Source of the DNA: a virus
Reading direction: 5' to 3' (one strand)
Length of the DNA stretch: 64,000 bases
Virus record (IMG/VR): IMGVR_UViG_3300045988_161114
Location: 64,001-128,000 of that record
A program made the translations under genes and the position numbers. The notes below the pieces were generated by a model. The model searched no databases. It was not told where the DNA came from and saw nothing but the letters and a program-made list of their open reading frames with translations. This document shows, in pieces, positions 1 through 64,000 of this stretch. Each line of letters opens with the position of its first letter. Positions within the stretch are counted from its first letter, which is position 1.

Positions 1-3000
1 TGCCGTAGTAATTTACGTCATTATTAAATATAGATTTACCATCAACGACAAGAGCCTCTAACTTAGCTTGTCTTCCAACTGATATACCGCCTCTAAATTC
101 AGCTTGTGCATCAGTTCTAACAACGTTTGCTGTTAATACACCTTGAACAGTTGTATTACCAGATGCTGTAAGAGCACCATCTATTGTGATAGATGAGTTG
201 ATATGTGTTTCACCAGATATATTTAAAACATCTGTTATATCAACTTCTCCAGAGAAGATTGTTTTATTATTATTAAATTGAGCGTTACTGCTCACAGTTA
301 ATATTTTACCATCTTCACCTAGAGCTATGCCACCCCTGATTATTGCTCCATCGTTAACTTCTAATGAGCCACCAATCTTAGATATACCAGTTACATTAAG
401 GTCTGAACCAACATATATTTGTTCAGATGTAGATATAGTCTTAGCAGATAAGCTAGCAGATGCAACTACTGGGCCTGCAACATCTATACTACCTTTAATG
501 TTTGCATTAGATTGTAAATCCAATGTTCCAGTTACGTTAAGGTCGGATTTAAATGTAGCATCATCATTTACGTCAACTGCGCCAACAAATGATGTCTTGC
601 CGTTATTGAATATTGCATTACCATTAACAGTAAGCTTATCGGCTTCTTTAGATCCTATTACTGCTTGACCATTAAATATAGCTTTTTCTTCTACAGTTAA
701 TGTTTTACTTATAGACACAGAACCCTGTGCATCAAGGTCTAATGTATTCAGTTTCGAAGAGAATCTACCTATATTGGCAACTATATCTTTTGTTGTCTCA
801 ATGTTTCCAGTAGAAGATATCAATCCTGATGAAGCTAATCCACCTCTAGCATCTATTGCTTCTGTTGTTTTAAGTGATGCAGCAGATATTTTCTCTATTG
901 TAGCATTAGCTGAGTTTATTGAACCTGTAACCCTTACATCACTAGCAGCAGTTATTACGCCTTCAAATGCTGATACACCAGCAACTTTAAGTGAATCAGA
1001 TAAGTCAACTGGGCCGGATAGTATAGACCTAGATTTAATAAAAAGTTCATTACCTTTTATACTATTACTGCTATTGATTGTACCATTTACATTTAGGTTA
1101 GAGTTTATACCTACATTTTCTGTAAATGAAACGTCACCAGTGAATCTAGAAGTGCCTTTAATATCCAGTGTGCCAAATGTACCTTTGCCAGATACATTTA
1201 TATTTTCTGAACTTATATCTCCAGCAACAGATGTATTGCCAGTAACACCAAGATTCTCATCTATAGTAATGCTACCAAATGCCTTTATATCACCTGTTGT
1301 AACAGTGCTATATGTCATAGACTGACAGTCTATTGCGCCACTTCTAGCATCAACAAATACTACGCCGTTTTTAGATTCTACAACCATCCATCCTGGAGGA
1401 CATTCTGTATCGCTACCAGTAACGTATACTGCGCCAACATCTCCAAAGTTTACACCTCTTCTCTCTTTTAGAGATGATACACTTACTGTAGCTGATTTAA
1501 AGTTACCTACAGATGCATGTATATTAGACTTCGGCCATGATGTTAAGTTGTCTACCCTTGTTGAACCTGCTGGGGTTGAGTCACCGAATCCATATGATAT
1601 ACCGCCTTCAACTTGAGGAACTGTACTATCTTTCAGGAAATATATATCACCTTTACCGGCCTCTATATATGTGTCATGGTCAGTAGGTGTAGATGCACCA
1701 CCATTCTTAGCAGAGGTGTACATATTCATATATGGATTATATGTAGCATTCTTATTTTGAATACCTGTATTTTTACCACTGCCGTTAAATACTACTGGCT
1801 TTTTAGATGTTACAACTATTGCATCATCTTTTTCTGTTAATGTTGCACCCTCTTGTGTTCCGAATAATATCTTTCCTTCACCTTTGATATTAATCGTTTT
1901 AGGAGTCATGTTCTCAACATTAATGTTGGATAGGTCAACATCTGAGCCAAATGTTATTTTATTTCCAGAATCTGATGATACATTTACATTACCATCTGAA
2001 TTTGCAAATTTAACACCGCCGATTGTTAATGTAGAACTAGGGCCTGTTATACCTATATTGCCAGATGCAACTATTGTATCTATATCCAATGCCTTAGCAA
2101 TTATTTTGCTAAGTCCGCCTTCTGAGTTTACAAATTTAGCTACACCATTTTTAGATTCTATATTCAATGTGTTTGGTAATGAATTCTTATCACCAGTTGA
2201 ATATATTTTATTCCCATCTATTTCTAATGCTGTTGCATATGAATTATCTGGATTATTTGGATTAGCATGTGTTTCTATTTTTAATCCGTTTTCAGAACCA
2301 TATAATTTTAAGCCTTTAAATGCGAAATCATACAGTAATGAAACCGCATCAGATACGCTTCCGAAGTAAATCTTTCTAGAATTGCTAACAGTATTGTTAT
2401 ACAAGTTGTGCGGGTCAGATGAACCAATTAATACATCACCTATTATGGCGTTATTAAAGTTGCCATCATTGTTTTGAATATAACCCTCTCTATTGAAGTA
2501 TTGAGGATGATCATCACCTTGTATATTAGATATACCGTATCGTCTATCTGTTGGATTATATCTGCTTGCCCTCAATCCTGATAGTGAACTATGTAATACT
2601 TGTGACCCAAGCTCCTCGCCATTATGAGAATGGTTAAAAGCAAATCTAAACAATAGAGCTAATGAGTCTGCTACTGTCCAGTTATTTACCGATAGAACAA
2701 ATGTGTCTGAAACGTCTACACTTATTGATGTTTCGAATCTATATTTGTTCGGCGCCATTAGATATACATTAGCGTCATCAAGCTTTTGATATTCACCATT
2801 AAATAGCTTCCATACAGATACTTCTTCTTTAGGTGCTAATATTGCACCAGTTGATGAGATAAATTTTGTAAATTTATCTTTCAGTACAAAATCTACATTC
2901 TTCTGATAAGTTGTCTTATCATATGTATTTGATGATGCTACTGTTACCTCATAAACCTTATCAGATACTTTTGTTACAGATGGTTTAGATATTTTATTCT

Positions 3001-3502
3001 CTGCAAGCAAAGACGGAGATGGTATACAGTTTGGTGTAAATCCTGCTCCATATTCTGCCCCTGGATATGTACCTTTATAACTTACTGTAAATGATCCGGT
3101 AGGATTTTTAAGGAATAGTAGTTTTCTTCCTATTACAGAGTATTGGTTATCTTCTTTAAGGTCATTTACCTCTACTTTTATATATGTCTTATTATCAGAT
3201 GTTCTTATTGTAAGATCACCTACAGGAATTAAAGTAAGGTAGAAGTCATTTATACCGACAGAACTAAATGAATCTGTATAATCTGAGAACACTACGCCAA
3301 TAGGGGTATTAGGAGAGACCTTTGAGAAGTCACCTATAGATTCTGATATAGATGTTTTATATGAATTTTCTATACCAGTTCCATAGCCATTTACATCACC
3401 GATTGTGTTTTTAATATTTTCAACATTAAGTGATACCTCATTTATAGCCTCTATAGCATGTTGAGGAGTAAGAGCACCACTATCTAAATGTAAATTTGCC
3501 AT
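1..3502 (-). CDS. tail fibre protein, first 1167 codons (the 3' end of the gene lies beyond the left window edge)
   Basis: Absent from the ORF track because it is open at the window edge. Minus-strand hand translation from ATG 3502-3500 runs without a stop to nt 2 (MANLHLDSGALTPQHAIEAINEV...NNDVNYYG). A GGAAA Shine-Dalgarno sits upstream, and the ATG is 8 nt after the stop of the preceding gene. The distal two thirds are degenerate fibre/beta-helix-type repeats (GVTGNTSVAGDISSENINVSGKGTFG, LNVNGTINS, LNVTGTLDLQSNANIKGSIDVAG). It is the terminal gene of the baseplate block. Confidence 0.75.
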   Translation of the reverse strand, partial: MANLHLDSGALTPQHAIEAINEVSLNVENIKNTIGDVNGYGTGIENSYKTSISESIGDFSKVSPNTPIGVVFSDYTDSFSSVGINDFYLTLIPVGDLTIRTSDNKTYIKVEVNDLKEDNQYSVIGRKLLFLKNPTGSFTVSYKGTYPGAEYGAGFTPNCIPSPSLLAENKISKPSVTKVSDKVYEVTVASSNTYDKTTYQKNVDFVLKDKFTKFISSTGAILAPKEEVSVWKLFNGEYQKLDDANVYLMAPNKYRFETSISVDVSDTFVLSVNNWTVADSLALLFRFAFNHSHNGEELGSQVLHSSLSGLRASRYNPTDRRYGISNIQGDDHPQYFNREGYIQNNDGNFNNAIIGDVLIGSSDPHNLYNNTVSNSRKIYFGSVSDAVSLLYDFAFKGLKLYGSENGLKIETHANPNNPDNSYATALEIDGNKIYSTGDKNSLPNTLNIESKNGVAKFVNSEGGLSKIIAKALDIDTIVASGNIGITGPSSTLTIGGVKFANSDGNVNVSSDSGNKITFGSDVDLSNINVENMTPKTINIKGEGKILFGTQEGATLTEKDDAIVVTSKKPVVFNGSGKNTGIQNKNATYNPYMNMYTSAKNGGASTPTDHDTYIEAGKGDIYFLKDSTVPQVEGGISYGFGDSTPAGSTRVDNLTSWPKSNIHASVGNFKSATVSVSSLKERRGVNFGDVGAVYVTGSDTECPPGWMVVESKNGVVFVDARSGAIDCQSMTYSTVTTGDIKAFGSITIDENLGVTGNTSVAGDISSENINVSGKGTFGTLDIKGTSRFTGDVSFTENVGINSNLNVNGTINSSNSIKGNELFIKSRSILSGPVDLSDSLKVAGVSAFEGVITAASDVRVTGSINSANATIEKISAASLKTTEAIDARGGLASSGLISSTGNIETTKDIVANIGRFSSKLNTLDLDAQGSVSISKTLTVEEKAIFNGQAVIGSKEADKLTVNGNAIFNNGKTSFVGAVDVNDDATFKSDLNVTGTLDLQSNANIKGSIDVAGPVVASASLSAKTISTSEQIYVGSDLNVTGISKIGGSLEVNDGAIIRGGIALGEDGKILTVSSNAQFNNNKTIFSGEVDITDVLNISGETHINSSITIDGALTASGNTTVQGVLTANVVRTDAQAEFRGGISVGRQAKLEALVVDGKSIFNNDVNYYG

Positions 3503-3510
3503 TGCTTTTC

Positions 3511-5247
3511 CTAGCTATTCTTTATTACAGCGGACATGCCTTTTATGGCATTGTCGCTAAATAAAATATTTGTTTTTACTGTCCCTAATGGGATTTCATT
3601 CTTATTATAGTTTACACCATATACATTTAGGTTAACTTCTCTAGAGTAAAGAGCGTACAGTCCTATTAATTTATCTCCATATTCCGACACAACAGATGAC
3701 AATACGTCTTCATTTATCTTCTTGTCTCTTATGTATATAGTTTTAGAATTAGGTATTACAGATGTATACGAAACATTTATGCCAGTTTGTATATCTCTAT
3801 ACTTAGGAATCTCTATTAAATCTGGTGCATAAAATTTAAACTCAACATCTTTGTCGTCTTCTGTTTTAATAGTTATTCCGGATTCAGATGCACATGATGG
3901 TAGATGTATAAATTTATGAACCTTTTCTTTTTGTATCTGTAATGACACACTGCCAGATGTTGATTGTTCTGACTCTACCTTTTTGGTAAAGCATATATGA
4001 GCTAATCTTAAGTCATCATTGTATTTATTTTTAAATACTCCATAAACACTAGATAGTCCGCCAGTTTTATACCCTGGAAATTCATATTTGCCATCTTTAA
4101 GTTCAATTTTATTTATCAGTAAGCCTATATCATTAGGCAGCGATGCATACAAAATCTGTTCACTATTTGATGTATAAAACTTAGGATTCTTTGCAGATAT
4201 CCCATTTATATTTATCTCTGTATCTGACGATATAGAGTATCCTATATACTCTTCAGGTATAGATAATTTTAATTCCGAGTAAGAAGATCCGTTATCATCA
4301 AATGATATATCATCTATTGTTTTGGGAATTATAAATGCCTGATTATCATATTCTGAAAGAGATAAAAGATTTATCTCATTAGTAGGAGTTATAGAGTCCT
4401 TAAAGTTTATATTAACCCCAGTTTCGATTTTAATTTCTGGAAGTATGCCATATATAATATTAAGATTATCATATGATCCGTTTATATATATTATACCGTT
4501 TTTATTATCAACGGATTCTATTGTAATAAGCGTTAGCGAATCATCAAATACTGAAACACTAGGATATATTGGAAAGTATTTTGTATGTAGTATAGTTTTG
4601 CCAGCAATCTTTTTGGTATATGGCTTTTCTGAATAAGCGAGTATATTGCCAGATGTTACATTATCCTTATATAAGGACGACATATTTGTGGCGGCAGAGT
4701 CAAGCTCTTCCTGTGTATATAACCCTTTGCCAGTACCTATAAGTTTTGGTGATATAGGCTTATCCATCTTTATAGACATCTTAAAATTATTATCCGGAAC
4801 AGAATAAGAATTTGTTATGTAGCTATATACTCCATCCATTGGGATATCGCTATTGTCTATATATGTGTACGGACCGCTTTTACCTCTTTTATATATTTTA
4901 TATATGCCAGATTTATCTTTATCTCTAGAATTTATAAATACACTGTAGTCAAAAATTATATTGCCAAATTCAAAAACTATTTCGCTATCTTTAATTTCAG
5001 GAAAGAATGAGATACCTGTTGTGTTAGGTATAACAGTTTTATCTGAAATCCAATACCCTCTATATATTCTATTCTCATCTATTGATTTATCCCATCCGAA
5101 TTTAGTATGCTCTGGAGATTGAGATAAATCTTCTGCCAACTTGAGATATCTTGAGTATGGAATTTCAGAAAAGCCAATATCCATTTCTGGCTGTTTTATA
5201 TAAGAGTTAGTCCCCCTTATGGATATATTATATTGTATAGTTGGCAT
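3511..5247 (-). CDS. hypothetical baseplate-distal / fibre-associated structural protein (578 aa)
   Basis: The ORF-track start at 5256 is GTG. The in-frame ATG at 5247 has an AAGGTGA Shine-Dalgarno 5 nt upstream and is preferred. No family motif recognised. The call rests on position between the baseplate genes and the fibre. Confidence 0.6.
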   Translation of the reverse strand: MPTIQYNISIRGTNSYIKQPEMDIGFSEIPYSRYLKLAEDLSQSPEHTKFGWDKSIDENRIYRGYWISDKTVIPNTTGISFFPEIKDSEIVFEFGNIIFDYSVFINSRDKDKSGIYKIYKRGKSGPYTYIDNSDIPMDGVYSYITNSYSVPDNNFKMSIKMDKPISPKLIGTGKGLYTQEELDSAATNMSSLYKDNVTSGNILAYSEKPYTKKIAGKTILHTKYFPIYPSVSVFDDSLTLITIESVDNKNGIIYINGSYDNLNIIYGILPEIKIETGVNINFKDSITPTNEINLLSLSEYDNQAFIIPKTIDDISFDDNGSSYSELKLSIPEEYIGYSISSDTEININGISAKNPKFYTSNSEQILYASLPNDIGLLINKIELKDGKYEFPGYKTGGLSSVYGVFKNKYNDDLRLAHICFTKKVESEQSTSGSVSLQIQKEKVHKFIHLPSCASESGITIKTEDDKDVEFKFYAPDLIEIPKYRDIQTGINVSYTSVIPNSKTIYIRDKKINEDVLSSVVSEYGDKLIGLYALYSREVNLNVYGVNYNKNEIPLGTVKTNILFSDNAIKGMSAVIKNS

Positions 5248-5854
5248 TTGGTTCACCTTTTACCATTCTATTCCAGTCTATAACAGACTGTTTTACCTGA
5301 GGGATACTATATATTGATTCTATATCTCTTATTATATTGGTATCTGACATATTCAAAATAAAGTTTTTAGCATGATGCCGAAAGCTTATACTTTCTACAT
5401 TCTTTGATGAATCAGTTATAATTTTACCATTTATAATAGTTTGTTTTTCTATAGGCTCTATTTTTACATCATCTTTATAAGAATATGGAATCATTGATAT
5501 AAGATTTTTAGACTTATTAAGATATATATCAAAAGGAGACCTATCTATTACTGATGTAACAATATCCACATTGGAAGAATTTATTAACATTATTGCAGGT
5601 ATATGTTCCATACCCTTATATACTTTTACATCAACACTTTTCTCTTTTAGATATTTGTATACATCACCTATCTTTTTGTTTGATAACTGAAGACTTTCTC
5701 CGTCTACAATAATCTCCCCATCATATACAGAGATATAGCCTGCAAAGTTTTCTACTAACAATGCAGGATATTTTTCTCCTATATTATCGCTATAAGAAGT
5801 ATATCTTTCGCTTCTTTTAAATGGGTTTATATCATATTCCCTAAGTTTAATCAT
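5228..5854 (-). CDS. hypothetical baseplate protein (208 aa)
   Basis: The ATG at 5854 overlaps the upstream stop (ATGA coupling). No motif recognised. Embedded in the baseplate block. Confidence 0.6.
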   Translation of the reverse strand: MIKLREYDINPFKRSERYTSYSDNIGEKYPALLVENFAGYISVYDGEIIVDGESLQLSNKKIGDVYKYLKEKSVDVKVYKGMEHIPAIMLINSSNVDIVTSVIDRSPFDIYLNKSKNLISMIPYSYKDDVKIEPIEKQTIINGKIITDSSKNVESISFRHHAKNFILNMSDTNIIRDIESIYSIPQVKQSVIDWNRMVKGEPNANYTI

Positions 5855-7281
5855 GTTAACTCTATACTCTTATAATCTGAATCTAAAACTATCTCATTTT
5901 CATCATACTGCATCCATATATGTCTGATTGGCTTAGCAGAGTAGAATTTATTATCTATCTCGAAATACAATTCTCTATTGAATACAAATATATCTGTTAC
6001 GCCGCCCATAAGCATCATATTATTTGATTCATCTTGGTATGCTGCAGCATAAAATATTTTATTGTCTAATGTAGTTACGGAAAATATATAAGGCATCGTA
6101 TTTGTACATGGAACAGAGAGATTAATTATGTCAGCTGATGATACAGAACTTATCCATGTATTTTCATCATTAGATAATTGCCCAAATTTATTTAAATAAA
6201 ATACATCATCGCCATTATATAATGTTATTTTTATTTTATCGCTTCTGTACCTCTTTGCTATGTCATGAGCAAAGATTCTGCACCTAACATTGTATCCTAT
6301 CTTGCTTTCTTCCTCTTCAACAAATATAAATGGATTGTTATTCAGGCTGCCATTTGTATTTATTAGATCGTACATAGGATAAGGCTTGTATGTATTAATC
6401 CATCCTGCCTCATCTAATGATATTATGTCTGATGAGTTAGTTAAGTAAATAGATTTTAGATTTGATTCTGTATCAAATCTTATTTCTTCACTTCTTACTA
6501 TACCGGATTGATCATATACAACTATTGATGATCCATCATATTCTAAATGTGGAGATATAAAGTCTCCGTATTTATTTGTTATTCTTTTTGGAGGGATTAT
6601 TTCTGAATCAATAGAGTGATGCTTTGAAAGATTTAGCTTATCAGATATTGTAATATAATTTGGTGTTTCTATTTTATAAATATATTTGTATTTATAAAAT
6701 GTTTCAGATGATGACTCTTTATTTACCCTTAATGTTTCTATTATTGTTTCGCCATTTGAATCTGAACCCATTATTACAACATTGAATACTGATTGATTTT
6801 GTTCAGCTGGTGATATGTATAATGTACAGTCTGTTGACAATTTCCTATCAAAGACTTTTGTTCCGGGGAACATTGATTCATTAAAAGAATTTTTATTTAG
6901 TGATAGAGGAGTCTCTGTGAGCTCAAATCCTGTTATAGGAAATTGAGTAAAGAAGTTTGATGTAAATGATCCAGCATAGTCTATATCTCTTTTGCCTATT
7001 AGCTCAACTCTGCCGTCCAAATGTTTTATTCTGTGCGTTTCAGTTTTTATTGACTTATATTTGCCAAATGATGGGAGTCTATAAATTTTATTATAGCACT
7101 CCAAATCATTATTTCTGTACCTCTGTAAAACAAGATTACAAACTTTATCTATATTTGAATTTACTATATCAGAAAATGGTAATAGAAATTTAGATATATT
7201 AGAAAAGTTATTATTAAATGGGGCAGACCATTGAGCAAAGTATTTAGTCAATATATTAATTGAGTTATTTTGCTTGATCAT
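5851..7281 (-). CDS. hypothetical baseplate wedge protein (476 aa)
   Basis: ATG start 1 nt after the stop of the J-like gene. It occupies the slot of the J-partner wedge protein (P2 gpI / Mu gp48 position). No motif recognised. Confidence 0.55.
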   Translation of the reverse strand: MIKQNNSINILTKYFAQWSAPFNNNFSNISKFLLPFSDIVNSNIDKVCNLVLQRYRNNDLECYNKIYRLPSFGKYKSIKTETHRIKHLDGRVELIGKRDIDYAGSFTSNFFTQFPITGFELTETPLSLNKNSFNESMFPGTKVFDRKLSTDCTLYISPAEQNQSVFNVVIMGSDSNGETIIETLRVNKESSSETFYKYKYIYKIETPNYITISDKLNLSKHHSIDSEIIPPKRITNKYGDFISPHLEYDGSSIVVYDQSGIVRSEEIRFDTESNLKSIYLTNSSDIISLDEAGWINTYKPYPMYDLINTNGSLNNNPFIFVEEEESKIGYNVRCRIFAHDIAKRYRSDKIKITLYNGDDVFYLNKFGQLSNDENTWISSVSSADIINLSVPCTNTMPYIFSVTTLDNKIFYAAAYQDESNNMMLMGGVTDIFVFNRELYFEIDNKFYSAKPIRHIWMQYDENEIVLDSDYKSIELT

Positions 7282-7282
7282 A

Positions 7283-8437
7283 TTATTCCGATTCTTCTAA
7301 TCCTATAGATGTAGATTGACTTAATGCACATATTGCTGTATCTGGAACTGCAAAATCGCCAGTAGATATATCGGCTATTGTCCCGTATACATCAGAGCGG
7401 ATTATTATATGTTCTATTTGTATATCTAATCCGTAAGTATTTAATTCTTTTACTAACTCTTCGAAATTAATATTGCCAGTTATAAGTGGAGTATATACAG
7501 AATTAAAAGATTCATTTATAGCTGACATAGCCATACTTGATGTTGTATTTTTATATTTAAAGTATACATCAAGAAGTAGAACCTCTGGCATCAATACGTC
7601 AAATGATTGTTCTGATGATGAAAGGTAATCCAACTCAGATAATATTTTAGACTTTATAAATGAGTAATTTTCATCTACAAAGTTTTTAAGATAATTATCT
7701 GTTGTAACGTAAATGTAAGTTTTACTATCATTAGGCTTTCTAACTATCTTGCTCGATCTAACAGTAGGGATTCCTGAAAGTATTCCTCTTATAGAATAAT
7801 CTGATGATCCATGTACACGCATTTTTGCGTATACAGTTCTTCTTCTTAGACTATCGTCTGATTCTTCTGATAGGTTTGTATAGATGCTACTGCTTATAGA
7901 TATAGAAACACCTATAGTTATAGGATTTGATTCATCAGAAATATCTATCTTTGTTCCATTTTTTATATCAGTTGAATCAGATGTAGTTATACGAACTGGA
8001 AGAGGAATAGACGTTTCGTTATGTGATACATAAACATTTTCTGTTACCTCTATTGATGTACCAATACCGAATAAAAATACTTTGCCGGCCTCTATTATTA
8101 TTTTGCCGTCCATGTATTTAGGGAACTGTGATCCATCATTCATTACTAGATTAACTATGGCATCATCTTTTGATATATACACATCAGAGTATATATTTCT
8201 TACAACCCCAAATTCATATGCATTCTTGGTTAGTAGGTCGCCAGATGCATATTGCGTATGTGTAGAATTAATTGCGGCATTAGAGTATGCAACAAGGTTT
8301 ACAGCTGTATCTGTTATCGCGTCTGTAATATGTCTTACTACAGTAGACTTTGAGGTATTGTTTATACCAGTATTCTCACTAATTCGCGCAGATATTTCCT
8401 GAGTCATTAACTCTTTATTAGTTAATTGATCATACAT
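7283..8437 (-). CDS. baseplate J-like wedge protein (384 aa)
   Basis: Follows a W/gp25-like gene with an 8-nt overlap. The N-terminal region (...YASGDLLTKNAYEFGVVRNIYSDVYI...) matches the A-x-G-x-x-L-D-x-L-x-x-x-x-G-(V/L)-x-R pattern I remember for Baseplate_J proteins. Confidence 0.6.
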   Translation of the reverse strand: MYDQLTNKELMTQEISARISENTGINNTSKSTVVRHITDAITDTAVNLVAYSNAAINSTHTQYASGDLLTKNAYEFGVVRNIYSDVYISKDDAIVNLVMNDGSQFPKYMDGKIIIEAGKVFLFGIGTSIEVTENVYVSHNETSIPLPVRITTSDSTDIKNGTKIDISDESNPITIGVSISISSSIYTNLSEESDDSLRRRTVYAKMRVHGSSDYSIRGILSGIPTVRSSKIVRKPNDSKTYIYVTTDNYLKNFVDENYSFIKSKILSELDYLSSSEQSFDVLMPEVLLLDVYFKYKNTTSSMAMSAINESFNSVYTPLITGNINFEELVKELNTYGLDIQIEHIIIRSDVYGTIADISTGDFAVPDTAICALSQSTSIGLEESE

Positions 8438-8849
8438 AAGAAACTCCGGTTATAGGTGAAAATACTATATTCACCTCTGATTGTTTATTTCTTGTAAATT
8501 GATAGTCTGTACCTACTGCAATTTTGAATAGTATCCTTTGTCCATCTAGTACATAATTTATTTGAAAGTTATCTCCAGAAAAGAATTTGTCTTCTGTAAA
8601 CGAATTCTTTATACTGGTAACTATTTCTTTAGCCAATGAATCGGTTACTGCTCTTCCTATAAATTTATGGAGATTGGCTCCATAAATATTGTATAGGTAC
8701 ATATCGGATGTTCCTGACATTAGTCTATGTCTAGCATTTGTTAGTGCTATCATATTTTGGTTTGACGATGTGTATATATCTCCATTGGATATGATTATAT
8801 CACCATAGTCATCCGTTATTATATCTCTACCTATCTCTTCTATTAGCAT
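8430..8849 (-). CDS. baseplate W / T4 gp25-like protein (139 aa)
   Basis: Size, position directly upstream of the J-like gene, and overall gpW/gp25-like sequence character. Motif-level support is weak. Confidence 0.5.
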   Translation of the reverse strand: MLIEEIGRDIITDDYGDIIISNGDIYTSSNQNMIALTNARHRLMSGTSDMYLYNIYGANLHKFIGRAVTDSLAKEIVTSIKNSFTEDKFFSGDNFQINYVLDGQRILFKIAVGTDYQFTRNKQSEVNIVFSPITGVSYV

Positions 8850-9169
8850 TAGAATAGTCCTGTAACCGTACTTAAAACTACACCATTTATAGCTGATTGT
8901 ATTCCTACATTTTTTGTTGGAACAGTTATTTCAAATGTTGGGACAGGTGTAATCATTGTAGATGGAATGCCTGACACTGCAACAGGGTTAAATTTATAGA
9001 ATCCTCCGAACACTACGGACGTGGGCGGAGATGATACTGACATTGGACCGTTTACAAATACACCATAATCTTTATGTGTAGATATAGACATACTGCCAGA
9101 CGATATAGATGTTACATCTTCTCTTAGGTCTATTAATGTCGTACTGTCTGGAGATGGTCTTATTAGCAT
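8849..9169 (-). CDS. small baseplate / spike-associated protein (106 aa)
   Basis: ATG start with a 1-nt overlap on both neighbours. Ser/Pro/Val-rich. No PAAR motif seen. Confidence 0.45.
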   Translation of the reverse strand: MLIRPSPDSTTLIDLREDVTSISSGSMSISTHKDYGVFVNGPMSVSSPPTSVVFGGFYKFNPVAVSGIPSTMITPVPTFEITVPTKNVGIQSAINGVVLSTVTGLF

Positions 9170-9837
9170 TATGTTTTACCCGTAAAAACAGTAGTTGGCA
9201 TATAACATTCTTTTGTTCTTATTGTTTTATAACTATCAGTTCTTACAACACTTGGATCGACTTTCTGTTCAAAGTCTATTATATCTTCCATATGCGATGG
9301 TGTAGCTATGAACATATTTTGAGATTCTCCATATGTTCCTACAAACCCTTTATGGAATGTTGTGTCATATACTTCATTGGATAGTTTATTGAAATTTTCA
9401 AGTATACCGCGATTCTTTAGTTTGTCTTTTAATCTAGAATCGAATATCTTGTCTTTGTTTGAAAGTCTGTAATCAAACATGGCGCGTCTAGATATAATTC
9501 TAGCATCAGAATTCGCCATTAATATACAGCCAGTTGGAAATCCTTCTTTAGTGAAGAATACTTGAACTCTTGCCCCTATTAAGAACTTGGGGTCTGATAT
9601 TTGTGTAGCATAGGTCATATTTATTGGAATTAGAAGCTCTGCCATAGTGGCAGTATGTTCTGGTGCACCTTTTGGAATTCCAACAAGATATTGTCCACAC
9701 TGAACAGGATTCCCCATCATATCTGATAGGGTTTCCCCAACTAATCTAACAACAACAAATATTTGAGAACCTTGGAGAGATACTGTTTGTATCTCCCCAA
9801 TCTCTGAGTATGCCATTGAAGCTAATGTATTACTCAT
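9169..9837 (-). CDS. baseplate central spike candidate (gpV-like OB-fold, 222 aa)
   Basis: The N-terminal IGEIQTVSLQGSQIFVVVRLVG...GARVQVFFTKEGFPTGCIL resembles the gpV/gp5 OB-fold pattern (G-x-V...V-x-V-x-F...G). Lies directly after the hub-containing giant gene. Confidence 0.45.
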   Translation of the reverse strand: MSNTLASMAYSEIGEIQTVSLQGSQIFVVVRLVGETLSDMMGNPVQCGQYLVGIPKGAPEHTATMAELLIPINMTYATQISDPKFLIGARVQVFFTKEGFPTGCILMANSDARIISRRAMFDYRLSNKDKIFDSRLKDKLKNRGILENFNKLSNEVYDTTFHKGFVGTYGESQNMFIATPSHMEDIIDFEQKVDPSVVRTDSYKTIRTKECYMPTTVFTGKT

Positions 9838-9838
9838 A

Positions 9839-12800
9839 TTAGTCAGTCGCTATCGAATATAGTATTCTAGCCTTTGTTGAGGCTTTTGTGTCTTTTGTAG
9901 CTCCCCACACTTTAGCTAAGCTTTCCCATGTGGTTTTAAGATTTTTAACCTGCAATTCTATAGGACTCAATTCATCATTCCATCCTAATAGTCCTGCTGT
10001 ATATTCTTGTCCATATACAGTCAAAGGCATCTTCATCAGCGCTCTGTGCCTCATGGTTATTCTTTCTTTGTTTGCTTCCCAAACATTTTTAAGAATACCC
10101 CATACTGCTATAACAACTGCTGCTACTACGATAGTTGCTGCTGCTGTTGCTATAAGTCCACCAGTACCAATACTGGCAGCAAGTCCAACAGTTCTGACAC
10201 CATTTATAACAGTTGCTATTGTTCTGCCTGCTGTAGCTACTCTTGCCCAGATTCCGCCTAGTGCGCCTTTCATTGAGGACAGTCCTCTAACTATAAAGCT
10301 AACCTTGCTGAATCTTGCCCAGCCTGATGCTACATGTCCTACTATAGGACCCCATAATGCAGTAGACACATAAGATGCCGCTGTTTTAAGTAACATTGCG
10401 GATGCTGCTGCAGCTGCTAATGATCCTGCTGTTGCCCATCCTACGTCCCAGAATCCTATTTTGGTTGGAGCTATGGATAATTTGCTATACATCTCTCCAG
10501 TAGGTGATGAGTTAACAGATACTAAAGCATATTCTCTTTGACCTTGTGCAAGCATCGAATAGAACATACCCAGCTTTATGTATAGTGATGAATATAAATG
10601 TGTTGCAGGTTCAACAAACATTCCTGGTGTAATTATTGTAATATATCCGTCGTCTTCAGTCAAGATATGTTGGACTTCCCTACACTTCATTACGCCGCTC
10701 ATTTGTCTTAATGAGTCAGAAATGTATGCATAATCACCTGGTGCTACATCTGGATTACCCGATATGATTACACTGCCTGTATACATCTTCTCAAGTTCTT
10801 CAAGGAGATATCCCTGGCCAGTTTTTATTGCCATGCCTTCTGTATTTAATGTACTATCAGTTAAATACGATGATTTAGTAAATGCAGGCATTAATCCGCC
10901 ATTAGATTTCATATCGAACATTTTGTTTTTACCAGTGCCAAAGTCACTTGGCTCTGTACCATATTCGACATTGGCTTGTGTTATCACATCCTGATTCAAT
11001 CTAAGCTGATTACTAATTATATTAGTTGCACTACTAAACATATGGAAGTTTGTAGCAGGAACCCATGCAGTAGAATCTATTGTTTTAGATCCCATTACTG
11101 AGCTTACTACATCAGCCACTTGTCCAGGATTGTCTTTTAGAACCTCAAATTTAGCTGTTGTTTCTCTTTGTCGTTTCTTTATGCCATCTGTGCTATTTAC
11201 CGGAATACCTAAGCTACCTTTTACATTTTTGGCATTTGCGGCTTCTTCTACTTCTTGAGCATGTTGGCTATCTTTATCTAACAGTCCTCCATTGATATTC
11301 TCAAATACCTCTGACGCAACAGAATGTGCAGTTTCATATCCTACCATAAGCTGTTCTTTAATACCTGTAAATATGGTGCATCTTGCACCTATATTTTTTA
11401 TAAGAGCCACTGATGATGGGAATAATCTTCTACCTGTTGTTATCACATCCCATACTGTTTTATTCAATACCGGGAAATTGACAAAGTAGTCGTTAAGAGA
11501 GAATGGGAATAGGTCATTCCATTCTGTAACAAAGAATCTGTCAACCATGTCAACATTCATCAGCCAGAAGTTTTCTAGATGATCTGTCGGACCTTTAAAA
11601 TCATAGAAGAAGAACTCACCTGAAGATGAATTCCATAAAGAATTTGATAACGAGAATCCGCTTTGACCAGATACACCCTGAGCAGCTGTACCAGATGAAT
11701 TTGTATCTACATCTTCACCAAGTATTTTAGGGTTGGCGCCAAAGTGCTGTAGTCTTGCGTTCTTAACTATTCTTGCAACTGCTGCTGATATGTACCTACC
11801 AGATGTATCACTAGCAAAAGTAGTAAATGGCAATACATCGCCGGCGAATATTAATTCGTTTTGTAGTTCTCTTCCATAACCCTCTGCAACTACTCTTACA
11901 ACATCTCCACCATCCGTTTCGGTTATAAGTCCGTTAAATACTACAGGAAGATCATCAATCTTATTGCCGTATCCCATTCTTATTTGAACTTTGTTACCGG
12001 CTTTAAGCCTTATTTGGTCCATTGCTACAACATTGGCGAAATCACTTCCTAAAGATGTTAAATCTAATTTAGTGTTGCCAAGTTTGTCTGCGGTATTGTA
12101 TCCAGTAGTAGGGTCTGTTGATGTATTCAAAGAGTTAAGAACTTCAAAGTATGCAACTGCAACAGGATTATCCTGATTGGCCATTTCTACACGAATATTT
12201 CGTACAGTTGATATTTCATAATATACCGCTTCAACACTTGTATTTATTAATTTAAATAAAGTGTTTTCATTATTGCCGTGTACTAGATATACCTTATATG
12301 TAGGGATAAGTTTTTCTAATCCCCATGTGTAATCTTTTACCATATTAGATATTCTAGCTTTACCTTGTAGATTAGGGTCCCAAGGTGTAGGGTCGGTATT
12401 AAATTCAACTGCTTCATTATTACGTTGTACTGCTACATTATCGTAATAGTTTGACGTATATCCAGCAGCGTCTCTGCTAAAAATACCAACACCGGCATTA
12501 CCTTTTGACACAGCGGCTGAGAGTGACATTGCAACTCTACCGTATTTTTGCCTAGATGTATTATTGCCATCTCTACTATCCTTACCTTGTAATGCTTTCC
12601 ATCCTGCACTATGTCCACCGTTGTGAGACATAGCTACTGCTAACACCTTATCTTGGAACGATAGTTTACTCCAACCAGGTTTAGCTGATAGATAATCTAT
12701 GTTTTTCTGAGTGTATAGCACAAATGCTTGATCTTGTAATTCTCTACTAGATATAAATGCTTTATATCCTCCAGGAATTGTCCAATATGAATCATTGTAT

Positions 12801-15800
12801 AGTGAAGATCTATTTCTTGGTGCTGTTTTTCTTATCCAGCCTATATCCATAAGTCCTTCTAGACCTATCTGATACATTCCTAGATATGATTCATTGCCAG
12901 ATGGATTTAGTCTTCCCCTTGACTCTATTGCTGCTATTGATCCTGCATAGCTTCTTAGAAGTGTACTATTTATAAGTGATGTACCTTTTTGACTTGTAAA
13001 GCCAGCACTAGATGCTGCTGCTATACCTTTCAGATCTCCACCGCCAAGACTGTAATCATTGAAGTCTGTAAATGGTTGATATCCGTTTGCAACAACAGAT
13101 TGCATAGCTGTAGATTCTTTTGGTAAAGCTATTCCGTCTTTTGCTTTAGGTTTCTCAAGTGTTCCTGGAGTTATACCCATACCTATTGCAGATTGACCAT
13201 TTGTTCCAGCTATTGCTGAACCAAGGTCTTCCCACCAGCTTTTCTTTTTACCTGATTCAGGAAGATTACTGCTAGGAGCACCTAACCCATTTATTGATCT
13301 ATGGAATGCTGCAGGGTCTACTGGTGTACCGTTTACATTTACTTGATAATGTAAATGTGGGCCTGTAGAATGACCAGTGCTACCACAGAATCCTATTAGC
13401 TGTCCAGCTATGACAGGTTGTCCTGGTTTAACTGCGAATGCGCTTAAGTGCATATACCATGTTGTTATACCACCAGCATGTTGAATGTAAACAGAATTAC
13501 CACCCCTTCCGCGATTAGATGCAACTGTTACTTTGCCAGTAGCTGCTGCATATATTGGAGTTCCAGTTGGACCTGCTAAGTCTATTCCGTGATGAAATCC
13601 TCCGCGTCTCATACCGAAAGGAGAAGATATTCGAACATGCTTCATTATTGATGACAAATCTTTTAGCCACAATCCTGATCCTGAACGAACACCCAGTTGG
13701 GCACCCTTAAGTGTACTTGATGTAAATTGTCCATTCACGCTATCTACACTGCCAGCAGAAACTGTACCATCTGGATTTATTGTTCCTGATGACGCAACGG
13801 CATTAACTTTTGTAAAGTTTCTTGTTCTGTCTGTACTGCTTCCCGGGCCATTAACCATCGCATTGGTATCTTCAAGTATTTCATCTATAAGTGGAGATGA
13901 TTGTTCCCACTTGGCCATTATCTTATCGCCATCAAATATTTGTTGGTCATATACAAATGGCAGGGCAGGTAAATCTTTCCATGAACTATATTCATCTGTT
14001 GAAGGAATGTCATGAAATATTTCTTTATATTTCATATCTGGGATTGCTTCACCAGAAAATGATGTACTGCTTCTATGAGTTTTATAATAACTCTTTTCTT
14101 TTTCCAAATCTTTTGATAAGGCATCAATAGTGTATTTATTGAAAGAGCTTCCAAGTGCACTTTTATATGCAGATGTAACTGCCTGTTCAAAATTTCTTAA
14201 ACGCTCTCTTAGAACTCTTTCCTCAGATGGAGTAGCTGAATGACTTTTTATAGCTTTAATATATTCTTTTATGAACATTGTAGATTTCTCTGTGTCTGTC
14301 ATATTAGAATATTTTTTACTTCTTAGCATAGGTTCTAAGAATAAGCCTACATCTGCGGTAGGGTCTTCCGCTTTCTTAACAGAAGAGTCTATATAAACTT
14401 TATATTCTTCAATAGCTTTAACTATTGGCTTGTTTATCTTATCAAGTACGTCTTTTAGTGCTGATGTATTTGCACCCTTTTTGTACTCTACGCTTGCCAT
14501 AGCAAGCAGATCTCTTATAGTCTCTGCTTGCGCTATTATGTCGTTGTAAGCTTCTTTGTTAGAGGCTTTTACAAATTTACTATTCTCAAGGAAGTCTGTT
14601 GAATCAGATTCTATAAACGAATAGTTATTTGTAATAACATTATTCATATTCCCAGTTGTAGAAGACTGAGATGAATCTATTATTACATATTTAACACCCA
14701 TTGCATTAACAATAGGGTTCTCTATTGCAATTACATCTAATCCTTTTAATGCTGGATATGTAACTCTTATATTTTTTGTAAATTCATCTACGCGGTCAAT
14801 AGCCATAGTAGCTGATGCCGCATCCATACCTTCTTCATGATTAGTTATAGTAGATATATTTATCTCTGTAGGAGAATGTCCTAAATATTGACAATAGGGA
14901 TAACTAAAATCCTGTATTGTTTGGTTTGCAAATCTATTTCTTCTTCTTATATTAATAGATTGTATTGCTATATTATCCTTATTTTTAGAAGAATTAGTGC
15001 CACCGATTAGTTCTCTTTTCCATCCTACATTTATTCTACCAGTCTCATCAAATCTAACTTCTTCATCTGATTTAACTTCTGATATGTTAGCATTGGTTTG
15101 TTGGCCATCTTTAGCATCTGTACCAGATAAGTCAACCTTTTTCAGAATTCTAAATGTTCTTGCCTCTTCCCAACATAAGTCATGAAGCTCTCTATGCAAT
15201 TTAATTGCGTCTGTAAAAACAATAGGGTATCCAAGATACAAATCGAAATCACGATTGTATCCCTGATTTATTATTTGTGTTTTATATTGATTTACATCTG
15301 ACCTGTAGAAGTCTACAAGTTTTTTCATTAAATTAGAATCACCAGGATTCAATTCATATTCAGTTTTGTATCTTTTAGAGCTTTTAGATTTTTTAGAGAT
15401 AGATTTAGAATTTGTTTTTGACTCAGCTTGCTGATTGAAAGATATGAATTTTATTGTTTTTGCTAGTGGCTTCCAGTTTATAGTTTGTAATCTTAATGAA
15501 ACAAAAGCCATACCTTGCATATTGTCTGATGCACCTAATTCAATTTCATATTCATGCAGTGCGTACATGAAGTATCCGTCACCAATACTTAATCCTAGCA
15601 TACTTAAGTCTGATGTACCCATAGCTTCACACCTTATGAACATATATGGGAATGACCTACATATAGATATAAGGTCACACATTTCTTCGACACTATCACT
15701 TTTAGACAAATCGAATGCGAAAGTCGCCAAATGTAGCGACTCCGCAAATCGAGATTTAGATGTCAATACAGATGTGTCCCTTAAGAACTCGTTTTGTGTT

Positions 15801-15880
15801 GTATAAAATTTATTAACTTTATCAACAGAAACTGGTTCTATATCCAATATTCCATTTATTGAAAAGGTAAATCTTGACAT
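9839..15880 (-). CDS. giant multidomain tail protein (2013 aa): M23 peptidase, lytic-transglycosylase-like domain, hub-like region and C-terminal hydrophobic bundle
   Basis: ATG start. Carries M23 motifs HHGID (H763/H764, D767) and HLH (H842, H844), and SLT-like AAIES (E986)...YLGMYQIG. A hub/gpD-like stretch reads KAGNKVQIRMGYGNKIDDLPVVFNGLITE. The last ~200 aa contain several Ala/Gly-rich hydrophobic segments (e.g. GLIATAAATIVVAAVVIAVWGIL). Confidence 0.85.
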   Translation of the reverse strand: MSRFTFSINGILDIEPVSVDKVNKFYTTQNEFLRDTSVLTSKSRFAESLHLATFAFDLSKSDSVEEMCDLISICRSFPYMFIRCEAMGTSDLSMLGLSIGDGYFMYALHEYEIELGASDNMQGMAFVSLRLQTINWKPLAKTIKFISFNQQAESKTNSKSISKKSKSSKRYKTEYELNPGDSNLMKKLVDFYRSDVNQYKTQIINQGYNRDFDLYLGYPIVFTDAIKLHRELHDLCWEEARTFRILKKVDLSGTDAKDGQQTNANISEVKSDEEVRFDETGRINVGWKRELIGGTNSSKNKDNIAIQSINIRRRNRFANQTIQDFSYPYCQYLGHSPTEINISTITNHEEGMDAASATMAIDRVDEFTKNIRVTYPALKGLDVIAIENPIVNAMGVKYVIIDSSQSSTTGNMNNVITNNYSFIESDSTDFLENSKFVKASNKEAYNDIIAQAETIRDLLAMASVEYKKGANTSALKDVLDKINKPIVKAIEEYKVYIDSSVKKAEDPTADVGLFLEPMLRSKKYSNMTDTEKSTMFIKEYIKAIKSHSATPSEERVLRERLRNFEQAVTSAYKSALGSSFNKYTIDALSKDLEKEKSYYKTHRSSTSFSGEAIPDMKYKEIFHDIPSTDEYSSWKDLPALPFVYDQQIFDGDKIMAKWEQSSPLIDEILEDTNAMVNGPGSSTDRTRNFTKVNAVASSGTINPDGTVSAGSVDSVNGQFTSSTLKGAQLGVRSGSGLWLKDLSSIMKHVRISSPFGMRRGGFHHGIDLAGPTGTPIYAAATGKVTVASNRGRGGNSVYIQHAGGITTWYMHLSAFAVKPGQPVIAGQLIGFCGSTGHSTGPHLHYQVNVNGTPVDPAAFHRSINGLGAPSSNLPESGKKKSWWEDLGSAIAGTNGQSAIGMGITPGTLEKPKAKDGIALPKESTAMQSVVANGYQPFTDFNDYSLGGGDLKGIAAASSAGFTSQKGTSLINSTLLRSYAGSIAAIESRGRLNPSGNESYLGMYQIGLEGLMDIGWIRKTAPRNRSSLYNDSYWTIPGGYKAFISSRELQDQAFVLYTQKNIDYLSAKPGWSKLSFQDKVLAVAMSHNGGHSAGWKALQGKDSRDGNNTSRQKYGRVAMSLSAAVSKGNAGVGIFSRDAAGYTSNYYDNVAVQRNNEAVEFNTDPTPWDPNLQGKARISNMVKDYTWGLEKLIPTYKVYLVHGNNENTLFKLINTSVEAVYYEISTVRNIRVEMANQDNPVAVAYFEVLNSLNTSTDPTTGYNTADKLGNTKLDLTSLGSDFANVVAMDQIRLKAGNKVQIRMGYGNKIDDLPVVFNGLITETDGGDVVRVVAEGYGRELQNELIFAGDVLPFTTFASDTSGRYISAAVARIVKNARLQHFGANPKILGEDVDTNSSGTAAQGVSGQSGFSLSNSLWNSSSGEFFFYDFKGPTDHLENFWLMNVDMVDRFFVTEWNDLFPFSLNDYFVNFPVLNKTVWDVITTGRRLFPSSVALIKNIGARCTIFTGIKEQLMVGYETAHSVASEVFENINGGLLDKDSQHAQEVEEAANAKNVKGSLGIPVNSTDGIKKRQRETTAKFEVLKDNPGQVADVVSSVMGSKTIDSTAWVPATNFHMFSSATNIISNQLRLNQDVITQANVEYGTEPSDFGTGKNKMFDMKSNGGLMPAFTKSSYLTDSTLNTEGMAIKTGQGYLLEELEKMYTGSVIISGNPDVAPGDYAYISDSLRQMSGVMKCREVQHILTEDDGYITIITPGMFVEPATHLYSSLYIKLGMFYSMLAQGQREYALVSVNSSPTGEMYSKLSIAPTKIGFWDVGWATAGSLAAAAASAMLLKTAASYVSTALWGPIVGHVASGWARFSKVSFIVRGLSSMKGALGGIWARVATAGRTIATVINGVRTVGLAASIGTGGLIATAAATIVVAAVVIAVWGILKNVWEANKERITMRHRALMKMPLTVYGQEYTAGLLGWNDELSPIELQVKNLKTTWESLAKVWGATKDTKASTKARILYSIATD
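12551..12973 (-). other. SLT / lysozyme-like glycosidase domain within the 2013-aa protein
   Basis: GSIAAIESRGRLNPSGNESYLGMYQIG has a catalytic-Glu-Ser plus G-x-(M)-Q arrangement typical of lytic transglycosylases. The GAG codon for E986 was verified at 12923-12925. Confidence 0.65.
13313..13648 (-). other. peptidase M23 (LytM-type) domain within the 2013-aa protein
   Basis: SSPFGMRRGGFHHGIDLAGPTGTPIYAAATGKVTV...GFCGSTGHSTGPHLHYQVNVNGTPVDP carries the canonical HxxxD and HxH zinc ligands. Coordinates were checked against the DNA (CAT CAC at 13589-13594). Confidence 0.9.
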
Positions 15881-15889
15881 TTGTTATTC

Positions 15890-18800
15890 CTAATAATTTT
15901 GATTCTGGAACCTTATTGTACTTCTTGATGCAGAATCTCCTTGAAGCATACTTCTTAATGACTGCTTCAATCTGTCGTTACTTCTATTATCTATTTGATA
16001 TCCGGCAACTGATACAGATTGTGCTTGTGCGCCATCTGTTATGTATGCAGAATTATTTTCTATTACTGGTAATGTTGGATTTGTTCTAGCAGTAGGAGAA
16101 TTATACATAGGAGATGTTGTGGTTGGAGATTCGGCCCCAACAGTTAAACCTACTATACCTAAACCAAGTCCGCCTAAGAGTATTGATTTCTTATTAGCTT
16201 TTATAGTTGAAATAATTTGATTTCCTATATCAGTAGCAGTATCAATAGTAGCATTAGTTGCCGCTTTTGACAATACTTCTTCACTAAGATTAACCTCTCT
16301 AGCTGTTGATTTTGGTATTCTTGGTATAGCAGCTTCAATCTTATCTGCTTCTTTCCCAGAGTATTTTGAACCAACCATGTTAGGACTATTTATAGTTATA
16401 TCTGCGCCATGTGTTGAAACAGCATCACCTATAAATTTACCTATATCTACAAATTCATCAGCACCAGTAAATATTTCAGGGATAACATTTTTAACCCATT
16501 CTCCTATTTCGTCATATGAGGCAAATCTGCTTTTACCTGCAGACTCTCTCATAGATGCAATAGTTTCAAGAAGTGAGTTTGCATTTGAACCAGATCGTAC
16601 AGTTTTAAGTACGTTCTCTTGCATGGCACCAGCTACAGCCTGTGCCATAAGTGCCCTTTTATTTATAGATTCTTCTATAAGTTTTCTAGACGGATCGCTT
16701 ACACCTAATGCCTTTACGGCATCTGACAAATCTGATCCTCTTTTTCTTTCTATTGCTTGAGATAGAAGTTGTTGAAATTCCGTTATCTCTGCGGCACTAA
16801 ACTTACGTTGTTGAGATTTAACCTGCTTCAAGATATTCTCTTGAAACTGATCTTCTGCTACAGTTTTTGCTCCAGACTTTAATGGGTTCACTACACCATA
16901 TTGTTCCATCTCGGCCATTTTGGTATTAAATGTTTTTAAGAAATTCTTTTCATTTACAAATATATTATTTTGTAACGACATCAAATCTCTTAACTCTTTA
17001 TTAACCTTGTTATTATTAAGATCGTCTGCTCTGAATACGTGAATCTTGTCATCATCAAGGTCGCCGGATGCTGATGCCAATTGGTTTTCACCCATAGCAA
17101 TTACTGTGCCTTTTTGTTTTATGGATGGATCAACAAAGAACGTTACAGCTTGTGCGCTAAGTGAGCTAGATGCAGGAGTACGTATTGCCAACCCTAGACT
17201 ATCTTTAATAGCATATGGTGTTTTTGATTTACGATTAAGTTTGAAACCAAGCGACCTTGCAGTCTCTTCATTTATGAATACCGCATTACGTCCAGCTTTT
17301 TCTTCCTGTGCTCGTATTATCTCTGCGGCCCCTGTTAATGATACAGCAGTAGCAGTTACACCATTTCTTGCAGTTCTTCTTGTAGCAGCTTTTGCAATGG
17401 TTGTATTAGTAGATTTTAATTTAGATTTAAGCTCTTCAAGATCTGTTAAATAAGATTGTTTCGCTATATCTATATATCTACTATTTTCACCATCTCTCAT
17501 AGCCCTCTGATATTCCATCATTGAAACCAAAACATTACGCTTCAACTTGTCTGTTTCCGCCATGATGTCAGAACCATGAATATCTTTAATACCGCTATTA
17601 TCGCTGTTCAGTAGGTTTATAGATAATGACCTTAAACCTATTTTCTTAGATGACATACCTTCTGGAACTATGAGTTTTACAGATGCAACACCATCATTAT
17701 TGATCATATCTTTAAGATGTTTTGCTGCAAACTCTTCCCTATCTTTTGCTTCAAATAAGGCTCTTATAGATTTAGGATCATCGCCGAATATAGAATCAAT
17801 AGACTGCCCATCAACTATGTTTTGTAGTTTTCTTGACCTTAGTTCGTATCTTGAATCTTCATTAGCTTCCCCTATTAATTCTAATGAATCTATTGATACA
17901 CCTGCTGCCTTTAATTGGTCTGCTGCCATCCAGTCCATAGTTGCTTTTGATGTATTTGCACCAGTAAGTTCCCTAGTACCTTCTTGTAGCACACCGAAAG
18001 AACTTAGTCCTAATGCTGTCATGTTCTTTTTTCGCATTGTTTCATATATATTGGCAAAATCATCTTGTAGTGATTTAAACATATCTTCTGGACTTATTCG
18101 TCCATTCGAATAGTCGATCATTCTTGATGAAGACTGCTCTATGTATTTTGCTAGGCCTTTTTCTATATTATTCGGATCAATATGAATATCTCCGCCAGCA
18201 AGATTCAGTGTTATAGGAGAATTGGCCTGTGAGCCAACTTTACTTATCATATCTATCATTGTTGCCATTGCTGTCTGAGATGATTTACCATCAGACATTG
18301 CATTATTGGCAAATGCGGCACCAATAATTTTAGATTGATTAACGTCACTAATCTTACCTGACGCATCTATTTCTTTTTTGATTCTGACAAATTCTCTACC
18401 GGCAGGACTTATTCTCCCATCTGAATCCAGTTCTGTATTGTCAACTATTCTGTTGACTATATTTTTAAGGCTAACCTGGTCTGGGCTATATCTATATTTT
18501 CTGATAGCTCTATCTATTTCTGTTATATCAGAACCTATTTTAGTATCAGAACTTCTAACCATCCATTGAGATGTGAAATTGATACCAGAGTTTCTTTCTA
18601 GATATTCCCTTATCTTTGTGGCATTTTTGTCATCGGAGTTTGCTACAAGACTTAAAAGTCTTTTAAAGTATTTTTTGGTCCCCTCTCCATAGCTTTGAAG
18701 TTCCTCATCTGATGCCATTAGACCAGTTACAAGTGCATGGAAATTTGCCTTGCCTATTTTAGCCATTTTATTTATAGAGAATTTTAGGCCATTGGTTTTA

Positions 18801-20884
18801 TCAGCAGACACTAATCCTAATTCAGACATAGCATATCCATACATAGCATTTTTGTATGAATGCTTATCTAGAATTATTGCATTCGATTTCAAGTCTCCAA
18901 ACAATTTGACAATATTATCATCATTATTTGATAGAGAAGATGTTCCTGCTCCAATTAACTTGTATTTACCGCCTGAATTTACAGCACCAGATAGCTCTAC
19001 AGTTTCAAAATGTCTTGGTGCTCTAATCTCTTCTCCATTAGAGAATCCTATAAGCTCTCCACCTTTGAATGATACTGGGCCTTCATTAGTGCCATTTATA
19101 AGAGATTGTATTTTTTCAGTAGCATCACTAGCAGCTATAAAGTCTTTGCCGCCAAGTGTTACTGTAGTGGCTTTCTTAACAGTGTAATCTGACTCTTGTA
19201 TTATTGATTGACCATCGCCTATAGCTGTGCCTGTAACCCAGCTTCCTAAGCTATAGTTATAATCATATCCTACAGCATTAAATCCTATATTTTTAACGCC
19301 ATTAAATGATGACGTATCTACTCCATTTTTAGATAGTTCCATAACAGCTTTGCTTAGATTATCTTCTCCTCCTGATGTAGAAATATTACCACGTGAAGCA
19401 TATGTTGCATCACGGTCAGGAGATGATACTATACCAGTATATACAGAGTTATTATTGTCACCCATGAATACCTTTGCCTGATCAGAATGTCGTATATTGT
19501 TGAATCCAGGATTTAGACCGTTTCTAAGTCTATCAAGCTCTATGTTTTCTACAATATTTTTATACTCTTCGGCGTTGATATTCTTTATACCTCTTATTTC
19601 TCCAGTCCTATCGTCCCTATAAAATTGCTCACTTATATTTGTAAGTTTATTTTTTATAGGCATATCAGATATATTGACAAGATCTGTTTTAGGTCCTACA
19701 TATTCTATTCTGTCAGAGAATTTTTTAGATACTTCATTAAGAGGTTTATTAGTATTGAGGTGCTCAAACAGCATTGACTCTACAGGAGTAAATGCTTGTG
19801 ATTTTACTTCTTGTGCAGATGTAGAAAATGGTCCACTAGTATTAGTGTATATATTCCCTTTTACTTTTGTGCCATCACCAAGCAATTGAAATTGATTATA
19901 AGATTCGGCAGAGTATATATTGCCGCCTTTTGATACAAATTTGGAGCCATCTTTACTGTACTCTTCCATATGCAGAGAGCCAGTAACACCATCTTTAGTG
20001 ATACTTATTTTACTATCTTCAAAGCTTATCTTGCTGTTTTCTGTATTATTGCCTATATTAGATGCTATTCTAAATGCATCTATTTCTGGATAATTCAGCT
20101 CTTTTACGAGATACTCTTTTATTGCACTGGTCTTCTGTTCAGATGTAGCACTAATATTTAAATCTAATGATTTACCTCTATTAAAGTTTGTTTCTGGAAC
20201 ACTAGACAAATTTAACTTCTGTAAGTTTGAAGTAGGGATAAGTAATCCTGTTTCTGCGTCTACTACACCTGTTATTGCATTAGGCATCGATGAACTTAGC
20301 AGCGCAGATAATATGTTTTTATCTTTTACGTGGGCCGGAAGCGACTGTTTTATTTGCTCAAGATTCTTATTGTTAAGCCATGAATCAAATATATTATTAA
20401 ATAGGTCTTCGCCTAAAACAGATGATATATCTTGTCCATATATCATAGAGAAGTTTCTTTTAACAGCCTCTTTATATGATTGCATACCCTTCTGGGTTAA
20501 TTTATGCATTTCAGACAACGCCACTTGAGCTTCTCTGCTGCTAGTATTGTTACCAAATCTACCTATATTTAAAGATGCATAAGCTTGTGAACTTAGATTC
20601 ATATGCATCTCTTTTGCATTTCTAGCAAACTTCTCAGTAAACCTGTTTGCTGCCCTTCTGGATAATCCTCTGTATCCAGAAAGGTCAGCTTTATTAAATG
20701 CTATATCGTCAGCTATTTCTCTTTTCGCTCTAGAGATTCTTTTAGATATTTGAAGAGAATTGCCAACATAAGCACCTATGCCCATACCTAATGCTGCTGC
20801 TATAGGATGGTCTTCTGGGTCTTGAGACATTGCGCCTAATATTGCTCCGCCTATCATAAGTTTAGGTTGTTTAATTGGATCCAT
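15890..20884 (-). CDS. giant tail-module protein (1664 aa) containing an RNA-polymerase-like double-psi beta-barrel with a DxDxD loop
   Basis: ATG start. Hydrophobic Gly/Ala segments occur at both termini (MIGGAILGAM..., ...SILLGGLGLGIVGLTVGA). Residues 1169-1284 align motif by motif with the beta-prime catalytic DPBB (see the sub-feature and findings). Confidence 0.6.
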   Translation of the reverse strand: MDPIKQPKLMIGGAILGAMSQDPEDHPIAAALGMGIGAYVGNSLQISKRISRAKREIADDIAFNKADLSGYRGLSRRAANRFTEKFARNAKEMHMNLSSQAYASLNIGRFGNNTSSREAQVALSEMHKLTQKGMQSYKEAVKRNFSMIYGQDISSVLGEDLFNNIFDSWLNNKNLEQIKQSLPAHVKDKNILSALLSSSMPNAITGVVDAETGLLIPTSNLQKLNLSSVPETNFNRGKSLDLNISATSEQKTSAIKEYLVKELNYPEIDAFRIASNIGNNTENSKISFEDSKISITKDGVTGSLHMEEYSKDGSKFVSKGGNIYSAESYNQFQLLGDGTKVKGNIYTNTSGPFSTSAQEVKSQAFTPVESMLFEHLNTNKPLNEVSKKFSDRIEYVGPKTDLVNISDMPIKNKLTNISEQFYRDDRTGEIRGIKNINAEEYKNIVENIELDRLRNGLNPGFNNIRHSDQAKVFMGDNNNSVYTGIVSSPDRDATYASRGNISTSGGEDNLSKAVMELSKNGVDTSSFNGVKNIGFNAVGYDYNYSLGSWVTGTAIGDGQSIIQESDYTVKKATTVTLGGKDFIAASDATEKIQSLINGTNEGPVSFKGGELIGFSNGEEIRAPRHFETVELSGAVNSGGKYKLIGAGTSSLSNNDDNIVKLFGDLKSNAIILDKHSYKNAMYGYAMSELGLVSADKTNGLKFSINKMAKIGKANFHALVTGLMASDEELQSYGEGTKKYFKRLLSLVANSDDKNATKIREYLERNSGINFTSQWMVRSSDTKIGSDITEIDRAIRKYRYSPDQVSLKNIVNRIVDNTELDSDGRISPAGREFVRIKKEIDASGKISDVNQSKIIGAAFANNAMSDGKSSQTAMATMIDMISKVGSQANSPITLNLAGGDIHIDPNNIEKGLAKYIEQSSSRMIDYSNGRISPEDMFKSLQDDFANIYETMRKKNMTALGLSSFGVLQEGTRELTGANTSKATMDWMAADQLKAAGVSIDSLELIGEANEDSRYELRSRKLQNIVDGQSIDSIFGDDPKSIRALFEAKDREEFAAKHLKDMINNDGVASVKLIVPEGMSSKKIGLRSLSINLLNSDNSGIKDIHGSDIMAETDKLKRNVLVSMMEYQRAMRDGENSRYIDIAKQSYLTDLEELKSKLKSTNTTIAKAATRRTARNGVTATAVSLTGAAEIIRAQEEKAGRNAVFINEETARSLGFKLNRKSKTPYAIKDSLGLAIRTPASSSLSAQAVTFFVDPSIKQKGTVIAMGENQLASASGDLDDDKIHVFRADDLNNNKVNKELRDLMSLQNNIFVNEKNFLKTFNTKMAEMEQYGVVNPLKSGAKTVAEDQFQENILKQVKSQQRKFSAAEITEFQQLLSQAIERKRGSDLSDAVKALGVSDPSRKLIEESINKRALMAQAVAGAMQENVLKTVRSGSNANSLLETIASMRESAGKSRFASYDEIGEWVKNVIPEIFTGADEFVDIGKFIGDAVSTHGADITINSPNMVGSKYSGKEADKIEAAIPRIPKSTAREVNLSEEVLSKAATNATIDTATDIGNQIISTIKANKKSILLGGLGLGIVGLTVGAESPTTTSPMYNSPTARTNPTLPVIENNSAYITDGAQAQSVSVAGYQIDNRSNDRLKQSLRSMLQGDSASRSTIRFQNQNY
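17030..17380 (-). other. beta-prime-type DPBB-like segment with the metal-binding loop D1275-L-D1277-D-D1279
   Basis: Four motifs align with E. coli beta-prime. RRTARNGVTATAVSL (1169-1183) matches KRVDYSGRSVITVGP. NAVFINEETARSLGF (1200-1214) matches HQCGLPKKMALELF. RTPASSSLSAQAVTFFV (1235-1251) matches RAPTLHRLGIQAFEPVL, and also yeast Rpb1 RQPSLHKMSMMAHRVKV. ASASGDLDDDKIHVF (1270-1284) matches AAYNADFDGDQMAVHV. The DLDDD codons were verified at 17048-17062. Confidence 0.55.
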
Positions 20885-20889
20885 TTTTA

Positions 20890-23800
20890 TTACCTATTAT
20901 ATATAGTCATATCGAAATCACCATGACCACTATTGCTTATATTGACATTTACTGCTCTTACGCCATTACGATATAGTTCATCTTTTATCATATTCACAGC
21001 ATCAAACCTTTGTTGGGCCTTAGTTCTTCTAATAGATTTAAGCTGAGTTGTAACCTGATCTTCTGCAAGTATTGCTGATTGTCTTTTTAGATCGTCTTGG
21101 TCATCTTCGTAATAACCAAATTCTATGGCATTCTCACCACCTATATTTAATGTTCTAAGTTTTATATCTTTGACATTTAATCTAGGGTCCCATCCTGCAA
21201 ACTTCTCATCAGGCATTCCTGTTGCATCGACTATTAATTGCTCTGCTCTTCTTTCTTGTAGGTATTCTCTAAATGATATACCTATGTCGGCATCGCCACT
21301 TCTTTTATATGCACCATAAACTTGTGAGTTATTTTGTATAAGTTGCTGCTCTTCATCTTGTAGATATTCTGAGACATCTCCGCCGGATTCAATTACATCT
21401 TTACGGCTCCACAACATCTTGTACATTTCTGATACATTGTTTCCATCAACAATAGCAGCAATACGTTGTCTATCAGAGTCCTTTGCATTTACAAATGATG
21501 TAAAATACTGTTTCTCTTCGCTGGATAATCCCATATATGCAGAACTTACATCTTTTTCGGTATCAAGTCCTGATGCCAATGCACCGTATGTAGTCTTGTA
21601 AGCTTTTGCCTTTGCCTGATTCGCTATAAATAAATTGCCTTTAACATTTTCTCTATAAACTTTCATTTGTTTATAGTATTCCAATGCTTCAAAGTAATTA
21701 TCTATATTACGTTTTTCTTGTGTATGCTCTGGTATATATGATTTATCAAATGATTTATAGCTTTCCTCAAAGAATGGTCTTATGAAATGTTTAAATGGTT
21801 CATTCCATAATGCTGTATCAGAAGCTATTAACTGAGTTTTCTCGTAATCTTCTATAGCTGTTCTTTGGTGTAGTAACTTACCGGCAGGTCTGAAGAATGT
21901 TAATCTCTCTGTCGGTAGTTCTGCATTATGAGTTATTGTTTCCCATAACTTACCAAGAACCTCTCCACCAACAGATACATTATCAAAATCTTCATCAGTC
22001 TTATACTCTGCAAATGTTTTCTTTTGCGCTCTTCTTTGTAACTGATCCCAAGTATTCTCGAATATTCTTTTCTCGGACTCTGTCATTTCACCAGAGTTAT
22101 ATCTAGACTCCATTAACTCTTTTGCATTGTAGAATTCACTTGAGCCGTATGCTACATCTGATAGAACTTTAAATTTATGTATATCAGGATATTCTTCTAA
22201 ACTCAATCCTGCAACTTCTGGATTGTAATGTTCATATCCTGCACCTGGCATTCTATCATAGCCAAGTTCTACATTTGCGTAGTAGTTACCTTTTGAGAAA
22301 TCTGTGTAATATTCTCCTCTGGGAAGCCAAGATGGAGCAACACTGTTATGTAAAGGATTTGCTCTATCATACAATACACTAGATGACATTGGAACTATAC
22401 GACGCAGTATATCCGCTGCGCCAAATAAACCACCAAGGTTTTGTTCAGTAAATTCTCTTGCAAAGTTTGTTGATTCACCTGACCTTGCTAACTGGTTCTT
22501 TTGAGAAAAATCGCCTACAGCAAAATCACTTAGCACACCAGATACTGCCCATCCTTTAAGACCTATAAAGTCTGATGCAGAGTTATAGATATATTGTGCT
22601 GATTCTGCATATGGAGAGTATGTAAGGTTCTTACGCCCAGTAATCATTTTGTCATTTATCAATGACTGTTCTACATTTGAATAGTTTACTGGAACTTCAA
22701 AACTTGGTTTTCTTGTTATATCTCCAAAATTATATGCAAATGCATATGAGTTCTCATCACTAACATAGTAGTCCTGTGGTACTGACTGAAGATTTTCCAT
22801 CAGCTGAGCCATGTTAGGATTTATTCTATCTGGTTTAATTATTTGACCTATTGTACGTTCAAATATTTTACCGGCCCAACCACCTACTGATACGTCCATA
22901 CCCCATATTGGATATGGCATATCATCTTGGTGCATTTCTTCAAATCTATATGGATTTTGTAAATAATCTATTGGATTAAGGAATGGATTTAGGTCTTCTT
23001 TGGTGTCTCCATCGCCATAAAGAATTTTATCTTTATTGCCTGCAATTAATCTTTGATACCAGTTCTTAGTGAAGTATTTTACACCGCCACCCTCTATATC
23101 CGTAGACCCAGAGAACCATAATGCATTTGATCTTTGTTCAACATCTTCACCGTATAGATATCTGTCTTTTAACGAATCTGATGATTCACCAGCTAAAGCA
23201 CCAGGAAGAAATGGTAATGCTAATGCTAGTCCAGCTAGTGCACCTCTCATTGCCCATTTTTTAGTATTAGCTATTCTGCCTAATGATGATCCTATCGGCG
23301 TATTACTTACAAGCTTAGATACGCTAGAGTTTATAACATCACCCTCTGCATGAGCAACCCTTTGTCCAGCTTTATATCCATCATCTGACAACACAGATGG
23401 AACTACACGTTTACTGTAAGCTACAGTACCGGCAAGCATTGCTCCTGCTAATGGGAATCCAGCTAGTCTTAGTAACGATGTTGAACCAGGGGCTACATAT
23501 TCTTGTTGAGTTGTATACTCTTCAAACCTATCAGATACTGTTTCTGCATATGCTATTCTAGCATTTACTGCTGTTGTTGCTACACCTTCTAATATACCCT
23601 GGTCATATCCGCTTCCACTTGTACCGATTACTTTAGCCATATTATCCAGTGTATAATATGCTGCACCAAGTATACCAAGTTTTACTGCACCATGTTTAAC
23701 ATATCCAACTGCCAAGTCTGATATTTTCATATCAGCATTTGCATGTCTATTTATTCTTCCATATTTATTTATAAATCTAAATATACCATTATTTTCATTA

Positions 23801-24711
23801 AACAGTGTTCCGCCAAGTTCTTGAACGAATCCTAATGGCTCGTTGACCATATTGAAGCCTTGAGCTATACCTTGTCCTATTACAGATTTAATCCATCCCT
23901 TATTTATATTAGCGTCTTTTGCATCTGCAATTATTGTAAATGGAGCTTCTGTATCAAGAATATTTTTAGACAATTCAAATATTTCTTTTCTAGAAGAAAA
24001 GCTCATATCCTGCTGATGTATAATATGTCTTCTTAGTATTTTATTATACATTGAACTTTGAGCATGGCCATTTGTATGACCTGTCCATTCTGATGTAACA
24101 AGTCTTGCATTGCTTATTACTTCTTCATCACTAGAAGAAAATAATTTACCATCTCTGTATAACAGCCCGGTAGATATGTCCGCCGATGTTATACCTCTGT
24201 TGCCATATTTATGTGCTAATTCTTCAAAATATTTCTTTTGATGTTTTAATAGTTCAGGAGTGAAGAAATGCTCACCATTTTGAGTTGCAAATGGCTGCAT
24301 TATATGAGAAGTCTGGAATGTTCTTAAAATAGAAAAAGGGGAGAGTTCCTCAAACGCCCTAGCAGTGTTCATTGCTAAGTTTGTTAAGGTGACTCTCCCG
24401 CCGTATGATCGGATAGCATCATCTGCTGTTCCATTAATTGATTCAGATAAATAACTTAGAGTTATGTAATCTCTAATTTTATTTTGTGCGCTTTGCCTTT
24501 TTAGTATCTCTTTTACCGTAAATAATGCACCTGCTGATAATCCATACTTTGTTATAGAGCCTATTATTTCTTTTGTAGCCTGTATCTCTTCATATGTATT
24601 TACATCATCTGATGTATACATATTATATGGGGATTTAACATCCCCTGGTTGTATTCCCTTATCAAATACTTTTTGGCCAAAAATATTTGCAGCTAGATTT
24701 TGTACTGACAT
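20890..24711 (-). CDS. giant tail-module protein (1273 aa), tape-measure / ejected-protein candidate
   Basis: ATG start. First gene after the chaperone-slot genes. Has an internal hydrophobic Gly/Ala segment (GALAGLALALPFLPGALAG). No enzymatic motif recognised. Confidence 0.6.
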   Translation of the reverse strand: MSVQNLAANIFGQKVFDKGIQPGDVKSPYNMYTSDDVNTYEEIQATKEIIGSITKYGLSAGALFTVKEILKRQSAQNKIRDYITLSYLSESINGTADDAIRSYGGRVTLTNLAMNTARAFEELSPFSILRTFQTSHIMQPFATQNGEHFFTPELLKHQKKYFEELAHKYGNRGITSADISTGLLYRDGKLFSSSDEEVISNARLVTSEWTGHTNGHAQSSMYNKILRRHIIHQQDMSFSSRKEIFELSKNILDTEAPFTIIADAKDANINKGWIKSVIGQGIAQGFNMVNEPLGFVQELGGTLFNENNGIFRFINKYGRINRHANADMKISDLAVGYVKHGAVKLGILGAAYYTLDNMAKVIGTSGSGYDQGILEGVATTAVNARIAYAETVSDRFEEYTTQQEYVAPGSTSLLRLAGFPLAGAMLAGTVAYSKRVVPSVLSDDGYKAGQRVAHAEGDVINSSVSKLVSNTPIGSSLGRIANTKKWAMRGALAGLALALPFLPGALAGESSDSLKDRYLYGEDVEQRSNALWFSGSTDIEGGGVKYFTKNWYQRLIAGNKDKILYGDGDTKEDLNPFLNPIDYLQNPYRFEEMHQDDMPYPIWGMDVSVGGWAGKIFERTIGQIIKPDRINPNMAQLMENLQSVPQDYYVSDENSYAFAYNFGDITRKPSFEVPVNYSNVEQSLINDKMITGRKNLTYSPYAESAQYIYNSASDFIGLKGWAVSGVLSDFAVGDFSQKNQLARSGESTNFAREFTEQNLGGLFGAADILRRIVPMSSSVLYDRANPLHNSVAPSWLPRGEYYTDFSKGNYYANVELGYDRMPGAGYEHYNPEVAGLSLEEYPDIHKFKVLSDVAYGSSEFYNAKELMESRYNSGEMTESEKRIFENTWDQLQRRAQKKTFAEYKTDEDFDNVSVGGEVLGKLWETITHNAELPTERLTFFRPAGKLLHQRTAIEDYEKTQLIASDTALWNEPFKHFIRPFFEESYKSFDKSYIPEHTQEKRNIDNYFEALEYYKQMKVYRENVKGNLFIANQAKAKAYKTTYGALASGLDTEKDVSSAYMGLSSEEKQYFTSFVNAKDSDRQRIAAIVDGNNVSEMYKMLWSRKDVIESGGDVSEYLQDEEQQLIQNNSQVYGAYKRSGDADIGISFREYLQERRAEQLIVDATGMPDEKFAGWDPRLNVKDIKLRTLNIGGENAIEFGYYEDDQDDLKRQSAILAEDQVTTQLKSIRRTKAQQRFDAVNMIKDELYRNGVRAVNVNISNSGHGDFDMTIYNR

Positions 24712-24713
24712 GA

Positions 24714-25244
24714 TTACACCGGAGGAACATTATTCTGTGGTTCTTCTATATTTATTTCTTTTATATGCTCTGGATATGTTGCATGACATATAGCATATAA
24801 TTCAAATAATTTATTTACTGGAAGTTCTACAACTTCTAAGTATGGAGTGTGCATATATCTAGAAACTATTGCAGCCATTTGGTCTAGTAGAGTTACCGAC
24901 TCCCTGTCTCTTTCAAATGCCTTTTGTGGATCTTGTGCATATTCTAATGACTTAGATAATATTACACTAGATACAGTTGTTATGAATCCTGCAGGTGCCT
25001 CATCGAAGTTTACATCTCCTACTATTCCTGGAATGGAGATATAGCATTCTCTGAATATATCTTCGTATAGCTCTTCTCTTACATAGCCTTTTTCTAGATC
25101 CATTCTCAGTATTCTCTGTATCTCTACAGAATTAAGTAGTCTAGCTATTACTATAAGATTTCTATAAATATATCCGCCCAATTCTATATCAGTATCATTA
25201 AATGGAATTATTATACTTCCAGATTTGACACCTATTGCATTCAT
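24714..25244 (-). CDS. hypothetical protein in the tail-assembly-chaperone slot (176 aa)
   Basis: ATG start. Lies between the tube genes and the giant ORFs. The functional call is by position only. Confidence 0.45.
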   Translation of the reverse strand: MNAIGVKSGSIIIPFNDTDIELGGYIYRNLIVIARLLNSVEIQRILRMDLEKGYVREELYEDIFRECYISIPGIVGDVNFDEAPAGFITTVSSVILSKSLEYAQDPQKAFERDRESVTLLDQMAAIVSRYMHTPYLEVVELPVNKLFELYAICHATYPEHIKEINIEEPQNNVPPV

Positions 25245-25245
25245 A

Positions 25246-25740
25246 TTAAATTACCTTTATTTGACTTAAAGCTAATGATTCAGGTACAAATGAAGATTTG
25301 TACATTATCTGCTCTTTTAATGATGATACAACACCAGCACTTGATGTTGCCATAAATTTTTCATCTGGCTTAGGGTACAACAGACATTTCTTAACTATTG
25401 CCTCTTCGCCACGAAGTGCTTCGTTTAAGAATCCGCTTTTCATAAGCTGTTTATATTCTTGTCGTCTTAATGTACGCCATAAATATAAATCTGATTCATT
25501 TAGAATAGTTGATATATGAATTACGCCATATTGTGCTTTCCAGTTTTCGATATCTGCTTCTGTTGGAGCATTTTCAAGATTAGCTAATGTCTTAACTATT
25601 AAAGACATTTCCGACTCTTCTTGTACCTCTTTGTCTTTTTCTTCTTCTAGACGTTGAGATATTTCTATTGCCTCTTCAACAGTAAGGTCATCTTCTGGTA
25701 GCGTGCTTAATCCTTTTACTTCTTCTACTGTTAATGCCAT
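25246..25740 (-). CDS. hypothetical acidic protein in the tail-assembly-chaperone slot (164 aa)
   Basis: ATG start. Acidic N-terminus (EEEKDKEVQEESE). The functional call is by position only. Confidence 0.45.
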   Translation of the reverse strand: MALTVEEVKGLSTLPEDDLTVEEAIEISQRLEEEKDKEVQEESEMSLIVKTLANLENAPTEADIENWKAQYGVIHISTILNESDLYLWRTLRRQEYKQLMKSGFLNEALRGEEAIVKKCLLYPKPDEKFMATSSAGVVSSLKEQIMYKSSFVPESLALSQIKVI

Positions 25741-25741
25741 T

Positions 25742-26566
25742 TTATCCTCTTACTTCTTTTGCTATGAATCTGTAGCCATCAACTAATTGACCATCGCTAC
25801 CTATATCGACACTGGTTTCAAACCCTATTATTCTTATTTCTTGTATATCAACATATTGTCTTACGCCAGACATAGTTGGGTCACCATTATTATAAGAAAT
25901 TGTGATATTAAAAGTGTCAAGGTCGGCCCAGTCTAATACCGACTTATTGGAAACTTTACCAATTTCCATTGCCGTCTCTTTCTCTTTGTATACTCTTAAT
26001 TCTTCTGATGTAAGCTGCATTTGTTCATATGGTGTAAGTCTTCTGAACTCAGAGGTTTTATTTATATTGTCTAATACTCTTGGCAAATAGTCTTTATTGC
26101 ACTTGTTTATTGATATAAAACCAGTTACCATATTGTTTCCTCTTGATAGGAAACTATATCTAGAATTACCTATAGTATATATTGGTACACTAGATAGTGA
26201 CTCATTTATGCCTATGCCGGAAACCTTATCAAGCCATATATCTTCTATGTATATCATACAATCGCTTGACGAGTAATATTTATTATATAGTCCATTTACA
26301 AATCCATGTCCCTGCAAAGGCCTTTTGCCTTTTACATTAACTTCTTTTAATTGAACATAGTCTATAGGATTTGCTCTTGAACCTTTGTTTGCATTATTAG
26401 ACGCATTTACGGCTCTTGCTGTAGCCTTTGGACTGGCTCCACTACTTGTTTCACCAGTCCCTGAATTTACGGTAGTTAATGATACACTTCCATCTCTATT
26501 TTCAGACGCATAAACTGTATCTACAGTTCCATCATCTCTGTCTACGACTGCTGTTATTGTACTCAT
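25742..26566 (-). CDS. tail tube paralogue 3 (274 aa) with a low-complexity N-terminal extension
   Basis: SVPIYTIGNSRYSFLSRGNNMVTGFISIN aligns with tube APVFTMGSPDAKAIARGKRYVSGACIFTV. The C-terminal ...YRFIAKEV aligns with tube ...MSFIAKRV. Confidence 0.55.
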   Translation of the reverse strand: MSTITAVVDRDDGTVDTVYASENRDGSVSLTTVNSGTGETSSGASPKATARAVNASNNANKGSRANPIDYVQLKEVNVKGKRPLQGHGFVNGLYNKYYSSSDCMIYIEDIWLDKVSGIGINESLSSVPIYTIGNSRYSFLSRGNNMVTGFISINKCNKDYLPRVLDNINKTSEFRRLTPYEQMQLTSEELRVYKEKETAMEIGKVSNKSVLDWADLDTFNITISYNNGDPTMSGVRQYVDIQEIRIIGFETSVDIGSDGQLVDGYRFIAKEVRG

Positions 26567-26569
26567 TTA

Positions 26570-27967
26570 CTATCCTGATTTCTTATTTGTCTTACGCCAT
26601 ACAGAAGGCATAACAACTGTATTGCCAGTTCCCCATAGCCCTCTTTTTTCTCTTTTTGCGGCTAATGCAGCTTCATTAAGCTTGGCTCTTTTATCTTCTG
26701 ATTCGCCAATCTGTTTAACACCAGCATCCATATAATGCGCTGTTCCAGCTGATACTGCTGCTAATACATAATTATAATTATACACTAGAGTACGGCCATA
26801 AACATCTGTGCCTGCAATTTTTACTACGCCATCTTTTACATCTTGATCCCATTTGCCAGACTTAACATACTCCTTCATAAAGTCTGAAGCCTTATACCCA
26901 TACTCTTGTGGCTTAAGATCTCTATGCTCAGTCTCTGGTGTATCTATACCTAAAAGACGTATAGTGAATTTACCTTTATAATCGCTTCCTGTTGATGTTT
27001 TTACGCCACCATTCCATACTAAGGTGTCGCCGTCGTCTACTTCAAACTTATCGCCTTTATCTAGTGCAGTAAGTGATGACGAGTCTATATCCTGTGATTT
27101 TGGATATACATATTTTTTAGTGCCACCATTTGTATATGGATCGCTTTTATATATTCTATACTCGTAAGGAAGGGATTCCAAATTGTAATTAGGATCCTCT
27201 CCTAATCCTGCTAATTGAGATAATGTTGATATAACCTTTTGCTCATCTGGTGTAATTTGTCCATCAAGATTAGCCTGGTTTTTATATTTTTCAAGTGCGT
27301 TTTTAAACCACTCTTGATCTGGATTTGTATTAGATTTATCTGATTTATATTTTGTATTAGATTTGTCTGATAGCTCAGATGCTTTCTTTCCTGTGCTACC
27401 AGTAGTTATATTGTACTTTGTAGAATTCAAACTTTCAAGAGTCTGTCTAGCATCGCGTGCTACAAATGATATTGTATTTTCAACAATAAGGTCTTGTATA
27501 GAATGTACTTGACCGGAATTAATTAGTGTCGCGCCATATATTATTTCAGATACGGAGAAGTTGCCGTATTCAGAACTTAATACTATTATTATATCGAATG
27601 GCAATATATCATCCATCATAAGATGGTGATATGTTTTAGAGTTTTCATATTTTAATGCGTATATAGAATCTATATCTTTATTCAATCCTATATCTTTTGA
27701 TACTTCATTTAAGAATGCCCTTAAATCATCATTTAGGAACATTGCTTTTATAATAGAGCCCGCTACATATCTTTTGCCAATAGCAAACCCGTCGATATTG
27801 GTGTTCCCTAAATTATAGACAGGTACTTTATCCCTGTATGTCTGATATGAGAGAGATATCAAACTTCCCATATATAGTGCGCCGTATCCAGGGAAGTTAA
27901 AAATAATGTGGGTGGCATCGCCACCCACTGAATGATACTCTCCCTTTCGTATATTGTCATATGACAT
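26570..27967 (-). CDS. tail tube paralogue 2 fused to a C-terminal staphylococcal-nuclease (SNase/thermonuclease) domain (465 aa)
   Basis: The N-terminal 175 aa align with the tube protein (EYHSVGG, KVPVYNLG...GKRYVAGSII, PFDIIIVLSSEYG...IYGATL...SFVARDA). The C-terminal domain carries SNase signatures. Confidence 0.8.
   Translation of the reverse strand: MSYDNIRKGEYHSVGGDATHIIFNFPGYGALYMGSLISLSYQTYRDKVPVYNLGNTNIDGFAIGKRYVAGSIIKAMFLNDDLRAFLNEVSKDIGLNKDIDSIYALKYENSKTYHHLMMDDILPFDIIIVLSSEYGNFSVSEIIYGATLINSGQVHSIQDLIVENTISFVARDARQTLESLNSTKYNITTGSTGKKASELSDKSNTKYKSDKSNTNPDQEWFKNALEKYKNQANLDGQITPDEQKVISTLSQLAGLGEDPNYNLESLPYEYRIYKSDPYTNGGTKKYVYPKSQDIDSSSLTALDKGDKFEVDDGDTLVWNGGVKTSTGSDYKGKFTIRLLGIDTPETEHRDLKPQEYGYKASDFMKEYVKSGKWDQDVKDGVVKIAGTDVYGRTLVYNYNYVLAAVSAGTAHYMDAGVKQIGESEDKRAKLNEAALAAKREKRGLWGTGNTVVMPSVWRKTNKKSG
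26630..27055 (-). other. SNase (micrococcal nuclease-like) domain
   Basis: DDGDTLVW...FTIRLLGIDTPETEH...QEYGYKASDFMKEYV...GTDVYGRTLVY...AALAAKREKRGLWG parallels S. aureus nuclease (IDGDTVKL...FRLLLVDTPETKHP...EKYGPEASAFTKKMV...TDKYGRGLAYIY...AQAKKEKLNIW). Confidence 0.85.
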
Positions 27968-27994
27968 ATGTGGCTCCGAAAGGATTAGTAGTTA

Positions 27995-28669
27995 TTATTT
28001 GCTATTGTAGCTGTCAATTGCCATCCAGTTAGAAACACGTTTAGCAATGAATGACATTTGTTTTTCTAGAACAAGGTCATCAACAGACACACCACCAGCT
28101 TCACTCATAAGCTCTACACCGTAGATAACCATCTTAGATGTATGACCGTATTCATTTGTAGCAACAAGGCTGATATCAAATGCCAATACTTGGTCAGCAA
28201 GGTTAGCTTTTGTTTTTGTACGCAATGCGTTATTGATGCTTGTATTAGAAGTGAGATTATTTGCAGTGAAGTTGTAGTCAGCAGCAACTGTACCGCCTGA
28301 TCTAGTTGCAGCAGAAGCAGCAGTAGATGCATAACCATCTTGATATTTACCGCCATTGATTTGGCTATAAATACCGCCACGTTGATAGTTAGCAGACTCG
28401 TGTTTGCTCAGATAAACAGTTGTATTATCTTGTTCATCCATAGCTTCAAGCAGAGAGTCACGGTCGAATACAGTGAAGATACAAGCTCCAGAAACATAAC
28501 GTTTACCACGTGCAATTGCTTTGGCGTCAGGAGAGCCCATTGTAAATACAGGAGCCTTTTCTCTGTCTACACGGTAAGAAACCATTGACATTTCGCCGAA
28601 TACTTTGCTACCGAATACAGGTGTGATATCTACACCACCAAAGCTGTGGTATTCCTTAAATTCTGACAT
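27995..28669 (-). CDS. major tail tube protein (224 aa)
   Basis: Immediately downstream of the sheath gene. G+C-richer, biased codon usage typical of abundant virion proteins. ATG with a GGA ribosome-binding site. Confidence 0.75.
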   Translation of the reverse strand: MSEFKEYHSFGGVDITPVFGSKVFGEMSMVSYRVDREKAPVFTMGSPDAKAIARGKRYVSGACIFTVFDRDSLLEAMDEQDNTTVYLSKHESANYQRGGIYSQINGGKYQDGYASTAASAATRSGGTVAADYNFTANNLTSNTSINNALRTKTKANLADQVLAFDISLVATNEYGHTSKMVIYGVELMSEAGGVSVDDLVLEKQMSFIAKRVSNWMAIDSYNSK

Positions 28670-28688
28670 AATTTTATCCTGATTGTTA

Positions 28689-28710
28689 AGGAGAGGTGTT
28701 ACCCTCTCCT
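28689..28710 (-). promoter_or_regulatory. intercistronic stem-loop between the sheath and tube genes
   Basis: Perfect 8-bp stem AGGAGAGG/CCTCTCCT with a 6-nt loop. No U-run follows on the minus strand, so it is more likely a processing/stability element or weak attenuator than a full terminator. Confidence 0.4.
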
Positions 28711-28718
28711 ATTCTTTA

Positions 28719-30965
28719 TTAAAGATCTAAAGCTAATTTAACTGCTACGTTAACTTCACGAAGCTCAAAGGCTGGAACGATTGTTAACGCTACGTTTAAA
28801 GTACCTTTTCCGTTGATAACAGTAGGCTGGTTAACAACGTGAGAATATTTAACTACTGCATCAGCAGCAACTGCTTGGTCAAGTACAGACTCAATAGCTG
28901 TATCCAGAGCAACTTTAGTTGCTTCTGTTAGACCTTTACCAATGTAAGGAATACATACGTTACGGATACCAGTAATAACAGAGTTAATGATGATCGATGT
29001 AGAAACGTAATCATAGTCAGAGTTGATGTTGGTAGCCAATTCACCAGACACTACACGAACTACGTTATTTTTGGTTTGGAATGTAACATATCCGGCGCCA
29101 GACAGTTGGTTTAGCTTGGTTTTCTTCATTTCAAATGGCAAGCTTAGTCTTGGCAGAGGAGCATTGGTAGTAGAGTTACCAGCGTTAATTGTGGTCAGAA
29201 GACCAGCATAGATTGCAGCAGCATTTGTGATTCTTGTAGAAGTACCAGTAGATGAGCTAGCTGGAGTGATTACAAGTTGTGGAACAACAGACAGGTATTT
29301 ACCAATATCAATGTTTGCACCATTGCTGTCTACTTGAACAACACCATCTACGAAACCAGAAGAGGTTTTGTAATAACCTTGTGCCTGGTCAGCACGTTCA
29401 ACCATATGGCGAACACCTAACAGACCAGTACCGTTAGTGATAATGTTACCAGCAGCATCATAGGTAGGAGCAGAACCAACCCATTTGTTTACTGCGAATG
29501 TAGAGGTTGTTTGAGGAACAGATGTGCCGATTGTTACAAGGGTAAATTGTTCGTTTTCAGAGATGTTGTATGCAAATTCTGCAAGCAGGTGTGCAAAGTC
29601 AGCTTCATGATAACGTCTGTAAACGATAGGTTGTCCGTTACCGTTTATGTCAGCTTCTGTAGAGTTCAGAGTAGTGCCGCTACCTTTACGATATACAACT
29701 TTAGATGTAGACCATTCAAATTTGTACTCACCATCTTCTTCTGATACATATACATATTCCAGTCTGTCTTTAGCGGTAGAACCAGATGCAATGTTTGGAG
29801 CATCTACGATAGCGTAGTCTGTAACAACAGACATAGCATTTACTGTTTCAAGGTCTTTCAGACCAGCATATAGAATCTCGTAGTATTCTTTCCAAGTACA
29901 GTTCAGGCTGTCTTTACCTTCTTTAAATGTCCCAGGAACTGAAGAACCAGTTTTAGCAATGGTGTAATCAACAGCGATTGCTTCTTGATCGCCTGGGGCA
30001 GTTTGAAGTGTAAGAGCTTTGCTCAGGTTGTCATCGCTTGCTTCTACAGTAGCTTCTGATGTTTTATCTACACCGGCAACTACAACACGGTCGATTGTAA
30101 CTTGGCTGTTAGCATGAGTGCCAGCAAGAACAAATTTAGTTTTAGCGCCGTCGCCACTGAATACAGCTGCACCGGCCTCATTGCCAGTAGCAATGTAATC
30201 ATAAGTAATATTTACTTTGGCACGTGCATCTTGTGCAGAATTGAATTTAATTTTCCAGTAGTTATTCAGAGCGTCTTTGCTCAGGGTATAGTCAGAGCCA
30301 GATGCTTTTTCTGCGTCATTGACTTTAACAACTACGTTTGTAACGTTGTCAGTTTTTGTTGTACCAACAAGTCTAAATTCTGTATTAACACCGTTACTGA
30401 TGTGGTTTGATTCACCTTTTTTGGTTACAGGAATAATATTAGACATCAGGACTGGTTCTGTAGGAGTACCGATTACAACACCAGTAGTTTCATCAAAACC
30501 AGTAACTGTTACTTGGTTAAGGTCAACCTCAGAACCAGGAACGTTAGAGTAAACGATGTTTTTACCTTTAAATACGATTAGGCATGATTTACCGTCATTG
30601 CTAGGACGAGGACCGCAGTAGATACGGAAGCTATCACCAGCTGCAACAGATTCTTCAACTGTAGCAAGTTGTGAACCTTCACCCCAAAGTCCATTTAATG
30701 ATGCTGGAGATCCACCAATACGGTATAGTGATACTTCTGTTGCACCACCTAGACGAGCTTCAGACATCTTTCTGATCAGAGGAGATTCTGGGCCAAATGT
30801 ATTAGCAGCTTTGTTGGTATCACCAACATTATATATTCTTCCAGAGGTACCCATTTCAGCACGACCGATAATTAAGACGCGGTTAGCATCAGATGTAGAG
30901 TCTACTCTTAAATTACCGTCTAAAAGCTCCAGATTTACGCCTGGCAGATTTTCATATGTAGCCAT
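28719..30965 (-). CDS. tail sheath protein (748 aa)
   Basis: The N-terminus (MATYENLPGVNLELLDG...RVLIIGRAEMG...ANTFGPESPL) and C-terminus (GYVTFQTKNNVVRVVSGELAT...VPAFELREVNVAVKL) follow the conserved sheath pattern. Also supported by size, strong ribosome-binding site (GGAG) and biased codon usage. Confidence 0.85.
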   Translation of the reverse strand: MATYENLPGVNLELLDGNLRVDSTSDANRVLIIGRAEMGTSGRIYNVGDTNKAANTFGPESPLIRKMSEARLGGATEVSLYRIGGSPASLNGLWGEGSQLATVEESVAAGDSFRIYCGPRPSNDGKSCLIVFKGKNIVYSNVPGSEVDLNQVTVTGFDETTGVVIGTPTEPVLMSNIIPVTKKGESNHISNGVNTEFRLVGTTKTDNVTNVVVKVNDAEKASGSDYTLSKDALNNYWKIKFNSAQDARAKVNITYDYIATGNEAGAAVFSGDGAKTKFVLAGTHANSQVTIDRVVVAGVDKTSEATVEASDDNLSKALTLQTAPGDQEAIAVDYTIAKTGSSVPGTFKEGKDSLNCTWKEYYEILYAGLKDLETVNAMSVVTDYAIVDAPNIASGSTAKDRLEYVYVSEEDGEYKFEWSTSKVVYRKGSGTTLNSTEADINGNGQPIVYRRYHEADFAHLLAEFAYNISENEQFTLVTIGTSVPQTTSTFAVNKWVGSAPTYDAAGNIITNGTGLLGVRHMVERADQAQGYYKTSSGFVDGVVQVDSNGANIDIGKYLSVVPQLVITPASSSTGTSTRITNAAAIYAGLLTTINAGNSTTNAPLPRLSLPFEMKKTKLNQLSGAGYVTFQTKNNVVRVVSGELATNINSDYDYVSTSIIINSVITGIRNVCIPYIGKGLTEATKVALDTAIESVLDQAVAADAVVKYSHVVNQPTVINGKGTLNVALTIVPAFELREVNVAVKLALDL

Positions 30966-30980
30966 AAATATTATGCTCCA

Positions 30981-31739
30981 TTAATTTTTATTTATTCTTT
31001 GTTGTAGTTCTTCGAGCTCTTCGTTTAATAAAGAGTCAACTATTTGCAATGAAGTATCAATAGATACTATATTTCCACGTCGTTTATATCCAGGTTCCTC
31101 AGTTATTACTTTGTAAACCAAGGGTATTCCGAATAATCTTTTTGAACCAAAATCCGATGATAGTATTGTTTGACTTCTACCTTCATAATACAAGCCGCCA
31201 ACATGCATTCTTAACAAATGATAATTATCAACAAAAAAGTTTTCTAATGATGTTGCAAGTCTTCTTGCATCATCTGCTTTTTCTGACCATACTGTAAACT
31301 TTAATATATTTTCATATATAAATTCTTTAAACTCATATGTATCGCCATCTGACATTTTCTTTTCAAATAATGTCCTTGCTTTATTCCATTTAGTGGAGTT
31401 TGTTGATACAGCAGTTGCTTTTAATGTAGCTGGAGCGCGTCCCCATATTTCAAATGTTACATTATTATGAGTATTTGTTACATCACCGTAATCTGGATAA
31501 ATTTCTGTAAATGAAAATTTATTCCTATCTTTTGGACCAATCCCCTTTTGGGGATCTTCTAAAATCATCTCATTATTTCTTAGTAAAGAATACAGGAATA
31601 CTATGAATTTGTCAATCGTCAATTTCCTATAATTCTTTAAAACTTCGTCTGGGCTAGTAACAACAAAACTGTTATCAACAGACATTTTATGAAGACGATC
31701 TAGTGCGTAATCGTTATCGTTATTTATTCGCATTGTCAT
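30981..31739 (-). CDS. hypothetical neck / tail-completion protein (252 aa)
   Basis: ATG start. Lies directly upstream of the sheath gene. The call is by position only. Confidence 0.45.
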   Translation of the reverse strand: MTMRINNDNDYALDRLHKMSVDNSFVVTSPDEVLKNYRKLTIDKFIVFLYSLLRNNEMILEDPQKGIGPKDRNKFSFTEIYPDYGDVTNTHNNVTFEIWGRAPATLKATAVSTNSTKWNKARTLFEKKMSDGDTYEFKEFIYENILKFTVWSEKADDARRLATSLENFFVDNYHLLRMHVGGLYYEGRSQTILSSDFGSKRLFGIPLVYKVITEEPGYKRRGNIVSIDTSLQIVDSLLNEELEELQQRINKN

Positions 31740-32257
31740 ACTTCTGATAGCCCCAAAACTGTAAAATCTTCTCTATCAAAGTCGAAACCATATCTATATA
31801 CGGATGTTATATAATACACCTTTTTCGGCCTTATTGGAAGTATTACTTTTCCGCTGTCATCTACCTCTGGGCGATATATAATATCTCTATCAGAAAAGTC
31901 CAACGAGTATGATGTAGCCATTAACCATTCGGAGTTATTAAGCCTACCAGCTTTACCACCATAAGACTTGTATGAGTTTTCTCCTGGCATCAATGTATTT
32001 CTAGGCATCCACATATGTCCCTTAAGCAATACATCGTCCCAAAGATATCCTATTCCATCACAATGAGGGCAGTCTGATCTACCCTCATTTGATATATTAT
32101 TCCAGCATGAGCATTTTTCTTTAGAACCATCCTTCATCCTGACTTTTCTATAGATATACGTCTCGCCCTTTTTGACAAACTCTCCACCAGAAAATAGCAT
32201 TTGGAATTCATGTCTTAGGTCAATTTCTTGTATAAAGGGGCTCTGATTCGTTGCCAT
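31736..32257 (-). CDS. hypothetical neck protein with a DnaJ-type zinc finger (CSC...CPHCDGIG)
   Basis: The ORF-track start at 32311 is GTG and would overlap the upstream gene by 92 nt. The in-frame ATG at 32257 (MATNQSPF...) is preferred, and ATG 32200 is also possible. Has the motif C-x-C-x14-C-x-x-C-x-G-x-G. Confidence 0.5.
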   Translation of the reverse strand: MATNQSPFIQEIDLRHEFQMLFSGGEFVKKGETYIYRKVRMKDGSKEKCSCWNNISNEGRSDCPHCDGIGYLWDDVLLKGHMWMPRNTLMPGENSYKSYGGKAGRLNNSEWLMATSYSLDFSDRDIIYRPEVDDSGKVILPIRPKKVYYITSVYRYGFDFDREDFTVLGLSEV

Positions 32258-32891
32258 ATCCGTATCCAGTCTTATATAATTTACCGTCAGATTCCAATAA
32301 TTTATTTGCACCTATAGGCATTTTACTTAAAAATTTAGGACTATGCCACAATCTATTACTAGATTTGTTACCACAGTTATTTTCACCTTTAACGAATCCC
32401 ATAGCTTTGACTCTAGACATATCATCTATTGCAGATAATATAGAATCGGCACATTCTTTTGCTTCATCACCTATCTTGGAGTTATTATTGCCGGAGTTAG
32501 AGGATTTTGTTCTTTCTACAGTAAAGTCTCCAAGAATCTTTTTAACAGACTCATTCTTAGAAGATGTACCGTATAGTAGATTTGCTACATCAGATACTAT
32601 TGCACATATTACATAATCTCTACATATGGCATATATTTCTTCATCTGTCAGTTTAAGTCTTTTTCTTTTTATGTAATTACTTATCCAAACAGATTTTCTA
32701 AATATCATTTCATTTAAGCGGATTATAAAATCCTCAGAAAATGATACTTCGCTAGGGAAAGATAGCTCTATATCTCTTATTGATGCAAAAAATGGATTAA
32801 GATCAAAGTCAAAAATTACATTTGTAAGGGTAGCTTTTGTATCATCTTTAAACCCTATAGATATAGAATTTATAATCATTCTATTATTCAT
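32220..32891 (-). CDS. hypothetical virion protein (223 aa)
   Basis: ATG overlapping the upstream stop (ATGA). No motif recognised. Confidence 0.55.
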   Translation of the reverse strand: MNNRMIINSISIGFKDDTKATLTNVIFDFDLNPFFASIRDIELSFPSEVSFSEDFIIRLNEMIFRKSVWISNYIKRKRLKLTDEEIYAICRDYVICAIVSDVANLLYGTSSKNESVKKILGDFTVERTKSSNSGNNNSKIGDEAKECADSILSAIDDMSRVKAMGFVKGENNCGNKSSNRLWHSPKFLSKMPIGANKLLESDGKLYKTGYGYGNESEPLYTRN

Positions 32892-34228
32892 TCATCTTCC
32901 TCATATATTATTGTAACGTAAACTTTCCCACTTTTTACCATTAATGAATAGCTATCTACATCTACATATACCAAACTGTTAGAGTAAGTCTTGAAATCTG
33001 ACATATTCAACTTAACAGTCGTTCTTGGAAGATTATATACATTATATAGCTGATCTTCTATACCTTCTTTTATTGTATTTTTAAATTCCTCAAACTCGCT
33101 ATCAGAATATGAATCTTTTTTCTTTATGCCAGAATAGTATATCATCTTGCTTAAAACAGGTTCGGATCTTAATTTAAATTTTGACCCATTCATATGTTTT
33201 ATGGAGTCGAGATAGTAATAGTAATTGCTTCGAGTATTTGATTCGTATGTAGACTTATCGTTTGTATAATTTCTAATGTACCCTCTTCTTGGCATAGCGG
33301 GAACAAGGTCTCTACTCAAATCAAGTTTTCTTGTTGAAAATATTCCAAATGTACCACTATCACCACCATCAGTTCTTAATCCTGCAAGAAGACAGTGTTT
33401 CGCATCACCTTTATATTTATAATCTAAACCCCAAAAAGTCTTATTACTTATGGTATAAATTTTTCTTCCAGTAGATGTCCCTAATAAATATTTCTCGAAG
33501 ATTGTGCCTGCAAGATTATAGTCGTCATGTATATGCACATTGCTATCAGGGTTATATGTATATTCTGGACCCTTTATAAAAAACGCTTCTCTACCTGCCT
33601 CTTGTATTTTTTTATTTTCTAATTCTAATAATTTTTCTGCAGGAATGTCATCAGAATATGTTTCATATAATTTTATATACTCGTCTACATAATCATGCCT
33701 AAATGTTTTAGGTAGCAAGTCTTTTATATTGGAAGTCTCTGCATTGACATAATCTAAAGATGCAAATAATGTCTTTGTATTTATTTTTCCGTATAGATAT
33801 AAGGAATTTTCATTTGCAACTATATCTGCATACACCTCGATATCATTATAATATCCGAAATGCATCCAAATTTCGCCAATTCTAATTTCACTACTAGGGA
33901 TATCCAGCTGGTCGCATACAAATTGTAGATGCTTGTCTTTTGTCCACCCTTTAATATCAAAGTCTGATAGTATAGTAGTTCTTTTACTATATATTTTTCC
34001 TGATGGTGGGGCGTACATAAGCATAGTTGGTAAAACAGATCTCAATACAGATATCGTAAACTCCTCATTATCATATGAATATCTGACATTAATTTTACCA
34101 TATTCTAATGATTCATCCGGATTACTACTTATTATTTTTATATCTGACGCAGGTATACCCTTTAAAGATGCAATAGAGTATTTTAAATAATCTTTTGTAT
34201 CTATATCCCTACTTATATATTCTTCCAT
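32888..34228 (-). CDS. hypothetical virion protein (446 aa)
   Basis: ATG start in an operon-packed position. No motif recognised. Confidence 0.55.
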   Translation of the reverse strand: MEEYISRDIDTKDYLKYSIASLKGIPASDIKIISSNPDESLEYGKINVRYSYDNEEFTISVLRSVLPTMLMYAPPSGKIYSKRTTILSDFDIKGWTKDKHLQFVCDQLDIPSSEIRIGEIWMHFGYYNDIEVYADIVANENSLYLYGKINTKTLFASLDYVNAETSNIKDLLPKTFRHDYVDEYIKLYETYSDDIPAEKLLELENKKIQEAGREAFFIKGPEYTYNPDSNVHIHDDYNLAGTIFEKYLLGTSTGRKIYTISNKTFWGLDYKYKGDAKHCLLAGLRTDGGDSGTFGIFSTRKLDLSRDLVPAMPRRGYIRNYTNDKSTYESNTRSNYYYYLDSIKHMNGSKFKLRSEPVLSKMIYYSGIKKKDSYSDSEFEEFKNTIKEGIEDQLYNVYNLPRTTVKLNMSDFKTYSNSLVYVDVDSYSLMVKSGKVYVTIIYEEDE

Positions 34229-34231
34229 ATT

Positions 34232-36166
34232 TTACCCTTTTAAGTAGTAGTAATAATCCATTACTCCATCTTTATCTGCAGTTAGTTCTTGAAATCTGCC
34301 TGTATTACCCGACTCTTTATCCAAACTATCTTTAAATTTTTGCCTAGTAAGATATCTTATATCAGCACTTATTACGGGAGATCCTCCAAATTTTGGAGTT
34401 ATGCGCTTATAAACCTCTATATCTTGGTCCCCACCTCTTTCGCAGGACGCAGAGCTGTTTATACTATAAAAGATCTTATCAAAATTGGAATTTACAGTTC
34501 TTTCCCAATCTATATTAATCTTGTCGTAAGGTAATCCATATCTATTGAATATTTCCCTTTTTATCAGTTCCTTCTCCTCTTTTATTTGGTCAGCAGAAGG
34601 GGTTGTACCTGATGTAATTTTTGCAAAATATATCGGCTTTATTGGATTTCCATATACATACATTTTACCATAATTTGAATGCGAATAATATGTTTTACTT
34701 GATTCGTCAAAAATGAAGTTACTTCCAGAATTTGACTCTTCTTGCAATATTTTTGCAGTTCCGTATGCTCTTTCTTTTTGTCTTCCTTCGTTATCAATGT
34801 ACTCCTCTCTTCTTTCAGGTTTAAAAACCTGGCCATATTTTATATTGAATAGGCCGCCATCAGTAAGACCAACTGTTACATAATCGTCAAAAAGAGTTGG
34901 AAGGTATCTTCTTGATTTTTTAAAATACTCATCTATTTCCTTTTTCTGGCTCTCATTAAATTTAGGAGGTTCATAGTCTGGTGGAGGAGGTGGGTCATAC
35001 GGACTCCTGTTTGGATTTATATACGATAAATCATCTTCACTTATAAAGCTTGGCGGAGGAACTCTATAATCTGTAGGGAATATAAAATAACCTTCCCCCT
35101 CTATATTTGAAATATAATATTCCTTGCCATCATCGCCATTAAATATATTGGCGCCCTCATAATTCAAGTCTGAATATCCATGAACATATTTTACAGATTC
35201 AGATGTTCCGTCAACAAATTTGACCCTTTGTATGTGTAATCCAGGATCAAATTGTTTTATTTTATAGTAACCATTCCTATCTGTGATATCTTTATTTTTA
35301 TTTTCAACCCATACCTTAGAGAAACCATTTTCAAGTTGTTTGAATTCCGTTATTTCATACTTGTTATTAACAGAATCTTGTATCTCACCAGTATGATATG
35401 CATCAATCATGAAGCCTATGAGTTCGTCATCTGTATTTCCGAACTCATAATTTGTAGAGTCGAAATCTGTTATATTCCCTTTTGGGAAGAATAATGGATT
35501 ATTTGCGTGTCTATGTCCATCTGCTACATGAGTGCTTTTATCTATAACTATATCTCTATCATTTTTAACAGTAATTACTACTTCAGTTGAAAAATCAAAT
35601 GGTGAACCCAATTTCTTTTCAAAATTTTCATCATTAATTGTGTATATAGGAGGAATATACCATGATTTAACAGTAAACTTGTCTTTGATGGTTTTAGCAT
35701 TGTCGTTAACTGCTTTAAATGTTACAGATGTATTGCCTTCATACTTATTACTGTAGTCTATAGATTCAACTACTATTTCATCACTAGGGATATTAACTCT
35801 ATCCGCGACCTGTTGTTTTAATTTGGTATTAATGGATTTATCATTGAATGCTGTACTGAAGTCTCCATTATCTCCATCCATGTAATTCAAAACCCAGTCG
35901 TTTTGAGACTCGCCCTCGACAGCACCCACTTCTGTTAGTGATACCCTATTATAATAGGCGACCACTCTATTTGTGTGGCCGCCTTTAGTAATCTCAACAT
36001 CAACAGCGGTATTTCTGTCTTTTTCAGAAACCTCTCTAATAGTAGATTCATCGATTCTTATATCTCCCTTTTGGAGGCCAGTTGTATCAACTATAAGCTC
36101 TAACAGATTTTCGATACCTGTTACTTTCTTATCAATTAAAATATCGCCGTTTGGTGCCTTAATCAT
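34232..36166 (-). CDS. hypothetical virion protein (644 aa)
   Basis: ATG start. Contains a proline tract (PYDPPPPPDYEPP). No motif recognised. Confidence 0.55.
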   Translation of the reverse strand: MIKAPNGDILIDKKVTGIENLLELIVDTTGLQKGDIRIDESTIREVSEKDRNTAVDVEITKGGHTNRVVAYYNRVSLTEVGAVEGESQNDWVLNYMDGDNGDFSTAFNDKSINTKLKQQVADRVNIPSDEIVVESIDYSNKYEGNTSVTFKAVNDNAKTIKDKFTVKSWYIPPIYTINDENFEKKLGSPFDFSTEVVITVKNDRDIVIDKSTHVADGHRHANNPLFFPKGNITDFDSTNYEFGNTDDELIGFMIDAYHTGEIQDSVNNKYEITEFKQLENGFSKVWVENKNKDITDRNGYYKIKQFDPGLHIQRVKFVDGTSESVKYVHGYSDLNYEGANIFNGDDGKEYYISNIEGEGYFIFPTDYRVPPPSFISEDDLSYINPNRSPYDPPPPPDYEPPKFNESQKKEIDEYFKKSRRYLPTLFDDYVTVGLTDGGLFNIKYGQVFKPERREEYIDNEGRQKERAYGTAKILQEESNSGSNFIFDESSKTYYSHSNYGKMYVYGNPIKPIYFAKITSGTTPSADQIKEEKELIKREIFNRYGLPYDKINIDWERTVNSNFDKIFYSINSSASCERGGDQDIEVYKRITPKFGGSPVISADIRYLTRQKFKDSLDKESGNTGRFQELTADKDGVMDYYYYLKG

Positions 36167-36175
36167 TTTATCACT

Positions 36176-37474
36176 CTAATTTTCTTCTTGTGCTGGAACT
36201 TCTTCGTCACGTTTCGGTTTCCTTGCTCTCTCGATTATATCTATGAGTTTTTTCTCATTTAGATATCCAGAAGGAATACGTCTAAATCCATTAGCTATAA
36301 ATTCTAATTCTTGAGCTGTATCTTCGTATATCTTATTAACATTGTGTCTAATAGTAATATTAGGAATATAACAAGATACTTTACCAGATTTAATTTTAAT
36401 AACTCTATTAAGACAGCATTCACCGTTATTTCTGATTTTAATATTCCATAATTGAGAATCAGATGGAACAATAGAAGATTTACCTATATGTATAGATTCG
36501 TCTCTTATATCTATGCGCTTGTATAATAAGTTGGCAAATATATTATGGTCATATACATTATCTGATACAAATATATTGCCCGACTCAATTCTTCTTGTAT
36601 CAACTTTCTCGGTATTGTATCTATATATAGATAAAGAAATATATGGTATTAAATCTGATATATCTACATTTACTCTTGATAGTATATTTGATATGTTTAT
36701 TACATATTTTGAATTTTCTATAGCTATCGGTGCGGTGGTAGAATCTGTAGTGAAGCAGTAATTAATAAATAGCGGCGGCATATTTAAGAATACACGTATT
36801 TTATCTTTTGATGTATCCAATTTTAATATGCTCGGATCTATTATTATTTTACCTCCAGATGCATCAACAGTATAACCCTCATTTATATTTAACAGATAAG
36901 AGTCATCGTTTCTATATTCGCTTACGAATTTATATTTAGCATCTTTTACATGTGTAGAGTTATAACTACCTATATATTTGAATTCAGACTTTTTAGTCTT
37001 CTGATAACTGTAATAATCATAATATTTGAAGCGATATACTTTACCATTTACATTATTATTTTTGTATCCTGATTTAAGTTTTACTGTACGTTTGACATAT
37101 CCTAGCTTAACTTTAAATAGGCTTCTAAATGTTAAAGTATGTCCTCTTTTGCTTGCAACACTGAAGTTATATCTAGATTTATATCTTATTCTTCTTTCTG
37201 TTAAAGAATAAGAAGTATATTCTGACAAGAATGACATCGTACGCAAGTTGCGTTTTTTATTTATATAATATATGTCACTAAACTTATATACAGTTTCGCT
37301 AAGCTTTATTCTATACTGTGTTTTAAATATTTTTTCTTTTACAGTATTGGTTTTATTGTTGTATGAGCTCCTAAAGGTTCTAACTCTGTAATTATCAAAA
37401 ACAACCTTTAAATTAAGCGAAAGAGACGGGTACCTTAGTGAACTTTTTTCATTATTCTCAAGCTTCAAATACAT
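36176..37474 (-). CDS. hypothetical protein with a highly basic Tyr/Lys/Arg-rich repeat N-terminal half (432 aa)
   Basis: ATG start with a 17-nt overlap on the upstream gene. About 9 degenerate repeats of the form (basic)-x-(F/Y/L)-(basic)-x-S-x-Y lie in aa 28-190. Confidence 0.55.
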   Translation of the reverse strand: MYLKLENNEKSSLRYPSLSLNLKVVFDNYRVRTFRSSYNNKTNTVKEKIFKTQYRIKLSETVYKFSDIYYINKKRNLRTMSFLSEYTSYSLTERRIRYKSRYNFSVASKRGHTLTFRSLFKVKLGYVKRTVKLKSGYKNNNVNGKVYRFKYYDYYSYQKTKKSEFKYIGSYNSTHVKDAKYKFVSEYRNDDSYLLNINEGYTVDASGGKIIIDPSILKLDTSKDKIRVFLNMPPLFINYCFTTDSTTAPIAIENSKYVINISNILSRVNVDISDLIPYISLSIYRYNTEKVDTRRIESGNIFVSDNVYDHNIFANLLYKRIDIRDESIHIGKSSIVPSDSQLWNIKIRNNGECCLNRVIKIKSGKVSCYIPNITIRHNVNKIYEDTAQELEFIANGFRRIPSGYLNEKKLIDIIERARKPKRDEEVPAQEEN

Positions 37475-39110
37475 CTGTTTTGCCCCCGATTGGTCTAAAG
37501 TTTATACTTATACCAAACATATCAGCTATTTGACTTAGCCCTCCATCATACCTAGATGAAGATGGGTTAAAGTTTGTTATATAAGACATATATGAATCTT
37601 TTAATTTATCACCTATAAAGTCATCTTCAGTATATGGATTATATTGTATGCCAATTATAAAAACCATAAAAGAACCTTTAGCAAACTTATCTTTTATAAT
37701 TGATGATCCACAAAATGTAACAGAGGTATCTGCAAATGTACCCGCAGCTATTGGATTTGAAACTCCATACTCAGACATTGATGTTATACTATTGACGAAT
37801 AGACTATATAAGTTCTTATTATTATTCAATAATGTCGGAATAGTTTTTGTGTCTACCCCTTCAAATAATGGAAGCTTCGGGTTAGAATTTTTTTCATCTG
37901 CTATCCCTGAAAATGGGTCTATATAATTCCAGGGGCTAAGAGATATCATAGCCGACGCTTTAGATATATTAGATATTTTAATATCTTTAATACTTTTTAA
38001 TTCTTCATTTTTAGTATCTGGATTATAAACATTCCTACTCTTATCTGGAACGAATATATCTACGTAATAAGAACTTCCTTCTTTATATACATCATTTATA
38101 TATATAAAAAATTCTGTAGGAAGTTTAATTCTTGGCAATTTATCATATTTTAGTCCAGATAGCTGTAGGTTGGCATTTATTTCAACGCCAGGTATAGGAG
38201 TTAATACGTCTTCCTCATTACCATCGCAGTGTAATGTTGAGGCAACAGCAAATGATTTATAACCTATAGTATATTTTATAGCTTTTATAATATTATTATT
38301 ATAATTATAATAATGAGCACCACCAACTGAAACGCCGGTAATTTTCTTCTTATAGCCTAAAAATGTTACACCATTAAATGTTTTTGTCTTTTTTAGATCC
38401 TCAGAAAAGTCTTGATCAAGCTCAACCGTATTATATGCATTTACATCTATTTGTATACCTGTTGGAGCATTTTCTCCGTAATTTAGATTCCTTGATATCA
38501 TTACAGGTATCATTACTGTTCTATTTGATGTAGCTCCATCAAGTACCTTTTTGTTCCTTTTCTCTTTACTAACCATTCCGCCAGCGCCAATTTCGCTACT
38601 ATAAGTAGTCATTGCAAATTTTCGCAATAATAATGTTAACACTGTAGAAGTAATTCCAACATTTGTTTCGGAATTATAATATTCAAGTTCTTGAGGATTA
38701 GACGCCTTTATTGCCGGAGACATAAACTTATATCTAAAAAGTCTATTAGTTACTTCGTTTGCAAAGTATGATTGTCCGGATATATCTATATCTATGCCAT
38801 CAGATATAGATTCTTCAGAGTCATAACTCTTATACGTTCTGCTAAATTTAAATTTTTTAAATCCACACTCATCAGGATATCTAGGGGAATTAAAGTTATC
38901 AAATAGCCCAGATATCATACTTGATATAACTTTACCTAACTCATCCCTACCGGTTGATGATTCCCACTGTGCTAATCCATTTGCAGTTGCCCATGAATTT
39001 TCGACTCTATTTTCAAATTGGTCTAGAAGACTAGATGGCAGAAAAACATCAAAATAATCCATCACTGATTCTCTAGTGCTTCCAGAACTTCCGTACTCTA
39101 TTTCTGCCAT
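37458..39110 (-). CDS. hypothetical virion protein (550 aa)
   Basis: ATG start. No motif recognised. Confidence 0.55.
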   Translation of the reverse strand: MAEIEYGSSGSTRESVMDYFDVFLPSSLLDQFENRVENSWATANGLAQWESSTGRDELGKVISSMISGLFDNFNSPRYPDECGFKKFKFSRTYKSYDSEESISDGIDIDISGQSYFANEVTNRLFRYKFMSPAIKASNPQELEYYNSETNVGITSTVLTLLLRKFAMTTYSSEIGAGGMVSKEKRNKKVLDGATSNRTVMIPVMISRNLNYGENAPTGIQIDVNAYNTVELDQDFSEDLKKTKTFNGVTFLGYKKKITGVSVGGAHYYNYNNNIIKAIKYTIGYKSFAVASTLHCDGNEEDVLTPIPGVEINANLQLSGLKYDKLPRIKLPTEFFIYINDVYKEGSSYYVDIFVPDKSRNVYNPDTKNEELKSIKDIKISNISKASAMISLSPWNYIDPFSGIADEKNSNPKLPLFEGVDTKTIPTLLNNNKNLYSLFVNSITSMSEYGVSNPIAAGTFADTSVTFCGSSIIKDKFAKGSFMVFIIGIQYNPYTEDDFIGDKLKDSYMSYITNFNPSSSRYDGGLSQIADMFGISINFRPIGGKTDVFEA

Positions 39111-39126
39111 CTTTTACCCTTTTATA

Positions 39127-39648
39127 TTAATCTGAACCTATAATATTTAACTCAAACGCCTCTCTAATTTCACCAGCACCTGATACATTTTCTGCTGTAC
39201 GTTTAACCCAGATAGCGTATCTATCGCCTGCATCAAGTGTATCTAGTCTTAGAGGATTCTCTTTGGTGTATTTTTCAAATGATATTCCATCTGGAGGAGT
39301 TGTCTCTGAAGCCGCAATATTTGCGTCTGTGTTTTTAGTATCAACTTTTGCTAATGTGAATTTAGCATATGTTACACCACCGATATATATTTTCGTTCCC
39401 AAGAATGGGCCTTTATTTGGTCCAGTTGGGTTATTGTAAATATATAAACATCGGTAATCTGAAGCATTAGATGCATTGTCAGCCTGACTTACATCATCCC
39501 ATATGTCATTTAGTTTAAATGAATTTTCTGTTATTACATGAGATATTGATCCAGATTCGGCCATTTTACCACCAATAGAGTCTTTGATATTCGCAACTGC
39601 TTTATTGGTAGCACTACCGGTAGAAAGTCTTAGTTCGATATTTGCCAT
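39127..39648 (-). CDS. hypothetical virion protein (173 aa)
   Basis: ATG start. N-terminus reads MANIELRLSTGSATNKAV. No secure family assignment. Confidence 0.5.
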   Translation of the reverse strand: MANIELRLSTGSATNKAVANIKDSIGGKMAESGSISHVITENSFKLNDIWDDVSQADNASNASDYRCLYIYNNPTGPNKGPFLGTKIYIGGVTYAKFTLAKVDTKNTDANIAASETTPPDGISFEKYTKENPLRLDTLDAGDRYAIWVKRTAENVSGAGEIREAFELNIIGSD

Positions 39649-41163
39649 TTATTCTCTCTTAGTTCCGTCGTATGTGGTTATAGAAATATATGCGCCGCCA
39701 TTACTTTCAATGAATTTTATTAATGACTCATTTGGGTAGTAACGTATTTTTCCATAATCCTCTGTTTTTACACCTTTGTATTCTAGGAATGTATGTGAGA
39801 ATTCTGGGAATTCTCGACCTATTGTTTTTAAATCATTACAATTAGTGTGATGATACCATAATCCGTATTTTAATATATTAGCATACTGAGGAGCTATATA
39901 TCTTTCTACATCATCGGATGTGGAGTCTCTAAATAAAAGAGTTTCTTTATCGTTATGATATATTTCTATTGAATATTGAAATCCTCCACTAGATTTAAAG
40001 TTTCTTTGGACATCAAAATCTATATAGTCCATCTCATATATAAACATTGAGAAGTGAGGATGTGAAACTTTATCTATTACATCATATGCTAGTATATTAT
40101 ATGATGGTGGATATATTATAAGTTTAAATGTTGATAATGGTATAGGATTATTTTGTTTGATAAGCTTTGTCAGCTTTGTAAGATTTACTCTTACTTTTGA
40201 ATTGCATACATAAGCCCCTGGCTTATATACTTTTTTAGACATTATTCTTTTGAGATCAAGTCCATCGTAAATTCTAGTCCACGATTGACATTGTTCGCTC
40301 ATAGACTTCCATCTTATTTGAGCACCTGCTTCAAGATATTGAGGATGTCTTATGTTAAGATCTTTTTCATAGAATTCTTTTGGTCTACTTGATTCATCAA
40401 CAAGTCTTGTTGTCCCAAAGTAAAATTCTACTGGAGAATCTTCTGTAGCCTTTGGCTTAGGTATTCCAGTTAACATTGGAGCGGTTTTACTCATATCAGA
40501 ATTGAAATTATCAGAACCTTTTTCTATGAATTGTATATCATATGCTAAGTTACATCTAAATATATTTCTTGGCGTATTCGGCATTAAATGGAATTCACCA
40601 ATATGTATATCTATATAATCATTTTCGTACTTATCTTTTTTTATTTGATCTTTGAATGAGTATGAAACTTCACCATCTGATTGTATATTGGCATGGATAG
40701 TTATAGCACAACCATTTATTGTAGATGAATTATATGAGTATCCATTTGACGACCTTAATGCATACATCTTTTCAATGTATGCTGGTTCTGTTTTCCATCT
40801 ATCTATAATAGATGCAAATGACCCATCAAATAATTCTCTATCGTTTATTATCTCATGCATGCCATATGTAGAACCTAGAGCTTCAAAGTATTTAAAGGTA
40901 TGAAATGGTTCTCTATACAAGAATGTTGTTCTCTCTACAGTCTCATATTTTGTTTTGCCATTATCCTTTTTTACTTGTTCTCGTATAAGCTCTTTTTTAA
41001 TGGCTCTTGGAGGACCTTCGAATCCTTCAAATGTAGAATGCACAGATGGTATAGCAAATGTTCCAAGAGTATTGTATACAAGTGTAGCACCAGTTTTAAA
41101 CTCTGGATCTCTCACAAGATAATTATCTCCTGCAAGTTTCTTATAATCTACTAACTCTGTCAT
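39649..41163 (-). CDS. hypothetical virion protein (504 aa)
   Basis: The ORF-track start at 41172 is GTG. The ATG at 41163 forms an ATGA overlap with the upstream stop and is preferred. Confidence 0.55.
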   Translation of the reverse strand: MTELVDYKKLAGDNYLVRDPEFKTGATLVYNTLGTFAIPSVHSTFEGFEGPPRAIKKELIREQVKKDNGKTKYETVERTTFLYREPFHTFKYFEALGSTYGMHEIINDRELFDGSFASIIDRWKTEPAYIEKMYALRSSNGYSYNSSTINGCAITIHANIQSDGEVSYSFKDQIKKDKYENDYIDIHIGEFHLMPNTPRNIFRCNLAYDIQFIEKGSDNFNSDMSKTAPMLTGIPKPKATEDSPVEFYFGTTRLVDESSRPKEFYEKDLNIRHPQYLEAGAQIRWKSMSEQCQSWTRIYDGLDLKRIMSKKVYKPGAYVCNSKVRVNLTKLTKLIKQNNPIPLSTFKLIIYPPSYNILAYDVIDKVSHPHFSMFIYEMDYIDFDVQRNFKSSGGFQYSIEIYHNDKETLLFRDSTSDDVERYIAPQYANILKYGLWYHHTNCNDLKTIGREFPEFSHTFLEYKGVKTEDYGKIRYYPNESLIKFIESNGGAYISITTYDGTKRE

Positions 41164-42203
41164 TCTTTCCACCTACGTATTACATCTGGTGCACTAGGGT
41201 CAACGTTTTGTATTAATTCTATTTGTAATACTTTGCCGGCCCTTATTATAGAGAATTCTAGTATATATTTGGGCAATTCGTACAATCCCATCATTGATAG
41301 ATGATAATTGTCAAATGCTTCCATAAACTCAACATCAAATGAGTTTATATCTGTAGTGTTCTTATCTATCTCTTTGTCGAACACTATTAATGCTTTAGAT
41401 GGTTGTCGAACTTCAAGTCTGTATAAAGCAGAGCTTTTAGTTGTTCCATCTGCTGTTGTAGTTGTAGCTGCGCCTGAACCATTTAAGCCATTATAGAATT
41501 CTTTTAGATCAGATTCTCCTATTCTACCAGATGTAGATTTAGGAGTTTTATCTTCTAACGGACTTGCGGTACCAGTACCAAATTCAAGTTTAAAATCTTT
41601 ATCAAGTATTTGAGATGCTGTAACAGTTATGGATATTTCATCCCCTATATGAGGAACAAATCCATCTTTAAATGATATATCTACACCTCTTATATTTATA
41701 TCACTAGGGACTGTTATTAGTTTTGAGTTTTCTACTAATTGTCCGTCTATAGATACACTGGCTACGAATATCTTATTTGCGTCGTTAAGGAATCCTGATG
41801 AAGCCTTTATTAAAACATCCTTGTCGTTGACAGAACTTGATATAAGATTGGCATCATTGCCATTTATTTGATGAACATTAGATATACTCATTAATCCAGA
41901 GTCAATATAAAGGGCGTATTTTGAATTATCCTGTAATGCCTCTTTAGGGATAATTGTTATTACGCCATCTTTATATTCTATATCTATTTCCTCTGTTCTG
42001 AATTCATCAATTCTAAACATATCACTATATGATCTTGCATAGTGATTTAGCCCATCTTTATTATGAATTCTTTTCAGAGTTATATGTTCATTAAGCGCAT
42101 ATGGAAAGTAACTGCCAGATAATTTAAGTTTTATCGCGCCCTTTAATGGCATAAATTTTAATTCTTCTTCGGAATTTAATACTTTTAATATATTATCTGA
42201 CAT
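41160..42203 (-). CDS. hypothetical virion protein (347 aa)
   Basis: ATG start. No motif recognised. Confidence 0.55.
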   Translation of the reverse strand: MSDNILKVLNSEEELKFMPLKGAIKLKLSGSYFPYALNEHITLKRIHNKDGLNHYARSYSDMFRIDEFRTEEIDIEYKDGVITIIPKEALQDNSKYALYIDSGLMSISNVHQINGNDANLISSSVNDKDVLIKASSGFLNDANKIFVASVSIDGQLVENSKLITVPSDINIRGVDISFKDGFVPHIGDEISITVTASQILDKDFKLEFGTGTASPLEDKTPKSTSGRIGESDLKEFYNGLNGSGAATTTTADGTTKSSALYRLEVRQPSKALIVFDKEIDKNTTDINSFDVEFMEAFDNYHLSMMGLYELPKYILEFSIIRAGKVLQIELIQNVDPSAPDVIRRWKE

Positions 42204-42210
42204 AATTATA

Positions 42211-42798
42211 TTACTCTTCTGATACTACTTCTTCTTGTTTTTCTTCTTGAGCTTGTTCTTCTACATGAGCATCAAGAGCAGCTAATTGTTCTTCGATTAG
42301 AGCAACAACTGTTTTACGGTTTTTAGATTCAACTTCTGCATTTAGAGCATACTCTAAAGCCTCTTTAGTTTGATATGGAGAGTTTTTCAGAGAAACAAGT
42401 GCTTGTGCGCCGGAAGCATTGATAACTTTATCAGCAACAAATGTTTCCATATCAGATTTCAATTGTTTTCTTTCCAGAATTTCAGCAGTGGTTGTTACAT
42501 TACCATTTTCATCAACAACCTCGGCATCAACAACCTCTACAGATGTTTCATTTTGAAGATGGAATACTTTGTCAGTTTCGCCATCAGAAACTTGAGCACG
42601 AAGTTCCAGAGCAATATTCATGATATCATCTGCATTTGCAGTAGACTCTAAAGTGCCAGAACGAATGTAGTGAGAGATAATCTCAAGGTCAGCAATATTC
42701 AATTTATCAGAATCGAGAACTTTTTCTTGTCCTCTTATCATAGAGAATTTTTCACCAAATAAGAATGATGAACCAACTAGTTTAATTTTTATTTGCAT
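42211..42798 (-). CDS. hypothetical acidic protein downstream of the capsid gene (195 aa)
   Basis: ATG start. Acidic C-terminus (EEQAQEEKQEEVVSEE). Codon usage resembles that of the abundant virion genes. Confidence 0.55.
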   Translation of the reverse strand: MQIKIKLVGSSFLFGEKFSMIRGQEKVLDSDKLNIADLEIISHYIRSGTLESTANADDIMNIALELRAQVSDGETDKVFHLQNETSVEVVDAEVVDENGNVTTTAEILERKQLKSDMETFVADKVINASGAQALVSLKNSPYQTKEALEYALNAEVESKNRKTVVALIEEQLAALDAHVEEQAQEEKQEEVVSEE

Positions 42799-42810
42799 AT
42801 ATTTTTAATC

Positions 42811-42847
42811 CAATAAAAAGGGAGGTAGGGAGTAGACCCTACCTCCC
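42811..42847 (-). terminator. rho-independent terminator/attenuator after the major capsid gene
   Basis: Perfect 11-bp G+C-rich stem GGGAGGTAGGG/CCCTACCTCCC (42820-42830 / 42837-42847) with a 6-nt loop. On the minus strand it is followed by CTTTTTATTGG. Confidence 0.85.
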
Positions 42848-42877
42848 AATTAGTCAATAAACACTTATGGGTTTATA

Positions 42878-44101
42878 TTAGCCTTTACGTTGAATACGTG
42901 GGATATTGCTAACAATTGCTTGTGGAGGCAGAACAATTTCGTTAGGCTCGATGCTTACGTTGCGAGCAACAGAAATAGCTTGACCTTCGTTGAAGATTGC
43001 AATACCATAGCGTTCGCGGATTTTAACCTTTTTGATGTCTCTTGCTGGGTCATCCCATTCGTCCATAGTAGGATTCTCGATAACGCACAGAGCACCAAGT
43101 TCTTTAGTATCGATCATGATAATGTCAGTAGTTTTAGCTACTGGGTCGAAGCGTACATGTGGAGATGCGATAATACGCAGACCGGCAGTTCCAGGGAAGT
43201 ATGATGGGAGTTTGAATGTGCTTTCTTGAGTACCAACACGCTCGTTAGCGGTAGGATTGAAAGCAGTGTCGCCAGACATACGTGTAGCATTACGCCAAGC
43301 TTCAGGGATAAATTTACCTTGACCAATGTTAGAATTAGGCATTGTGCTGAACCATTCGTTCAGACCACCACCTTGCAATGCATATTCGCGCAGAACTGGA
43401 TCTTTAGCAAATGTAGCCCAAGCCAATGGGTGGCACAGAATTACGTCAGGAGTAAATCCACGTTCCAGAGTTGAGGCATACATATCATACATGTCATCAG
43501 CGGTGAATGAACCATTACCAGCACCAGACAGGTCACGACCAGTTGTACGACCGATCAGAGATTGATCAGGGTTCAGGTTGTCGAATACAACAACACCGGC
43601 GTTATTAATTACGTTGAAGATGTTTTCTTCACGGGCACGAGCCATAGCTTTACCCAATTCGCGCAGAGTGTAACCAACAACATCCCATTGGTTGTTATTC
43701 AGCATTTCTTCAGTAATGCGGACAGCCAAACCGTATTTACCGATAATGGCACTTACTTGTCCACCACCGTTAGTGGTGCTGAATTCTGGATATTCTTGGC
43801 CTTCCGCCATAGAGATATCACCAACATCGATTGCGCCTAGTGTACGGAATTTAACTTCGGTAACATATGGGCCATTAAATTCGATACGTTGTAGCAATGA
43901 TTGACCGATCAGGTTAGGCTCAATGCCTTCCAAAACGACTTCCTCAATAACACGCTTCATGATTGTAGCGATGTTAGGAGTTGCCAAAGTATCTTTAATT
44001 GACATCACTTCGCCAGTGATATCACGACCGTTGTTTTTAAACAGAGAGTGCAAGGTCTGTAGTTCGTCTCTGATATTCAGTTTATCTTCTGTTGTAGACA
44101 T
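42878..44101 (-). CDS. major capsid protein, HK97-fold type (407 aa)
   Basis: Position after the protease-scaffold and decoration-like genes. Size, strongly biased G+C-richer codon usage and a dedicated downstream terminator all support the call. Sequence character is typical of HK97-like MCPs. Confidence 0.8.
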   Translation of the reverse strand: MSTTEDKLNIRDELQTLHSLFKNNGRDITGEVMSIKDTLATPNIATIMKRVIEEVVLEGIEPNLIGQSLLQRIEFNGPYVTEVKFRTLGAIDVGDISMAEGQEYPEFSTTNGGGQVSAIIGKYGLAVRITEEMLNNNQWDVVGYTLRELGKAMARAREENIFNVINNAGVVVFDNLNPDQSLIGRTTGRDLSGAGNGSFTADDMYDMYASTLERGFTPDVILCHPLAWATFAKDPVLREYALQGGGLNEWFSTMPNSNIGQGKFIPEAWRNATRMSGDTAFNPTANERVGTQESTFKLPSYFPGTAGLRIIASPHVRFDPVAKTTDIIMIDTKELGALCVIENPTMDEWDDPARDIKKVKIRERYGIAIFNEGQAISVARNVSIEPNEIVLPPQAIVSNIPRIQRKG

Positions 44102-44134
44102 ATTATGTATTTTCCTAATTTACTTTTTACTATC

Positions 44135-45007
44135 TTATCTATTTATAAGGTTAATACGAACTAAGCCATAGCCACCAGAATATGATAATTTGTGACCAAC
44201 ACCATCAGTCGCACTACCAGGCATCTTATTCAATTCGCCACCACCATTAGCTGATGTGCGAACATATTTCAACATGCTATTTGCACGAGGTTTAACAACT
44301 TGTAATACTTGACCAAGGACTTTGTCGCCTGTTTTCTCTGTAGTAACGATCAAGTTAGAGTTTTTGTCGAATGTAACGAAATCACCAGGTTTAACTGTTG
44401 TGAAGTCAGCGATTGTACCAGTGCCAGCCATAGGGCCTTTGGCAGCAATGAATGCAGCAATACCAGCCATAGGGGCTTTGGCGTAAACATCATCGCTTTC
44501 AACAATAGGCAATTCAATTACATAGTCAGTAGTGAATGTTACACGGTTTTGATAATTCAAGTTTTGGAAGTTCAGATCCAATGGATTAATACCATCACCG
44601 CCTGGGTTGCGCAGATAGTCGAAGAATGCAACACCAACTGGTGCAGAGACAGTAATGCCAGCAGCTTTCATTTTATCAGCAACTTTTTCGCCAGCTACAA
44701 CAGCTTTGCCATCTGGACCAATAACGCCTTCTTGTACATCAACTACAGTATAAGTAGCTTCAGAATCTAGGATACCAGCTGGAACCAAGTAACCATTGCT
44801 ATCAAATGCAACAACTTTACCAGTTGATACAACTACATGGGTGTATACTTCTTCGCCCTTGCCACGAACAAATGGCAGGTAAGGGGCAGGCATAAACTGA
44901 CCTGCAGGGTGCATACCCTCAGAGAACATCACCGCTGGGGTCTGCCAGTCACCTTTATTGTAGTGTTTTGTGTTTTGTTTTTTATTAATAGAATATGGTG
45001 AAAACAT
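44135..45007 (-). CDS. abundant head protein, decoration-protein slot (290 aa)
   Basis: Lies between the protease-scaffold and MCP genes (the lambda D-like position). Has the same expression-biased codon usage as the MCP. Function inferred from position only. Confidence 0.45.
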   Translation of the reverse strand: MFSPYSINKKQNTKHYNKGDWQTPAVMFSEGMHPAGQFMPAPYLPFVRGKGEEVYTHVVVSTGKVVAFDSNGYLVPAGILDSEATYTVVDVQEGVIGPDGKAVVAGEKVADKMKAAGITVSAPVGVAFFDYLRNPGGDGINPLDLNFQNLNYQNRVTFTTDYVIELPIVESDDVYAKAPMAGIAAFIAAKGPMAGTGTIADFTTVKPGDFVTFDKNSNLIVTTEKTGDKVLGQVLQVVKPRANSMLKYVRTSANGGGELNKMPGSATDGVGHKLSYSGGYGLVRINLINR

Positions 45008-45034
45008 ATTTTAAAACTCCGCTATTAGTAGCTA

Positions 45035-46678
45035 TTATGCATTAATTTTTGCATTGCGTTTAAATTGTAAAGCTTTTGTTAGGCCCTGCTCTTTAAGAAC
45101 TCGTTTGTATTCTGCTTCAAGTTCTTTTTTATCCTTAAAGACTAAATTCTGTTCGTCTTTAATTTGGTGTTCAGCTTCGCCTTTTTCTTTACCAGTATCT
45201 GTTTGCCCTTCGCCATCAACGGAGTCTGTAATTGTCAGCCCATCTTTAGGAAGAGTATTTTTCTCTTGAGAGTCTTCTACTTTAGTACCCTCTGCATCTT
45301 TAACATCTGTATTCTCTTTTATTTCTTTTTGTTGAGAATCTTTGATGTCTTGTAATTTATCCATCAGAGAATCAATTGATCTTTCTTTCAATCTCTCTAT
45401 TTTATCAGAGTCTTCAATTTTATCAAGAGCTGAAATTTGAGAAATTAATGAATCACGAAGTTGTGTTTCAAGTTCAATTACTTTGCTTGAAAGAATTTGA
45501 TTTTCTTTTGCCAATGCTTTTGTTCTTGCACTTTGATATGAGCTAGCTTTGATACCAAGAGAGTCTTGAATTTTAGCAACCACTAGGTCAGCTAATGCGC
45601 TAGTGTCGATACTGTCTTTAACAACTACTTTTGGCTCTTCAGTTACTTTAGCTCCCTCAATTACAGAGACGTAATCTGTTACACCAAGCTCAGACAGTTT
45701 TTCATCTATAAGCTGCAAGATACTTTGTTTATCTTCTGAATCTTCAATTTTTGTAATGAAGAAATCTTTAGCCAATGATGCGCTTAAAGCATCAGAAATC
45801 GGGAATGACTGTTCTTCGATAAAGATATAATTTGATTTATCTTTGATATCTGTAGGACATACAAAGTCTTTGATCCCTAATTCCTTAGCGTGGTCTACAA
45901 GGATGTCATTTGATTTATCAAGTTCGTCCAGTTTTACCATTGTTGTATTGCCTTGTGTTAATGTTTCAAAATCTAATATTGATAAATACGATCTATGCTC
46001 TTCGGCGTCTCGTATTAATGTTGATACTGCTTTTTTATCTGCAGGGACATCTACATATGATACATGTTCAAAAACCATATCTCCACCGATGTAGAAGCAT
46101 GGCTCGCCATTGTACTTGGCTCCCCTCATATGCCTGTGGCCATTTTTAACACTTTCACCACAAATAGAACATATAGCAGATTTAGCATTACCGCCAACAG
46201 ATACAGAAACATATTTGTTGTCTAATATCTTATTAATAGCGTCTGGATCTGTAATCTTTGCTATAAGCTCAACATGACCCAACCCCTTATAATCACTCTT
46301 TCTGTAATTAGGGCTTTTTATAAAATCTTTTATTTCTTTGATGGAATTCTTGCTAACAGGATTAAGAAGTTTTTCCGGAGCATCACTATAGGATATATAA
46401 TTAGCTTCAATTACACGGCCAAGAGTTTCCGAATCATCTAAATGATCTCTTGTAACTCTTTTAGCATATGGACGTATAAAACTCTTAGCGCCGCTGCTCA
46501 TTCCATATGGAGAATAATACCAGTAGTTCCCATTTACTTTACCGGAATGTGTTGCCTCCATTTTAACGGTGACACTTTTCAACTTCCCGGATTTTAGAGA
46601 GTCTTGAATTTTTACTTCTAGATCTCTATCTATATCTACTATAGTTGGGATACCTAACTTTTCTGAAAACTGATTCAA
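45035..46678 (-). CDS. prohead protease (HK97/S78-like) fused to an acidic coiled-coil scaffold region (547 aa)
   Basis: TTG start overlapping the portal stop (TTGA), with a GGGGA Shine-Dalgarno. DHLDDSETLGRV, GHVELIAKITDPDAINKILDNKYVSVSVGG and FEHVSYVDVPADKKA resemble the H...G, S-x-G-(F/G) and (L)-x-E-V-S-x-V-x-x-P-A motifs of HK97-type proteases. The C-terminal 300 aa are charged and coiled-coil-like. Confidence 0.6.
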   Translation of the reverse strand: MNQFSEKLGIPTIVDIDRDLEVKIQDSLKSGKLKSVTVKMEATHSGKVNGNYWYYSPYGMSSGAKSFIRPYAKRVTRDHLDDSETLGRVIEANYISYSDAPEKLLNPVSKNSIKEIKDFIKSPNYRKSDYKGLGHVELIAKITDPDAINKILDNKYVSVSVGGNAKSAICSICGESVKNGHRHMRGAKYNGEPCFYIGGDMVFEHVSYVDVPADKKAVSTLIRDAEEHRSYLSILDFETLTQGNTTMVKLDELDKSNDILVDHAKELGIKDFVCPTDIKDKSNYIFIEEQSFPISDALSASLAKDFFITKIEDSEDKQSILQLIDEKLSELGVTDYVSVIEGAKVTEEPKVVVKDSIDTSALADLVVAKIQDSLGIKASSYQSARTKALAKENQILSSKVIELETQLRDSLISQISALDKIEDSDKIERLKERSIDSLMDKLQDIKDSQQKEIKENTDVKDAEGTKVEDSQEKNTLPKDGLTITDSVDGEGQTDTGKEKGEAEHQIKDEQNLVFKDKKELEAEYKRVLKEQGLTKALQFKRNAKINA

Positions 46679-48459
46679 ACTAAGTCCCCTAATGTAATAT
46701 ACGTGTCAAATAGGATATTGTCAATATCCTTTATTGTATTTTCGCTATCTCTTAACTCTGATATTTCTAATGCTGCAAGAGAACTTATATCATCTATTAT
46801 ATTATCTGAAAATATATTCGTCTTGTCAATGCTGCATTTTAAATAATTTGATATTGTTTGAGAAGTTATGTTAATATCGTTTCTGGATTTAACAATACTA
46901 TCTAACAATTCTATTGGGGAGCATAATTCTAAAGAATCAGTATATTGGTTAGATGGAGATACTTTTGACTTAGTAGCGGATTTACTTCCATCACTCTTTG
47001 TAGAGTTTCCGGAACTATTCGTTTCCTTTGCAGAAGCTGCTGCTGTTTTAGCAGATATTCTAGTAGACTCTGCTGAAGCCTTATTTAAGTCAACCTCTGT
47101 AGGAGGCAGTATATATTCTTTTTCTTTACCAATATTTTTTATTTGCTCTTCAGATAGCTCTCTATATCCATTCTCTTTTCTTGCTTCATTGAATGTCAAT
47201 AGTCCACTATTAAACATATTTAATATGTGTGATTCTGATTTTATTTGTGAATCTTGATCAACATTATTGAATTCAAATGATACAAGGTCTTCGTCAGATA
47301 TTTCATATTCGGCAGCGTACATTCCAGATTCTACAAGAAGCGGCTTAAAGAATCTTTGTGTAATAAAGTCTGCAATTACATGTTGCATATTTATTACTGC
47401 TTCTTTTAATGTCTGTGATACTATCTGTCCTGTTGCTTTGCCAGATGAATCACCTATACCCATATCTAGGTCTGAAACACCAAGTCCAAGCATTACTCTA
47501 TCTTTGAAATATTCTAGGTATGTCTCAACACGAAGAGCTAATGATTCTGCACCTATAGCCTTTATCTCAACTCTTTCGTTTGTAGTTACACCACCGTAAT
47601 CGTCCAAATCAGACATAACACTAGTCATAGAAGCCACTTCATCTTCGCCGTTACTTAATATAGTTGCAGGTTTAGACTCTGTACCAACTTTGACGTGGAT
47701 AAGTGGGAACAGGGACTTATATATTAATGTTTCTACTGATTCTTCGATTCTTCTCAATGCCATTATGTCGTCTTTTACAGACTCTAATGGCGGCGTACCC
47801 ATAGTAAACCCTGTACGTTTATTATAGGTTAGGTGAGCAATCTTTTCAGGTTTAAAGATCCTAAAGTTGTTAGAATCTATATATTGCCTATATACAGATA
47901 TTTCACCATTTGGCTTTATCTTCCGCTGCATTGACTCAGTTGGAAGATTGAACCATCCAGCTATAGGTTCAATTTCGTTACCATCTATAGATACAGTTTT
48001 ACCATTGGATTTGTCTTTATCTCTAACAAGGACGACGTATGCATTATGAAACATAATAAGGTTATTTGTCAATTCCTCAACAAATGACTTAAATGTAACA
48101 CCTGATACATATTCTATCTCGCGCAATCTTTGCTTGATATATTCTATGTTTGCATCGTTATTTGATTTAAAGAAATATCCGTTTTTAAATATAAGAGCAC
48201 GTTTTCTTTCAAATGCCCTAGCAACAATTGCTTCTGTATCTATTATTCTAGAATATTCAAAGAGGTCATATTCATGACCTCTGTATCCAGATTCATCATT
48301 CCTATAATATCTTCTAGACCCAAAATATGAATATCCTGGAGTATCTAGTCTTCTTTTAGGAATCTTATTAGCAGTCTTTACAGCATTGGAAAATATTTTT
48401 CTATCACCAATAGGTAGATAATTAGTCTCCATTATGATGTGAGCGTCTAATGCGTCCAT
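46675..48459 (-). CDS. portal protein (594 aa)
   Basis: Size and position directly upstream of the protease-scaffold gene. AIVARAFERKRALIFKNGYFFKSNNDANIEYIKQRLREIEYVSG...MFHNAYVVLVRD resembles the conserved N-terminal region of portal families. Confidence 0.75.
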   Translation of the reverse strand: MDALDAHIIMETNYLPIGDRKIFSNAVKTANKIPKRRLDTPGYSYFGSRRYYRNDESGYRGHEYDLFEYSRIIDTEAIVARAFERKRALIFKNGYFFKSNNDANIEYIKQRLREIEYVSGVTFKSFVEELTNNLIMFHNAYVVLVRDKDKSNGKTVSIDGNEIEPIAGWFNLPTESMQRKIKPNGEISVYRQYIDSNNFRIFKPEKIAHLTYNKRTGFTMGTPPLESVKDDIMALRRIEESVETLIYKSLFPLIHVKVGTESKPATILSNGEDEVASMTSVMSDLDDYGGVTTNERVEIKAIGAESLALRVETYLEYFKDRVMLGLGVSDLDMGIGDSSGKATGQIVSQTLKEAVINMQHVIADFITQRFFKPLLVESGMYAAEYEISDEDLVSFEFNNVDQDSQIKSESHILNMFNSGLLTFNEARKENGYRELSEEQIKNIGKEKEYILPPTEVDLNKASAESTRISAKTAAASAKETNSSGNSTKSDGSKSATKSKVSPSNQYTDSLELCSPIELLDSIVKSRNDINITSQTISNYLKCSIDKTNIFSDNIIDDISSLAALEISELRDSENTIKDIDNILFDTYITLGDLV

Positions 48460-50354
48460 TAAATATCTCCGCCAAGGTTGTTTAATATATTGCTTAACTC
48501 TTCATCACTAGCACAATCTAACATATTGATGCCGAGGTTTTTACCTGGGGACAATGTTGCAACGATATTACGAACAGATTCACTTTCTTGTCTAGGAGTT
48601 ATATCTTCTGTGCCGTTTGTAGTTATAGCAGTTGTTGTACCATCAGGATTTGTAACGGTATTTGAAGTAGGAAGACTTGGAGTCTTCTTATTTATAAGCT
48701 TGTTAATATAGTCATCATTTACAAAGATTATATCAGCTTCTGTTTTAGGATTTTTAACTGTGCCGTCATATTTGTTTATTAATGATATGATGTTTTTGAT
48801 ATGATCTGGCAAATCCCATCCATCATCATCACGTATAGGCACTATCATTTTGTCATCTGGCGGCGTAGTGAACTTATCTTCAGGAGTTATTGTTATTGTC
48901 CATCCGCCATTATCTAACCCAGGTATATTGTCAGTAGGTATGCCGTGGTCAACTATCTCTTTTATTATATTAGGGATTTTTACAGAATTTGTAAAGTCCT
49001 CAAGATTACATGAGTAAAATGATAAGTTGTTCGGATTAGAATCTTTATTCTTATTGTCTTTGTCAACTATAAATGCAGTAGGGTTACCTTTGTCATCTGT
49101 CAGGATTTCAACATCACTTTCTATTGTTTCTGCAATTATAGATCCTATGTTCTCAACAGAAAGATTTCCGGCTATATCGCTTACGTCATTGTCGTTTAAA
49201 GCATTGCTTCCATCTACAGGAGTGTTACATAGTTTTTCATATGCACTCTTACCAGCCTTAAATCTTATTATATATCTTAGCAGATTAGCTAATGCCATCA
49301 ATTCTGATATATTGGACAAATAATTAGATATTGATATACCAGACCTAGATGGTTCACATGAATAATGATTTAGCAATGCTGCCAATTCAGCTATGCTGTT
49401 ATTCAATGACTCAACACTCTTATTAATTGTATTCTTGAGTGGAGCAAATGTTTCTTCTGCATACGATTGAATAGAGGATGTAGCAGTATTAGAAAGATTA
49501 TTCACCCTTGAAGAATAAGCGTCTCTAATTGTAGCAGTTTGTTTCTTAAGATTCGTATCATATGCGCCATTAAGAAACTCTTCACTTACACCAAGTTTTT
49601 TAAGATCTTCAGATGAAGACTGTCTTATATTTTCTGGTGTTGGCAACTGATTTATTATGGAATCTATTGCATCCAGTATGCACAATACAGGAGTTAGCGC
49701 GAATCTTGCTAGTATAGCTATATTTTTTACTAAAGCCTCTATTATAGCAGACAATATACCATTTATGAAAGCTGCTATAGTTATTCTTGGTAGATTAATG
49801 TTAGACATTAATTTAACTATTGCCGCTAGTATTAAAGATAAAAGCTTTAAAAGATCAGGTATGCATAGGTATGAAAAGAAATATGAGTATTGGCATATGT
49901 TAGATTTTTTATATTTAAACATATGTTCAAATTGACTAAGTGCTGACTGTATATCAGCTATAAGTCTGTCAAATATACCAGAAAAGTCAAACTTAGGTTT
50001 AGGAATAGAACAGTTAAAACAATCGTTACTAACTTTTCTTATAGCAGATGCAACTGCAGCATTTGTTATGCCATTTTCAGTTGTGTTACCACTGTCATTT
50101 TGATCATTTTGGTTTTCATCTTGTCTACTATTTTTGGAATCATCATCTATTAAAGATGCTGAATTCACTGCACTATCTATATAATCTGTTATCTGATTAT
50201 GTAAATTGTCTAACTCTATATATAAAGATGCTGGAACCTGAATTAAGCATCCATTTTCTTGCAAAGCTTTTGCAAAGTGGTCAACAATTTGTTGTGCATA
50301 TGCAGTAGCGTATGCTGTGTTGTCCGTAGAGGACACTTTTCTTTCTAATTCCAT
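48459..50354 (-). CDS. hypothetical head-module protein with a central hydrophobic region (631 aa)
   Basis: ATG start. Contains a hydrophobic helix cluster (LLKLLSLILAAIVKLM...ITIAAFINGILSAIIEALV). No motif recognised. Confidence 0.55.
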   Translation of the reverse strand: MELERKVSSTDNTAYATAYAQQIVDHFAKALQENGCLIQVPASLYIELDNLHNQITDYIDSAVNSASLIDDDSKNSRQDENQNDQNDSGNTTENGITNAAVASAIRKVSNDCFNCSIPKPKFDFSGIFDRLIADIQSALSQFEHMFKYKKSNICQYSYFFSYLCIPDLLKLLSLILAAIVKLMSNINLPRITIAAFINGILSAIIEALVKNIAILARFALTPVLCILDAIDSIINQLPTPENIRQSSSEDLKKLGVSEEFLNGAYDTNLKKQTATIRDAYSSRVNNLSNTATSSIQSYAEETFAPLKNTINKSVESLNNSIAELAALLNHYSCEPSRSGISISNYLSNISELMALANLLRYIIRFKAGKSAYEKLCNTPVDGSNALNDNDVSDIAGNLSVENIGSIIAETIESDVEILTDDKGNPTAFIVDKDNKNKDSNPNNLSFYSCNLEDFTNSVKIPNIIKEIVDHGIPTDNIPGLDNGGWTITITPEDKFTTPPDDKMIVPIRDDDGWDLPDHIKNIISLINKYDGTVKNPKTEADIIFVNDDYINKLINKKTPSLPTSNTVTNPDGTTTAITTNGTEDITPRQESESVRNIVATLSPGKNLGINMLDCASDEELSNILNNLGGDI

Positions 50355-50362
50355 AAAATTCC

Positions 50363-50944
50363 TTATACTACATTAGGTGTTAGGTATGGCGGTATTGTAG
50401 GTGTTGCCGCCTGAGGATTAATTATAGATCTTCTTGCTCTTGGCGTAGCATCACCTATAGTTCCTGATCCTACAACTATTGTATTAACTAAATTCGTTGT
50501 TGCTCCAGATGTATTTGAGTATTGATTTGGAATTGTCCCAGTTTGCCAATTAACACCAGATGGTTCTTCTGGAACTTGAGTCTGAAGCATATCATTTGGC
50601 ATAGTAGACCGTTGTGCTTCCACTAGGGTAGTTAGAGGAACAGGCCCGGTTGGTCCATATGCATGAGGATGAAAGTGTGGAGGAATAGTATGCACATGCT
50701 GTGGTATTGTATGTGTATGAGGTGTAATACCATGAGTATGTTTGGCTAATGCTGCGCCCTGCTTAGTAAGCTTTTCCTCTATTGATGACATCCATTTTGT
50801 CAGGTTTTCCATGAAAGTTGTAAAGTCTTGATGATTTACAAAATCTTCTGCCATAAATGGATATATTCTCATATACAACTCTGCTCTATGTTGAGCAGTT
50901 ATACTGTTCTGAGTTAAATCTGTAAATAATGTAGCATCTGTCAT
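50363..50944 (-). CDS. histidine-repeat (HxH) protein (193 aa)
   Basis: ATG start. KHTHGITPHTHTIPQHVHTIPPHFHPH gives four or five HxH units within 27 residues. Confidence 0.6.
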   Translation of the reverse strand: MTDATLFTDLTQNSITAQHRAELYMRIYPFMAEDFVNHQDFTTFMENLTKWMSSIEEKLTKQGAALAKHTHGITPHTHTIPQHVHTIPPHFHPHAYGPTGPVPLTTLVEAQRSTMPNDMLQTQVPEEPSGVNWQTGTIPNQYSNTSGATTNLVNTIVVGSGTIGDATPRARRSIINPQAATPTIPPYLTPNVV

Positions 50945-51210
50945 TTTATTAGTTCAGAGGCTTTAGCTGCCCCAGCCTTATAAACAACCCTCATGCATTG
51001 TGTTACCATTTCGAAGGTTATATATGCCTTACCATCTACTACCTTATCACTACCGAATAATGACACTATTGCTGTTATTATTTCAGGATTCTTTTCTTGT
51101 GATACAGCAACTCTTAAATCTTTTAATTTCTCGAATAACGAGGACTTAGCGTTAACTAAGTCCTCTATTATTTTCATTACATCTGATAGTTCTACTTGAT
51201 TAGAGCTCAT
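50941..51210 (-). CDS. hypothetical small protein (89 aa)
   Basis: The ORF-track start at 51222 is TTG. The ATG at 51210 has a GAGG Shine-Dalgarno 7 nt upstream and is preferred. Confidence 0.55.
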   Translation of the reverse strand: MSSNQVELSDVMKIIEDLVNAKSSLFEKLKDLRVAVSQEKNPEIITAIVSLFGSDKVVDGKAYITFEMVTQCMRVVYKAGAAKASELIK

Positions 51211-51619
51211 ATGAAACCTCAAGAGGAAGGTTGTTTATAGAACCTATATCTGATTTTGCTTTTACATGTACAAAGAACGGTATTAATGAGTATGGTTGTA
51301 ATGGTCCATTTATATTTATACTATTATAATTCGGAACATCATCAAACTCATAGTGCGATGGTGTTACTGCACCAGGAAGCAATTTGATATCAAATCTACT
51401 ACTTAAAGTTTCAGATTCTATAGGCTTAATGCTAACTTTTGATAGCGATTTAGATGAAACTGCAATCATCAGTTTGTGTACTATTGGGCCATATGAATTG
51501 CTACTTAGAATATAGCTAGAACCAATCTCTTTTATAGTCTCATCAATTGGATCAAAATAGCATATGCCAACATCCGATTGTACTGTCTCGCTTGTAACTG
51601 TTATATTGTTAGCATCCAT
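51200..51619 (-). CDS. hypothetical protein (139 aa)
   Basis: ATG start, first gene downstream of TerL. No motif recognised. Confidence 0.55.
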   Translation of the reverse strand: MDANNITVTSETVQSDVGICYFDPIDETIKEIGSSYILSSNSYGPIVHKLMIAVSSKSLSKVSIKPIESETLSSRFDIKLLPGAVTPSHYEFDDVPNYNSININGPLQPYSLIPFFVHVKAKSDIGSINNLPLEVSYEL

Positions 51620-51633
51620 ACTTAATTTTATTC

Positions 51634-53583
51634 CTATCTATATGTTTTACTCATATTCGATCTATAATCCTTGAATTTACCATATGCACTACTTCTTGTA
51701 ATAAGTTTTCCAGCTCTACCAGAGCTTGGTTTAACTAATCCAGACCTTCCATAAAGTCTTTTAGCATCTCTGGATAATTCATCAGTTGTTTTTCTTTTCT
51801 CTATAGTAGTTTGACTATTATAACCCTTATACGTTTGTTTTTCAAAAGGCAAAATTGTGTACTCTGAATATCGTCTAGTGTCAAGGATTGACTCGTATTT
51901 CATGTGCAGTCCACATACAGCTATCATAAATGCGTCTAGGTCATGATCGCCAACCTCAGGATTTTTGGCTTCATATATCTCTCTGCCAGAAGCGTTTCTT
52001 GTTTTTACAACATAACCCTTCATTTGCTCAACAATAGGCTCAGCTAGTTTATTGTTTAGTGAGATGAGACCTTTTTCAAGCATCCTTTTTACTGTTTCTA
52101 CCATAAAGTTTTTATAGTATTTTTTACGTATTTCTCCTGTAACTACGTCTACAAGATCCAATGTAGAAGAGAAGTTTACTGGCTGTACATTTGCCAATCT
52201 TAGGTCTGGATGATCTTTTGGCAATTTACCATATGCATCTAATGCAACCAGTTTAAGTTGTTGTACGTTTGCCTCACCAAATCCTTCATCTACGAATATG
52301 AAGTCTGGGATGTATTGCCTATTTAACTCTTTTATTTTTTCTACTGCTGCTACCTGAGTCCATCCCTCTTTCCTAACATTGTCCATTGAGCATACAAAAA
52401 CCTTATCTTCCTTTTTAGAGTATGCAACTATACATATGCGCGTACCAACTTTATCGGCGTTCCAGTCACATCCAAGTATAAGGATATAGTCTTGCCTATT
52501 CATAAGTACATCTGCTATAGGTGCATCAAGTTTTATTTCTTCCGCCCTTGTTATGAATTCAGTTTGGAATACTGCATTGTCAGCAACACCATACTCCGCC
52601 TGAATCTCTTGGATGTAACCCATTACAGAGGTTGAAGACCTTAGGTCTTTATCCATTTCATCGCTGTAGTGAGGAATAACGAATGATGGGAAATGGAACT
52701 CTTTGTACTCTTTAGAATTTGATAACTTAAATAGAATGTTCTCACCCATTGGTGTAGATGTACATGTAAACTCTGTATCCTTTTTATCCATAAGAATTGC
52801 GATTACAGAGTCGAATGCAGCCTTAGTTAAGAAGTCTGCTTCGTCTATTATTAGCCAGTTAGCACCTTGACCACGAATTGAGCCACCATCATTACCAGCA
52901 GTAAATGCTTTTAGTGTAGAACCGTTTTTTAACGTTATCTTTTGATATGGTGATGCAACAGATTGAGATACTAAAGAACTCCATGATCCAATTTCTGGAT
53001 TTATTTTTCTTAATAGTTTTCTAACTGTGTCTGTTATCTCTTTTGCTTGTGATTCAAATGGGGTCACTACAAGGATTTGGTAGTTTTCATTCTTAACTAA
53101 TCTATCAACAATATCTATTGCTAGTCCAAATGTTTTACCGGCGCGTCGTCCGCATCGAATAGTTTTCTTCTTAGCGGAACATACAACCATCATTTCCTGA
53201 TGCCATCTTCTTGCAAACAGTCTTTTATCTGGGTCTTCCTGATCTATATCTATATTGGCGTCTGCCCAAGCATACGGATTCTTTGTTTGCTCTATTTTAC
53301 CAAGCTCTTCGTCTGAGAAGTTAGCTTTTAATTCATCAGGCATTTTACCTATTATAGTTTTAGGACCGCTACATTCTATTGTTATAGCCCCATACTTTTT
53401 GATTTGGTTCATCTGACAGATTCTACACATCTCTTTTGGATCAGTATTATAATTCTTTTTCTTCAGATAATCTTTCCAGTATGTTTCGTAAAGACCTAAT
53501 ATACTGCTAGCAACCTTATCGTCTGGAACATCTATTTCAGGACTATTAATTTTACTTTCATCAACTATTGGTATTACACCCAT
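51634..53583 (-). CDS. terL: terminase large subunit (649 aa)
   Basis: Has Walker A (CGRRAGKTF) and Walker B (WLIIDEADF). C-terminal RNase-H-like nuclease acidic motifs are present (LGCDWNADK, FVDEGFG, GDHDLDAF). The ATG overlaps the upstream stop (TAATG). Confidence 0.9.
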   Translation of the reverse strand: MGVIPIVDESKINSPEIDVPDDKVASSILGLYETYWKDYLKKKNYNTDPKEMCRICQMNQIKKYGAITIECSGPKTIIGKMPDELKANFSDEELGKIEQTKNPYAWADANIDIDQEDPDKRLFARRWHQEMMVVCSAKKKTIRCGRRAGKTFGLAIDIVDRLVKNENYQILVVTPFESQAKEITDTVRKLLRKINPEIGSWSSLVSQSVASPYQKITLKNGSTLKAFTAGNDGGSIRGQGANWLIIDEADFLTKAAFDSVIAILMDKKDTEFTCTSTPMGENILFKLSNSKEYKEFHFPSFVIPHYSDEMDKDLRSSTSVMGYIQEIQAEYGVADNAVFQTEFITRAEEIKLDAPIADVLMNRQDYILILGCDWNADKVGTRICIVAYSKKEDKVFVCSMDNVRKEGWTQVAAVEKIKELNRQYIPDFIFVDEGFGEANVQQLKLVALDAYGKLPKDHPDLRLANVQPVNFSSTLDLVDVVTGEIRKKYYKNFMVETVKRMLEKGLISLNNKLAEPIVEQMKGYVVKTRNASGREIYEAKNPEVGDHDLDAFMIAVCGLHMKYESILDTRRYSEYTILPFEKQTYKGYNSQTTIEKRKTTDELSRDAKRLYGRSGLVKPSSGRAGKLITRSSAYGKFKDYRSNMSKTYR

Positions 53584-54698
53584 TAGTATATTCCTTTTAA
53601 TATAGAAGCCTCATTACCCATTATATATGCTTTGTCATTTAGGGAGGATTTACTTAATGCGGCCATAGCTTTTTGTCTGCTTGTTAGAAGATGATTTGTA
53701 TTTACGGATATATCGCCAGTCATATCATTTCTATACAAAGCATTCTTTACTCTATTGATTGAGTTATTCTGGTCTGCAGCCGTTTTAAACAGGTCTACAG
53801 CGGCGTCTACAGCCATTGTAGCTCCTAACCCTGCTGCTAGTCCGCCAACAGTTCCTACGGCCATCTTGAGGCCTCCACGGGCCTTGCTGAGCATTCCTAA
53901 TGTCTGACCCTGTTTTGAGAACTTAGGAACTAATGATGTTGCAGCATGTGTTAGCTCTTTACCAACCCTAAATCCATAAGTGCCGGCTGCTAATGATAGT
54001 GCCATTCCAGCAACACTAGTAACAGCATTATCTGTAAGTGTTGATTCTTTATCCCCAGTTAAATATGGTAATGCCTCTGAACCAGCAAATACTGCTCCAA
54101 CAAGAGGTGCAAATCCTGCAAATGCTTTATCCAGAACTCTCACACTTTTTGATGCCATAATTTTCTTTTGGTGTGCGGTTGCTAAACCTATTGAGTTCAT
54201 CAGGTCATCTTTTAGTCCTGCACCAGATGCAAATGCTGCTGCTCTATTAAGGTGTGTTCCCACACCTGAAGTTGCAAATGCTTCGTAAGATGGCATCATA
54301 TACATGTTAGCTATACCACCCCCAGACTTAGGAGATGTAAGTATATCAAAGTCTTTATTCCCATGACCTAGCCATCTTTGAGTAAACGTTTGTTCCCTGG
54401 CGGCAGATCTAGACCTTATTTTCATCACATCTTCTATATTAGATATGCCTGACTTTTTGATTTTGTCATATTCTGACCTCAAGTCATCGAATCCGCCTGT
54501 TATCTTTCTTGCATCAAATCTAAGTCCAGTATTTAATGAGCCGTTATTGTCAACTTTAAATATAGTCTTGGCGTAATCAAGATTCTTTTTATATGATGCG
54601 CCTCTACCAGTTTGATCCCATTGCAGATCTATTTGTTCGGCTTTCGTCTGGAAGGATTTAGATTTTCTCTGTTTCAGTGTTTCATTATTAGTATTCAT
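53583..54698 (-). CDS. hypothetical glycine-zipper / hydrophobic protein (371 aa)
   Basis: ATG start. The C-terminal half is rich in small-residue hydrophobic segments (FAGFAPLVGAVFAG, VAGMALSLAAGTYG, VGTVGGLAAGLGATMAV). Confidence 0.55.
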   Translation of the reverse strand: MNTNNETLKQRKSKSFQTKAEQIDLQWDQTGRGASYKKNLDYAKTIFKVDNNGSLNTGLRFDARKITGGFDDLRSEYDKIKKSGISNIEDVMKIRSRSAAREQTFTQRWLGHGNKDFDILTSPKSGGGIANMYMMPSYEAFATSGVGTHLNRAAAFASGAGLKDDLMNSIGLATAHQKKIMASKSVRVLDKAFAGFAPLVGAVFAGSEALPYLTGDKESTLTDNAVTSVAGMALSLAAGTYGFRVGKELTHAATSLVPKFSKQGQTLGMLSKARGGLKMAVGTVGGLAAGLGATMAVDAAVDLFKTAADQNNSINRVKNALYRNDMTGDISVNTNHLLTSRQKAMAALSKSSLNDKAYIMGNEASILKGIY

Positions 54699-56361
54699 AG
54701 TGCTTATTACGTTCCTCCCAGTTTGCTTTGCCTACGCCAGCAGGCATAGATGCATAATCCAATGAATGGAATTGTCTTATTGTTGGGTCTGCATACTGTC
54801 TCTGTCTCAATCTTTGCTGATCTTCTCTTATTGCCTTAACCTTTAGGTCGTCATCATATGAATCCATAGATGCATACAGTCCTAGTGCAGCAACACCTAG
54901 TCCTAATACTCCATAACCCTTTTTAAAGTTGTCTGGAAGAAGTTCTCCTAAAACTGGGACATTTTTTATCTTAGTGTCGTATACCTTTTCTGCACCTTTT
55001 ATAAATTCTTTTTTAGGATCTTTCTTATTGGATTCTTCTATAAAAGCTCTTATATCAGATATGATAGTTTTACCAAGCAGGATAGATTCAACTGCGTCAT
55101 CGGCAATATTGGATATATTATCTATTGATGCCATGTCTGCATTTTTGATTATATCTATAAAATCATCTATATTGCCGTTTGACCTTTTCCATGCATCATC
55201 AAGATGTCTCTTTGCTGTAGTGTTGCCATACTTGTCAACCTCCTCCATAACTCGTTTTATGGACTCCTCTTTTGAGTCAGCATGTATATATTTGGGTACG
55301 GATATATTAGATTCTTCATTTGTTATATTATCGACTATGGTTATAACTGTATCACCAGCTCTACGTCTTGCATCAAATCTACCTGTCTCTTTATACTTCT
55401 GAATGTTTGATTTTAGGACTTTCATCCCCATAACTTCTCTAAGGTATGGCTCAGCTTCTCTCATTCTTGTAAATATATCTTTTGTTTCACTAGAGATATT
55501 CCCAGAAATAAGTTCTTCTCTTATAACATTCATGCGCTTAAAGATGGCATACTGCTGTCTTGCATCAGACATTGCTCCGTGTACCTCTTCCTCACCAAGC
55601 ATTAATTTTGAAAGGAAGTCTACATTATGACCAATTTTTGCATAAGACGTCGGAACTTTACCCTGTGCAGCAGCTTTTGTCAAAGTAGCTGCTGTAAAGT
55701 CCATAAGGTCTGCGACATAGAATCTGTTTTGTCCGGCAGGCATAGAAGATATCCTTCTATCTATCTTCTTATATGCTTCAATAACCCTATCGTAAGCCTT
55801 ATCACTAGCCCCTAGTGTCGTAGCATTTTTGGCTTCTTGTAAATGTCTACTTACCTCGGCAGGCCTGTATAATTGGTTAACTCTTTCACCGTTATACATT
55901 TGTGATTCTATCATATTAGCATGTATTGATAACTTATCAGATTCTGGTATTGATGATAGCCATCTTCTTTCGAATTGAGAGTTCTGAATAAGTATCATAC
56001 CTCTCTTGTTGCCGCCATTGCCAAATATATCCTCGTTGATATGTTTATGTATGTCAAATTGTCTGGAATGTCTATTATCAGATTCAAAGTATTTTCTTAC
56101 TGTTTCATTTGTATTGTAGAAATCTTTATCTTTTAAAGCATTCCATTCAGCTTTTTTATCTATTGAATTGTCAGGATCATAAAAGAATTCTTTGGCGATG
56201 CTATTGCCATTATTAGTGCCGTATGCACCAATGGACCAGACTCTTCCTTTACCAACAGTTCTTGTTACGCCATTATATTCTGACGTGATACTTCCGTTTG
56301 GGGTAAGAGATGTAGTCTCTATATCGAAAGATGTTATATATCGCCATAGATCATTGTTCAT
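54688..56361 (-). CDS. DEDDh (DnaQ-like) 3'-5' exonuclease domain protein with a C-terminal hydrophobic anchor (557 aa)
   Basis: Exo I is SFDIETTSL, Exo II is LIQNSQFERRWL and Exo III is VHGAMSDARQQ. A hydrophobic segment GYGVLGLGVAALGLYASM lies near the C-terminus. Confidence 0.7.
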   Translation of the reverse strand: MNNDLWRYITSFDIETTSLTPNGSITSEYNGVTRTVGKGRVWSIGAYGTNNGNSIAKEFFYDPDNSIDKKAEWNALKDKDFYNTNETVRKYFESDNRHSRQFDIHKHINEDIFGNGGNKRGMILIQNSQFERRWLSSIPESDKLSIHANMIESQMYNGERVNQLYRPAEVSRHLQEAKNATTLGASDKAYDRVIEAYKKIDRRISSMPAGQNRFYVADLMDFTAATLTKAAAQGKVPTSYAKIGHNVDFLSKLMLGEEEVHGAMSDARQQYAIFKRMNVIREELISGNISSETKDIFTRMREAEPYLREVMGMKVLKSNIQKYKETGRFDARRRAGDTVITIVDNITNEESNISVPKYIHADSKEESIKRVMEEVDKYGNTTAKRHLDDAWKRSNGNIDDFIDIIKNADMASIDNISNIADDAVESILLGKTIISDIRAFIEESNKKDPKKEFIKGAEKVYDTKIKNVPVLGELLPDNFKKGYGVLGLGVAALGLYASMDSYDDDLKVKAIREDQQRLRQRQYADPTIRQFHSLDYASMPAGVGKANWEERNKHYEY

Positions 56362-56804
56362 TTTATTTTATCCAGTATAGCTAAATATTCTTTATTATTT
56401 TTGAATAAATCATTTTCTGTTACGAATCTGAAGGACATATTTTTGCCTGTAGATTTTATTTTTCTTACCGCGGCCCTTGCTTTTAATTGCACATTTGGAT
56501 CCTTGAGCATTATAGTTGGTTTAACCTCACAAAGTTCCATTCTTCCGTCTTTGTACAATACAAGTACATCTGGAATGTATGTACGCTTCTTTAGGTCTAC
56601 ATCTACATATCGTATCTCTATTGGTTCTGAGAGATATTTAATTACATTAGGATCGGATTCTAGCTGTTCAAAGAAGGCATATTCATATGCTGAGCGGTAT
56701 TTCATATAAGATCTGTTCTTTACAGATTTATACATACCGCTTTTGTACATATCATTTTTATTGAAATATATTCCGTTATTTTTCTTGCTCTTTTTTCTTG
56801 GCAT
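56358..56804 (-). CDS. PD-(D/E)xK nuclease, TnsA N-terminal-domain-like (148 aa)
   Basis: SAYEYAFFEQLESDPNV...RTYIPDVLVLYKDGRMELCEVKP shows E...PD...E-V-K spacing as in TnsA-type endonucleases. ATG start with a 29-nt overlap on the upstream gene. Confidence 0.6.
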   Translation of the reverse strand: MPRKKSKKNNGIYFNKNDMYKSGMYKSVKNRSYMKYRSAYEYAFFEQLESDPNVIKYLSEPIEIRYVDVDLKKRTYIPDVLVLYKDGRMELCEVKPTIMLKDPNVQLKARAAVRKIKSTGKNMSFRFVTENDLFKNNKEYLAILDKIK

Positions 56805-58164
56805 TTAAGAGCTCCTGAATTGCTGGATCTACATATCCATTGCCGCTTGATGCTCCGACACTTTTTAATATCATTTCAATCTTAGATGACAGTGAAGCCA
56901 TTTCTGATGTCATACCACTTTGAATAGTGTCAACTGCTACTTTTGCTGCATCTTTTCTAGTTGCCATCAGCGTTTCTAATATTTTAAGGCGATTCTTTTT
57001 AATGCGTTCTTTTATATTAAAATACTTAGATACGTCTTCTTTTATTATTTGTCCACCATTTGCATCAAAACCATAGAAATCTTCTTGAGACATATTTTGA
57101 TCTTGAAGAGCTAACATAAGTGTTGCTCTCCTTTCATACAGATCAAGTTCAGACAATTCAGATATCAGATGCATTTCAGTTATTCTACTAGGATCAGCAT
57201 TGAATTCGTCTAGATATCCTTCTATTGATTGTCTTAGATATGTTTGTTCATATATACATTGTGATCCTATTGGGGCTTTATTAATCTTATTAAGTTCACA
57301 GTTGTGAACTAAGATACCATTTGCAAAGAAATTAGAATTCAGATTCACAGTTATGTCGTATACATCTTCTATTCCTGAATATTCGATACTCACTATTTCA
57401 GATTCTAGAAGATCTCCATATTGATTTACATTTTCAATATTTGTTTCTAATTCCTCATTGTAAAATAAATCAGTTACTAAAACCTTATGTCCTACTTCTA
57501 AACCATCATCAATAGAGATATATGAATATACATCTCCGTTAAAAGCATAGAATAAATGATTTGTTGTAACTTTTAAAGAATGACCGTGTTCAGTAACAAC
57601 AGTGTAGACTTCTTGTCTACCTGTTGGTATAACTGATCCTATAACTATATCACTACGGATTTCTTGTGTTTTAGTATCAAAGCTATATATTTTATCTTTG
57701 TCTACTATATCGGTTATCTTTTTAGCTATTCCATATCTCATAGATACTAGTGTATCACCAGTTACACATGTTTCAGCAAATGGACATTTAGAACCTCTAC
57801 ATATCATTGGTGCTGCTGCTGTTACACCTCCAGAAGTCATTTTAGCAATACTTTTATTAAGATTCTTTGCTTCATCTTCTGTTAATGCAATATGTTTATA
57901 TTGATCTTCATCAATATCAAATGCTCTTAAGTAATTTGTTTTGGTTAGTTTATCACCACTAACAGCTATTGCTTGTGATGATAACAAAATTGGAATTGTT
58001 TTACTAGTATCACTACCAGAGGATATGGATTTCATTTTATCTTCTAAAACAGATTCTACAACTGTTTTACTTTTATTAGAATTTGTCAGTTGTTCTGACA
58101 AATTGAATACAGTATCTAGTTCCGATTTAGGAATTCCTTTACCATAATTGAATTCATTATTCAT
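56776..58164 (-). CDS. putative DNA-packaging (small-terminase-like) protein with a Cys4 cluster, interrupted by a mini-intein (462 aa precursor, 306 aa spliced)
   Basis: First gene of the leftward operon and upstream of terL. The spliced extein would read ...MICRGSKCPFAET|CELNKINKAPIGSQCIYEQ..., a 4-Cys cluster. The small-terminase assignment rests on position and is unverified. Confidence 0.4.
   Translation of the reverse strand: MNNEFNYGKGIPKSELDTVFNLSEQLTNSNKSKTVVESVLEDKMKSISSGSDTSKTIPILLSSQAIAVSGDKLTKTNYLRAFDIDEDQYKHIALTEDEAKNLNKSIAKMTSGGVTAAAPMICRGSKCPFAETCVTGDTLVSMRYGIAKKITDIVDKDKIYSFDTKTQEIRSDIVIGSVIPTGRQEVYTVVTEHGHSLKVTTNHLFYAFNGDVYSYISIDDGLEVGHKVLVTDLFYNEELETNIENVNQYGDLLESEIVSIEYSGIEDVYDITVNLNSNFFANGILVHNCELNKINKAPIGSQCIYEQTYLRQSIEGYLDEFNADPSRITEMHLISELSELDLYERRATLMLALQDQNMSQEDFYGFDANGGQIIKEDVSKYFNIKERIKKNRLKILETLMATRKDAAKVAVDTIQSGMTSEMASLSSKIEMILKSVGASSGNGYVDPAIQELLNAKKKEQEK
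57301..57768 (-). mobile_element. mini-intein (156 aa, no homing-endonuclease domain)
   Basis: Block A is CVTGDTLVSM (C133, TGT at 57766-57768). Block B is LKVTTNHLFY (TxxH). Blocks F/G are DITVNLNSNFFANGILVHN, followed by the +1 Cys (HN at 57301-57306, TGT at 57298-57300). All boundaries were verified on the DNA. Confidence 0.85.
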
Positions 58165-58383
58165 ATTTTTTCCTATTGTTAAATATCTTATAATCTTTTA
58201 GAAATGTTATTAAAATAACTAATAATAAATAAAAAGCTGTAAATGATATAAGTAAGTCTCGTTATTTAATAAGACATTCCATTTAAGCTTATAATCTTTT
58301 TAATATAGTATACAATATTTATATTTTTTAAACAATATATTTATTTATATTTTTTAATATGATCCCATATTTTCTTGTAGTGT

Positions 58384-58392
58384 ATTATAACA
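58384..58392 (-). promoter_or_regulatory. extended -10 promoter element (TGtTATAAT) for the leftward packaging/structural operon
   Basis: The minus strand reads TGTTATAAT at 58392-58384. It lies ~220 nt upstream of the ATG at 58164, and an extremely AT-rich leader follows. Confidence 0.45.
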
Positions 58393-58415
58393 CTGCGTTC
58401 TTGTGGAACGCTGTG
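58391..58415. promoter_or_regulatory. 10-bp stem-loop (one mismatch) abutting the extended -10 element
   Basis: CACTGCGTTC-ttgtg-GAACGCTGTG. On the plus strand it is followed by TTTAAAAATTT. Possibly the 3' hairpin of the upstream RNA candidate, or an operator. Confidence 0.4.
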
Positions 58416-59111
58416 TTTAAAAATTTAAAAATGTTTAGACATCTGTTGAAGAATTGTTTAAAATAGATGTATACATTTTTAATAGATACAATTAGGCCTA
58501 GCAAAGCAAGGCTTTCATCTAAAAAGATATAGCTGTATCTGCCATGTTATTCCCAGTTCCACTTTCGTAACTTCCTTTGCGATTATCAAGCAGTGATCCA
58601 AATGATCATCAGAAGTAAGCTTTTACACTTTGTCGTGTCTTAACTAACAGGATATTGATTACTCCAAGTGTCGTTATTTCGCAACACTCTGTTAAGTTCT
58701 GGTTCATTATATTTATAGTCGAGCAACTTTTATAAGTTGCTAGGTTATATCTCATTGCACTATCTATATAACCCTAAAGTTGTCTGTCTGACCATACGGC
58801 TCGATTTCGAGGATAATCCGTTATTTGCAACAGGTCATTATTTTTATACTGCCCAACTTTCATAACTCTTTATGTATTACTTTTTGTAAGGGAGCTTACA
58901 CAGGGAGAATTACGCTACTTCAACAAACAGTTTTTCGATACCTCCCTAGCTAGGCTTGCCCACATCTTGGGAGATCATTATACTTTCGCTACCGGCCTCT
59001 ACCGATTATTCTATGAGTTACTTGGTATAAGGTCAACTCTCTTTTAGTTCCGATGCCGTAGTTTATCCCGACTAGATACTAACCTCAACGAGTTAACAGA
59101 GCGAATTATAC
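58392..59111 (-). ncRNA. candidate large structured non-coding RNA (about 0.65-0.7 kb); strand tentative
   Basis: No ORF of 60 aa or more in any frame across 58165-59297. The core is ~38% G+C by hand count, against 13-18% in the flanking spacers. It holds many perfect hairpins and nested helices, plus GAAA-closed stems and G-U pairs that favour the minus strand. A candidate promoter lies at 59147-59118. Confidence 0.45.
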
Positions 59112-59117
59112 TCTCAT

Positions 59118-59147
59118 TTTATACAGTTGTGTGTTAAGGAAGTGTAA
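59118..59147 (-). promoter_or_regulatory. candidate sigma70-type promoter for the RNA candidate (TTACAC-18 nt-TATAAA)
   Basis: On the minus strand the -35 TTACAC is at 59147-59142 and the -10 TATAAA is at 59123-59118. It matches the consensus only moderately. Confidence 0.3.
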
Positions 59148-59153
59148 AAAATA

Positions 59154-59173
59154 ATGTAAAAATATTTTTACAT
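59154..59173. repeat. 20-bp perfect palindrome ATGTAAAAATATTTTTACAT with an extra upstream TGTAAAAA copy
   Basis: Its self-complementarity was verified base by base. TGTAAAAA also occurs at 59143-59150. The palindrome sits between the two divergent promoter candidates. Confidence 0.8.
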
Positions 59174-59213
59174 ATACTAAAAATAAGTGGTTGTTTTTAA
59201 ATATAAAAAAGTT

Positions 59214-59242
59214 TTGACTTTTTATAAAAACATAGGTATAAT
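59214..59242 (+). promoter_or_regulatory. near-consensus sigma70 promoter (TTGACT-17 nt-TATAAT)
   Basis: The -35 is at 59214-59219 and the -10 at 59237-59242, with an exact 17-nt spacer. It lies 56 nt upstream of the ATG at 59298. Confidence 0.8.
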
Positions 59243-59297
59243 TCAAATCTTAGTCACCACAAAGAAGATTATTATTTTTTATTTAAGGATTTAAATT

Positions 59298-60125
59298 ATG
59301 CGTTTTGGCAATACTTACGAAGACAGAATTTTCTTTCACCAACCAGAAAGACTGACATTTTACAACCTACAAAATACTTGTGCACTGTGCCGTACCGGCC
59401 GCACTATGGTAACAACCCATAAAAAATATGGTAACATTGTTGACATCTGGGGCTCAAACGATTACTGTACAGGATACCTGTCAAATGCTTTTGTAAACAT
59501 GCAAAAGAAAGACTATAACGAAAAAGTATATAAACTAGAAATATACCCTGTAGTGTACATGGTTTCAGAAGAGGAAAGAAAATCAATGGCAGGTATTGAA
59601 GAACTTGAAAACAAATATATTCTTAATTCTGCATTGATGGTTTATAGATCTGGAAAACATCCTCAATACAATGTATCGGTAGCTAAAACAGATTATAATC
59701 ATGTTAAGGTAAAAATGAATTACAACGTAATTCTAGAGCAATCACTAGATGGTGTTGTATTACCGCTACGAGAACTGATAGCAAGGATGACAGTATCAGC
59801 GATCAACTACAATAGAGCGATTAAGTTTATTCCTCATCAAGATATGATTATTGAACTGTGTATACCACAATCTGTTATGGATGAGATCAAAATGGAGCAA
59901 GACAGTGAACAAACAGACTTCGATAGTGAAGCGTTACTGATAAAACTTCTTGCGAATGTTCTTGGTTCTGATTTTGGAAGCTTCTCAAATAAATTCAATA
60001 GAGATAAATTCAAGATCAAAATAATCGATGACTCAACCGAAGTAAAAGCCGAAAATAATTTACCGGCAGTGTACAGAGAATTGATTGATGTATATCGCGG
60101 ATCATTCGTTTCAAATCCTCTATAA
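59298..60125 (+). CDS. hypothetical protein (275 aa), a lone rightward gene with its own promoter and terminator
   Basis: ATG with a GGA ribosome-binding site. The only plus-strand gene within ~63 kb of leftward genes. No family motif recognised. Confidence 0.75.
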   Translation: MRFGNTYEDRIFFHQPERLTFYNLQNTCALCRTGRTMVTTHKKYGNIVDIWGSNDYCTGYLSNAFVNMQKKDYNEKVYKLEIYPVVYMVSEEERKSMAGIEELENKYILNSALMVYRSGKHPQYNVSVAKTDYNHVKVKMNYNVILEQSLDGVVLPLRELIARMTVSAINYNRAIKFIPHQDMIIELCIPQSVMDEIKMEQDSEQTDFDSEALLIKLLANVLGSDFGSFSNKFNRDKFKIKIIDDSTEVKAENNLPAVYRELIDVYRGSFVSNPL

Positions 60126-60131
60126 AAGTAG

Positions 60132-60162
60132 AAAGCCCTAGCTTCTGTGCTAGGGCTTTTTT
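60132..60162. terminator. bidirectional rho-independent terminator
   Basis: AAAGCCCTAGC-ttctgt-GCTAGGGCTTT with flanking A- and T-runs. It sits between the convergent genes 59298-60125 (+) and 60161-60649 (-). Confidence 0.85.
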
Positions 60163-60649
60163 ATGGCTTAATCCATGTTATTTTCAATGTATTATCACCA
60201 GACTCTTCTATATACTTCAAAAGATACCCTAAGGCCTCGAACCCATCAATAGGTTCATAGAATCCTCTGGAATCAAACTTGGTACTCGCGCCTATAAGGA
60301 TAAATCTACCATAAATCTTATCTATTCCGTCTGCGGCAACTGGTAAAAAACAATGTCCAGTTCTATCTGTAGACTTAACTTTAGCCCTTAAGCATACGCC
60401 TAGTGATTCATTAAATATGAATGGATATCTCTTTCCGTTAACAGGGGATTTTTCAATGGAGATGGTATATGAACCATCTTTTATACATGATAAACCCGTA
60501 ATACCATTCGGTGAATCATTATTGTAGTCCCAAGGAGACTCAAGTGTATAGATGTAGACATCCTTACCAGAAAGATTCAGCTTAATGCGTCCATGTACGC
60601 CATACTCTCGCGCGATTGCATGGTTTTGTTTCAATCTTTCTAATATCAT
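60161..60649 (-). CDS. hypothetical protein (162 aa), possibly DUF5675-like (candidate cell-wall-active enzyme)
   Basis: YIYTLESPWDYNN...LSCIKDGSYTISIEKS recalls the T-(I/L)-E-x-P-W...S-C-I-P-x-G-x-Y core I remember for DUF5675. The second half diverges. Last gene of a cassette of membrane proteins. Confidence 0.35.
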   Translation of the reverse strand: MILERLKQNHAIAREYGVHGRIKLNLSGKDVYIYTLESPWDYNNDSPNGITGLSCIKDGSYTISIEKSPVNGKRYPFIFNESLGVCLRAKVKSTDRTGHCFLPVAADGIDKIYGRFILIGASTKFDSRGFYEPIDGFEALGYLLKYIEESGDNTLKITWIKP

Positions 60650-61038
60650 TTTTTGTCATCCATAGTATCTTCGATCTTTTCTACGGACTTCTTCATAGAT
60701 TCAAGCCTTTTATCAAACTTGTCAAGATTTTTCATCTCTCTTAATTGTAATTTGATAGAATCTAAATCACTACGAATGGCACTAAATTTACTCTTTATAT
60801 CTCTTTCGCTATACCTTCTTATAGTTTCTATATCCATCCTATTGCTAGATGACATAGATATCATATCTTTAATCATGTCTTCTGTTTCTACAATTCTTAA
60901 CTCCAATTTAGAAATGTTTTCGTTAAGAGCGTTATACTTTGTATCAACATAATAATTAGCGGATATGTTTGCAATTAAAATTACAAGAGAAGATAGCGTC
61001 AAAAATATGTGGTTACACCATATTTTTCTGCAATCCAT
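60646..61038 (-). CDS. membrane-anchored coiled-coil protein (130 aa), holin/spanin-like
   Basis: An N-terminal hydrophobic helix (IFLTLSSLVILIANI) is followed by a long charged heptad-like region. Confidence 0.4.
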   Translation of the reverse strand: MDCRKIWCNHIFLTLSSLVILIANISANYYVDTKYNALNENISKLELRIVETEDMIKDMISMSSSNRMDIETIRRYSERDIKSKFSAIRSDLDSIKLQLREMKNLDKFDKRLESMKKSVEKIEDTMDDKK

Positions 61039-61066
61039 TTAAACTCCCTAAGTTCTGAGTTATGAA

Positions 61067-61366
61067 TTAACTCTTATGTGGAAAATATATTGGTTCGTCT
61101 TGTGAAGTTTCCCTTTCAATAACAGGAGCATCTTCCTCAGCTGTTTCTTGTGATGTCTCATCGACAGCAGCTTTATACTTTTCATTCACAAATCTAGTTG
61201 CAACATTAGAGCCCAGATATGCCATAGAAATTGTGATAACAATATCTTTGTAGACAGTGCTATCAATTCTATTAATCAATAGGATGCTACTGACTAGTGC
61301 TATGACACTCAACGAAAAGACGAACTTTCTTGATAGAAAGTTTAGAGCATATTCTTTGATCGACAT
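61067..61366 (-). CDS. small membrane protein with two hydrophobic helices (99 aa), holin-like
   Basis: Helices FVFSLSVIALVSSILLI and IVITISMAYLGSNVA are followed by an acidic tail. Confidence 0.4.
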   Translation of the reverse strand: MSIKEYALNFLSRKFVFSLSVIALVSSILLINRIDSTVYKDIVITISMAYLGSNVATRFVNEKYKAAVDETSQETAEEDAPVIERETSQDEPIYFPHKS

Positions 61367-61367
61367 T

Positions 61368-61694
61368 TTATCTTTCCTTCATTAAGTATTTGATATCAGA
61401 TTCATGTCTGTCAAGAATTTTTCTCATTTCGTCCATTTCTCTTTTATAGGACTCATTTTGTACAGCAGCTTCGGATCTGGTGTACATATCATTTCGAAGT
61501 TTTTGTATATCTTGTGATAACTGTGCAACCTGATTTGCAGAGTTTTGTATATTGTTGTTGATGGAAGCTAAACTCCATGTACTATATACGACAAAGCACA
61601 TCATCGACCAAAAGGTAGCAATACCAATTGTTTTAGGAATTGTCACTCCAAAAACAACATAGCCGTTGTTGTTGCTTTCTTTTGCTTCAGACAT
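61368..61694 (-). CDS. membrane-anchored coiled-coil protein (108 aa)
   Basis: A hydrophobic helix (IGIATFWSMMCFVVYSTWSLA) is followed by a charged coiled-coil-like tail. Confidence 0.4.
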   Translation of the reverse strand: MSEAKESNNNGYVVFGVTIPKTIGIATFWSMMCFVVYSTWSLASINNNIQNSANQVAQLSQDIQKLRNDMYTRSEAAVQNESYKREMDEMRKILDRHESDIKYLMKER

Positions 61695-61782
61695 TTAAAT
61701 CCCCTATCTTAGCATTGTGTTCAAAAATCATGCAAGGGATTTCATTTTGAAAAAGAGTGCGTTTGGGGTCGCATCAATACAA

Positions 61783-62364
61783 TCACACTTTCATGTTCAT
61801 ATTGGCTCTTTTCCAACCATACCCTCCTACACTCTCAGGTGCAGTCTTCCGATACATAGAGAATGAATCAAGTGCTGATTGCGAAGCAGCACGTGCCTTT
61901 TCGGAATTCTGAATCAAAGATTGTGAGAAGGACATTCTTGGTAGCTTGGAAACAATATCTTGCCCAGAGCTACGACTCATGATATGTGCACGTTGAAACG
62001 AATCCATATCAGAAATGATTCTTCCAGCAGCACCTCTCCTAAATCCTCTGAATGCACCAAATGCAGCACCAAGTGCAGCACCTGATTTCAAACCATCAAG
62101 AGTCTTATCAGTAACATCACCACCAGTAGCCATAGCAATAGCAGCATTCATGCCACCAATTGTAGCAGCCCCTGTAGTGATAGACCCTAAGAATCTTGAA
62201 CGAGATTCTGCTTGTGTGATAAAACCAGAGTTCTTAAATAGTTTTTCTGTTTGCGAAGCAGGGGTATTTAGAACCTTGTTCGCAATAACACTCATGGTTT
62301 CATCAGCTGTTGGTGCGCCACCTTTTTTAGCAAATGCACCAGTAAGTTTATTGAACAGACCCAT
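61783..62364 (-). CDS. glycine-zipper-rich protein (193 aa from the ATG)
   Basis: The ORF-track start at 62370 is TTG (4 nt after GGAG). The ATG at 62364 is 10 nt after GGAG, so either start is possible. Contains GAATIGGMNAAIAMATGG and GAALGAAFGAFRGF. Confidence 0.55.
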   Translation of the reverse strand: MGLFNKLTGAFAKKGGAPTADETMSVIANKVLNTPASQTEKLFKNSGFITQAESRSRFLGSITTGAATIGGMNAAIAMATGGDVTDKTLDGLKSGAALGAAFGAFRGFRRGAAGRIISDMDSFQRAHIMSRSSGQDIVSKLPRMSFSQSLIQNSEKARAASQSALDSFSMYRKTAPESVGGYGWKRANMNMKV

Positions 62365-62366
62365 AA

Positions 62367-62909
62367 TCAAATGACTCCGTTACGTTTTAAGAAGCTCTCA
62401 AATTCCGGACCTCTGTCAAAGTCCTCTTTAGGACTTGGACTCCAGCTATTTGCAGCATTTCTTGTTTGGAAATCTTTTCTGAACAAACCTTCAAATGCTT
62501 TAGCATCTCCAGGTCCAGCCCCATCAAATGCACTAGCAAAAGCTTTGTCCATGTGTTTACTTCCTCCATTCATCCCTGAACCAGCATCAAATCCGGCCAT
62601 AGCCTCTGAAACAGCTTTCTTAGCGCCAGTTGCACTGGCAGCTAAATCACTAGCAAGGTTACGGAATCCAGTTGATTTGTGAGCAGCGTAAGCAATGCCC
62701 GCGCCGGCAATCGCACCAAAGGTGCCACCACCAACTGTACCTCCAAATGCTGTAGTGTTGTCGGACAAGATGCCATTTCCTAAGCCATAGGCTGCGCCAG
62801 CAGCGGCACCAACACCGACCCCACCTGTCCATTGTGGAGCAATTTCGGATTTACCAAGGAAGTTTTGTACTCTAGCATACATACTGAAACGTTTATTGGC
62901 GATAGCCAT
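62367..62909 (-). CDS. glycine-zipper-rich protein (180 aa)
   Basis: ATG with a strong AAGGAG Shine-Dalgarno. Contains GGVGVGAAAGAAYGLGNG and GGTVGGGTFGAIAGAGIAYAA. The DNA is locally G+C-rich. Confidence 0.6.
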   Translation of the reverse strand: MAIANKRFSMYARVQNFLGKSEIAPQWTGGVGVGAAAGAAYGLGNGILSDNTTAFGGTVGGGTFGAIAGAGIAYAAHKSTGFRNLASDLAASATGAKKAVSEAMAGFDAGSGMNGGSKHMDKAFASAFDGAGPGDAKAFEGLFRKDFQTRNAANSWSPSPKEDFDRGPEFESFLKRNGVI

Positions 62910-62943
62910 AAAGTACGCTCCTTGTAAGATTGAATTAAAAATT

Positions 62944-62976
62944 TTTCTAGATCTAGAAACACTTTTATAGTGTTTC
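62944..62976. repeat. two overlapping perfect palindromes in the divergent control region
   Basis: TTTCTAGATCTAGAAA (62944-62959, 16 bp) shares GAAA with the hairpin GAAACACT-tttat-AGTGTTTC (62956-62976). A TATAAT lies at 62980-62985. Confidence 0.8.
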
Positions 62977-63023
62977 CAATATAATACTATACATATTTGT
63001 TTTTGGGTAGACCGAAAGTGCCA

Positions 63024-63051
63024 TTGGGGAAATATTTTTGATATATATAAT
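63024..63051 (+). promoter_or_regulatory. candidate rightward promoter (TTGGGG-16 nt-TATAAT)
   Basis: The -35-like element is at 63024-63029 and the -10 at 63046-63051. Confidence 0.3.
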
Positions 63052-63193
63052 TTTTGGGAGAATTTAATATTGATTTAAGGGAGAAGTGATTTATTTTGCC
63101 CCCGGGGTGATGTGAGGGAGAGAAGAAGACCGAGAGTGATAATGGATAAGCACTATAAAAATATAATTATTGAAACCTAATGTAAACACAAAA

Positions 63194-63256
63194 TACATCT
63201 GCACTTCGACTGAGCACAATATATAAAATAAGTACATCTATTGTTAGTCTGAGCAC
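63194..63256 (+). repeat. two copies of a 24-nt bipartite direct repeat TACATCT-N9-CTGAGCAC
   Basis: Copy 1 is at 63194-63217 and copy 2 at 63233-63256. The 7-nt left and 8-nt right arms are identical and the 9-nt centres differ. Copy starts are 39 nt apart. Confidence 0.75.
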
Positions 63257-63383
63257 CTGGTGTGTATTTTATGGTTTCTTGTGGAGTGGGGTATAGTCCG
63301 GGATTTGCCCCCTGGACTGTATCCATGTTATTACATCATCCACATTCATTAGATTAATTTTATTTTTATAAGGAGTAACCAAA

Positions 63384-63530
63384 ATGGTTAAATTCATCAT
63401 CGCTTTAGTAGTATTCTTCTCAGTCCTGTTTTGCGGAATTGAATCTTTAATGAGCTCATCCAAAGCAGCTGATGCATTAAGTAGTCGTAATGCAGTAATC
63501 GAATGCAAGGTTGAAGGCAATTGTAAGTAA
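63384..63530 (+). CDS. small hydrophobic-N-terminus peptide (48 aa)
   Basis: Not in the ORF track because it is under 60 aa. ATG at 63384, with a TAAGGAG Shine-Dalgarno 8 nt upstream. Sequence MVKFIIALVVFFSVLFCGIESLMSSSKAADALSSRNAVIECKVEGNCK, stop at 63528-63530. Confidence 0.55.
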   Translation: MVKFIIALVVFFSVLFCGIESLMSSSKAADALSSRNAVIECKVEGNCK

Positions 63531-63598
63531 TTATCTTATTTTTATTAATTTATTTGTTTTTCAATTCTATTTTTTATTTTTTAAGAAAGGTTTATATT

Positions 63599-63769
63599 AT
63601 GAAAAGCCCAATCAAATTCCGTTGGATCTTGGTTATCCTGTTTGCAGTATTTATGTTTAATACTGTTAATAATAGTCTTAAACGTTCAGACTATAACCAT
63701 TGTCTTGTTACGTCTAAAATGACATCTGAGCAATGTCAATCTTTAACTGGTTATCAACTAAATAAGTAA
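63599..63769 (+). CDS. small membrane/secreted peptide (56 aa)
   Basis: The ORF-track start at 63554 is TTG. The in-frame ATG at 63599 gives MKSPIKFRWILVILFAVFMFNTV..., a signal/TM-like N-terminus. Confidence 0.5.
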   Translation: MKSPIKFRWILVILFAVFMFNTVNNSLKRSDYNHCLVTSKMTSEQCQSLTGYQLNK

Positions 63770-63784
63770 TTTAAGGAGATTAAA

Positions 63785-64000
63785 ATGGTTAAATTTGAAA
63801 ACAAAAACCAAGTAATTGATACACTGAATTCTGCTGAGCTTTGGCTTGGCATTTTCAAAGATGTTGAGGATCAATTCTATTTAAAAATGGAATGCTTTGA
63901 TGATCCAAGTCATCTTGTGATACAATTGGATTATTACTGTGATCATTGGCTTGAACCATTGCTTTATAATGCCCGATTGCGTGAGTGCATTAAATGGTTT
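63785..64000 (+). CDS. hypothetical protein, first 72 codons (runs off the right edge)
   Basis: ATG at 63785 with an AAGGAG Shine-Dalgarno 7 nt upstream. Open to the window end (MVKFENKNQVIDTLNSAELWLGIFKDVEDQFYLKMECFDD...). Confidence 0.6.
   Translation, partial: MVKFENKNQVIDTLNSAELWLGIFKDVEDQFYLKMECFDDPSHLVIQLDYYCDHWLEPLLYNARLRECIKWF

Follow-up and report, generated by a model that had tools for sequence, protein, structure and literature searches.

An uncultured giant contractile-tailed phage, a jumbo myovirus of the 0305phi8-36/ME3 type, encodes a 1664-aa protein that we read, with a probability of roughly 0.6, as a giant tail-associated virion protein harboring a single-chain two-barrel RNA polymerase (RNAP) in its ~900 central residues (about aa 500-1420). 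As a conserved catalytic core of the cellular RNAP type is found here in a protein at the tape-measure position, the phage probably injects its own polymerase via the tail. The analyzed stretch of DNA (in the following, the window) comprises 64,000 nucleotides, and neither another RNAP nor tRNA genes were found in these 64 kb. The open reading frame (ORF) claimed in a preliminary description of the sequence is present on the minus strand and begins with an ATG codon:

15890 to 20884, minus strand: complete gene for a giant protein of 1664 aa, located in the tape-measure slot, with a central RNA-polymerase-like core (ORF list and translation)

The protein carries RNAP-type motifs that are invariant in its family, its predicted fold resembles RNAP subunits, and its gene is syntenic with those of relatives. 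The proposal of an RNAP core is sustained by this invariance, the predicted fold, sequence signals from QDE-1 and RdRP, and the gene slot, while the second barrel is unproven and the original framing of novelty was incomplete.

Genomic Context in the Tail Module

A myovirus tail module, as first described, was recovered by a tail sheath match to phrog_16991 and a baseplate wedge subunit. The gene under study is surrounded by the following features:

24714 to 30965, minus strand: upstream tail module with sheath (28719-30965; PHROG sheath, E=4.8e-69) and tube (27995-28669; tube-like matches)
26570 to 27967, minus strand: tube paralogue fused to SNase (E=5e-14)
20890 to 24711, minus strand: upstream giant neighbor of 1273 aa (BLASTP: ME3 gp035, 32% identity over 1230 aa)
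9839 to 15880, minus strand: downstream giant neighbor of 2013 aa, baseplate hub with M23 peptidase (Pfam Peptidase_M23, E=1.9e-33)

The upstream tail module, in which three small genes occupy the chaperone position, is collinear with ME3 gp029-034 and 0305phi8-36 ORF139-144. Two giant ORFs do flank the gene, encoding 1273 and 2013 aa. The 1273-aa neighbor shows a tblastn match to 0305phi8-36 ORF145, whose product gp145 is a virion protein identified by mass spectrometry (record annotation), and this neighbor could be the real tape measure. The 2013-aa hub has a homologue in ME3, gp037, for which the annotation states homology to hub gp147 of 0305phi8-36 (T4 gp27 domain). The gene had been placed between the tube/chaperone genes and the hub; it indeed adjoins the hub, but the 1273-aa protein separates it from the chaperone-like genes. 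The tape-measure gene slot of a long-tailed phage, which the gene occupies, is shared with this second giant. The gene order sheath, tube, chaperone-like genes, 1273-aa protein, RNAP-like gene and M23/gp27-like hub is kept in five distant relatives, and the RNAP-like gene is located immediately upstream of an M23/SLT hub giant in ME3 and four distant metagenomic relatives. Its position matches the tape-measure slot of 0305phi8-36, ORF146, and is collinear with ME3 gp036.

The record lists gp146, the product of ORF146, as a hypothetical tape measure and notes its detection by mass spectrometry of virions; its tape-measure function was assigned by Hardies et al. (2007; PMC2147016). Both gp146 and the 1664-aa protein are giant, fast-evolving and situated between a gp145-like giant and a gp27-like hub. 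In contrast to the 1664-aa protein, gp146 is devoid of a DxDxD motif, shows no detectable similarity and carries a DnaQ-type exonuclease motif. Consequently, a position in this slot does not imply a polymerase. The 0305phi8-36 proteins gp146 and gp145 and the slot proteins of a Moorella phage and of Bacillus phage WH1 were considered as members of the family described below, and none of them belongs to it by HMM.

Protein Family and Sequence Searches

An exhaustive HMMER search yielded 13 cluster representatives, i.e., the window protein and 12 others, 10 of which are full-length (1625-2037 aa) and about 16-30% identical to the window protein. Acinetobacter jumbo myophage ME3 contributes a further member, gp036, which is homologous by position and, weakly, by sequence (BLASTP E=3e-6, with the alignment beginning at aa 961). 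When 12 sequences sharing 16-30% identity with the window protein are aligned, 33 of 1664 columns are invariant, among them D557, G558, K660, K666, R1235, P1237, D1275, D1277 and D1279; the last five are the positions whose conservation the preliminary description had proposed to check in an alignment of homologues. Exactly one DxDxD is present in every full-length homologue, in a single column (e.g., NADFDGDM, GDFDGDA and MDYDGDQ). Eight residues are universal to two-barrel RNAPs (Ruprich-Robert and Thuriaux, 2010; PMC2919709), and D557, K660, K666, R1235, P1237, D1275, D1277 and D1279 match these eight in the order beta, then beta-prime. Since this match is invariant across homologues of 16-30% identity, each with one DxDxD at the same column, it is not attributable to chance.

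The single 1664-aa query found no match in PHROGs, the Pfam RNAP families, PDB sequences or, by tblastn, 50,697 phage genomes, and no relatives in 185,579 GTDB genomes. No RNAP family in Pfam was obtained for the single sequence or any of the 12 members, and a word-indexed search of 5.8 billion proteins returned only three near-identical proteins, irrespective of whether the single sequence or the 12-sequence alignment served as query. With the family profile, QDE-1 was the sole match among all PDB sequences, aligned on ARSPA...GGDYDGD at E of about 1. The best Pfam match of the family consensus was RdRP PF05183 (E=8.9e-4; catalytic segment, model positions 387-466), at a score of 18.5 bits that lies below the Pfam cut-off of 23.8. 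Profile searches, as initially recommended, thus reach QDE-1 and the Pfam RdRP family, but at or below threshold and without passing that of a curated family. Alignments of the family by hhalign to P23-45 gp96, 0305phi8-36 gp99 and the 19-member gp99 family covered only the DxDGD loop, with a probability below 2%; against the 19-sequence gp99 family alignment, only the DxDGDK motif was aligned (E 0.03-0.16). RNAP families are often without significant similarity outside of the DxDxD region (Chaban et al., 2024; PMC10770324). Judged by these searches, a family that lacks a significant sequence match to any known polymerase family would be new.

The Predicted Catalytic Barrel

The putative catalytic portion of the protein comprises the following features:

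17027 to 17380, minus strand: predicted catalytic beta-prime-type double-psi beta-barrel, aa 1169-1286 (strand and helix order by DSSP of the AF2 model; Foldseek)
17336 to 17380, minus strand: peptide RRTARNGVTATAVSL, aa 1169-1183 (translation)
17243 to 17287, minus strand: peptide NAVFINEETARSLGF, aa 1200-1214 (translation)
17132 to 17182, minus strand: peptide RTPASSSLSAQAVTFFV, aa 1235-1251 (translation)
17033 to 17077, minus strand: peptide ASASGDLDDDKIHVF, aa 1270-1284 (translation)
17174 to 17182, minus strand: R1235-x-P1237 (REPAxGP in the family), counterpart of beta-prime NRAPT and QDE-1 ARSPA (invariant in 12 sequences)
17048 to 17062, minus strand: putative Mg-binding triad D1275-x-D1277-x-D1279 (invariant; sole DxDxD in each full-length homologue)

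All four motifs quoted in the preliminary description are found at residues 1169-1284 (window 17033-17380), and the Escherichia coli beta-prime strings to which they had been compared were given correctly, as MG1655 rpoC reads KRVDYSGRSVITVGP, HQCGLPKKMALELF, NRAPTLHRLGIQAFEPVL and AAYNADFDGDQMAVHV. The sole DxDxD of the 1664-aa protein is DLDDD at 1275-1279, and the R-x-P motif is followed by this loop about 35-40 residues downstream. By hmmsearch, the R1235-x-P1237 segment aligns to “ARSPAHFPSD” of QDE-1, and a sub-HMM of the family picks out the DFDGD motif in E. coli RpoC, P23-45 gp96 and 0305phi8-36 gp99.

An AF2 model of aa 480-1420, which rests on the 13-sequence alignment, reached a pLDDT of 69 and a pTM of 0.47, with a pLDDT of about 70-84 in the barrel region and below 50 in the DxDxD loop and the K660-K666 loop. 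In this model, aa 480-1420 form two beta-rich domains with packed helices and are not predominantly extended alpha-helical. Strands were assigned by DSSP at 1175-1182, 1201-1204, 1224-1234, 1244-1251, 1261-1264 and 1279-1285, corresponding to a six-strand double-psi topology, with short helices at 1206-1211 and 1266-1271; this order of strands and helices is that of the E. coli beta-prime barrel. When the whole aa 480-1420 model, which includes the barrel, was compared to the PDB by Foldseek, the best 50 matches, reported for the model without aligned ranges, were without exception RNA polymerase largest subunits, including mycobacterial, Taq and S. aureus beta-prime and Pol II Rpb1. Their probabilities ranged from 0.72 to 1.00 at low TM-scores (0.1-0.3), and the best of them was AR9 nvRNAP (7s00_d; E=1.1e-3, probability 1.00), so that no PDB match fell below an E of 1e-3. 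In BFVD, the matches were ME3 gp036 and two giant tail-type proteins, followed by nudivirus LEF-9, a giant-virus RPB1 and a crAss-like protein. The model supports the view that aa 1169-1286 fold as a double-psi barrel resembling those of RNAP largest subunits. Of the two facing barrels for which a structure prediction and Foldseek search had been suggested, the beta-prime-type barrel was retrieved in a model whose best 50 matches are RNAP largest subunits; the second barrel gave no significant match.

These data bear on two readings without a polymerase. It is very unlikely that the protein is an ordinary tape measure in which beta-prime-like motifs are coincidental or persist as a catalytically dead relic serving as structural spacer. 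A weak Pfam match to Tape_meas_lam_C (E=0.039, aa 697-725), the annotation of the slot as tape measure in 0305phi8-36 and the fact that no curated family threshold is passed are in line with such a protein. However, this reading was rejected because eight catalytic-type residues are invariant at 16-30% identity with one DxDxD per protein, the core of aa 480-1420 is predicted to be globular with beta-barrels instead of an extended helix, and the Foldseek matches are uniform. Double-psi barrels are also known in lytic transglycosylases, and wall hydrolases are frequent in tape measures. A peptidoglycan-cleaving barrel of the RlpA, MltA or expansin type for breaching the wall would agree with the M23 or SLT domains of the neighboring hub and is nevertheless most improbable: lytic transglycosylases and expansins are absent from the best 50 Foldseek matches and from the Pfam matches, the combination of R-x-P and DxDGD is polymerase-specific, and the next gene already accounts for wall hydrolysis. 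On these grounds the lytic-transglycosylase barrel was rejected as well.

The Candidate Second Barrel and Remaining Regions

For an RNAP core, a second barrel of the beta type would be expected to face the first. The regions outside of the catalytic barrel are:

18779 to 19294, minus strand: candidate first (beta/Rpb2-like) barrel region, aa 531-702 (beta-rich in AF2 models, pLDDT about 45-88)
19211 to 19216, minus strand: D557-G558, GDGQ motif (invariant in both family alignments, A1 and A5)
18887 to 18907, minus strand: K660 and K666, VKLFGDxKS (invariant in both family alignments, A1 and A5)
17381 to 18778, minus strand: mostly helical inter-barrel connector, aa 703-1168 (AF2 secondary structure)
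16625 to 17011, minus strand: helical region after the barrel, aa 1292-1420 (AF2 long helices; disordered loop aa 1328-1366)
20747 to 20857, minus strand: N-terminal glycine-zipper hydrophobic hairpin, aa 10-46 (hydropathy peak aa 28-46; Pfam)
16124 to 16192, minus strand: C-terminal transmembrane-like segment, aa 1565-1587 (hydropathy 1.62 over KKSILLGGLGLGIVGLTVGAESP; kept in the family consensus)
15893 to 16123, minus strand: conserved C-terminal tail, aa 1588-1664 (block conservation 0.5-0.56, second to the N-terminus)

The beta-type barrel is unproven, and the case for it consists in the sequence pattern of invariant D557, K660 and K666, located upstream in the expected order. A model of aa 500-730 (pLDDT 62) had its best Foldseek match in ASFV RNAP chain B, which is insignificant (E=0.047, probability 0.57), and PDB sequences yielded no polymerase when queried with a sub-profile of this putative barrel. 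In the models, a beta-sandwich may be inserted between the acidic and the lysine motifs of the aa 531-702 region. D557-G558 are proposed to be equivalent to D837 in Rpb2 and to the RdRP “DGQG” motif; the 0305phi8-36 gp99/YonO-like family exhibits an invariant D229-G230-Q231-G232. Similarly, K660 and K666 would correspond to the basic pair of the beta-like barrel (K979/K987 in Rpb2), and their motif is similar to RFGFxKG of the gp99 family, in which R293...K298-G299 are invariant.

Invariant columns within the connector are K867, W985, Y1013, S1086, G1098 and K1165. The helical region of aa 1292-1420, which carries a conserved GQxRKFxAPxxTE motif with T1368 invariant, is a possible equivalent of the bridge helix and trigger loop. 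Gly/Ala-rich hydrophobic segments at both termini, noted early on, are situated at aa 28-46 and 1565-1587. The N-terminal block is the most conserved of the family (block conservation 0.59), and the Pfam glycine-zipper 2TM family Rick_17kDa_Anti is matched in 3 of the 12 family members (best E=9e-5). The C-terminal tail likely serves in docking to the hub or the tail tip.

Comparison With Known Two-Barrel Polymerases

The closest parallel is the Thermus siphophage P23-45 protein gp96, a tape measure whose N-terminal virion RNAP demonstrably transcribes pre-early genes (Chaban et al., 2024, Nat Commun 15:317; PMC10770324). It was missing from the initial list of single-chain two-barrel phage polymerases, though the contractile-tailed setting stays new. 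In both cases, a giant protein in the tape-measure slot contains a single-chain two-barrel RNAP (here predicted) with a DxDGD loop, the polymerase escaped sequence searches and was revealed by its motif, membrane segments are combined with the polymerase, an M23-type peptidase is found nearby, and transcription of the first genes at an envelope conduit is the proposed role. However, P23-45 is a siphovirus and the present phage is contractile-tailed and of the jumbo type. Of the 5002 residues of gp96, the N-terminal 1200 form the polymerase, followed by transmembrane segments and the peptidase in the same chain, whereas the polymerase of the 1664-aa protein is central and the M23 peptidase is encoded by the adjoining gene, i.e., the gp96 domain order is not matched. 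A significant relationship to gp96 was not found by hhalign (21 columns, probability 0.4%, motif only), and activity and structure are experimental for gp96 and predicted for the 1664-aa protein.

The virion RNAP of crAss-like phages, phi14:2 gp66, is contained in a giant virion protein that is ejected into the host (PMC10770324). As proposed for the present case, this two-barrel polymerase lies within a giant protein whose gene belongs to the tail genes, but the phage is a podovirus; the Foldseek match to the crAss-like protein cr130_1 in BFVD is weak (E=0.046, probability 0.38). Virion RNAPs of the phiKZ/AR9 type consist of 4-5 subunits and represent one of two RNAP copies, the one packaged in the virion (PMC7824862). 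These jumbo myophages deliver their own two-barrel polymerase, as is proposed here, and AR9 beta-prime is the best Foldseek match, but their enzymes are multisubunit, closer to bacterial beta/beta-prime and encoded outside of the tape-measure slot, in contrast to the single chain in the tail module described here.

The QDE-1/eukaryotic RdRP/YonO-like clade (PF05183, including 0305phi8-36 gp99) contains the only families that sequence profiles reach. It resembles the 1664-aa protein in its single chain, with a beta-like barrel (a candidate in the 1664-aa protein) ahead of the beta-prime-like barrel, and GDGQ and FGDxKS are similar to DGQG and FGFxKG in the gp99 family. YonO and gp99 differ in being free-standing proteins of about 800-1200 aa that are encoded outside of the structural module and lack hydrophobic termini. 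The family was not assigned to PF05183, as its score lies under the cut-off and the hhalign comparison to the gp99 family is insignificant. In ME3, tblastn revealed no YonO-like gp99.

The proximity to QDE-1 and RdRPs, which use RNA and DNA templates, also raises the question of whether an RNAP-derived two-barrel module in a tape-measure or ejection protein might perform a job other than early-gene transcription, e.g., as DNA-translocation motor, in primer synthesis, in RNA copying or as PolD-like DNA polymerase. Related slot proteins of sister lineages carry a DEDD exonuclease instead, suggesting that the slot delivers assorted nucleic-acid enzymes, and polymerase-assisted injection has already been considered for gp99 (Hardies et al., 2007; PMC2147016). 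Such a function is rather unlikely here, given that the experimentally studied phage virion two-barrel enzymes named in PMC10770324 all transcribe early or pre-early genes and that no PolD chain appears among the best 50 Foldseek matches.

A Model for Delivery and Early Transcription

For a transcribing virion polymerase, we infer a scheme of catalytic activity, template, packaging, tail location and timing that is modeled on P23-45 gp96. The N-terminal beta-like barrel would supply the acidic D557 and the lysines K660 and K666, and the beta-prime-like barrel (aa 1169-1286) would supply R1235/P1237 and the Mg-binding D1275/D1277/D1279. The polymerase would be flanked by the conserved hydrophobic termini, i.e., the N-terminal glycine-zipper hairpin on one side and the C-terminal transmembrane segment and tail on the other, and would be carried within, or at, the lumen of the tail or the hub. 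Upon sheath contraction, the 1664-aa protein would be expelled and its termini would insert into or dock at an envelope conduit. There, the polymerase would transcribe the first genes on the entering DNA without need for the host enzyme and might aid in drawing the DNA into the cell.

A folded polymerase of ~100 kDa is hard to fit into the lumen of a tail tube. This poor fit would be relieved if the protein were a genuine RNAP that is either a non-virion enzyme encoded within the tail block or packaged in the head rather than the tail, and the crAss-like virion polymerase is likewise encoded inside a giant protein (PMC10770324). Both variants are unlikely because the location between two virion giants is strictly conserved, the hydrophobic termini are conserved as well and of a kind typical for ejection and tape-measure proteins, and gp146, the 0305phi8-36 slot protein, was detected in virions by mass spectrometry. 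Expression in the late structural operon also argues against them, since an enzyme that is made late yet needed at the start of infection must travel in the particle.

Implications for Contractile-Tailed Jumbo Phages

To our knowledge, tail delivery of an RNAP has been described in crAss-like phages and in a single long-tailed phage of Thermus, and no contractile-tailed phage is known to use it. The new part would therefore be the contractile-tailed jumbo-phage setting and, as far as sequence comparison can tell, a family without significant match to known polymerase families. A broader proposal is possible but tentative as a whole: an unrecognized, sequence-orphan family of single-chain two-barrel RNAPs might double as tail-lumen protein of contractile jumbo phages including ME3, and the slot giants of the 0305phi8-36 supergroup might be interchangeable enzyme carriers that inject through the tail. 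The enzyme carried may be an RNAP in the lineage of ME3 and the window; 0305phi8-36 and the Moorella phage may deliver a DEDD exonuclease, and Bacillus phage WH1 an NRYPT...ADHDGD module that is placed independently. The tail-borne RNAP may be present where the free YonO-like polymerase (gp99) is absent.

If the RNAP reading is true, the strategy of fusing a polymerase to a tape measure, hitherto shown only for one Thermus siphophage lineage, reaches contractile-tailed jumbo phages, and the physical problem arises of how a polymerase core of ~100 kDa travels through or sits in a myovirus tail. Two-barrel RNA polymerases serve as a basis for reasoning on the origin of cellular transcription, and a new, highly divergent family would join them. 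As ME3 is cultured and infects Acinetobacter baumannii, the idea is directly testable. It would explain how ME3-like phages, which have no annotated RNAP, could start transcription.

Genomic context and tail-module synteny

The window, with nearly all of its genes on the minus strand, represents the structural arm of a large tailed phage. PHROG and Pfam scans identified a terminase, a portal and a major capsid protein as well as a tail sheath (748 aa, E=4.8e-69), a tail tube and a baseplate wedge subunit. The candidate polymerase gene and the neighboring genes discussed here are the following:

9839-15880, minus strand: hub giant, 2013 aa, with an M23 peptidase at aa 762-856
15890-20884, minus strand: candidate polymerase, 1664 residues (ORF list and translation)
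20890-24711, minus strand: 1273-aa neighbor with Gly/Ala-rich hydrophobic segments at about aa 400-510
26570-27967, minus strand: 465-aa tube paralogue-SNase fusion, N-terminally tail-tube-like (phrog_9206) and C-terminally matching Pfam SNase (E=5e-14, aa 335-445)

Judged by the tail sheath, the closest cultured relative is the Acinetobacter jumbo myophage vB_AbaM_ME3 (ME3), followed by Bacillus phages belonging to the 0305phi8-36 group. The gene order of the window is collinear with ME3 gp029-037 and 0305phi8-36 ORF139-147: sheath, tube, tube paralogue, small genes in the chaperone position, a virion protein of ~1270-1930 aa, a second giant and a gp27-like hub with wall hydrolases. The candidate polymerase is the second giant, and its slot is occupied in 0305phi8-36 by ORF146, which is annotated in its record as a hypothetical tape measure and was detected in virions by mass spectrometry; the tape-measure function was assigned by Hardies et al. 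(PMC2147016). For the flanking giants, homology to ME3 gp035 (32% identity over 1230 aa) and gp037 is clear, whereas the candidate polymerase and gp036 (YP_009595868) share only a weak match (E=3e-6, 20% identity), in which IRTPASSSLSAQ is aligned to SREPAQGTMSSQ and SGDLDDDKIHVF to GGDHDQDQAAVL. By the same identities to ME3, the 1273-aa neighbor is far more conserved than the candidate polymerase; no known domain was found in it, and the neighbor could be the protein that truly sets tail length, or a second ejection protein.

The tube paralogue-SNase fusion suggests a nuclease borne on or in the tail tube, and a fusion of this kind occupies the same position in two distant relatives (loci L011 and L012). 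In the hub giant, a central block and the last ~400 residues are shared with ME3 gp037; among relatives, this gene is divided into separate M23 and SLT proteins in L012 and additionally encodes an SNase domain in L016. Elsewhere in the window, a 462-aa ORF (56776-58164, minus strand) contains an intein at aa 131-288 (Pfam Intein_splicing E=5e-15, Hint E=4e-7), and a 557-aa ORF just past the terminase gene (54688-56361, minus strand) weakly matches the RNase_T exonuclease (E=0.005) and a PHROG "DNA polymerase exonuclease subunit" family.

Conservation of putative catalytic residues

The preliminary description had proposed a catalytic double-psi barrel of the beta-prime type on the basis of four peptides resembling E. 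coli beta-prime. This observation was confirmed: translation places the peptides at aa 1169-1183, 1200-1214, 1235-1251 and 1270-1284 (window 17033-17380), the E. coli strings are accurately quoted as read from MG1655 rpoC, and DLDDD (1275-1279) is the sole DxDxD of the protein.

Single-sequence searches of PHROGs, Pfam, PDB sequences and, by tblastn, phage genomes yielded no matches, and a word-indexed protein search returned only three near-identical proteins. An exhaustive HMMER scan with residues 465-1664 against 1.84 billion cluster representatives identified 13 proteins, 11 of them 1625-2037 residues long (one of these near-identical to the window protein). In every full-length member, and in ME3 gp036, DxDxD occurs exactly once and at the equivalent position, in forms such as NADFDGDM, GDFDGDA, MDYDGDQ and GDLDGDK. 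In an alignment of 12 sequences with 16-30% identity to the window protein, 33 of the 1664 columns are invariant; these include the R-x-P and DxDxD positions (R1235, P1237, D1275, D1277 and D1279) and, further upstream, D557-G558 (GDGQ) and K660/K666 (VKLFGDxKS). Eight residues are reported to be invariant in all two-barrel polymerases, namely three aspartates, R446 and P448 of Rpb1 and D837, K979 and K987 of Rpb2 (Ruprich-Robert and Thuriaux, PMC2919709). The family exhibits a set matching these eight, in beta-then-beta-prime order and at comparable spacing, and we infer that D557, K660 and K666 would be the counterparts of Rpb2 D837, K979 and K987.

Predicted fold of the beta-prime-type barrel and a candidate second barrel

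An AlphaFold2 model of residues 480-1420, built from a 13-sequence alignment, reached a mean pLDDT of 69 and a pTM of 0.47. Within the proposed barrel, strands were modeled at 1175-1182, 1201-1204, 1224-1234, 1244-1251, 1261-1264 and 1279-1285 and short helices at 1206-1211 and 1266-1271. This order corresponds to that of E. coli beta-prime (RSVITVGP, QCGLP, KKMALELF, VLLNRAPT, IQAFEPVL, IQLHP, LVCAAY, NADFDGD, QMAVHV), so that all four proposed matches fall on equivalent structural elements. In a Foldseek search of 350,542 PDB chains, a comparison suggested in the preliminary description, the best 50 matches were all RNA polymerase largest subunits (probabilities 0.72-1.00), including the beta-prime-like chain of the AR9 non-virion RNAP, mycobacterial, Thermus and Staphylococcus beta-prime, plastid PEP and Pol II Rpb1. 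The best E-value was only 1.1e-3 and TM-scores were low, as expected for a multidomain model of medium confidence. In a comparison with predicted viral structures, ME3 gp036 and two giant proteins of tail type ranked highest; these were followed by nudivirus LEF-9, RPB1 homologues from giant viruses and a protein from a crAss-like phage.

When modeled separately, residues 500-730 gave a beta-rich structure of poor quality (pLDDT 62, with the K660-K666 loop below 50). Its best Foldseek match was the Rpb2-like chain of the ASFV polymerase (E=0.047), followed by weak matches to the sandwich-barrel insert of Thermus beta-prime, and a sub-profile of this region retrieved no polymerase from PDB sequences. 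As the invariant DGQG and RFGFxKG of the family of gp99, the YonO-like polymerase of 0305phi8-36, resemble GDGQ and KLFGDxKS, the candidate second barrel is regarded as likely.

Relationship to known polymerases

Searched against all PDB sequences, the family profile retrieved only QDE-1 entries, at E about 1, with the alignment placed exactly on ARSPAHFPSD...GGDYDGDMAWV. The consensus of the catalytic-segment HMM, compared with 24,736 Pfam families, matched RdRP (PF05183) best (E=8.9e-4; 18.5 bits, short of the cut-off at 23.8 bits), over the catalytic part of that model. Alignments by hhalign to gp96 of Thermus phage P23-45, to 0305phi8-36 gp99 and to a 19-sequence gp99 family recovered the DxDGD loop alone. 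The proposed membership in the two-barrel polymerases is thus based on motifs and predicted fold, without significant sequence homology.

The list of single-chain polymerases in the preliminary description was incomplete, as it lacked that of the siphophage P23-45. Its gp96 is a 5002-residue tape measure with an N-terminal two-barrel virion RNAP. This polymerase was spotted via a DxDxD search, its transcription of pre-early genes has been demonstrated and its crystal structure determined, and the flat shape, which lacks a clamp, was proposed to permit passage through the tail (PMC10770324). No description of such a module in ME3-like or any contractile-tailed phage was found in the literature searched, and Iyer et al., surveying jumbo phages, list nothing but the YonO-like gp99 for 0305phi8-36.

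Proposed delivery, and slot proteins of sister lineages

Conservation within the family is highest in the first 50 and last ~110 residues. The N-terminus forms a glycine-zipper hairpin, with Pfam matches in three members, and at the C-terminus a TM-like segment (1565-1587) precedes a conserved tail. The gene lies directly upstream of an M23/SLT hub giant in four distant metagenomic relatives and follows a ~1290-aa protein in both metagenomic contigs that reach far enough upstream. Both the termini and the position would suit a protein that resides in the tail lumen or is ejected.

In 0305phi8-36, the annotated tape measure gp146 (L007:16973-24586) lacks a DxDxD and falls outside the family; an ExoI motif of the DnaQ type, YLDIETTGL, is present at aa 1223. 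In Moorella phage MTATph1 the slot protein is CDS27 (L013:16166-20095), which matches Pfam RNase_T (E=5.4e-5) and can be aligned to aa 1495-1816 of gp146 (E=7e-11). This slot may serve to deliver a DEDD exonuclease. Bacillus phage vB_BceM_WH1 encodes a tape-measure-slot giant of another lineage, gp095 (L014:16374-23921, 2515 aa), in which TNRYPTIN and KADHDGD are separated by 38 residues (~aa 1955-2001). It weakly matches Pfam RNA_pol_Rpb1_2 (E=0.09), and the barrel sub-HMM of the candidate polymerase family aligns over aa 1885-2004; gp095 may represent a second polymerase module that was placed independently. Searching by tblastn with gp99 gave no match in ME3 or WH1. Taken together with the differing slot proteins, this absence raises the possibility that, in the few genomes compared, the slot giants of the 0305phi8-36 supergroup carry alternative nucleic-acid enzymes and that free polymerases and tail-borne ones complement one another.

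At the level of conserved residues and predicted fold, the reading as a catalytic barrel of the beta-prime type, part of a two-barrel RNA polymerase in a single chain, is well supported. Synteny and the analogy with P23-45 make virion delivery and a role in early transcription plausible. The protein would be a sequence-orphan variant of an already known strategy, the variant itself being new, and the cultured phage ME3 makes this proposal accessible to testing.

Follow-up and report, generated by a model that had tools for sequence, protein, structure and literature searches.

Among contractile systems, initiator and adaptor proteins include T4 gp48 and gp54, Afp5 and Afp7, and Pvc5 and Pvc7; initiator genes follow the tape-measure gene in phages 812, P2 and Mu and do not lie beside the tube gene. 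Between the hub and the tube, initiators form one hexameric ring, which travels with the tip through the envelope; the initiator of phage 812, gp113, has an N-terminal barrel and a C-terminal handle that runs outside the hub (PMC13433997). Initiators and adaptors are known to be extended by a short helical handle or by a LysM domain. The Hcp-ET proteins of the T6SS also carry appended domains, and these toxin domains reportedly include DNases (a finding attributed to Ma et al., 2017). In Hcp-ET the effector domain is covalently attached to the C-terminus of a tube-fold carrier, and Hcp proteins with C-terminal toxins are known T6SS effectors (PMC8262886).

The gene set closest to the one described here is that of Bacillus phage 0305phi8-36. 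Its GenBank record designates gp140, from mass spectrometry, as ‘major structural protein ... tail tube’, and lists gp141 (‘tail tube paralog’) and gp142 as virion proteins, also by mass spectrometry; gp141 is thus not the ‘major’ tube protein of that phage, and gp145 is a further virion structural protein. Hardies et al. assign gp143/gp144 as chaperones and place the tape measure one gene beyond gp145 (PMC2147016). The annotation of Bacillus phage KLEB27-3 already lists three tube proteins.

The locus examined here belongs to an uncultivated contractile-tailed phage of ~180 kb from human-microbiome samples; the window is the whole 64-kb stretch of its DNA that was analysed. Three minus-strand ORFs, confirmed at the coordinates given in an earlier sequence-only reading, are called tube1 (27995-28669; 224 aa), fusion (26570-27967; 465 aa) and ORF3 (25742-26566; 274 aa). 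They are consecutive and directly downstream of a minus-strand gene for a 748-aa tail sheath (28719-30965; phrog_16991, E 4.8e-69, full length), which matches 0305phi8-36 gp139 and ME3_29 in position; adjoining the sheath gene, the tube genes belong to a tail module, within a structural region that holds terminase, portal, capsid and sheath. Next come two small minus-strand genes (24714-25740; 164 and 176 aa) in the place that the tail-assembly chaperones gp143/gp144 take in 0305phi8-36; gene position alone makes the two candidate counterparts of that pair. They are followed by a gp145-related protein of 1273 aa (20890-24711, minus strand; BLASTP E 3e-9 to gp145). The tape measure is more likely to be encoded at 15890-20884 than at 20890-24711. 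In the same window, a tail protein of 2013 aa has an M23 peptidase embedded in it. By hhalign, no additional tube-family member was found among the small tail genes 9169-9837, 8430-8849 and 30981-31739, and no tRNA gene was found in the 64-kb window. Sheath, tube1, fusion, ORF3 and the two small genes keep their order in 24/24 IMG/VR loci (in one, L016, a small gene falls under the detection threshold), and the synteny is the same in Acinetobacter phage ME3 and in KLEB27-3. Megablast found no match to the locus among isolate phages, and when 185,579 bacterial and archaeal genomes were scanned for relatives that might point to the host, none was confirmed.

The three tube-family genes that the sequence-only reading proposed are supported by BLASTP, by hhalign profiles and by the ORF3 structure model. 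Tube1 (the major tail tube protein) is the orthologue of gp140, with 34% identity over its full length (E 5e-42); its match to gp141 is far weaker (1e-9). The N-terminus of the fusion matches both gp140 (E 2e-11) and gp141 (E 1e-13), so that tube1 and the fusion N-terminus are each homologous to an experimentally identified tube protein. With tblastn, the fusion lands on the second paralogue of each isolate phage: gp141, ME3_31 and KLEB27-3 gp027 are its orthologues by best match and by position. ORF3, the third tube-fold paralogue, is the orthologue of gp142 (BLASTP E 1e-9) and of KLEB27-3 gp028, a ‘tail tube protein’ (7e-9). The arrangement of sheath, tube, two paralogues, two small genes and large virion protein is shared with gp140/141/142, ME3_30-32 and KLEB27-3 gp026-028; the triplication is ordinary and not new, being the gene set that is standard in the 0305phi8-36 lineage.

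The new element of the cluster is the SNase cargo. Like the fusion, gp141 is a virion protein composed of a tube domain and a long C-terminal extension (502 aa in all), but its extension has no recognisable domain, while the ME3 and KLEB27-3 counterparts have little or no extension; none of the three carries a nuclease, and identity to them is ~28-34%. In the fusion, the SNase (thermonuclease) domain occupies aa about 301-455 (26603-27067, minus strand). It matches PF00565 with 53.1 bits (cut-off 21; E 5e-14) over aa 335-445, covering profile positions 1-105 of 107, and matches staphylococcal nuclease in the PDB at E 2e-8 with the active-site motif aligned; the domain is as complete as had been claimed, and its model is confident (pLDDT 82-96 over aa 290-460). 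The sequence-only reading had made the presence of the catalytic residues on alignment a test beforehand. Residues D19/D21/T22/R35/D40/P42/E43/R87 of staphylococcal nuclease correspond to D312/D314/T315/R337/D342/P344/E345/R392, and all eight are invariant across 24 homologues of 35-56% identity. The Ca2+-ligand and catalytic set (D314, D342, T343, R337, E345 and R392) is complete; T343, the equivalent of T41, is Thr or Ala among relatives. In staphylococcal nuclease, Ca2+ is held by D21, D40 and T41, the last through its backbone, and the requirement is roughly millimolar, whereas bacterial cytoplasmic free Ca2+ is sub-micromolar, far below it. In the divergent loci (L011-L030), the SNase domain is otherwise only 42-52% identical; catalytic residues that stay invariant amid such divergence show the pattern of selection on catalysis. 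To judge from these residues, the domain is apparently active, catalytically competent and Ca2+-dependent, and a roughly millimolar Ca2+ requirement suits an enzyme that works in the envelope or outside the cell.

Full-length homologues of the fusion form 69 protein clusters at 34-98% identity, and its continuous ORF (438-502 aa) recurs across those clusters and, from many samples, in 24 contigs of IMG/VR. The fusion is genuine, complete and conserved, and defines a stable clade. One database variant, P0096 (227 aa), is frameshifted in the linker and lacks the SNase. With the SNase domain alone as query, a word-indexed search for homologues yielded a fragment and nothing else. In the divergent loci, identity of the fusion (48-54%) moves in step with that of the sheath (58-63%); with the constant gene order, this points to vertical and stable inheritance. 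Searches of papers and of isolate phage genomes found no description of a tail-tube or virion thermonuclease fusion, in agreement with the view that the architecture is uncharacterised.

The tube-family domain comprises aa 1-179 of the fusion (27431-27967, minus strand) and is 29% identical to tube1 (E 3e-18). We infer its tube fold from homology to gp140 and gp141 and from the link to ORF3. By BLASTP that link is weak (6e-4 and 0.023), and a narrow fusion alignment against the ORF3 family gave only 6% probability in hhalign; the broader profile alone is significant, a 49-sequence tube1/tube2 profile aligning with the ORF3 family over 152 columns at 96.4% probability (E 1.3e-9). ORF3 itself has a variable N-terminal stretch of about 90 aa and then a conserved core, modelled by AlphaFold at pLDDT about 60-83. 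The top 50 PDB matches of this model in Foldseek are all tail-tube, Hcp or eCIS tube proteins (best E 2.4e-4; TM 0.44-0.58), and the best of them is an AFP baseplate chain, 6rao_F. Structure prediction, which had been proposed as a check, thus supports the SNase domain and a tube-like ORF3 but not the tube domain of the fusion, which stayed below pLDDT 50 in an AlphaFold2 model of the full protein from a 24-sequence alignment. Foldseek of that model against BFVD returned a 1342-aa uncultured-phage protein with an SNase, gp141 weakly, and no other informative match. The 49-sequence profile found nothing below E = 1 among PDB sequences, and Pfam assigned no tube family to any of the 49 members. 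The tube domain is the most conserved part of the fusion: in the divergent loci it is 70-76% identical, against 51-66% for tube1 and 58-63% for the sheath. Conservation above that of tube1 is as expected for an adaptor ring with multiple interfaces.

Between the two domains lies a variable tether, aa 180-300 (27068-27430, minus strand). A Lys/Ser/Asn/Thr-rich stretch is followed by two predicted helices (aa 216-252, pLDDT about 80) and a disordered stretch. Its length ranges from 116 to 132 aa across the clade, its identity in the divergent loci falls to 26-34%, and an A196-S197 motif is nearly invariant. Asked whether the helices are a degenerate PG_binding_1 domain, as in the homologue P0070, hhalign reaches the region without confidence. 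The tether also contains the 21-nt duplication described earlier (27324-27344 and 27351-27371, minus strand), which encodes SDKSNT(K/N). That observation held up: the copies are 20/21 identical and 27 nt apart, and by direct comparison the whole window has 2 comparable 21-nt pairs and 20 shuffles have 0. Tandem Repeats Finder did not report it, there being fewer than 2 copies. The duplication is restricted to the subclade of the window, L007 and L009, other relatives having a gap at the site.

A terminator-like hairpin with a T-run (27898-27928, minus strand; terminator scan) lies inside codons 14-24 of the fusion: GTGGGTGGC-GAT-GCCACCCAC ATTATTTTTAA, with dG -18 kcal/mol. It is 100% identical in nucleotide sequence in relatives about 71% identical overall, and a synonymous-codon test gave 8/10 at the hairpin vs 15/104 (Fisher p 3e-5). 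Stem and T-run are retained at 34-43% protein identity, though loop codons differ. The pattern suggests attenuation after the major tube gene: the hairpin, at the start of the fusion, probably reduces transcription of the minor paralogues relative to tube1.

Carriers related to the fusion are numerous. The tube-paralogue family has 1553 representative homologues, many extended by 200-750 aa; it lacks a Pfam model and is mis-annotated ‘major head protein’ in PHROGs and in some GenBank records. Among 84 extended members, PG_binding_1 occurs in 30, and the remaining cargo types are SH3_3/SH3b, Ig-like and carbohydrate-binding-like domains, with a phage lysozyme in one. At one locus (L004), peptidoglycan-binding domains sit on three consecutive proteins at the position of the fusion, the first of which, P0070, is a confirmed tube-family paralogue. 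Elsewhere in the family, then, the appended modules of the carriers are envelope-binding or envelope-acting.

The domain layout of the fusion, a putative tube-like barrel with a C-terminal extension, is that of tube initiators and adaptors, and the best match of ORF3 to an AFP baseplate chain is in keeping with it; the fusion differs in having no detectable sequence homology to them, in lying beside the tube gene and not in a baseplate cluster, and in bearing an enzyme as its extension. It resembles Hcp-ET as a putative tube-fold carrier with a covalently fused C-terminal domain. Unlike Hcp-ET, it is encoded in a phage structural locus, has no Pfam Hcp (PF05638) match and is accompanied by no cognate immunity gene, the next gene, 3 nt downstream, being ORF3; moreover its nuclease is a predicted Ca2+-dependent SNase, not of HNH or colicin type, whose likely site of action is extra-cytoplasmic. 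Tail lysins and depolymerases likewise place a catalytic domain on a structural tail protein, against a barrier around the host, but the substrate of the fusion would be nucleic acid. SPbeta YokF and the staphylococcal phage thermonuclease share the catalytic family of the fusion's SNase, and differ in lying outside the tail module, as genes of their own that are non-structural or encode lipoproteins.

We give about an even chance to the perspective that a Ca2+-gated nuclease working outside the cytoplasm is tethered to a minor tube ring, probably at the baseplate end. Tube1 would be the major tube protein, accompanied by two minor tube-fold paralogues from an ancestor shared with 0305phi8-36. 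The fusion would be a minor structural protein, its conserved tube-like domain assembling into the tail as a ring, most probably at the baseplate end of the tube by analogy with the initiator/adaptor rings of contractile systems. Its C-terminus would leave the ring through the variable tether of roughly 120 residues and end in the SNase, and the virion would then hold a few copies of a non-specific nuclease. Extrapolated from an orthologue only 28-34% identical, the presence of the nuclease in the virus particle is probable. The enzyme would be silent in the low-Ca2+ cytoplasm during virion assembly and active outside it, on extracellular or cell-surface DNA; candidate substrates are biofilm matrix DNA, DNA released by lysis, and envelope DNA met by the driven tube tip. 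As the sheath covers the tube of a contractile tail, the nuclease could be exposed before contraction only with its tether threaded out through the baseplate. According to a 2022 review, active degradation of eDNA by phages has not been reported (PMC9145820), and the proposed function would thus have no precedent.

A second perspective, which we regard as unlikely, supposes an injected effector: a ring at the tip or in the lumen would take the SNase into the periplasm or cytoplasm at penetration, where it would attack the chromosome of the host, the plasmids or prophages residing there, or the DNA of competitors, as a counterpart of T6SS Hcp-ET. The active site is strictly conserved, Hcp proteins offer the model (PMC8262886), and tube initiators pass through the wall on the tip of the tube, and this tip can get as far as the cytoplasm (PMC13433997). 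On the other side, the fusion has no immunity or inhibitor gene next to it, though the enzyme would be made in the cytoplasm beside phage DNA, which makes injection less likely; Ca2+-dependent chemistry is ill matched to sub-micromolar free Ca2+; the phage genome itself would be endangered by a non-specific nuclease placed where the DNA channel opens; the lumen would have to hold six folded domains of 17 kDa as well as the tape measure; and homologous carriers hold cell-wall-binding, Ig-like and lysozyme modules, not cytoplasmic toxins. Of the location suggested in the sequence-only reading, the tip of the tube is plausible only by analogy with initiators, while the inside of the tube is weakly supported; degradation of the host chromosome by injection, also suggested there, is weakened by the envelope-type cargo of the homologues and the missing immunity gene. 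A version in which the tip-borne ring delivers the effector into envelope or cytoplasm at penetration, with the in-ORF terminator setting the dose, is quite doubtful. If true, phages would have their own counterpart to the Hcp-ET nuclease fusions of the T6SS, able to destroy plasmids, prophages, transforming DNA, or the DNA that co-infecting phages bring in.

We think it improbable that the enzyme has no place in the virion, acting in the infected cell (for example in host DNA recycling) or being freed at lysis, with the tube-like domain as mere oligomerisation scaffold. Stand-alone phage SNase genes are common (SPbeta YokF, the staphylococcal phage thermonuclease, cyanophage endonucleases), and P0096, lacking the SNase, hints that the nuclease may be dispensable for assembly; yet the gene sits between two tube genes in the tail module of 24/24 relatives, the tube domain is its best-conserved part, and mass spectrometry places the orthologue gp141 in the virion.

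In other proteins, Tudor-SN for one, OB folds of the SNase type act as binding modules, and the domain here might likewise bind nucleic acid or be purely structural, gripping the leading DNA end, for example, or docking in the baseplate. LysM domains of baseplates are thought to be structural, according to papers cited in PMC13433997. The invariance of D312, D314, R337, D342, E345 and R392, where the rest of the domain has diverged, makes a non-catalytic role very improbable. That a mis-assembly, missed stop codon or frameshift fused a tube gene to a nuclease gene, as the frameshifted P0096 might suggest, is refuted by independent assemblies, the uninterrupted ORF recurring at 34-99% identity, and has a negligible chance of being right.

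Phage tail enzymes are known against polysaccharide and peptidoglycan, and a virion-borne nuclease was not found in the literature searched; the clade described here, recurrent in human-microbiome metagenomes, is a concrete and conserved candidate for one. The synonymous-constrained hairpin suggests a simple means by which a phage sets the ratio of major to minor tail protein. The tube-paralogue family, uncurated and very large, is a general carrier of accessory domains in contractile tails, and is relevant to the way these tails are customised and to the engineering of payload display.

The three ORFs singled out by the sequence-only reading lie on the minus strand at the exact coordinates it gave, directly after the sheath gene (28719-30965): a tube gene, tube1 (27995-28669; 224 aa), a tube paralogue fused to a staphylococcal nuclease (SNase) domain (26570-27967; 465 aa), and ORF3 (25742-26566; 274 aa). 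All genes of the region are on the minus strand, and these genes are the tail section of a full structural module that also has large terminase (51634-53583), portal (46675-48459) and major head protein (42878-44101). Downstream of ORF3 come two small genes (164 and 176 aa), a 1273-aa protein (20890-24711) related to gp145 of Bacillus phage 0305phi8-36 (E 3e-9), a 1664-aa protein (15890-20884) and a 2013-aa tail protein (9839-15880). Embedded in the last is an M23 peptidase (aa 762-856, E 1.9e-33); with the SNase, it would be the second enzyme that this tail carries on the virion. The 2013-aa protein occupies the position of the 0305phi8-36 hub, gp147, which likewise carries peptidase domains. 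As the 1273-aa gene matches gp145 and not the assigned tape measure, gp146, the 1664-aa gene is the more likely tape measure. The window is ~35 % G+C; no tRNA genes were found within it, nor any near-identical phage among isolate phage genomes.

The kinship of the three genes emerges in steps. Residues 1-175 of the fusion are 29 % identical to tube1 (E 3e-18). The similarity of ORF3 is marginal by BLASTP, by way of the motif VP(V/I)Y..G...G..V.G spotted by the earlier reading, and a narrow profile comparison with the ORF3 family is weak; a 49-sequence tube1/tube2 profile aligns 152 columns with that family (96.4 % probability, E 1.3e-9). For the AlphaFold model of ORF3 (core pLDDT ~60-83), the 50 best PDB matches are all tail-tube, Hcp or eCIS tube proteins (best E 2.4e-4), including AFP baseplate 6rao_F, phage 812, diffocin and PVC. 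The BLASTP match of tube1 and fusion, the broad profile and the model matches together therefore make the three genes a real paralogous set, as their shared tube-protein signature had indicated. The tube fold of the fusion N-terminus rests on homology, as the AlphaFold model of that domain is not confident.

The triplication itself is ordinary. In tblastn searches of isolate phages the fusion matches, in each of four lineages, the second gene in a row of two or three tube-like ones: Acinetobacter phage ME3; Bacillus phage KLEB27-3, in which three 'tail tube protein' genes are annotated; Bacillus phages WH1 and Edson; and 0305phi8-36. GenBank notes for the last describe gp140 as 'major structural protein ... 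tail tube', gp141 (502 aa) as 'tail tube paralog' and a virion protein by mass spectrometry, and gp142 as a virion protein. Tube1 matches gp140 at E 5e-42 and gp141 at just 1e-9; ORF3 matches gp142 and KLEB27-3 gp028. The order sheath, tube, paralogue, paralogue, two chaperone-position genes, large virion protein is common to the window and 0305phi8-36. Paralogous domains and domain insertions (gp142, for example) are a hallmark of this ancient lineage (Hardies et al., PMC2147016). The claim of three tube genes thus holds, but they are nothing special: gene order and pairwise orthologue matches mark them as inherited, and the fusion belongs to the tube-paralogue family of the 0305phi8-36 type. 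Elsewhere this family is mislabelled 'major head protein' (PHROG phrog_9206; GenBank NC_009760 ORF141; Moorella phage MTATph1), whereas the primary 0305phi8-36 record names the same proteins tail tube and tail tube paralog.

What sets the middle paralogue apart is its complete SNase domain, which matches the Pfam family far above threshold and staphylococcal nuclease in the PDB, and is modeled at pLDDT 82-96. Alignment of the catalytic residues, which the earlier reading had set as a check, finds all of them: SNase D19, D21, T22, R35, D40, P42, E43 and R87 correspond to D312, D314, T315, R337, D342, P344, E345 and R392, and these eight are invariant in 24/24 full-length homologues that are 35-56 % identical to the query. 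By domain and active site the fusion is thus an SNase-family protein, with putative nuclease activity. Staphylococcal nuclease binds Ca2+ at D21, D40 and T41, and its requirement is far above cytoplasmic free Ca2+.

The tether between tube and SNase domains is very variable across the 24 homologues, except for a nearly invariant Ala-Ser pair (aa 196-197, ~27377-27382; context (K/R)AS.L), which could be a docking or processing site. The 21-nt linker duplication that had been described is real (20/21 identical) and unusual within the window; confined to the closest relatives, it is a recent insertion. The sole other 21-nt near-repeat in the window (≤2 mismatches, spacing 39 nt; ~44422-44481) falls in a minus-strand ORF (44135-45007) between the capsid and portal genes. 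One database protein, P0096 (227 aa), is 99 % identical to the fusion over aa 1-179 and has no SNase domain; it leaves frame in the linker near a TTTAAAAA run (…PDQEWLKMLRKI*), and may reflect an error in sequencing or a variant that naturally lacks the nuclease.

The fusion is real, old and limited to one clade. In a large protein database, full-length homologues (438-502 aa, 34-98 % identity) form 69 clusters, almost all of which have an SNase match computed beforehand; their contigs reach ~190 kb, with one of 344 kb. IMG/VR contributes 24 fusion loci on contigs of 65-188 kb, many with Human Microbiome Project identifiers; gene order is identical in all 24, one small gene falling below the detection threshold in one of them (L016). 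Among the loci that are not near-identical (L011-L030), the fusion diverges in step with the sheath (48-54 % versus 58-63 % identity). Within it the parts differ: the tube domain (70-76 %) has changed less than the major tube protein (51-66 %); the SNase domain stands at 42-52 %; and the tether, variable in length, at 26-34 %. Layout and neighbours are unchanged in more distant members (34-43 %). The SNase genes of isolate phages are stand-alone and lie outside tail modules.

The wider family of carriers shows what else may be attached at this position. A HMMER scan of the 179-residue tube domain against 1.84 billion representatives (E ≤ 1e-3) returns 1553 proteins, many of them 400-919 aa long and bearing the tube domain at an end; this very large group of 1553 representative clusters is without a Pfam family. 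In a Pfam scan of 84 extended members, PG_binding_1 occurs in 30; SH3_3, Ig-like or carbohydrate-binding-like domains (CarboxypepD_reg, Cadherin-like, Big_1, Fn3_assoc, CHB_HEX_C) are found in others, a phage lysozyme in one, and another nuclease in none of the 84. One locus (L004) encodes three consecutive proteins at this position with peptidoglycan-binding or SH3b domains, the first of which (P0070) is a confirmed tube-family paralogue; gp142 of 0305phi8-36 has a weak PG_binding_1 hit. Two contigs (L033, 213 kb; L032, 97 kb) have an extended second paralogue, then two small genes, then a >2000-aa protein, with a large sheath-sized gene (968 aa) upstream in L033. The family serves broadly as a carrier of accessory domains, and the appended modules are overwhelmingly cell-envelope binders or cutters.

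Two further features were encountered. Among related large phages, a gene with a faint LAGLIDADG match seemingly interrupts the major tube gene in L033 (4893-6900), and an intein is present in the gp145-like gene, by Intein_splicing hits in L034 (6384-7398) and L035 (6213-7506); mobile elements in the tail module are therefore indicated. In structure the fusion model matches best BFVD A0A6J5NQ80 (uncultured Caudovirales phage, 1342 aa; E 3.4e-7), a very large protein with an SNase-like domain, and SNase domains may be embedded in further phage structural proteins.

Early in the fusion gene lies a terminator-like hairpin (27898-27928, minus strand; codons 14-24): a 9-bp stem with 7 GC, a 3-nt loop, then ATTATTTTTAA, with a predicted energy of -18 kcal/mol. 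It is the most conserved nucleotide stretch of the first 540 nt, where relatives are ~71 % identical to the window; here four lineages match the window at 33/33 positions and another at 30/33. Across six divergent sequences, codons for invariant, degenerate amino acids are kept at 8/10 positions in the hairpin versus 15/104 elsewhere in the tube domain (Fisher p 3e-5). The stem (GTGGGTGG/CCACCCAC) and T-rich tail persist in homologues at 34-43 % protein identity, in which loop codons and amino acids vary; because the stem is invariant there are no compensatory changes to score. The element is also found in L005 and L011-L036. It is probably an intrinsic terminator or attenuator following the major tube gene: most transcripts would end just after tube1, and fewer would reach the minor paralogues.

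Well-studied contractile systems all have minor tube-fold proteins, which form single rings between hub and tube. In the tube initiator of phage 812, the N-terminal part is a barrel and the C-terminal part a handle that follows the outer side of the hub (PMC13433997). By analogy, we infer that the fusion and ORF3 form single rings like tube initiators. This fits because gp141 is a non-major virion protein; because the tube domain of the fusion is unusually conserved; because C-terminal extensions occur in the carrier family; and because the major tube gene is followed by the attenuator-like element. Such a ring would tether the SNase in few copies at the baseplate end of the tube, the fusion working like an initiator that bears a virion-associated enzyme.

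The sequence-only reading saw the nuclease as placed for injection into the host; its tube-SNase fusion stands, and injection fares less well. Injection, the less likely reading, has points in its favor: initiator rings travel with the tube tip, and T6SS Hcp-ET (PMC8262886, citing Ma et al. 2017) is a precedent for a tube-fold carrier fused to a toxin domain. The fusion is alike in architecture but falls outside that group, with no Hcp domain, T6SS locus or immunity gene. Three points weigh against injection and favor action outside the cytoplasm: the cargo of homologous carriers is envelope-directed; no immunity-like gene directly follows the fusion at the locus, though the enzyme is synthesized in the cytoplasm, next to phage DNA that is being replicated and packaged; and the Ca2+ need of SNase far exceeds what the cytoplasm offers free. 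Injection also entails a hazard to the phage's own DNA. A non-catalytic role of the SNase fold is unlikely, given the invariant active site, as is a role of the fusion outside the virion, given its position within the tail module, its conserved tube domain and the virion location of gp141. Artefact is excluded by the many independent assemblies with the same fusion.

For an initiator-like ring with its SNase acting outside the cytoplasm, we infer that the enzyme would cut DNA outside the cell or at its surface: that of the biofilm matrix, lysis-released DNA that can trap progeny, or DNA met by the tip as it crosses the envelope. A 2022 review (PMC9145820) says of active degradation of eDNA by phages that it 'has not been reported'. 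Both the carriers and the principle of attaching enzymes to tails are already known; the nuclease as cargo on a phage tube paralogue is new within the isolate genomes and papers searched, where no such case was found, in keeping with the earlier remark that the architecture was not known to be characterized. The conserved, putative tube-tethered nuclease, the wide range of its carrier family and the candidate in-ORF attenuator bear on how phages cope with DNA-rich matrices.

Follow-up and report, generated by a model that had tools for sequence, protein, structure and literature searches.

The window, that is the whole stretch of 64,000 nt analysed here, is interrupted in its coding sequence at positions 58165-59297. 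The longest open reading frame (ORF) in any of the six frames of this interval is 48 aa, which confirmed the first-pass annotation in describing it as free of ORFs of 60 aa or more. The core is also G+C-enriched as was first described, with 33-43% at 58400-59099; the flanks (58200-58499 and 59100-59299) have 17-21% and the neighbouring coding DNA ~26-38%. The contig, from a human-gut phage, is 184.7 kb long and has the locus at 106-113 kb, i.e. internally and away from its ends. On one side stands an orphan gene, whose product has four close relatives, 11 distant ones (the latter among 1.84 billion representative proteins), no match in Pfam or PHROG and an AlphaFold model with a pLDDT of 40. 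On the other side, every long ORF from 58164 down to 3511 is on the minus strand. This ~55-kb co-oriented block starts with a protein carrying a mini-intein, the extein of which has no relative in Pfam or PDB, followed by a TnsA-like endonuclease (Pfam Tn7_TnsA-like_N, 1e-12), and includes the large terminase, with an ATPase that is scored as a DEAD-type helicase. The coordinates are given in Table 1.

Table 1. Features of the locus (window coordinates; LR1 is the long-range pairing discussed in the text).
Feature	Position	Strand	Remarks
Orphan gene, 275 aa	59298..60125	plus	own TTGACT-17-TATAAT promoter at 59214-59242; adjoins HOLDH in all lineages
Predicted HOLDH promoter, -10 box TATAAT	59105..59110	minus	column-for-column match to the TATAAT of other lineages
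HOLDH RNA core	58723..59097	minus	Rfam RF02997 span, RNA positions 1-375
K-turn, bulged strand	59083..59090	minus	C8, bulge G9-U10-U11, then G12-A13-G14-G15; partner AAGA-G at 59039-59043
Candidate core pseudoknot	59052..59056 with 58962-58966	minus	GCAUC pairs with GAUGU
Putative LR1, 5′ strand	58949..58955	minus	GCCUAGC, RNA positions 143-149; palindrome CCTAGCTAGG
Lineage-variable 3′ region	58514..58722	minus	hairpin-rich, non-coding, ~210 nt
Conserved 3′ motif	58472..58513	minus	contains GCUAGGCCUAAUUGUAUCUAU and the putative LR1 3′ strand GCUAGGC (58496-58502), which is the palindrome TAGGCCTA
Hairpin, possible 3′ end or weak terminator	58391..58415	minus	stem of 11 bp including one mismatch; minus strand lacks a U-run
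Opening gene of the ~55-kb block, 462 aa with mini-intein	56776..58164	minus	Pfam Intein_splicing, 5e-15
Large terminase	51634-53583	minus	Pfam Terminase_6N, 1e-8; PHROG terminase large subunit, 3e-31

A HOLDH RNA in the gene-free island

The G+C-richer island without genes is a copy of the large, folded phage RNA HOLDH, which Rfam already lists (RF02997) and classes as an sRNA gene. The name stands for hypothetical ORF, LD-carboxypeptidase and helicase. The family was first described by Weinberg et al. 2017 in a supplement (PMC5737381), the main text being silent on it, and besides this discovery paper the searchable literature on HOLDH holds only a study on K-turns and a single entry in a table of a methods paper. 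In a cmscan run in E-value mode, a check that the first-pass annotation had proposed, the HOLDH model matched 59097..58723 from its first to its last position (1-391 of 391) with 312.3 bits and E=3e-85, on the minus strand only. The Rfam gathering cut-off for this family is 319.4 bits, which is an annotation threshold and not a biological property. Since the window falls 7 bits short of it, the default Rfam scan is silent on HOLDH, and at the gathering threshold no family matched anywhere in the 64-kb window. The relatives score 323-409 bits, all above the cut-off: L003, from the same clade as the window, passes with 323.2 bits and the other lineages reach 372-409 bits. The window clade is the most divergent found (312-323 bits, ~55% identity to the other lineages).

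In 58100-59350, HOLDH was the sole Rfam family that scored at E<=10. GOLLD and ROOL, first suggested as the comparison class, had no covariance-model match there even at this level and none at the gathering threshold over 64 kb, so that HOLDH takes their place; the same two scans were negative for group I/II introns, RNase P and tmRNA. With a mini-intein and a TnsA-like endonuclease nearby, one could think of a decayed mobile ribozyme of the group I/II intron type, of another known RNA class (RNase P, tmRNA) or of a hidden small protein gene. However, besides these negative scans, ARAGORN found neither tRNA nor tmRNA in the 64-kb window, and no conserved ORF, sense or antisense, was found in 58165-59297 on comparing the relatives: a sister sequence retains just 32 aa of the longest sense ORF (48 aa), and the equivalent region of lineage B2 is without a sense ORF of >=25 aa. 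We consider such an origin extremely unlikely.

The comparison covers ~45 related loci from four to six lineages, mostly on phage contigs of 100-190 kb. In all lineages the RNA is at the same position, divergent from an orphan gene of 275-306 aa and at the head of a co-oriented block running towards the large terminase. The window shares its gene order (orphan gene, RNA, intein protein, TnsA-like endonuclease, 557-577-aa protein, 371-385-aa protein, terminase) with the loci scoring above the Rfam cut-off. Blastn of the interval against GenBank phages matched nothing. Loci returned by a search with the loose 14-base pattern TGNTGAAGNAGCGTAA were mostly chance matches, as was the single match in an exact-pattern scan of cellular genomes, in Paenibacillus, which the nhmmer profile did not recognise; a further viral scan with a looser pattern gave extra lineage-C copies and zero new lineages. 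Genome termini read from the ends of the fetched loci were rejected, because the same contig is cut differently in two collections (L026 vs L162). In lineages B2 and C, CAATAGRRAAA/CTATTG hairpins are repeated throughout the downstream spacer, and we dropped CAATAGRRAAA as a general phage promoter or ribosome-binding-site motif (2 copies in the 64-kb window, 0.66 expected).

When the Rfam fold is mapped on the window, 82 of the 85 pairs are canonical. Over 31 distinct relatives, 82% of the cells are paired, both sides have changed at 33 pairs, and the covariation score is 0.318 compared to 0.133 in shuffles (0 of 500) and at most 0.095 in slid controls. The first-pass proposal of a large structured phage RNA, for which covariation among related phages had been named as a further check, is thus borne out by a full-length match and by a fold kept through compensatory changes. 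We assigned the RNA to the minus strand, which had been preferred from the start, because the model matches that strand only and because many conserved G-U pairs of the fold would become C-A on the plus strand. By folding energy, the sequence does not stand out from shuffles (z=-0.62 over the entire RNA, -0.21 over its 3′ part and -0.10 on the plus strand), and an exceptional density of hairpins, as first claimed, is not upheld. In contrast, the match to the covariance model (E=3e-85) is beyond chance by far, as is the covariation among the relatives.

Five of the six helices that had been listed by hand are complementary, whereas in 58996-59004/59024-59032 just 4 of the 9 positions pair. Those at 58722-58741, 58743-58773, 58789-58837 and 58937-58976 are Rfam HOLDH helices that covary in relatives; TGTAAG/CTTACA (58885-58900) is complementary but conflicts with a conserved Rfam helix and is missing in other lineages. 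Among the GAAA loops that had been pointed out, the UUAC-GAAA-GUGG hairpin is present, whereas the GAAA at 58982-58989 falls in an Rfam internal loop and is no tetraloop.

The internal loop of the first helix has the elements of a K-turn in the window, with C8:G59, a 3-nt bulge and the tandem pairs G12.A58 and A13.G57 in the mapped Rfam structure. The loop GUU-GAU-GAAG / UGGA-AAC folds as a K-turn by FRET and binds L7Ae (PMC8191799). The loop of that construct is the one seen in lineage B2, and the window has G:A at 3b:3n where the construct has A:G. The K-turn signature of HOLDH is retained in the window, and the window variant may fold likewise. The candidate pseudoknot within the core is paired in 100% of the 31 sequences, in an alignment not fitted to it, and its central pair occurs as three Watson-Crick types (AU:15, GC:11, UA:5); two of its five pairs are in conflict with an invariant Rfam helix.

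A probable 3′ extension and its putative pairing with the core

Homology detected by nhmmer reaches window ~58470-58425 in all lineages, past the end of the Rfam model. The conserved stretch runs from ~59110 to ~58472, in agreement with the size of ~0.65 kb first proposed, vs 375 nt under the model. The 3′ region is contiguous with the core across a terminator-free junction, and GACUAUAAAU is conserved directly past the Rfam end. The middle is unconserved between lineages and no sequence alignment of 58514..58722 to other lineages was possible. Substitutions within the window clade are, by eye, at predicted loops or such that they yield G-U pairs, and for lineages B, B2 and D RNAalifold gave hairpins in the equivalent region that show compensatory changes. 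Long-range pairs that the same program proposed in the 3′ part of these three lineages were set aside, because the Rfam helix region was also mispaired. An HMM built from the non-window lineages had a single match across the 64 kb, namely the conserved 3′ motif on the correct strand (E=0.002), and recognised no other portion of the 3′ region. The conserved HOLDH RNA appears, from this conservation, to be ~250 nt longer than the 391-position model.

Of the alignment columns in the 5′ domain, only that of the LR1 5′ strand is matched in each lineage by a perfect 7-nt complement within the 3′ region. The two strands are GCCUAGC/GCUAGGC in lineage A, GCCUAAC/GUUAGGC in B, B2 and D, and GCCUGGC/GCCAGGC in C. 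The 7-bp core is 100% paired in nine distinct variants, with both sides changed at two pairs; on the unfitted alignment 93% is paired, one pair being AU:19/GC:12. This comes from only 3-4 independent lineages, with shuffles at 14/500. Lineage C requires a 1-nt register shift in the MAFFT alignment, and the Rfam model has a 4-bp hairpin, likewise always pairable, with which LR1 is in conflict. With modest support, then, seven bases of the 3′ motif would pair with the core in every lineage. The palindromes CCTAGCTAGG and TAGGCCTA, first put forward as dimerisation tracts, are both present but are better read as the covarying strands of LR1, the palindromy being lost in two lineages. An identical pattern is expected from concerted change of a DNA inverted repeat.

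A second long-range contact (LR2) is tentative. It would join the internal loop GAUUGUAA with the 3′ hairpin loop UUACAAUU and is compensated in lineage B vs B2 (GAUUGCAA/UUGCAAUU). In the window its partner is ambiguous (GAUAAUC at 58587..58581 or GUAAUC at 58662..58657), and lineage C has just 5 bp. Judging from the 3′ conservation and LR1, the full-length HOLDH RNA probably measures ~627 nt if it ends with the motif, or ~707 nt if it reaches the 58391 hairpin.

An AT-rich intergenic stretch beside a terminase module could also be a DNA-level element, be it a pac/cos site, a genome terminus, a replication origin or a recombination site with concerted inverted repeats. GCCTAGC...GCTAGGC is an inverted repeat in DNA too, and the B2 and C spacers hold the CAATAGRRAAA/CTATTG hairpin repeats. 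We nevertheless regard this as very unlikely, given that the covariance model fits one strand only, with 33 double-changed pairs and many G-U pairs, that the predicted promoter sits exactly at model position 1, and that the locus is internal to the contig. Moreover, the spacer repeats are not found in the window, where the 2 matches in 64 kb compare to 0.66 expected.

Predicted transcription unit and possible roles of HOLDH

The predicted TATAAT ends 7 nt ahead of Rfam model position 1, with the spacing seen in L006. The -35 is poor in the window (CACACA at 17 nt, or TTAACA, 59137..59132, at 21 nt), and because of this weakness a simple promoter scan missed the box. Promoters of the relatives reach 11/12 matches (TTGACT-17-TATAAT in L006), and lineages B-D have TTGACA-17-TATAAT by eye. 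The promoter first proposed, TTACAC-18-TATAAA (59147..59118), is superseded, as the -10 box that aligns with the relatives is 8 nt downstream of its TATAAA (59123..59118).

At the other end, the hairpin at 58391-58415 that had been noticed is present in the sequence, and the terminator scan gave it a terminator-like score on the plus strand alone. On the RNA strand of the other lineages, a canonical terminator (GGAGGTAGC-loop-GCTACCTCC with a T-run) follows 275-700 nt past the 3′ motif. Such terminators separate the RNA from the next gene in four lineages, and past them, upstream of that gene, is a separate conserved TATACTA box. In the window, the scan found no canonical minus-strand terminator ahead of the next gene. 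Because of this and of the poor -35, read-through into the operon is possible in the window lineage.

This arrangement bears on whether HOLDH could be a cis-acting leader of the ~55-kb packaging/structural block, acting by processive antitermination, as in HK022 put or EAR, or by gating translation or stability. The RNA is co-oriented with and directly upstream of the same gene block in every lineage, the terminator stands between it and the first gene in four lineages and is lacking in canonical form in the window, and promoter-like sites close upstream of that gene are weak (9/12). HK022 put and EAR are likewise promoter-proximal structured RNAs followed by a terminator (here in the other lineages) and then by a long co-oriented operon. 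However, known antiterminator RNAs are ~70-130 nt and HOLDH, at >600 nt here, is 5-10 times larger and unrelated in sequence. The spacer before the first gene has a variable length of 300 to 1100 nt, with no conservation save for the terminator and the TATACTA box, and the latter resembles a separate promoter downstream of the terminator. Given also the Rfam class of sRNA gene, we judge a leader unlikely and favour a stand-alone trans-acting RNA.

The explanation that we favour, and believe to be reasonably probable, is a HOLDH gene of a ~185-kb gut phage that makes an extended, closed RNA, as a unit of its own, acting in trans as a partner scaffold or in a ribozyme-like way. Host RNA polymerase would use the sigma-70-type promoter to transcribe HOLDH as its own unit, the RNA likely starting, by alignment, ~7 nt past the TATAAT (59110..59105). 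It would continue beyond the Rfam end, via the variable region of ~210 nt, to the 3′ motif (58513..58472), and pairing of 58955..58949 with 58502..58496 would then give a closed multi-domain RNA. Once folded, it may act in trans, either by scaffolding protein or RNA partners or by working much like a ribozyme, and would be neither a DNA site, a coding gene nor an mRNA leader. We infer the ends of the transcript, its promoter and its unity as a single molecule from the sequence.

The RNA in the window shares with the Rfam family the full-length model match, the same helices and the K-turn loop in the first helix, together with a neighbourhood of hypothetical ORFs and a terminase with a DEAD-type-helicase-like ATPase, in a position orthologous to the loci that pass the cut-off. 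Unlike the 391-position model, the unit here would extend ~250 nt further and gain a core-pairing 3′ motif; it also has a candidate internal pseudoknot. As for ROOL and GOLLD, they are similarly phage-borne, non-coding, multi-domain RNAs without assigned function. ROOL has a mean length of 581 nt (PMC5737381), and the extended HOLDH, at ~627-707 nt, would be in the ROOL size range. HOLDH nonetheless matches neither of their models, has no adjacent tRNAs (0 in 64 kb) and did not turn up in the one exact-pattern scan run on cellular genomes.

Judged by its covariation, LR1 could form equally well in cis or in trans. In phi29-type pRNA (~120-174 nt, far below the size of HOLDH), complementary segments covary and the pairing is between molecules, and HOLDH is comparable as a phage-encoded structured RNA with covarying complementary segments. 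HOLDH, as an RNA of at least 0.62 kb and of the ROOL/GOLLD class, could then use LR1 between molecules to build head-to-tail closed multimers (cf. the phi29 pRNA rings and the ROOL/GOLLD cages), possibly at packaging or head assembly of the ~180-kb gut phages. Its gene adjoins the terminase module, and ROOL, GOLLD and OLE are homo-oligomers held by conserved intermolecular contacts (10.1101/2024.12.08.627333). We find this quite improbable: intramolecular pairing is the simpler reading, proximity to packaging genes is not characteristic of known packaging RNAs, and HOLDH was the sole Rfam family matched in the interval.

Compared to the Rfam entry, what is added here is the apparent conservation past the model up to the 3′ motif, the LR1 pairing, for which the support is modest, and the probable identity of the palindromes with the LR1 strands. 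A reading by eye had found a real, catalogued RNA that the default Rfam threshold missed. HOLDH is among the few large bacterial and phage RNAs without an assigned function. If the RNA is ~627-707 nt long with a docking 3′ tail, then the 391-position Rfam model and the constructs derived from it miss part of the fold; HOLDH would belong to the size class of ROOL and OLE, and the proper construct for probing or cryo-EM would be 59097 to ~58472. The strict synteny of orphan gene, HOLDH and packaging block in one family of ~180-kb human-gut phages could also serve as a guide to the partners of the RNA and to its phenotypes.

A minus-strand gene for a HOLDH RNA

The large structured minus-strand RNA proposed in the first-pass annotation is a HOLDH RNA gene: when the interval was scanned against Rfam with an E-value threshold in place of the default, RF02997 was matched over positions 1-391 of 391 (312.3 bits, E=3e-85), and 82 of its 85 pairs are canonical when the model structure is mapped on the window. 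The default Rfam scan over the 64-kb window gave no match because the score is 7 bits under the curated cut-off of 319.4 bits. Neither GOLLD nor ROOL, the comparison class originally suggested, nor introns, RNase P or tmRNA were matched in the Rfam scans or in the tRNA/tmRNA search of the window.

The absence of any ORF of 60 aa or more around the element was confirmed, the longest in all frames being 48 aa, as was the G+C-richer core (33-43% at 58400-59099 versus 17-21% in the two flanks; adjacent genes have roughly 26-38%). A separate G+C peak of 44-52%, against ~33% in the rest of the window, covers a 180-aa ORF with no Pfam or PHROG match. Five of the six helices listed by eye are truly complementary and four coincide with helices of the curated model; the sixth pairs at only 4 of 9 positions, and TGTAAG/CTTACA, although complementary, is lineage-specific and competes with a conserved helix. 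Hairpin density is not in itself beyond chance, because the predicted folding energy does not improve on that of dinucleotide shuffles (z-scores: 3′ part, -0.21; whole RNA, -0.62; plus strand, -0.10), and it is homology that argues for a real element.

Positions of the HOLDH element and its surroundings in the window
Feature	Position	Strand	Remark
ORF-free interval	58165-59297
Putative -10 box TATAAT	59110..59105	-	HOLDH promoter
HOLDH core	59097..58723	-	RF02997 match
Core pseudoknot	59056..59052 with 58966..58962	-	GCAUC with GAUGU; candidate
Sixth listed helix	58996-59004 with 59024-59032		not supported
LR1	58955..58949 with 58502..58496	-	candidate pairing
TGTAAG/CTTACA	58885-58900		lineage-specific
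Hairpin deleted in lineage D	~58870-58900		window equivalent
Conserved 3′ motif	58513..58472	-	single match
3′ hairpin	58415..58391	-
TATACTA box	58312..58307	-	weak -35
Palindrome ATGTAAAAATATTTTTACAT	59154-59173		perfect, 20 bp
Promoter of 275-aa gene	59214-59242		TTGACT-17-TATAAT
Orphan gene	59298-60125	+	275 aa
Mini-intein gene	56776-58164	-
TnsA-like endonuclease gene	56358-56804
Minus-strand gene block	3511-58164	-	~54.6 kb
G+C peak	62400-62900
ORF under G+C peak	62367-62909		180 aa

The family is already known and was reportedly first described by Weinberg et al. in 2017 (PMC5737381); the copy in the window is a divergent one. Viral, metagenome and genome collections were scanned with exact patterns and nhmmer was then applied, which yielded ~45 related loci, mostly on contigs of 100-190 kb, which group into six clusters or approximately four deep lineages. 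Clade A, to which the window belongs, is only ~55% identical to the other lineages, which score 372-409 bits against RF02997 (a sister of the window scores 323), and sequence comparison places the window in the most divergent known clade of the family. The sole match among 185,579 cellular genomes proved on nhmmer follow-up to be a chance match. The phage itself, a human-gut metagenome contig of 184,711 bp, carries the locus at 106-113 kb, and the closest matches to its large terminase come from Acinetobacter phage ME3 (40% identity), Moorella phage MTATph1 and Bacillus phage 0305phi8-36.

Conservation of the core fold

The HOLDH fold is conserved. When 31 distinct sequences were aligned with MAFFT, without fitting to the structure, 82% of the cells in the Rfam structure were paired (71% in shuffles, 39-43% in slid controls), 33 pairs were changed on both sides (31.0 and 5-11, respectively), and the covariation score was 0.318, versus 0.133 in shuffles, none of 500 of which reached the observed value, and at most 0.095 in slid controls. 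The same helices were recovered by an unbiased search for stacked, always-pairable columns. The RF02997 seed comprises 10 sequences (mean 401 nt), and 6 of its 95 pairs covary (PMC12510878). In the window the first helix has an internal loop with the K-turn signature (C8:G59, bulge GUU, G12.A58, A13.G57); Huang et al. found this loop to fold as a K-turn by FRET and L7Ae binding, in a construct that is a lineage B2 sequence (PMC8191799). A candidate pseudoknot within the core is 100% paired in the 31 sequences, its central pair being lineage-dependent (AU:15, GC:11, UA:5). Lineage D (L007, L005, L012 and others) has deleted a hairpin whose 20-nt loop bears a second conserved CUCCCU, anti-Shine-Dalgarno-like, and this loop is therefore dispensable.

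That the conserved feature is a site acting at the DNA level is very unlikely, because the covariance match is one-stranded only, G-U pairs are common, a promoter lies exactly at model position 1 and the contig extends well past the locus on both sides.

The 3′ extension and its pairing with the core

Inter-lineage nhmmer alignments pass the Rfam end at 58723 and reach ~58470-58425. The extension consists of ten conserved bases, GACUAUAAAU, directly after the model, ~210 nt specific to each lineage, and a motif (..UAGGCCUAAYUGUAUCUAU..) conserved in all lineages, which an HMM built without the window's clade found once in the 64-kb window (E=0.002). No conserved ORF was found in this region in either sense, and hairpins of the equivalent stretch show compensatory changes in lineages B, B2 and D. 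The functional RNA is likely to measure ~627 nt if it ends with the motif, or as much as ~707 nt.

We searched ten representatives for all perfect 7-nt Watson-Crick complements between the core and the 3′ region, and only one core position recurs across all lineages, with its partner always inside the conserved motif. This candidate pairing, LR1, joins core GCCUAGC to GCUAGGC in lineage A, GCCUAAC to GUUAGGC in B, B2 and D (up to 9 bp in B and D) and GCCUGGC to GCCAGGC in C. When the sequences are anchored on the invariant AGGCC in a mini-alignment, the nine distinct variants pair at all seven core positions (100%), two pairs are changed on both sides, and covariation is 0.154 versus 0.102 in shuffles, 14 of 500 of which reach the observed value. 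On the unfitted full-length alignment, where the register of the five lineage-C rows is off by one column, 93% are paired, with AU:19/GC:12 at one pair. Support for LR1 is real, but the small number of independent lineages keeps it modest. A 4-bp hairpin in the Rfam model, likewise always pairable but without compensatory change, competes with LR1. For a second candidate, the loop-loop contact LR2, compensation is seen only from B to B2, and the contact is ambiguous in the window.

The two palindromes suggested earlier as possible mediators of dimerisation are exactly the two LR1 strands, and palindromy is lost in B2 (UUAGGCCCAA) and C (CCAGGCCCUU). The covariation of LR1 fits pairing within one molecule or between molecules equally; the tail-to-core pairing probably closes the RNA on itself, and we consider head-to-tail assembly through LR1 improbable.

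Transcription, neighbouring genes and mode of action

In relatives, a putative sigma-70 promoter that equals or nearly equals the consensus (TTGACA or TTGACT, 17 nt, TATAAT) ends 7 nt before model position 1. The window keeps TATAAT at the same spacing with a poor -35; the TTACAC-18-TATAAA promoter annotated earlier sits just upstream and could still serve. HOLDH is probably made from its own promoter by the host polymerase. A canonical terminator on the RNA strand (GGAGGTAGC-loop-GCTACCTCC plus a T-run) is conserved in lineages B, B2, C and D, 275-700 nt beyond the 3′ motif and ~310 nt short of the next gene. In the window only the previously annotated 3′ hairpin is present, and it lacks a U-run on the minus strand. 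After HOLDH, B2 and C have 700-1100 nt free of ORFs, packed with short GC hairpins and with inverted CTATTG / CAATAGRRAAA repeats and closed by the terminator (loci: L016 8744-9438 (-), L112 6114-6854 (-), L006 11445-11719 (+)); these repeats, which could be protein-binding or more RNA, are lacking in the window's clade, as are the hairpins and terminator. The palindrome between the HOLDH promoter and that of the 275-aa gene could be an operator; within the window's clade it is nearly conserved, with a single-base difference in one arm in L002 and L004, and the other lineages lack it.

Gene order is fixed across all lineages: an orphan gene of 275-306 aa divergent from HOLDH, HOLDH, a 441-462-aa mini-intein protein on the RNA's strand, a TnsA-like endonuclease, proteins of 557-577 and 371-385 aa, and the large terminase. 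The mini-intein (C-[LV]TGD ... VHN-C) is present in all lineages (orthologues in L006, L016 and L112), inserted in a protein that has a relative neither in Pfam nor in the PDB. For the orphan protein, structure modelling gave no usable model, and a search of 1.84 billion representative proteins found only 11 relatives; because it always accompanies the RNA, it is a candidate HOLDH partner. Its motifs QPER, EELENKY, EQSLDG and NYNR are invariant. The orphan gene stands by itself on the plus strand, flanked on both sides by minus-strand blocks. From 58164 to 3511 all long ORFs lie on the RNA's strand, in an unbroken block that includes ORFs of 2013, 1664 and 1273 aa.

The main rival reading, that HOLDH is a cis-acting leader of this 55-kb block, draws on their common orientation and on the layout of promoter, RNA, terminator and operon. 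However, the size of the RNA, the variable spacer and a separate promoter-like box speak against it, and we regard it as unlikely. This box, TATACTA(A/T)A, lies upstream of the mini-intein gene in every lineage (homologous sites in L006, L016, L112 and L012), with a weak -35, and suggests that the block has its own, possibly late, promoter. We infer instead that HOLDH would work in trans as a folded RNA, either scaffold or catalyst. The 3′ extension with its docking helix may be new for the family, as may the candidate pseudoknot inside the core, and with the extension HOLDH would equal ROOL in size (mean 581 nt, PMC5737381). If LR1 were intermolecular, HOLDH would join the ROOL- and GOLLD-like assemblies.
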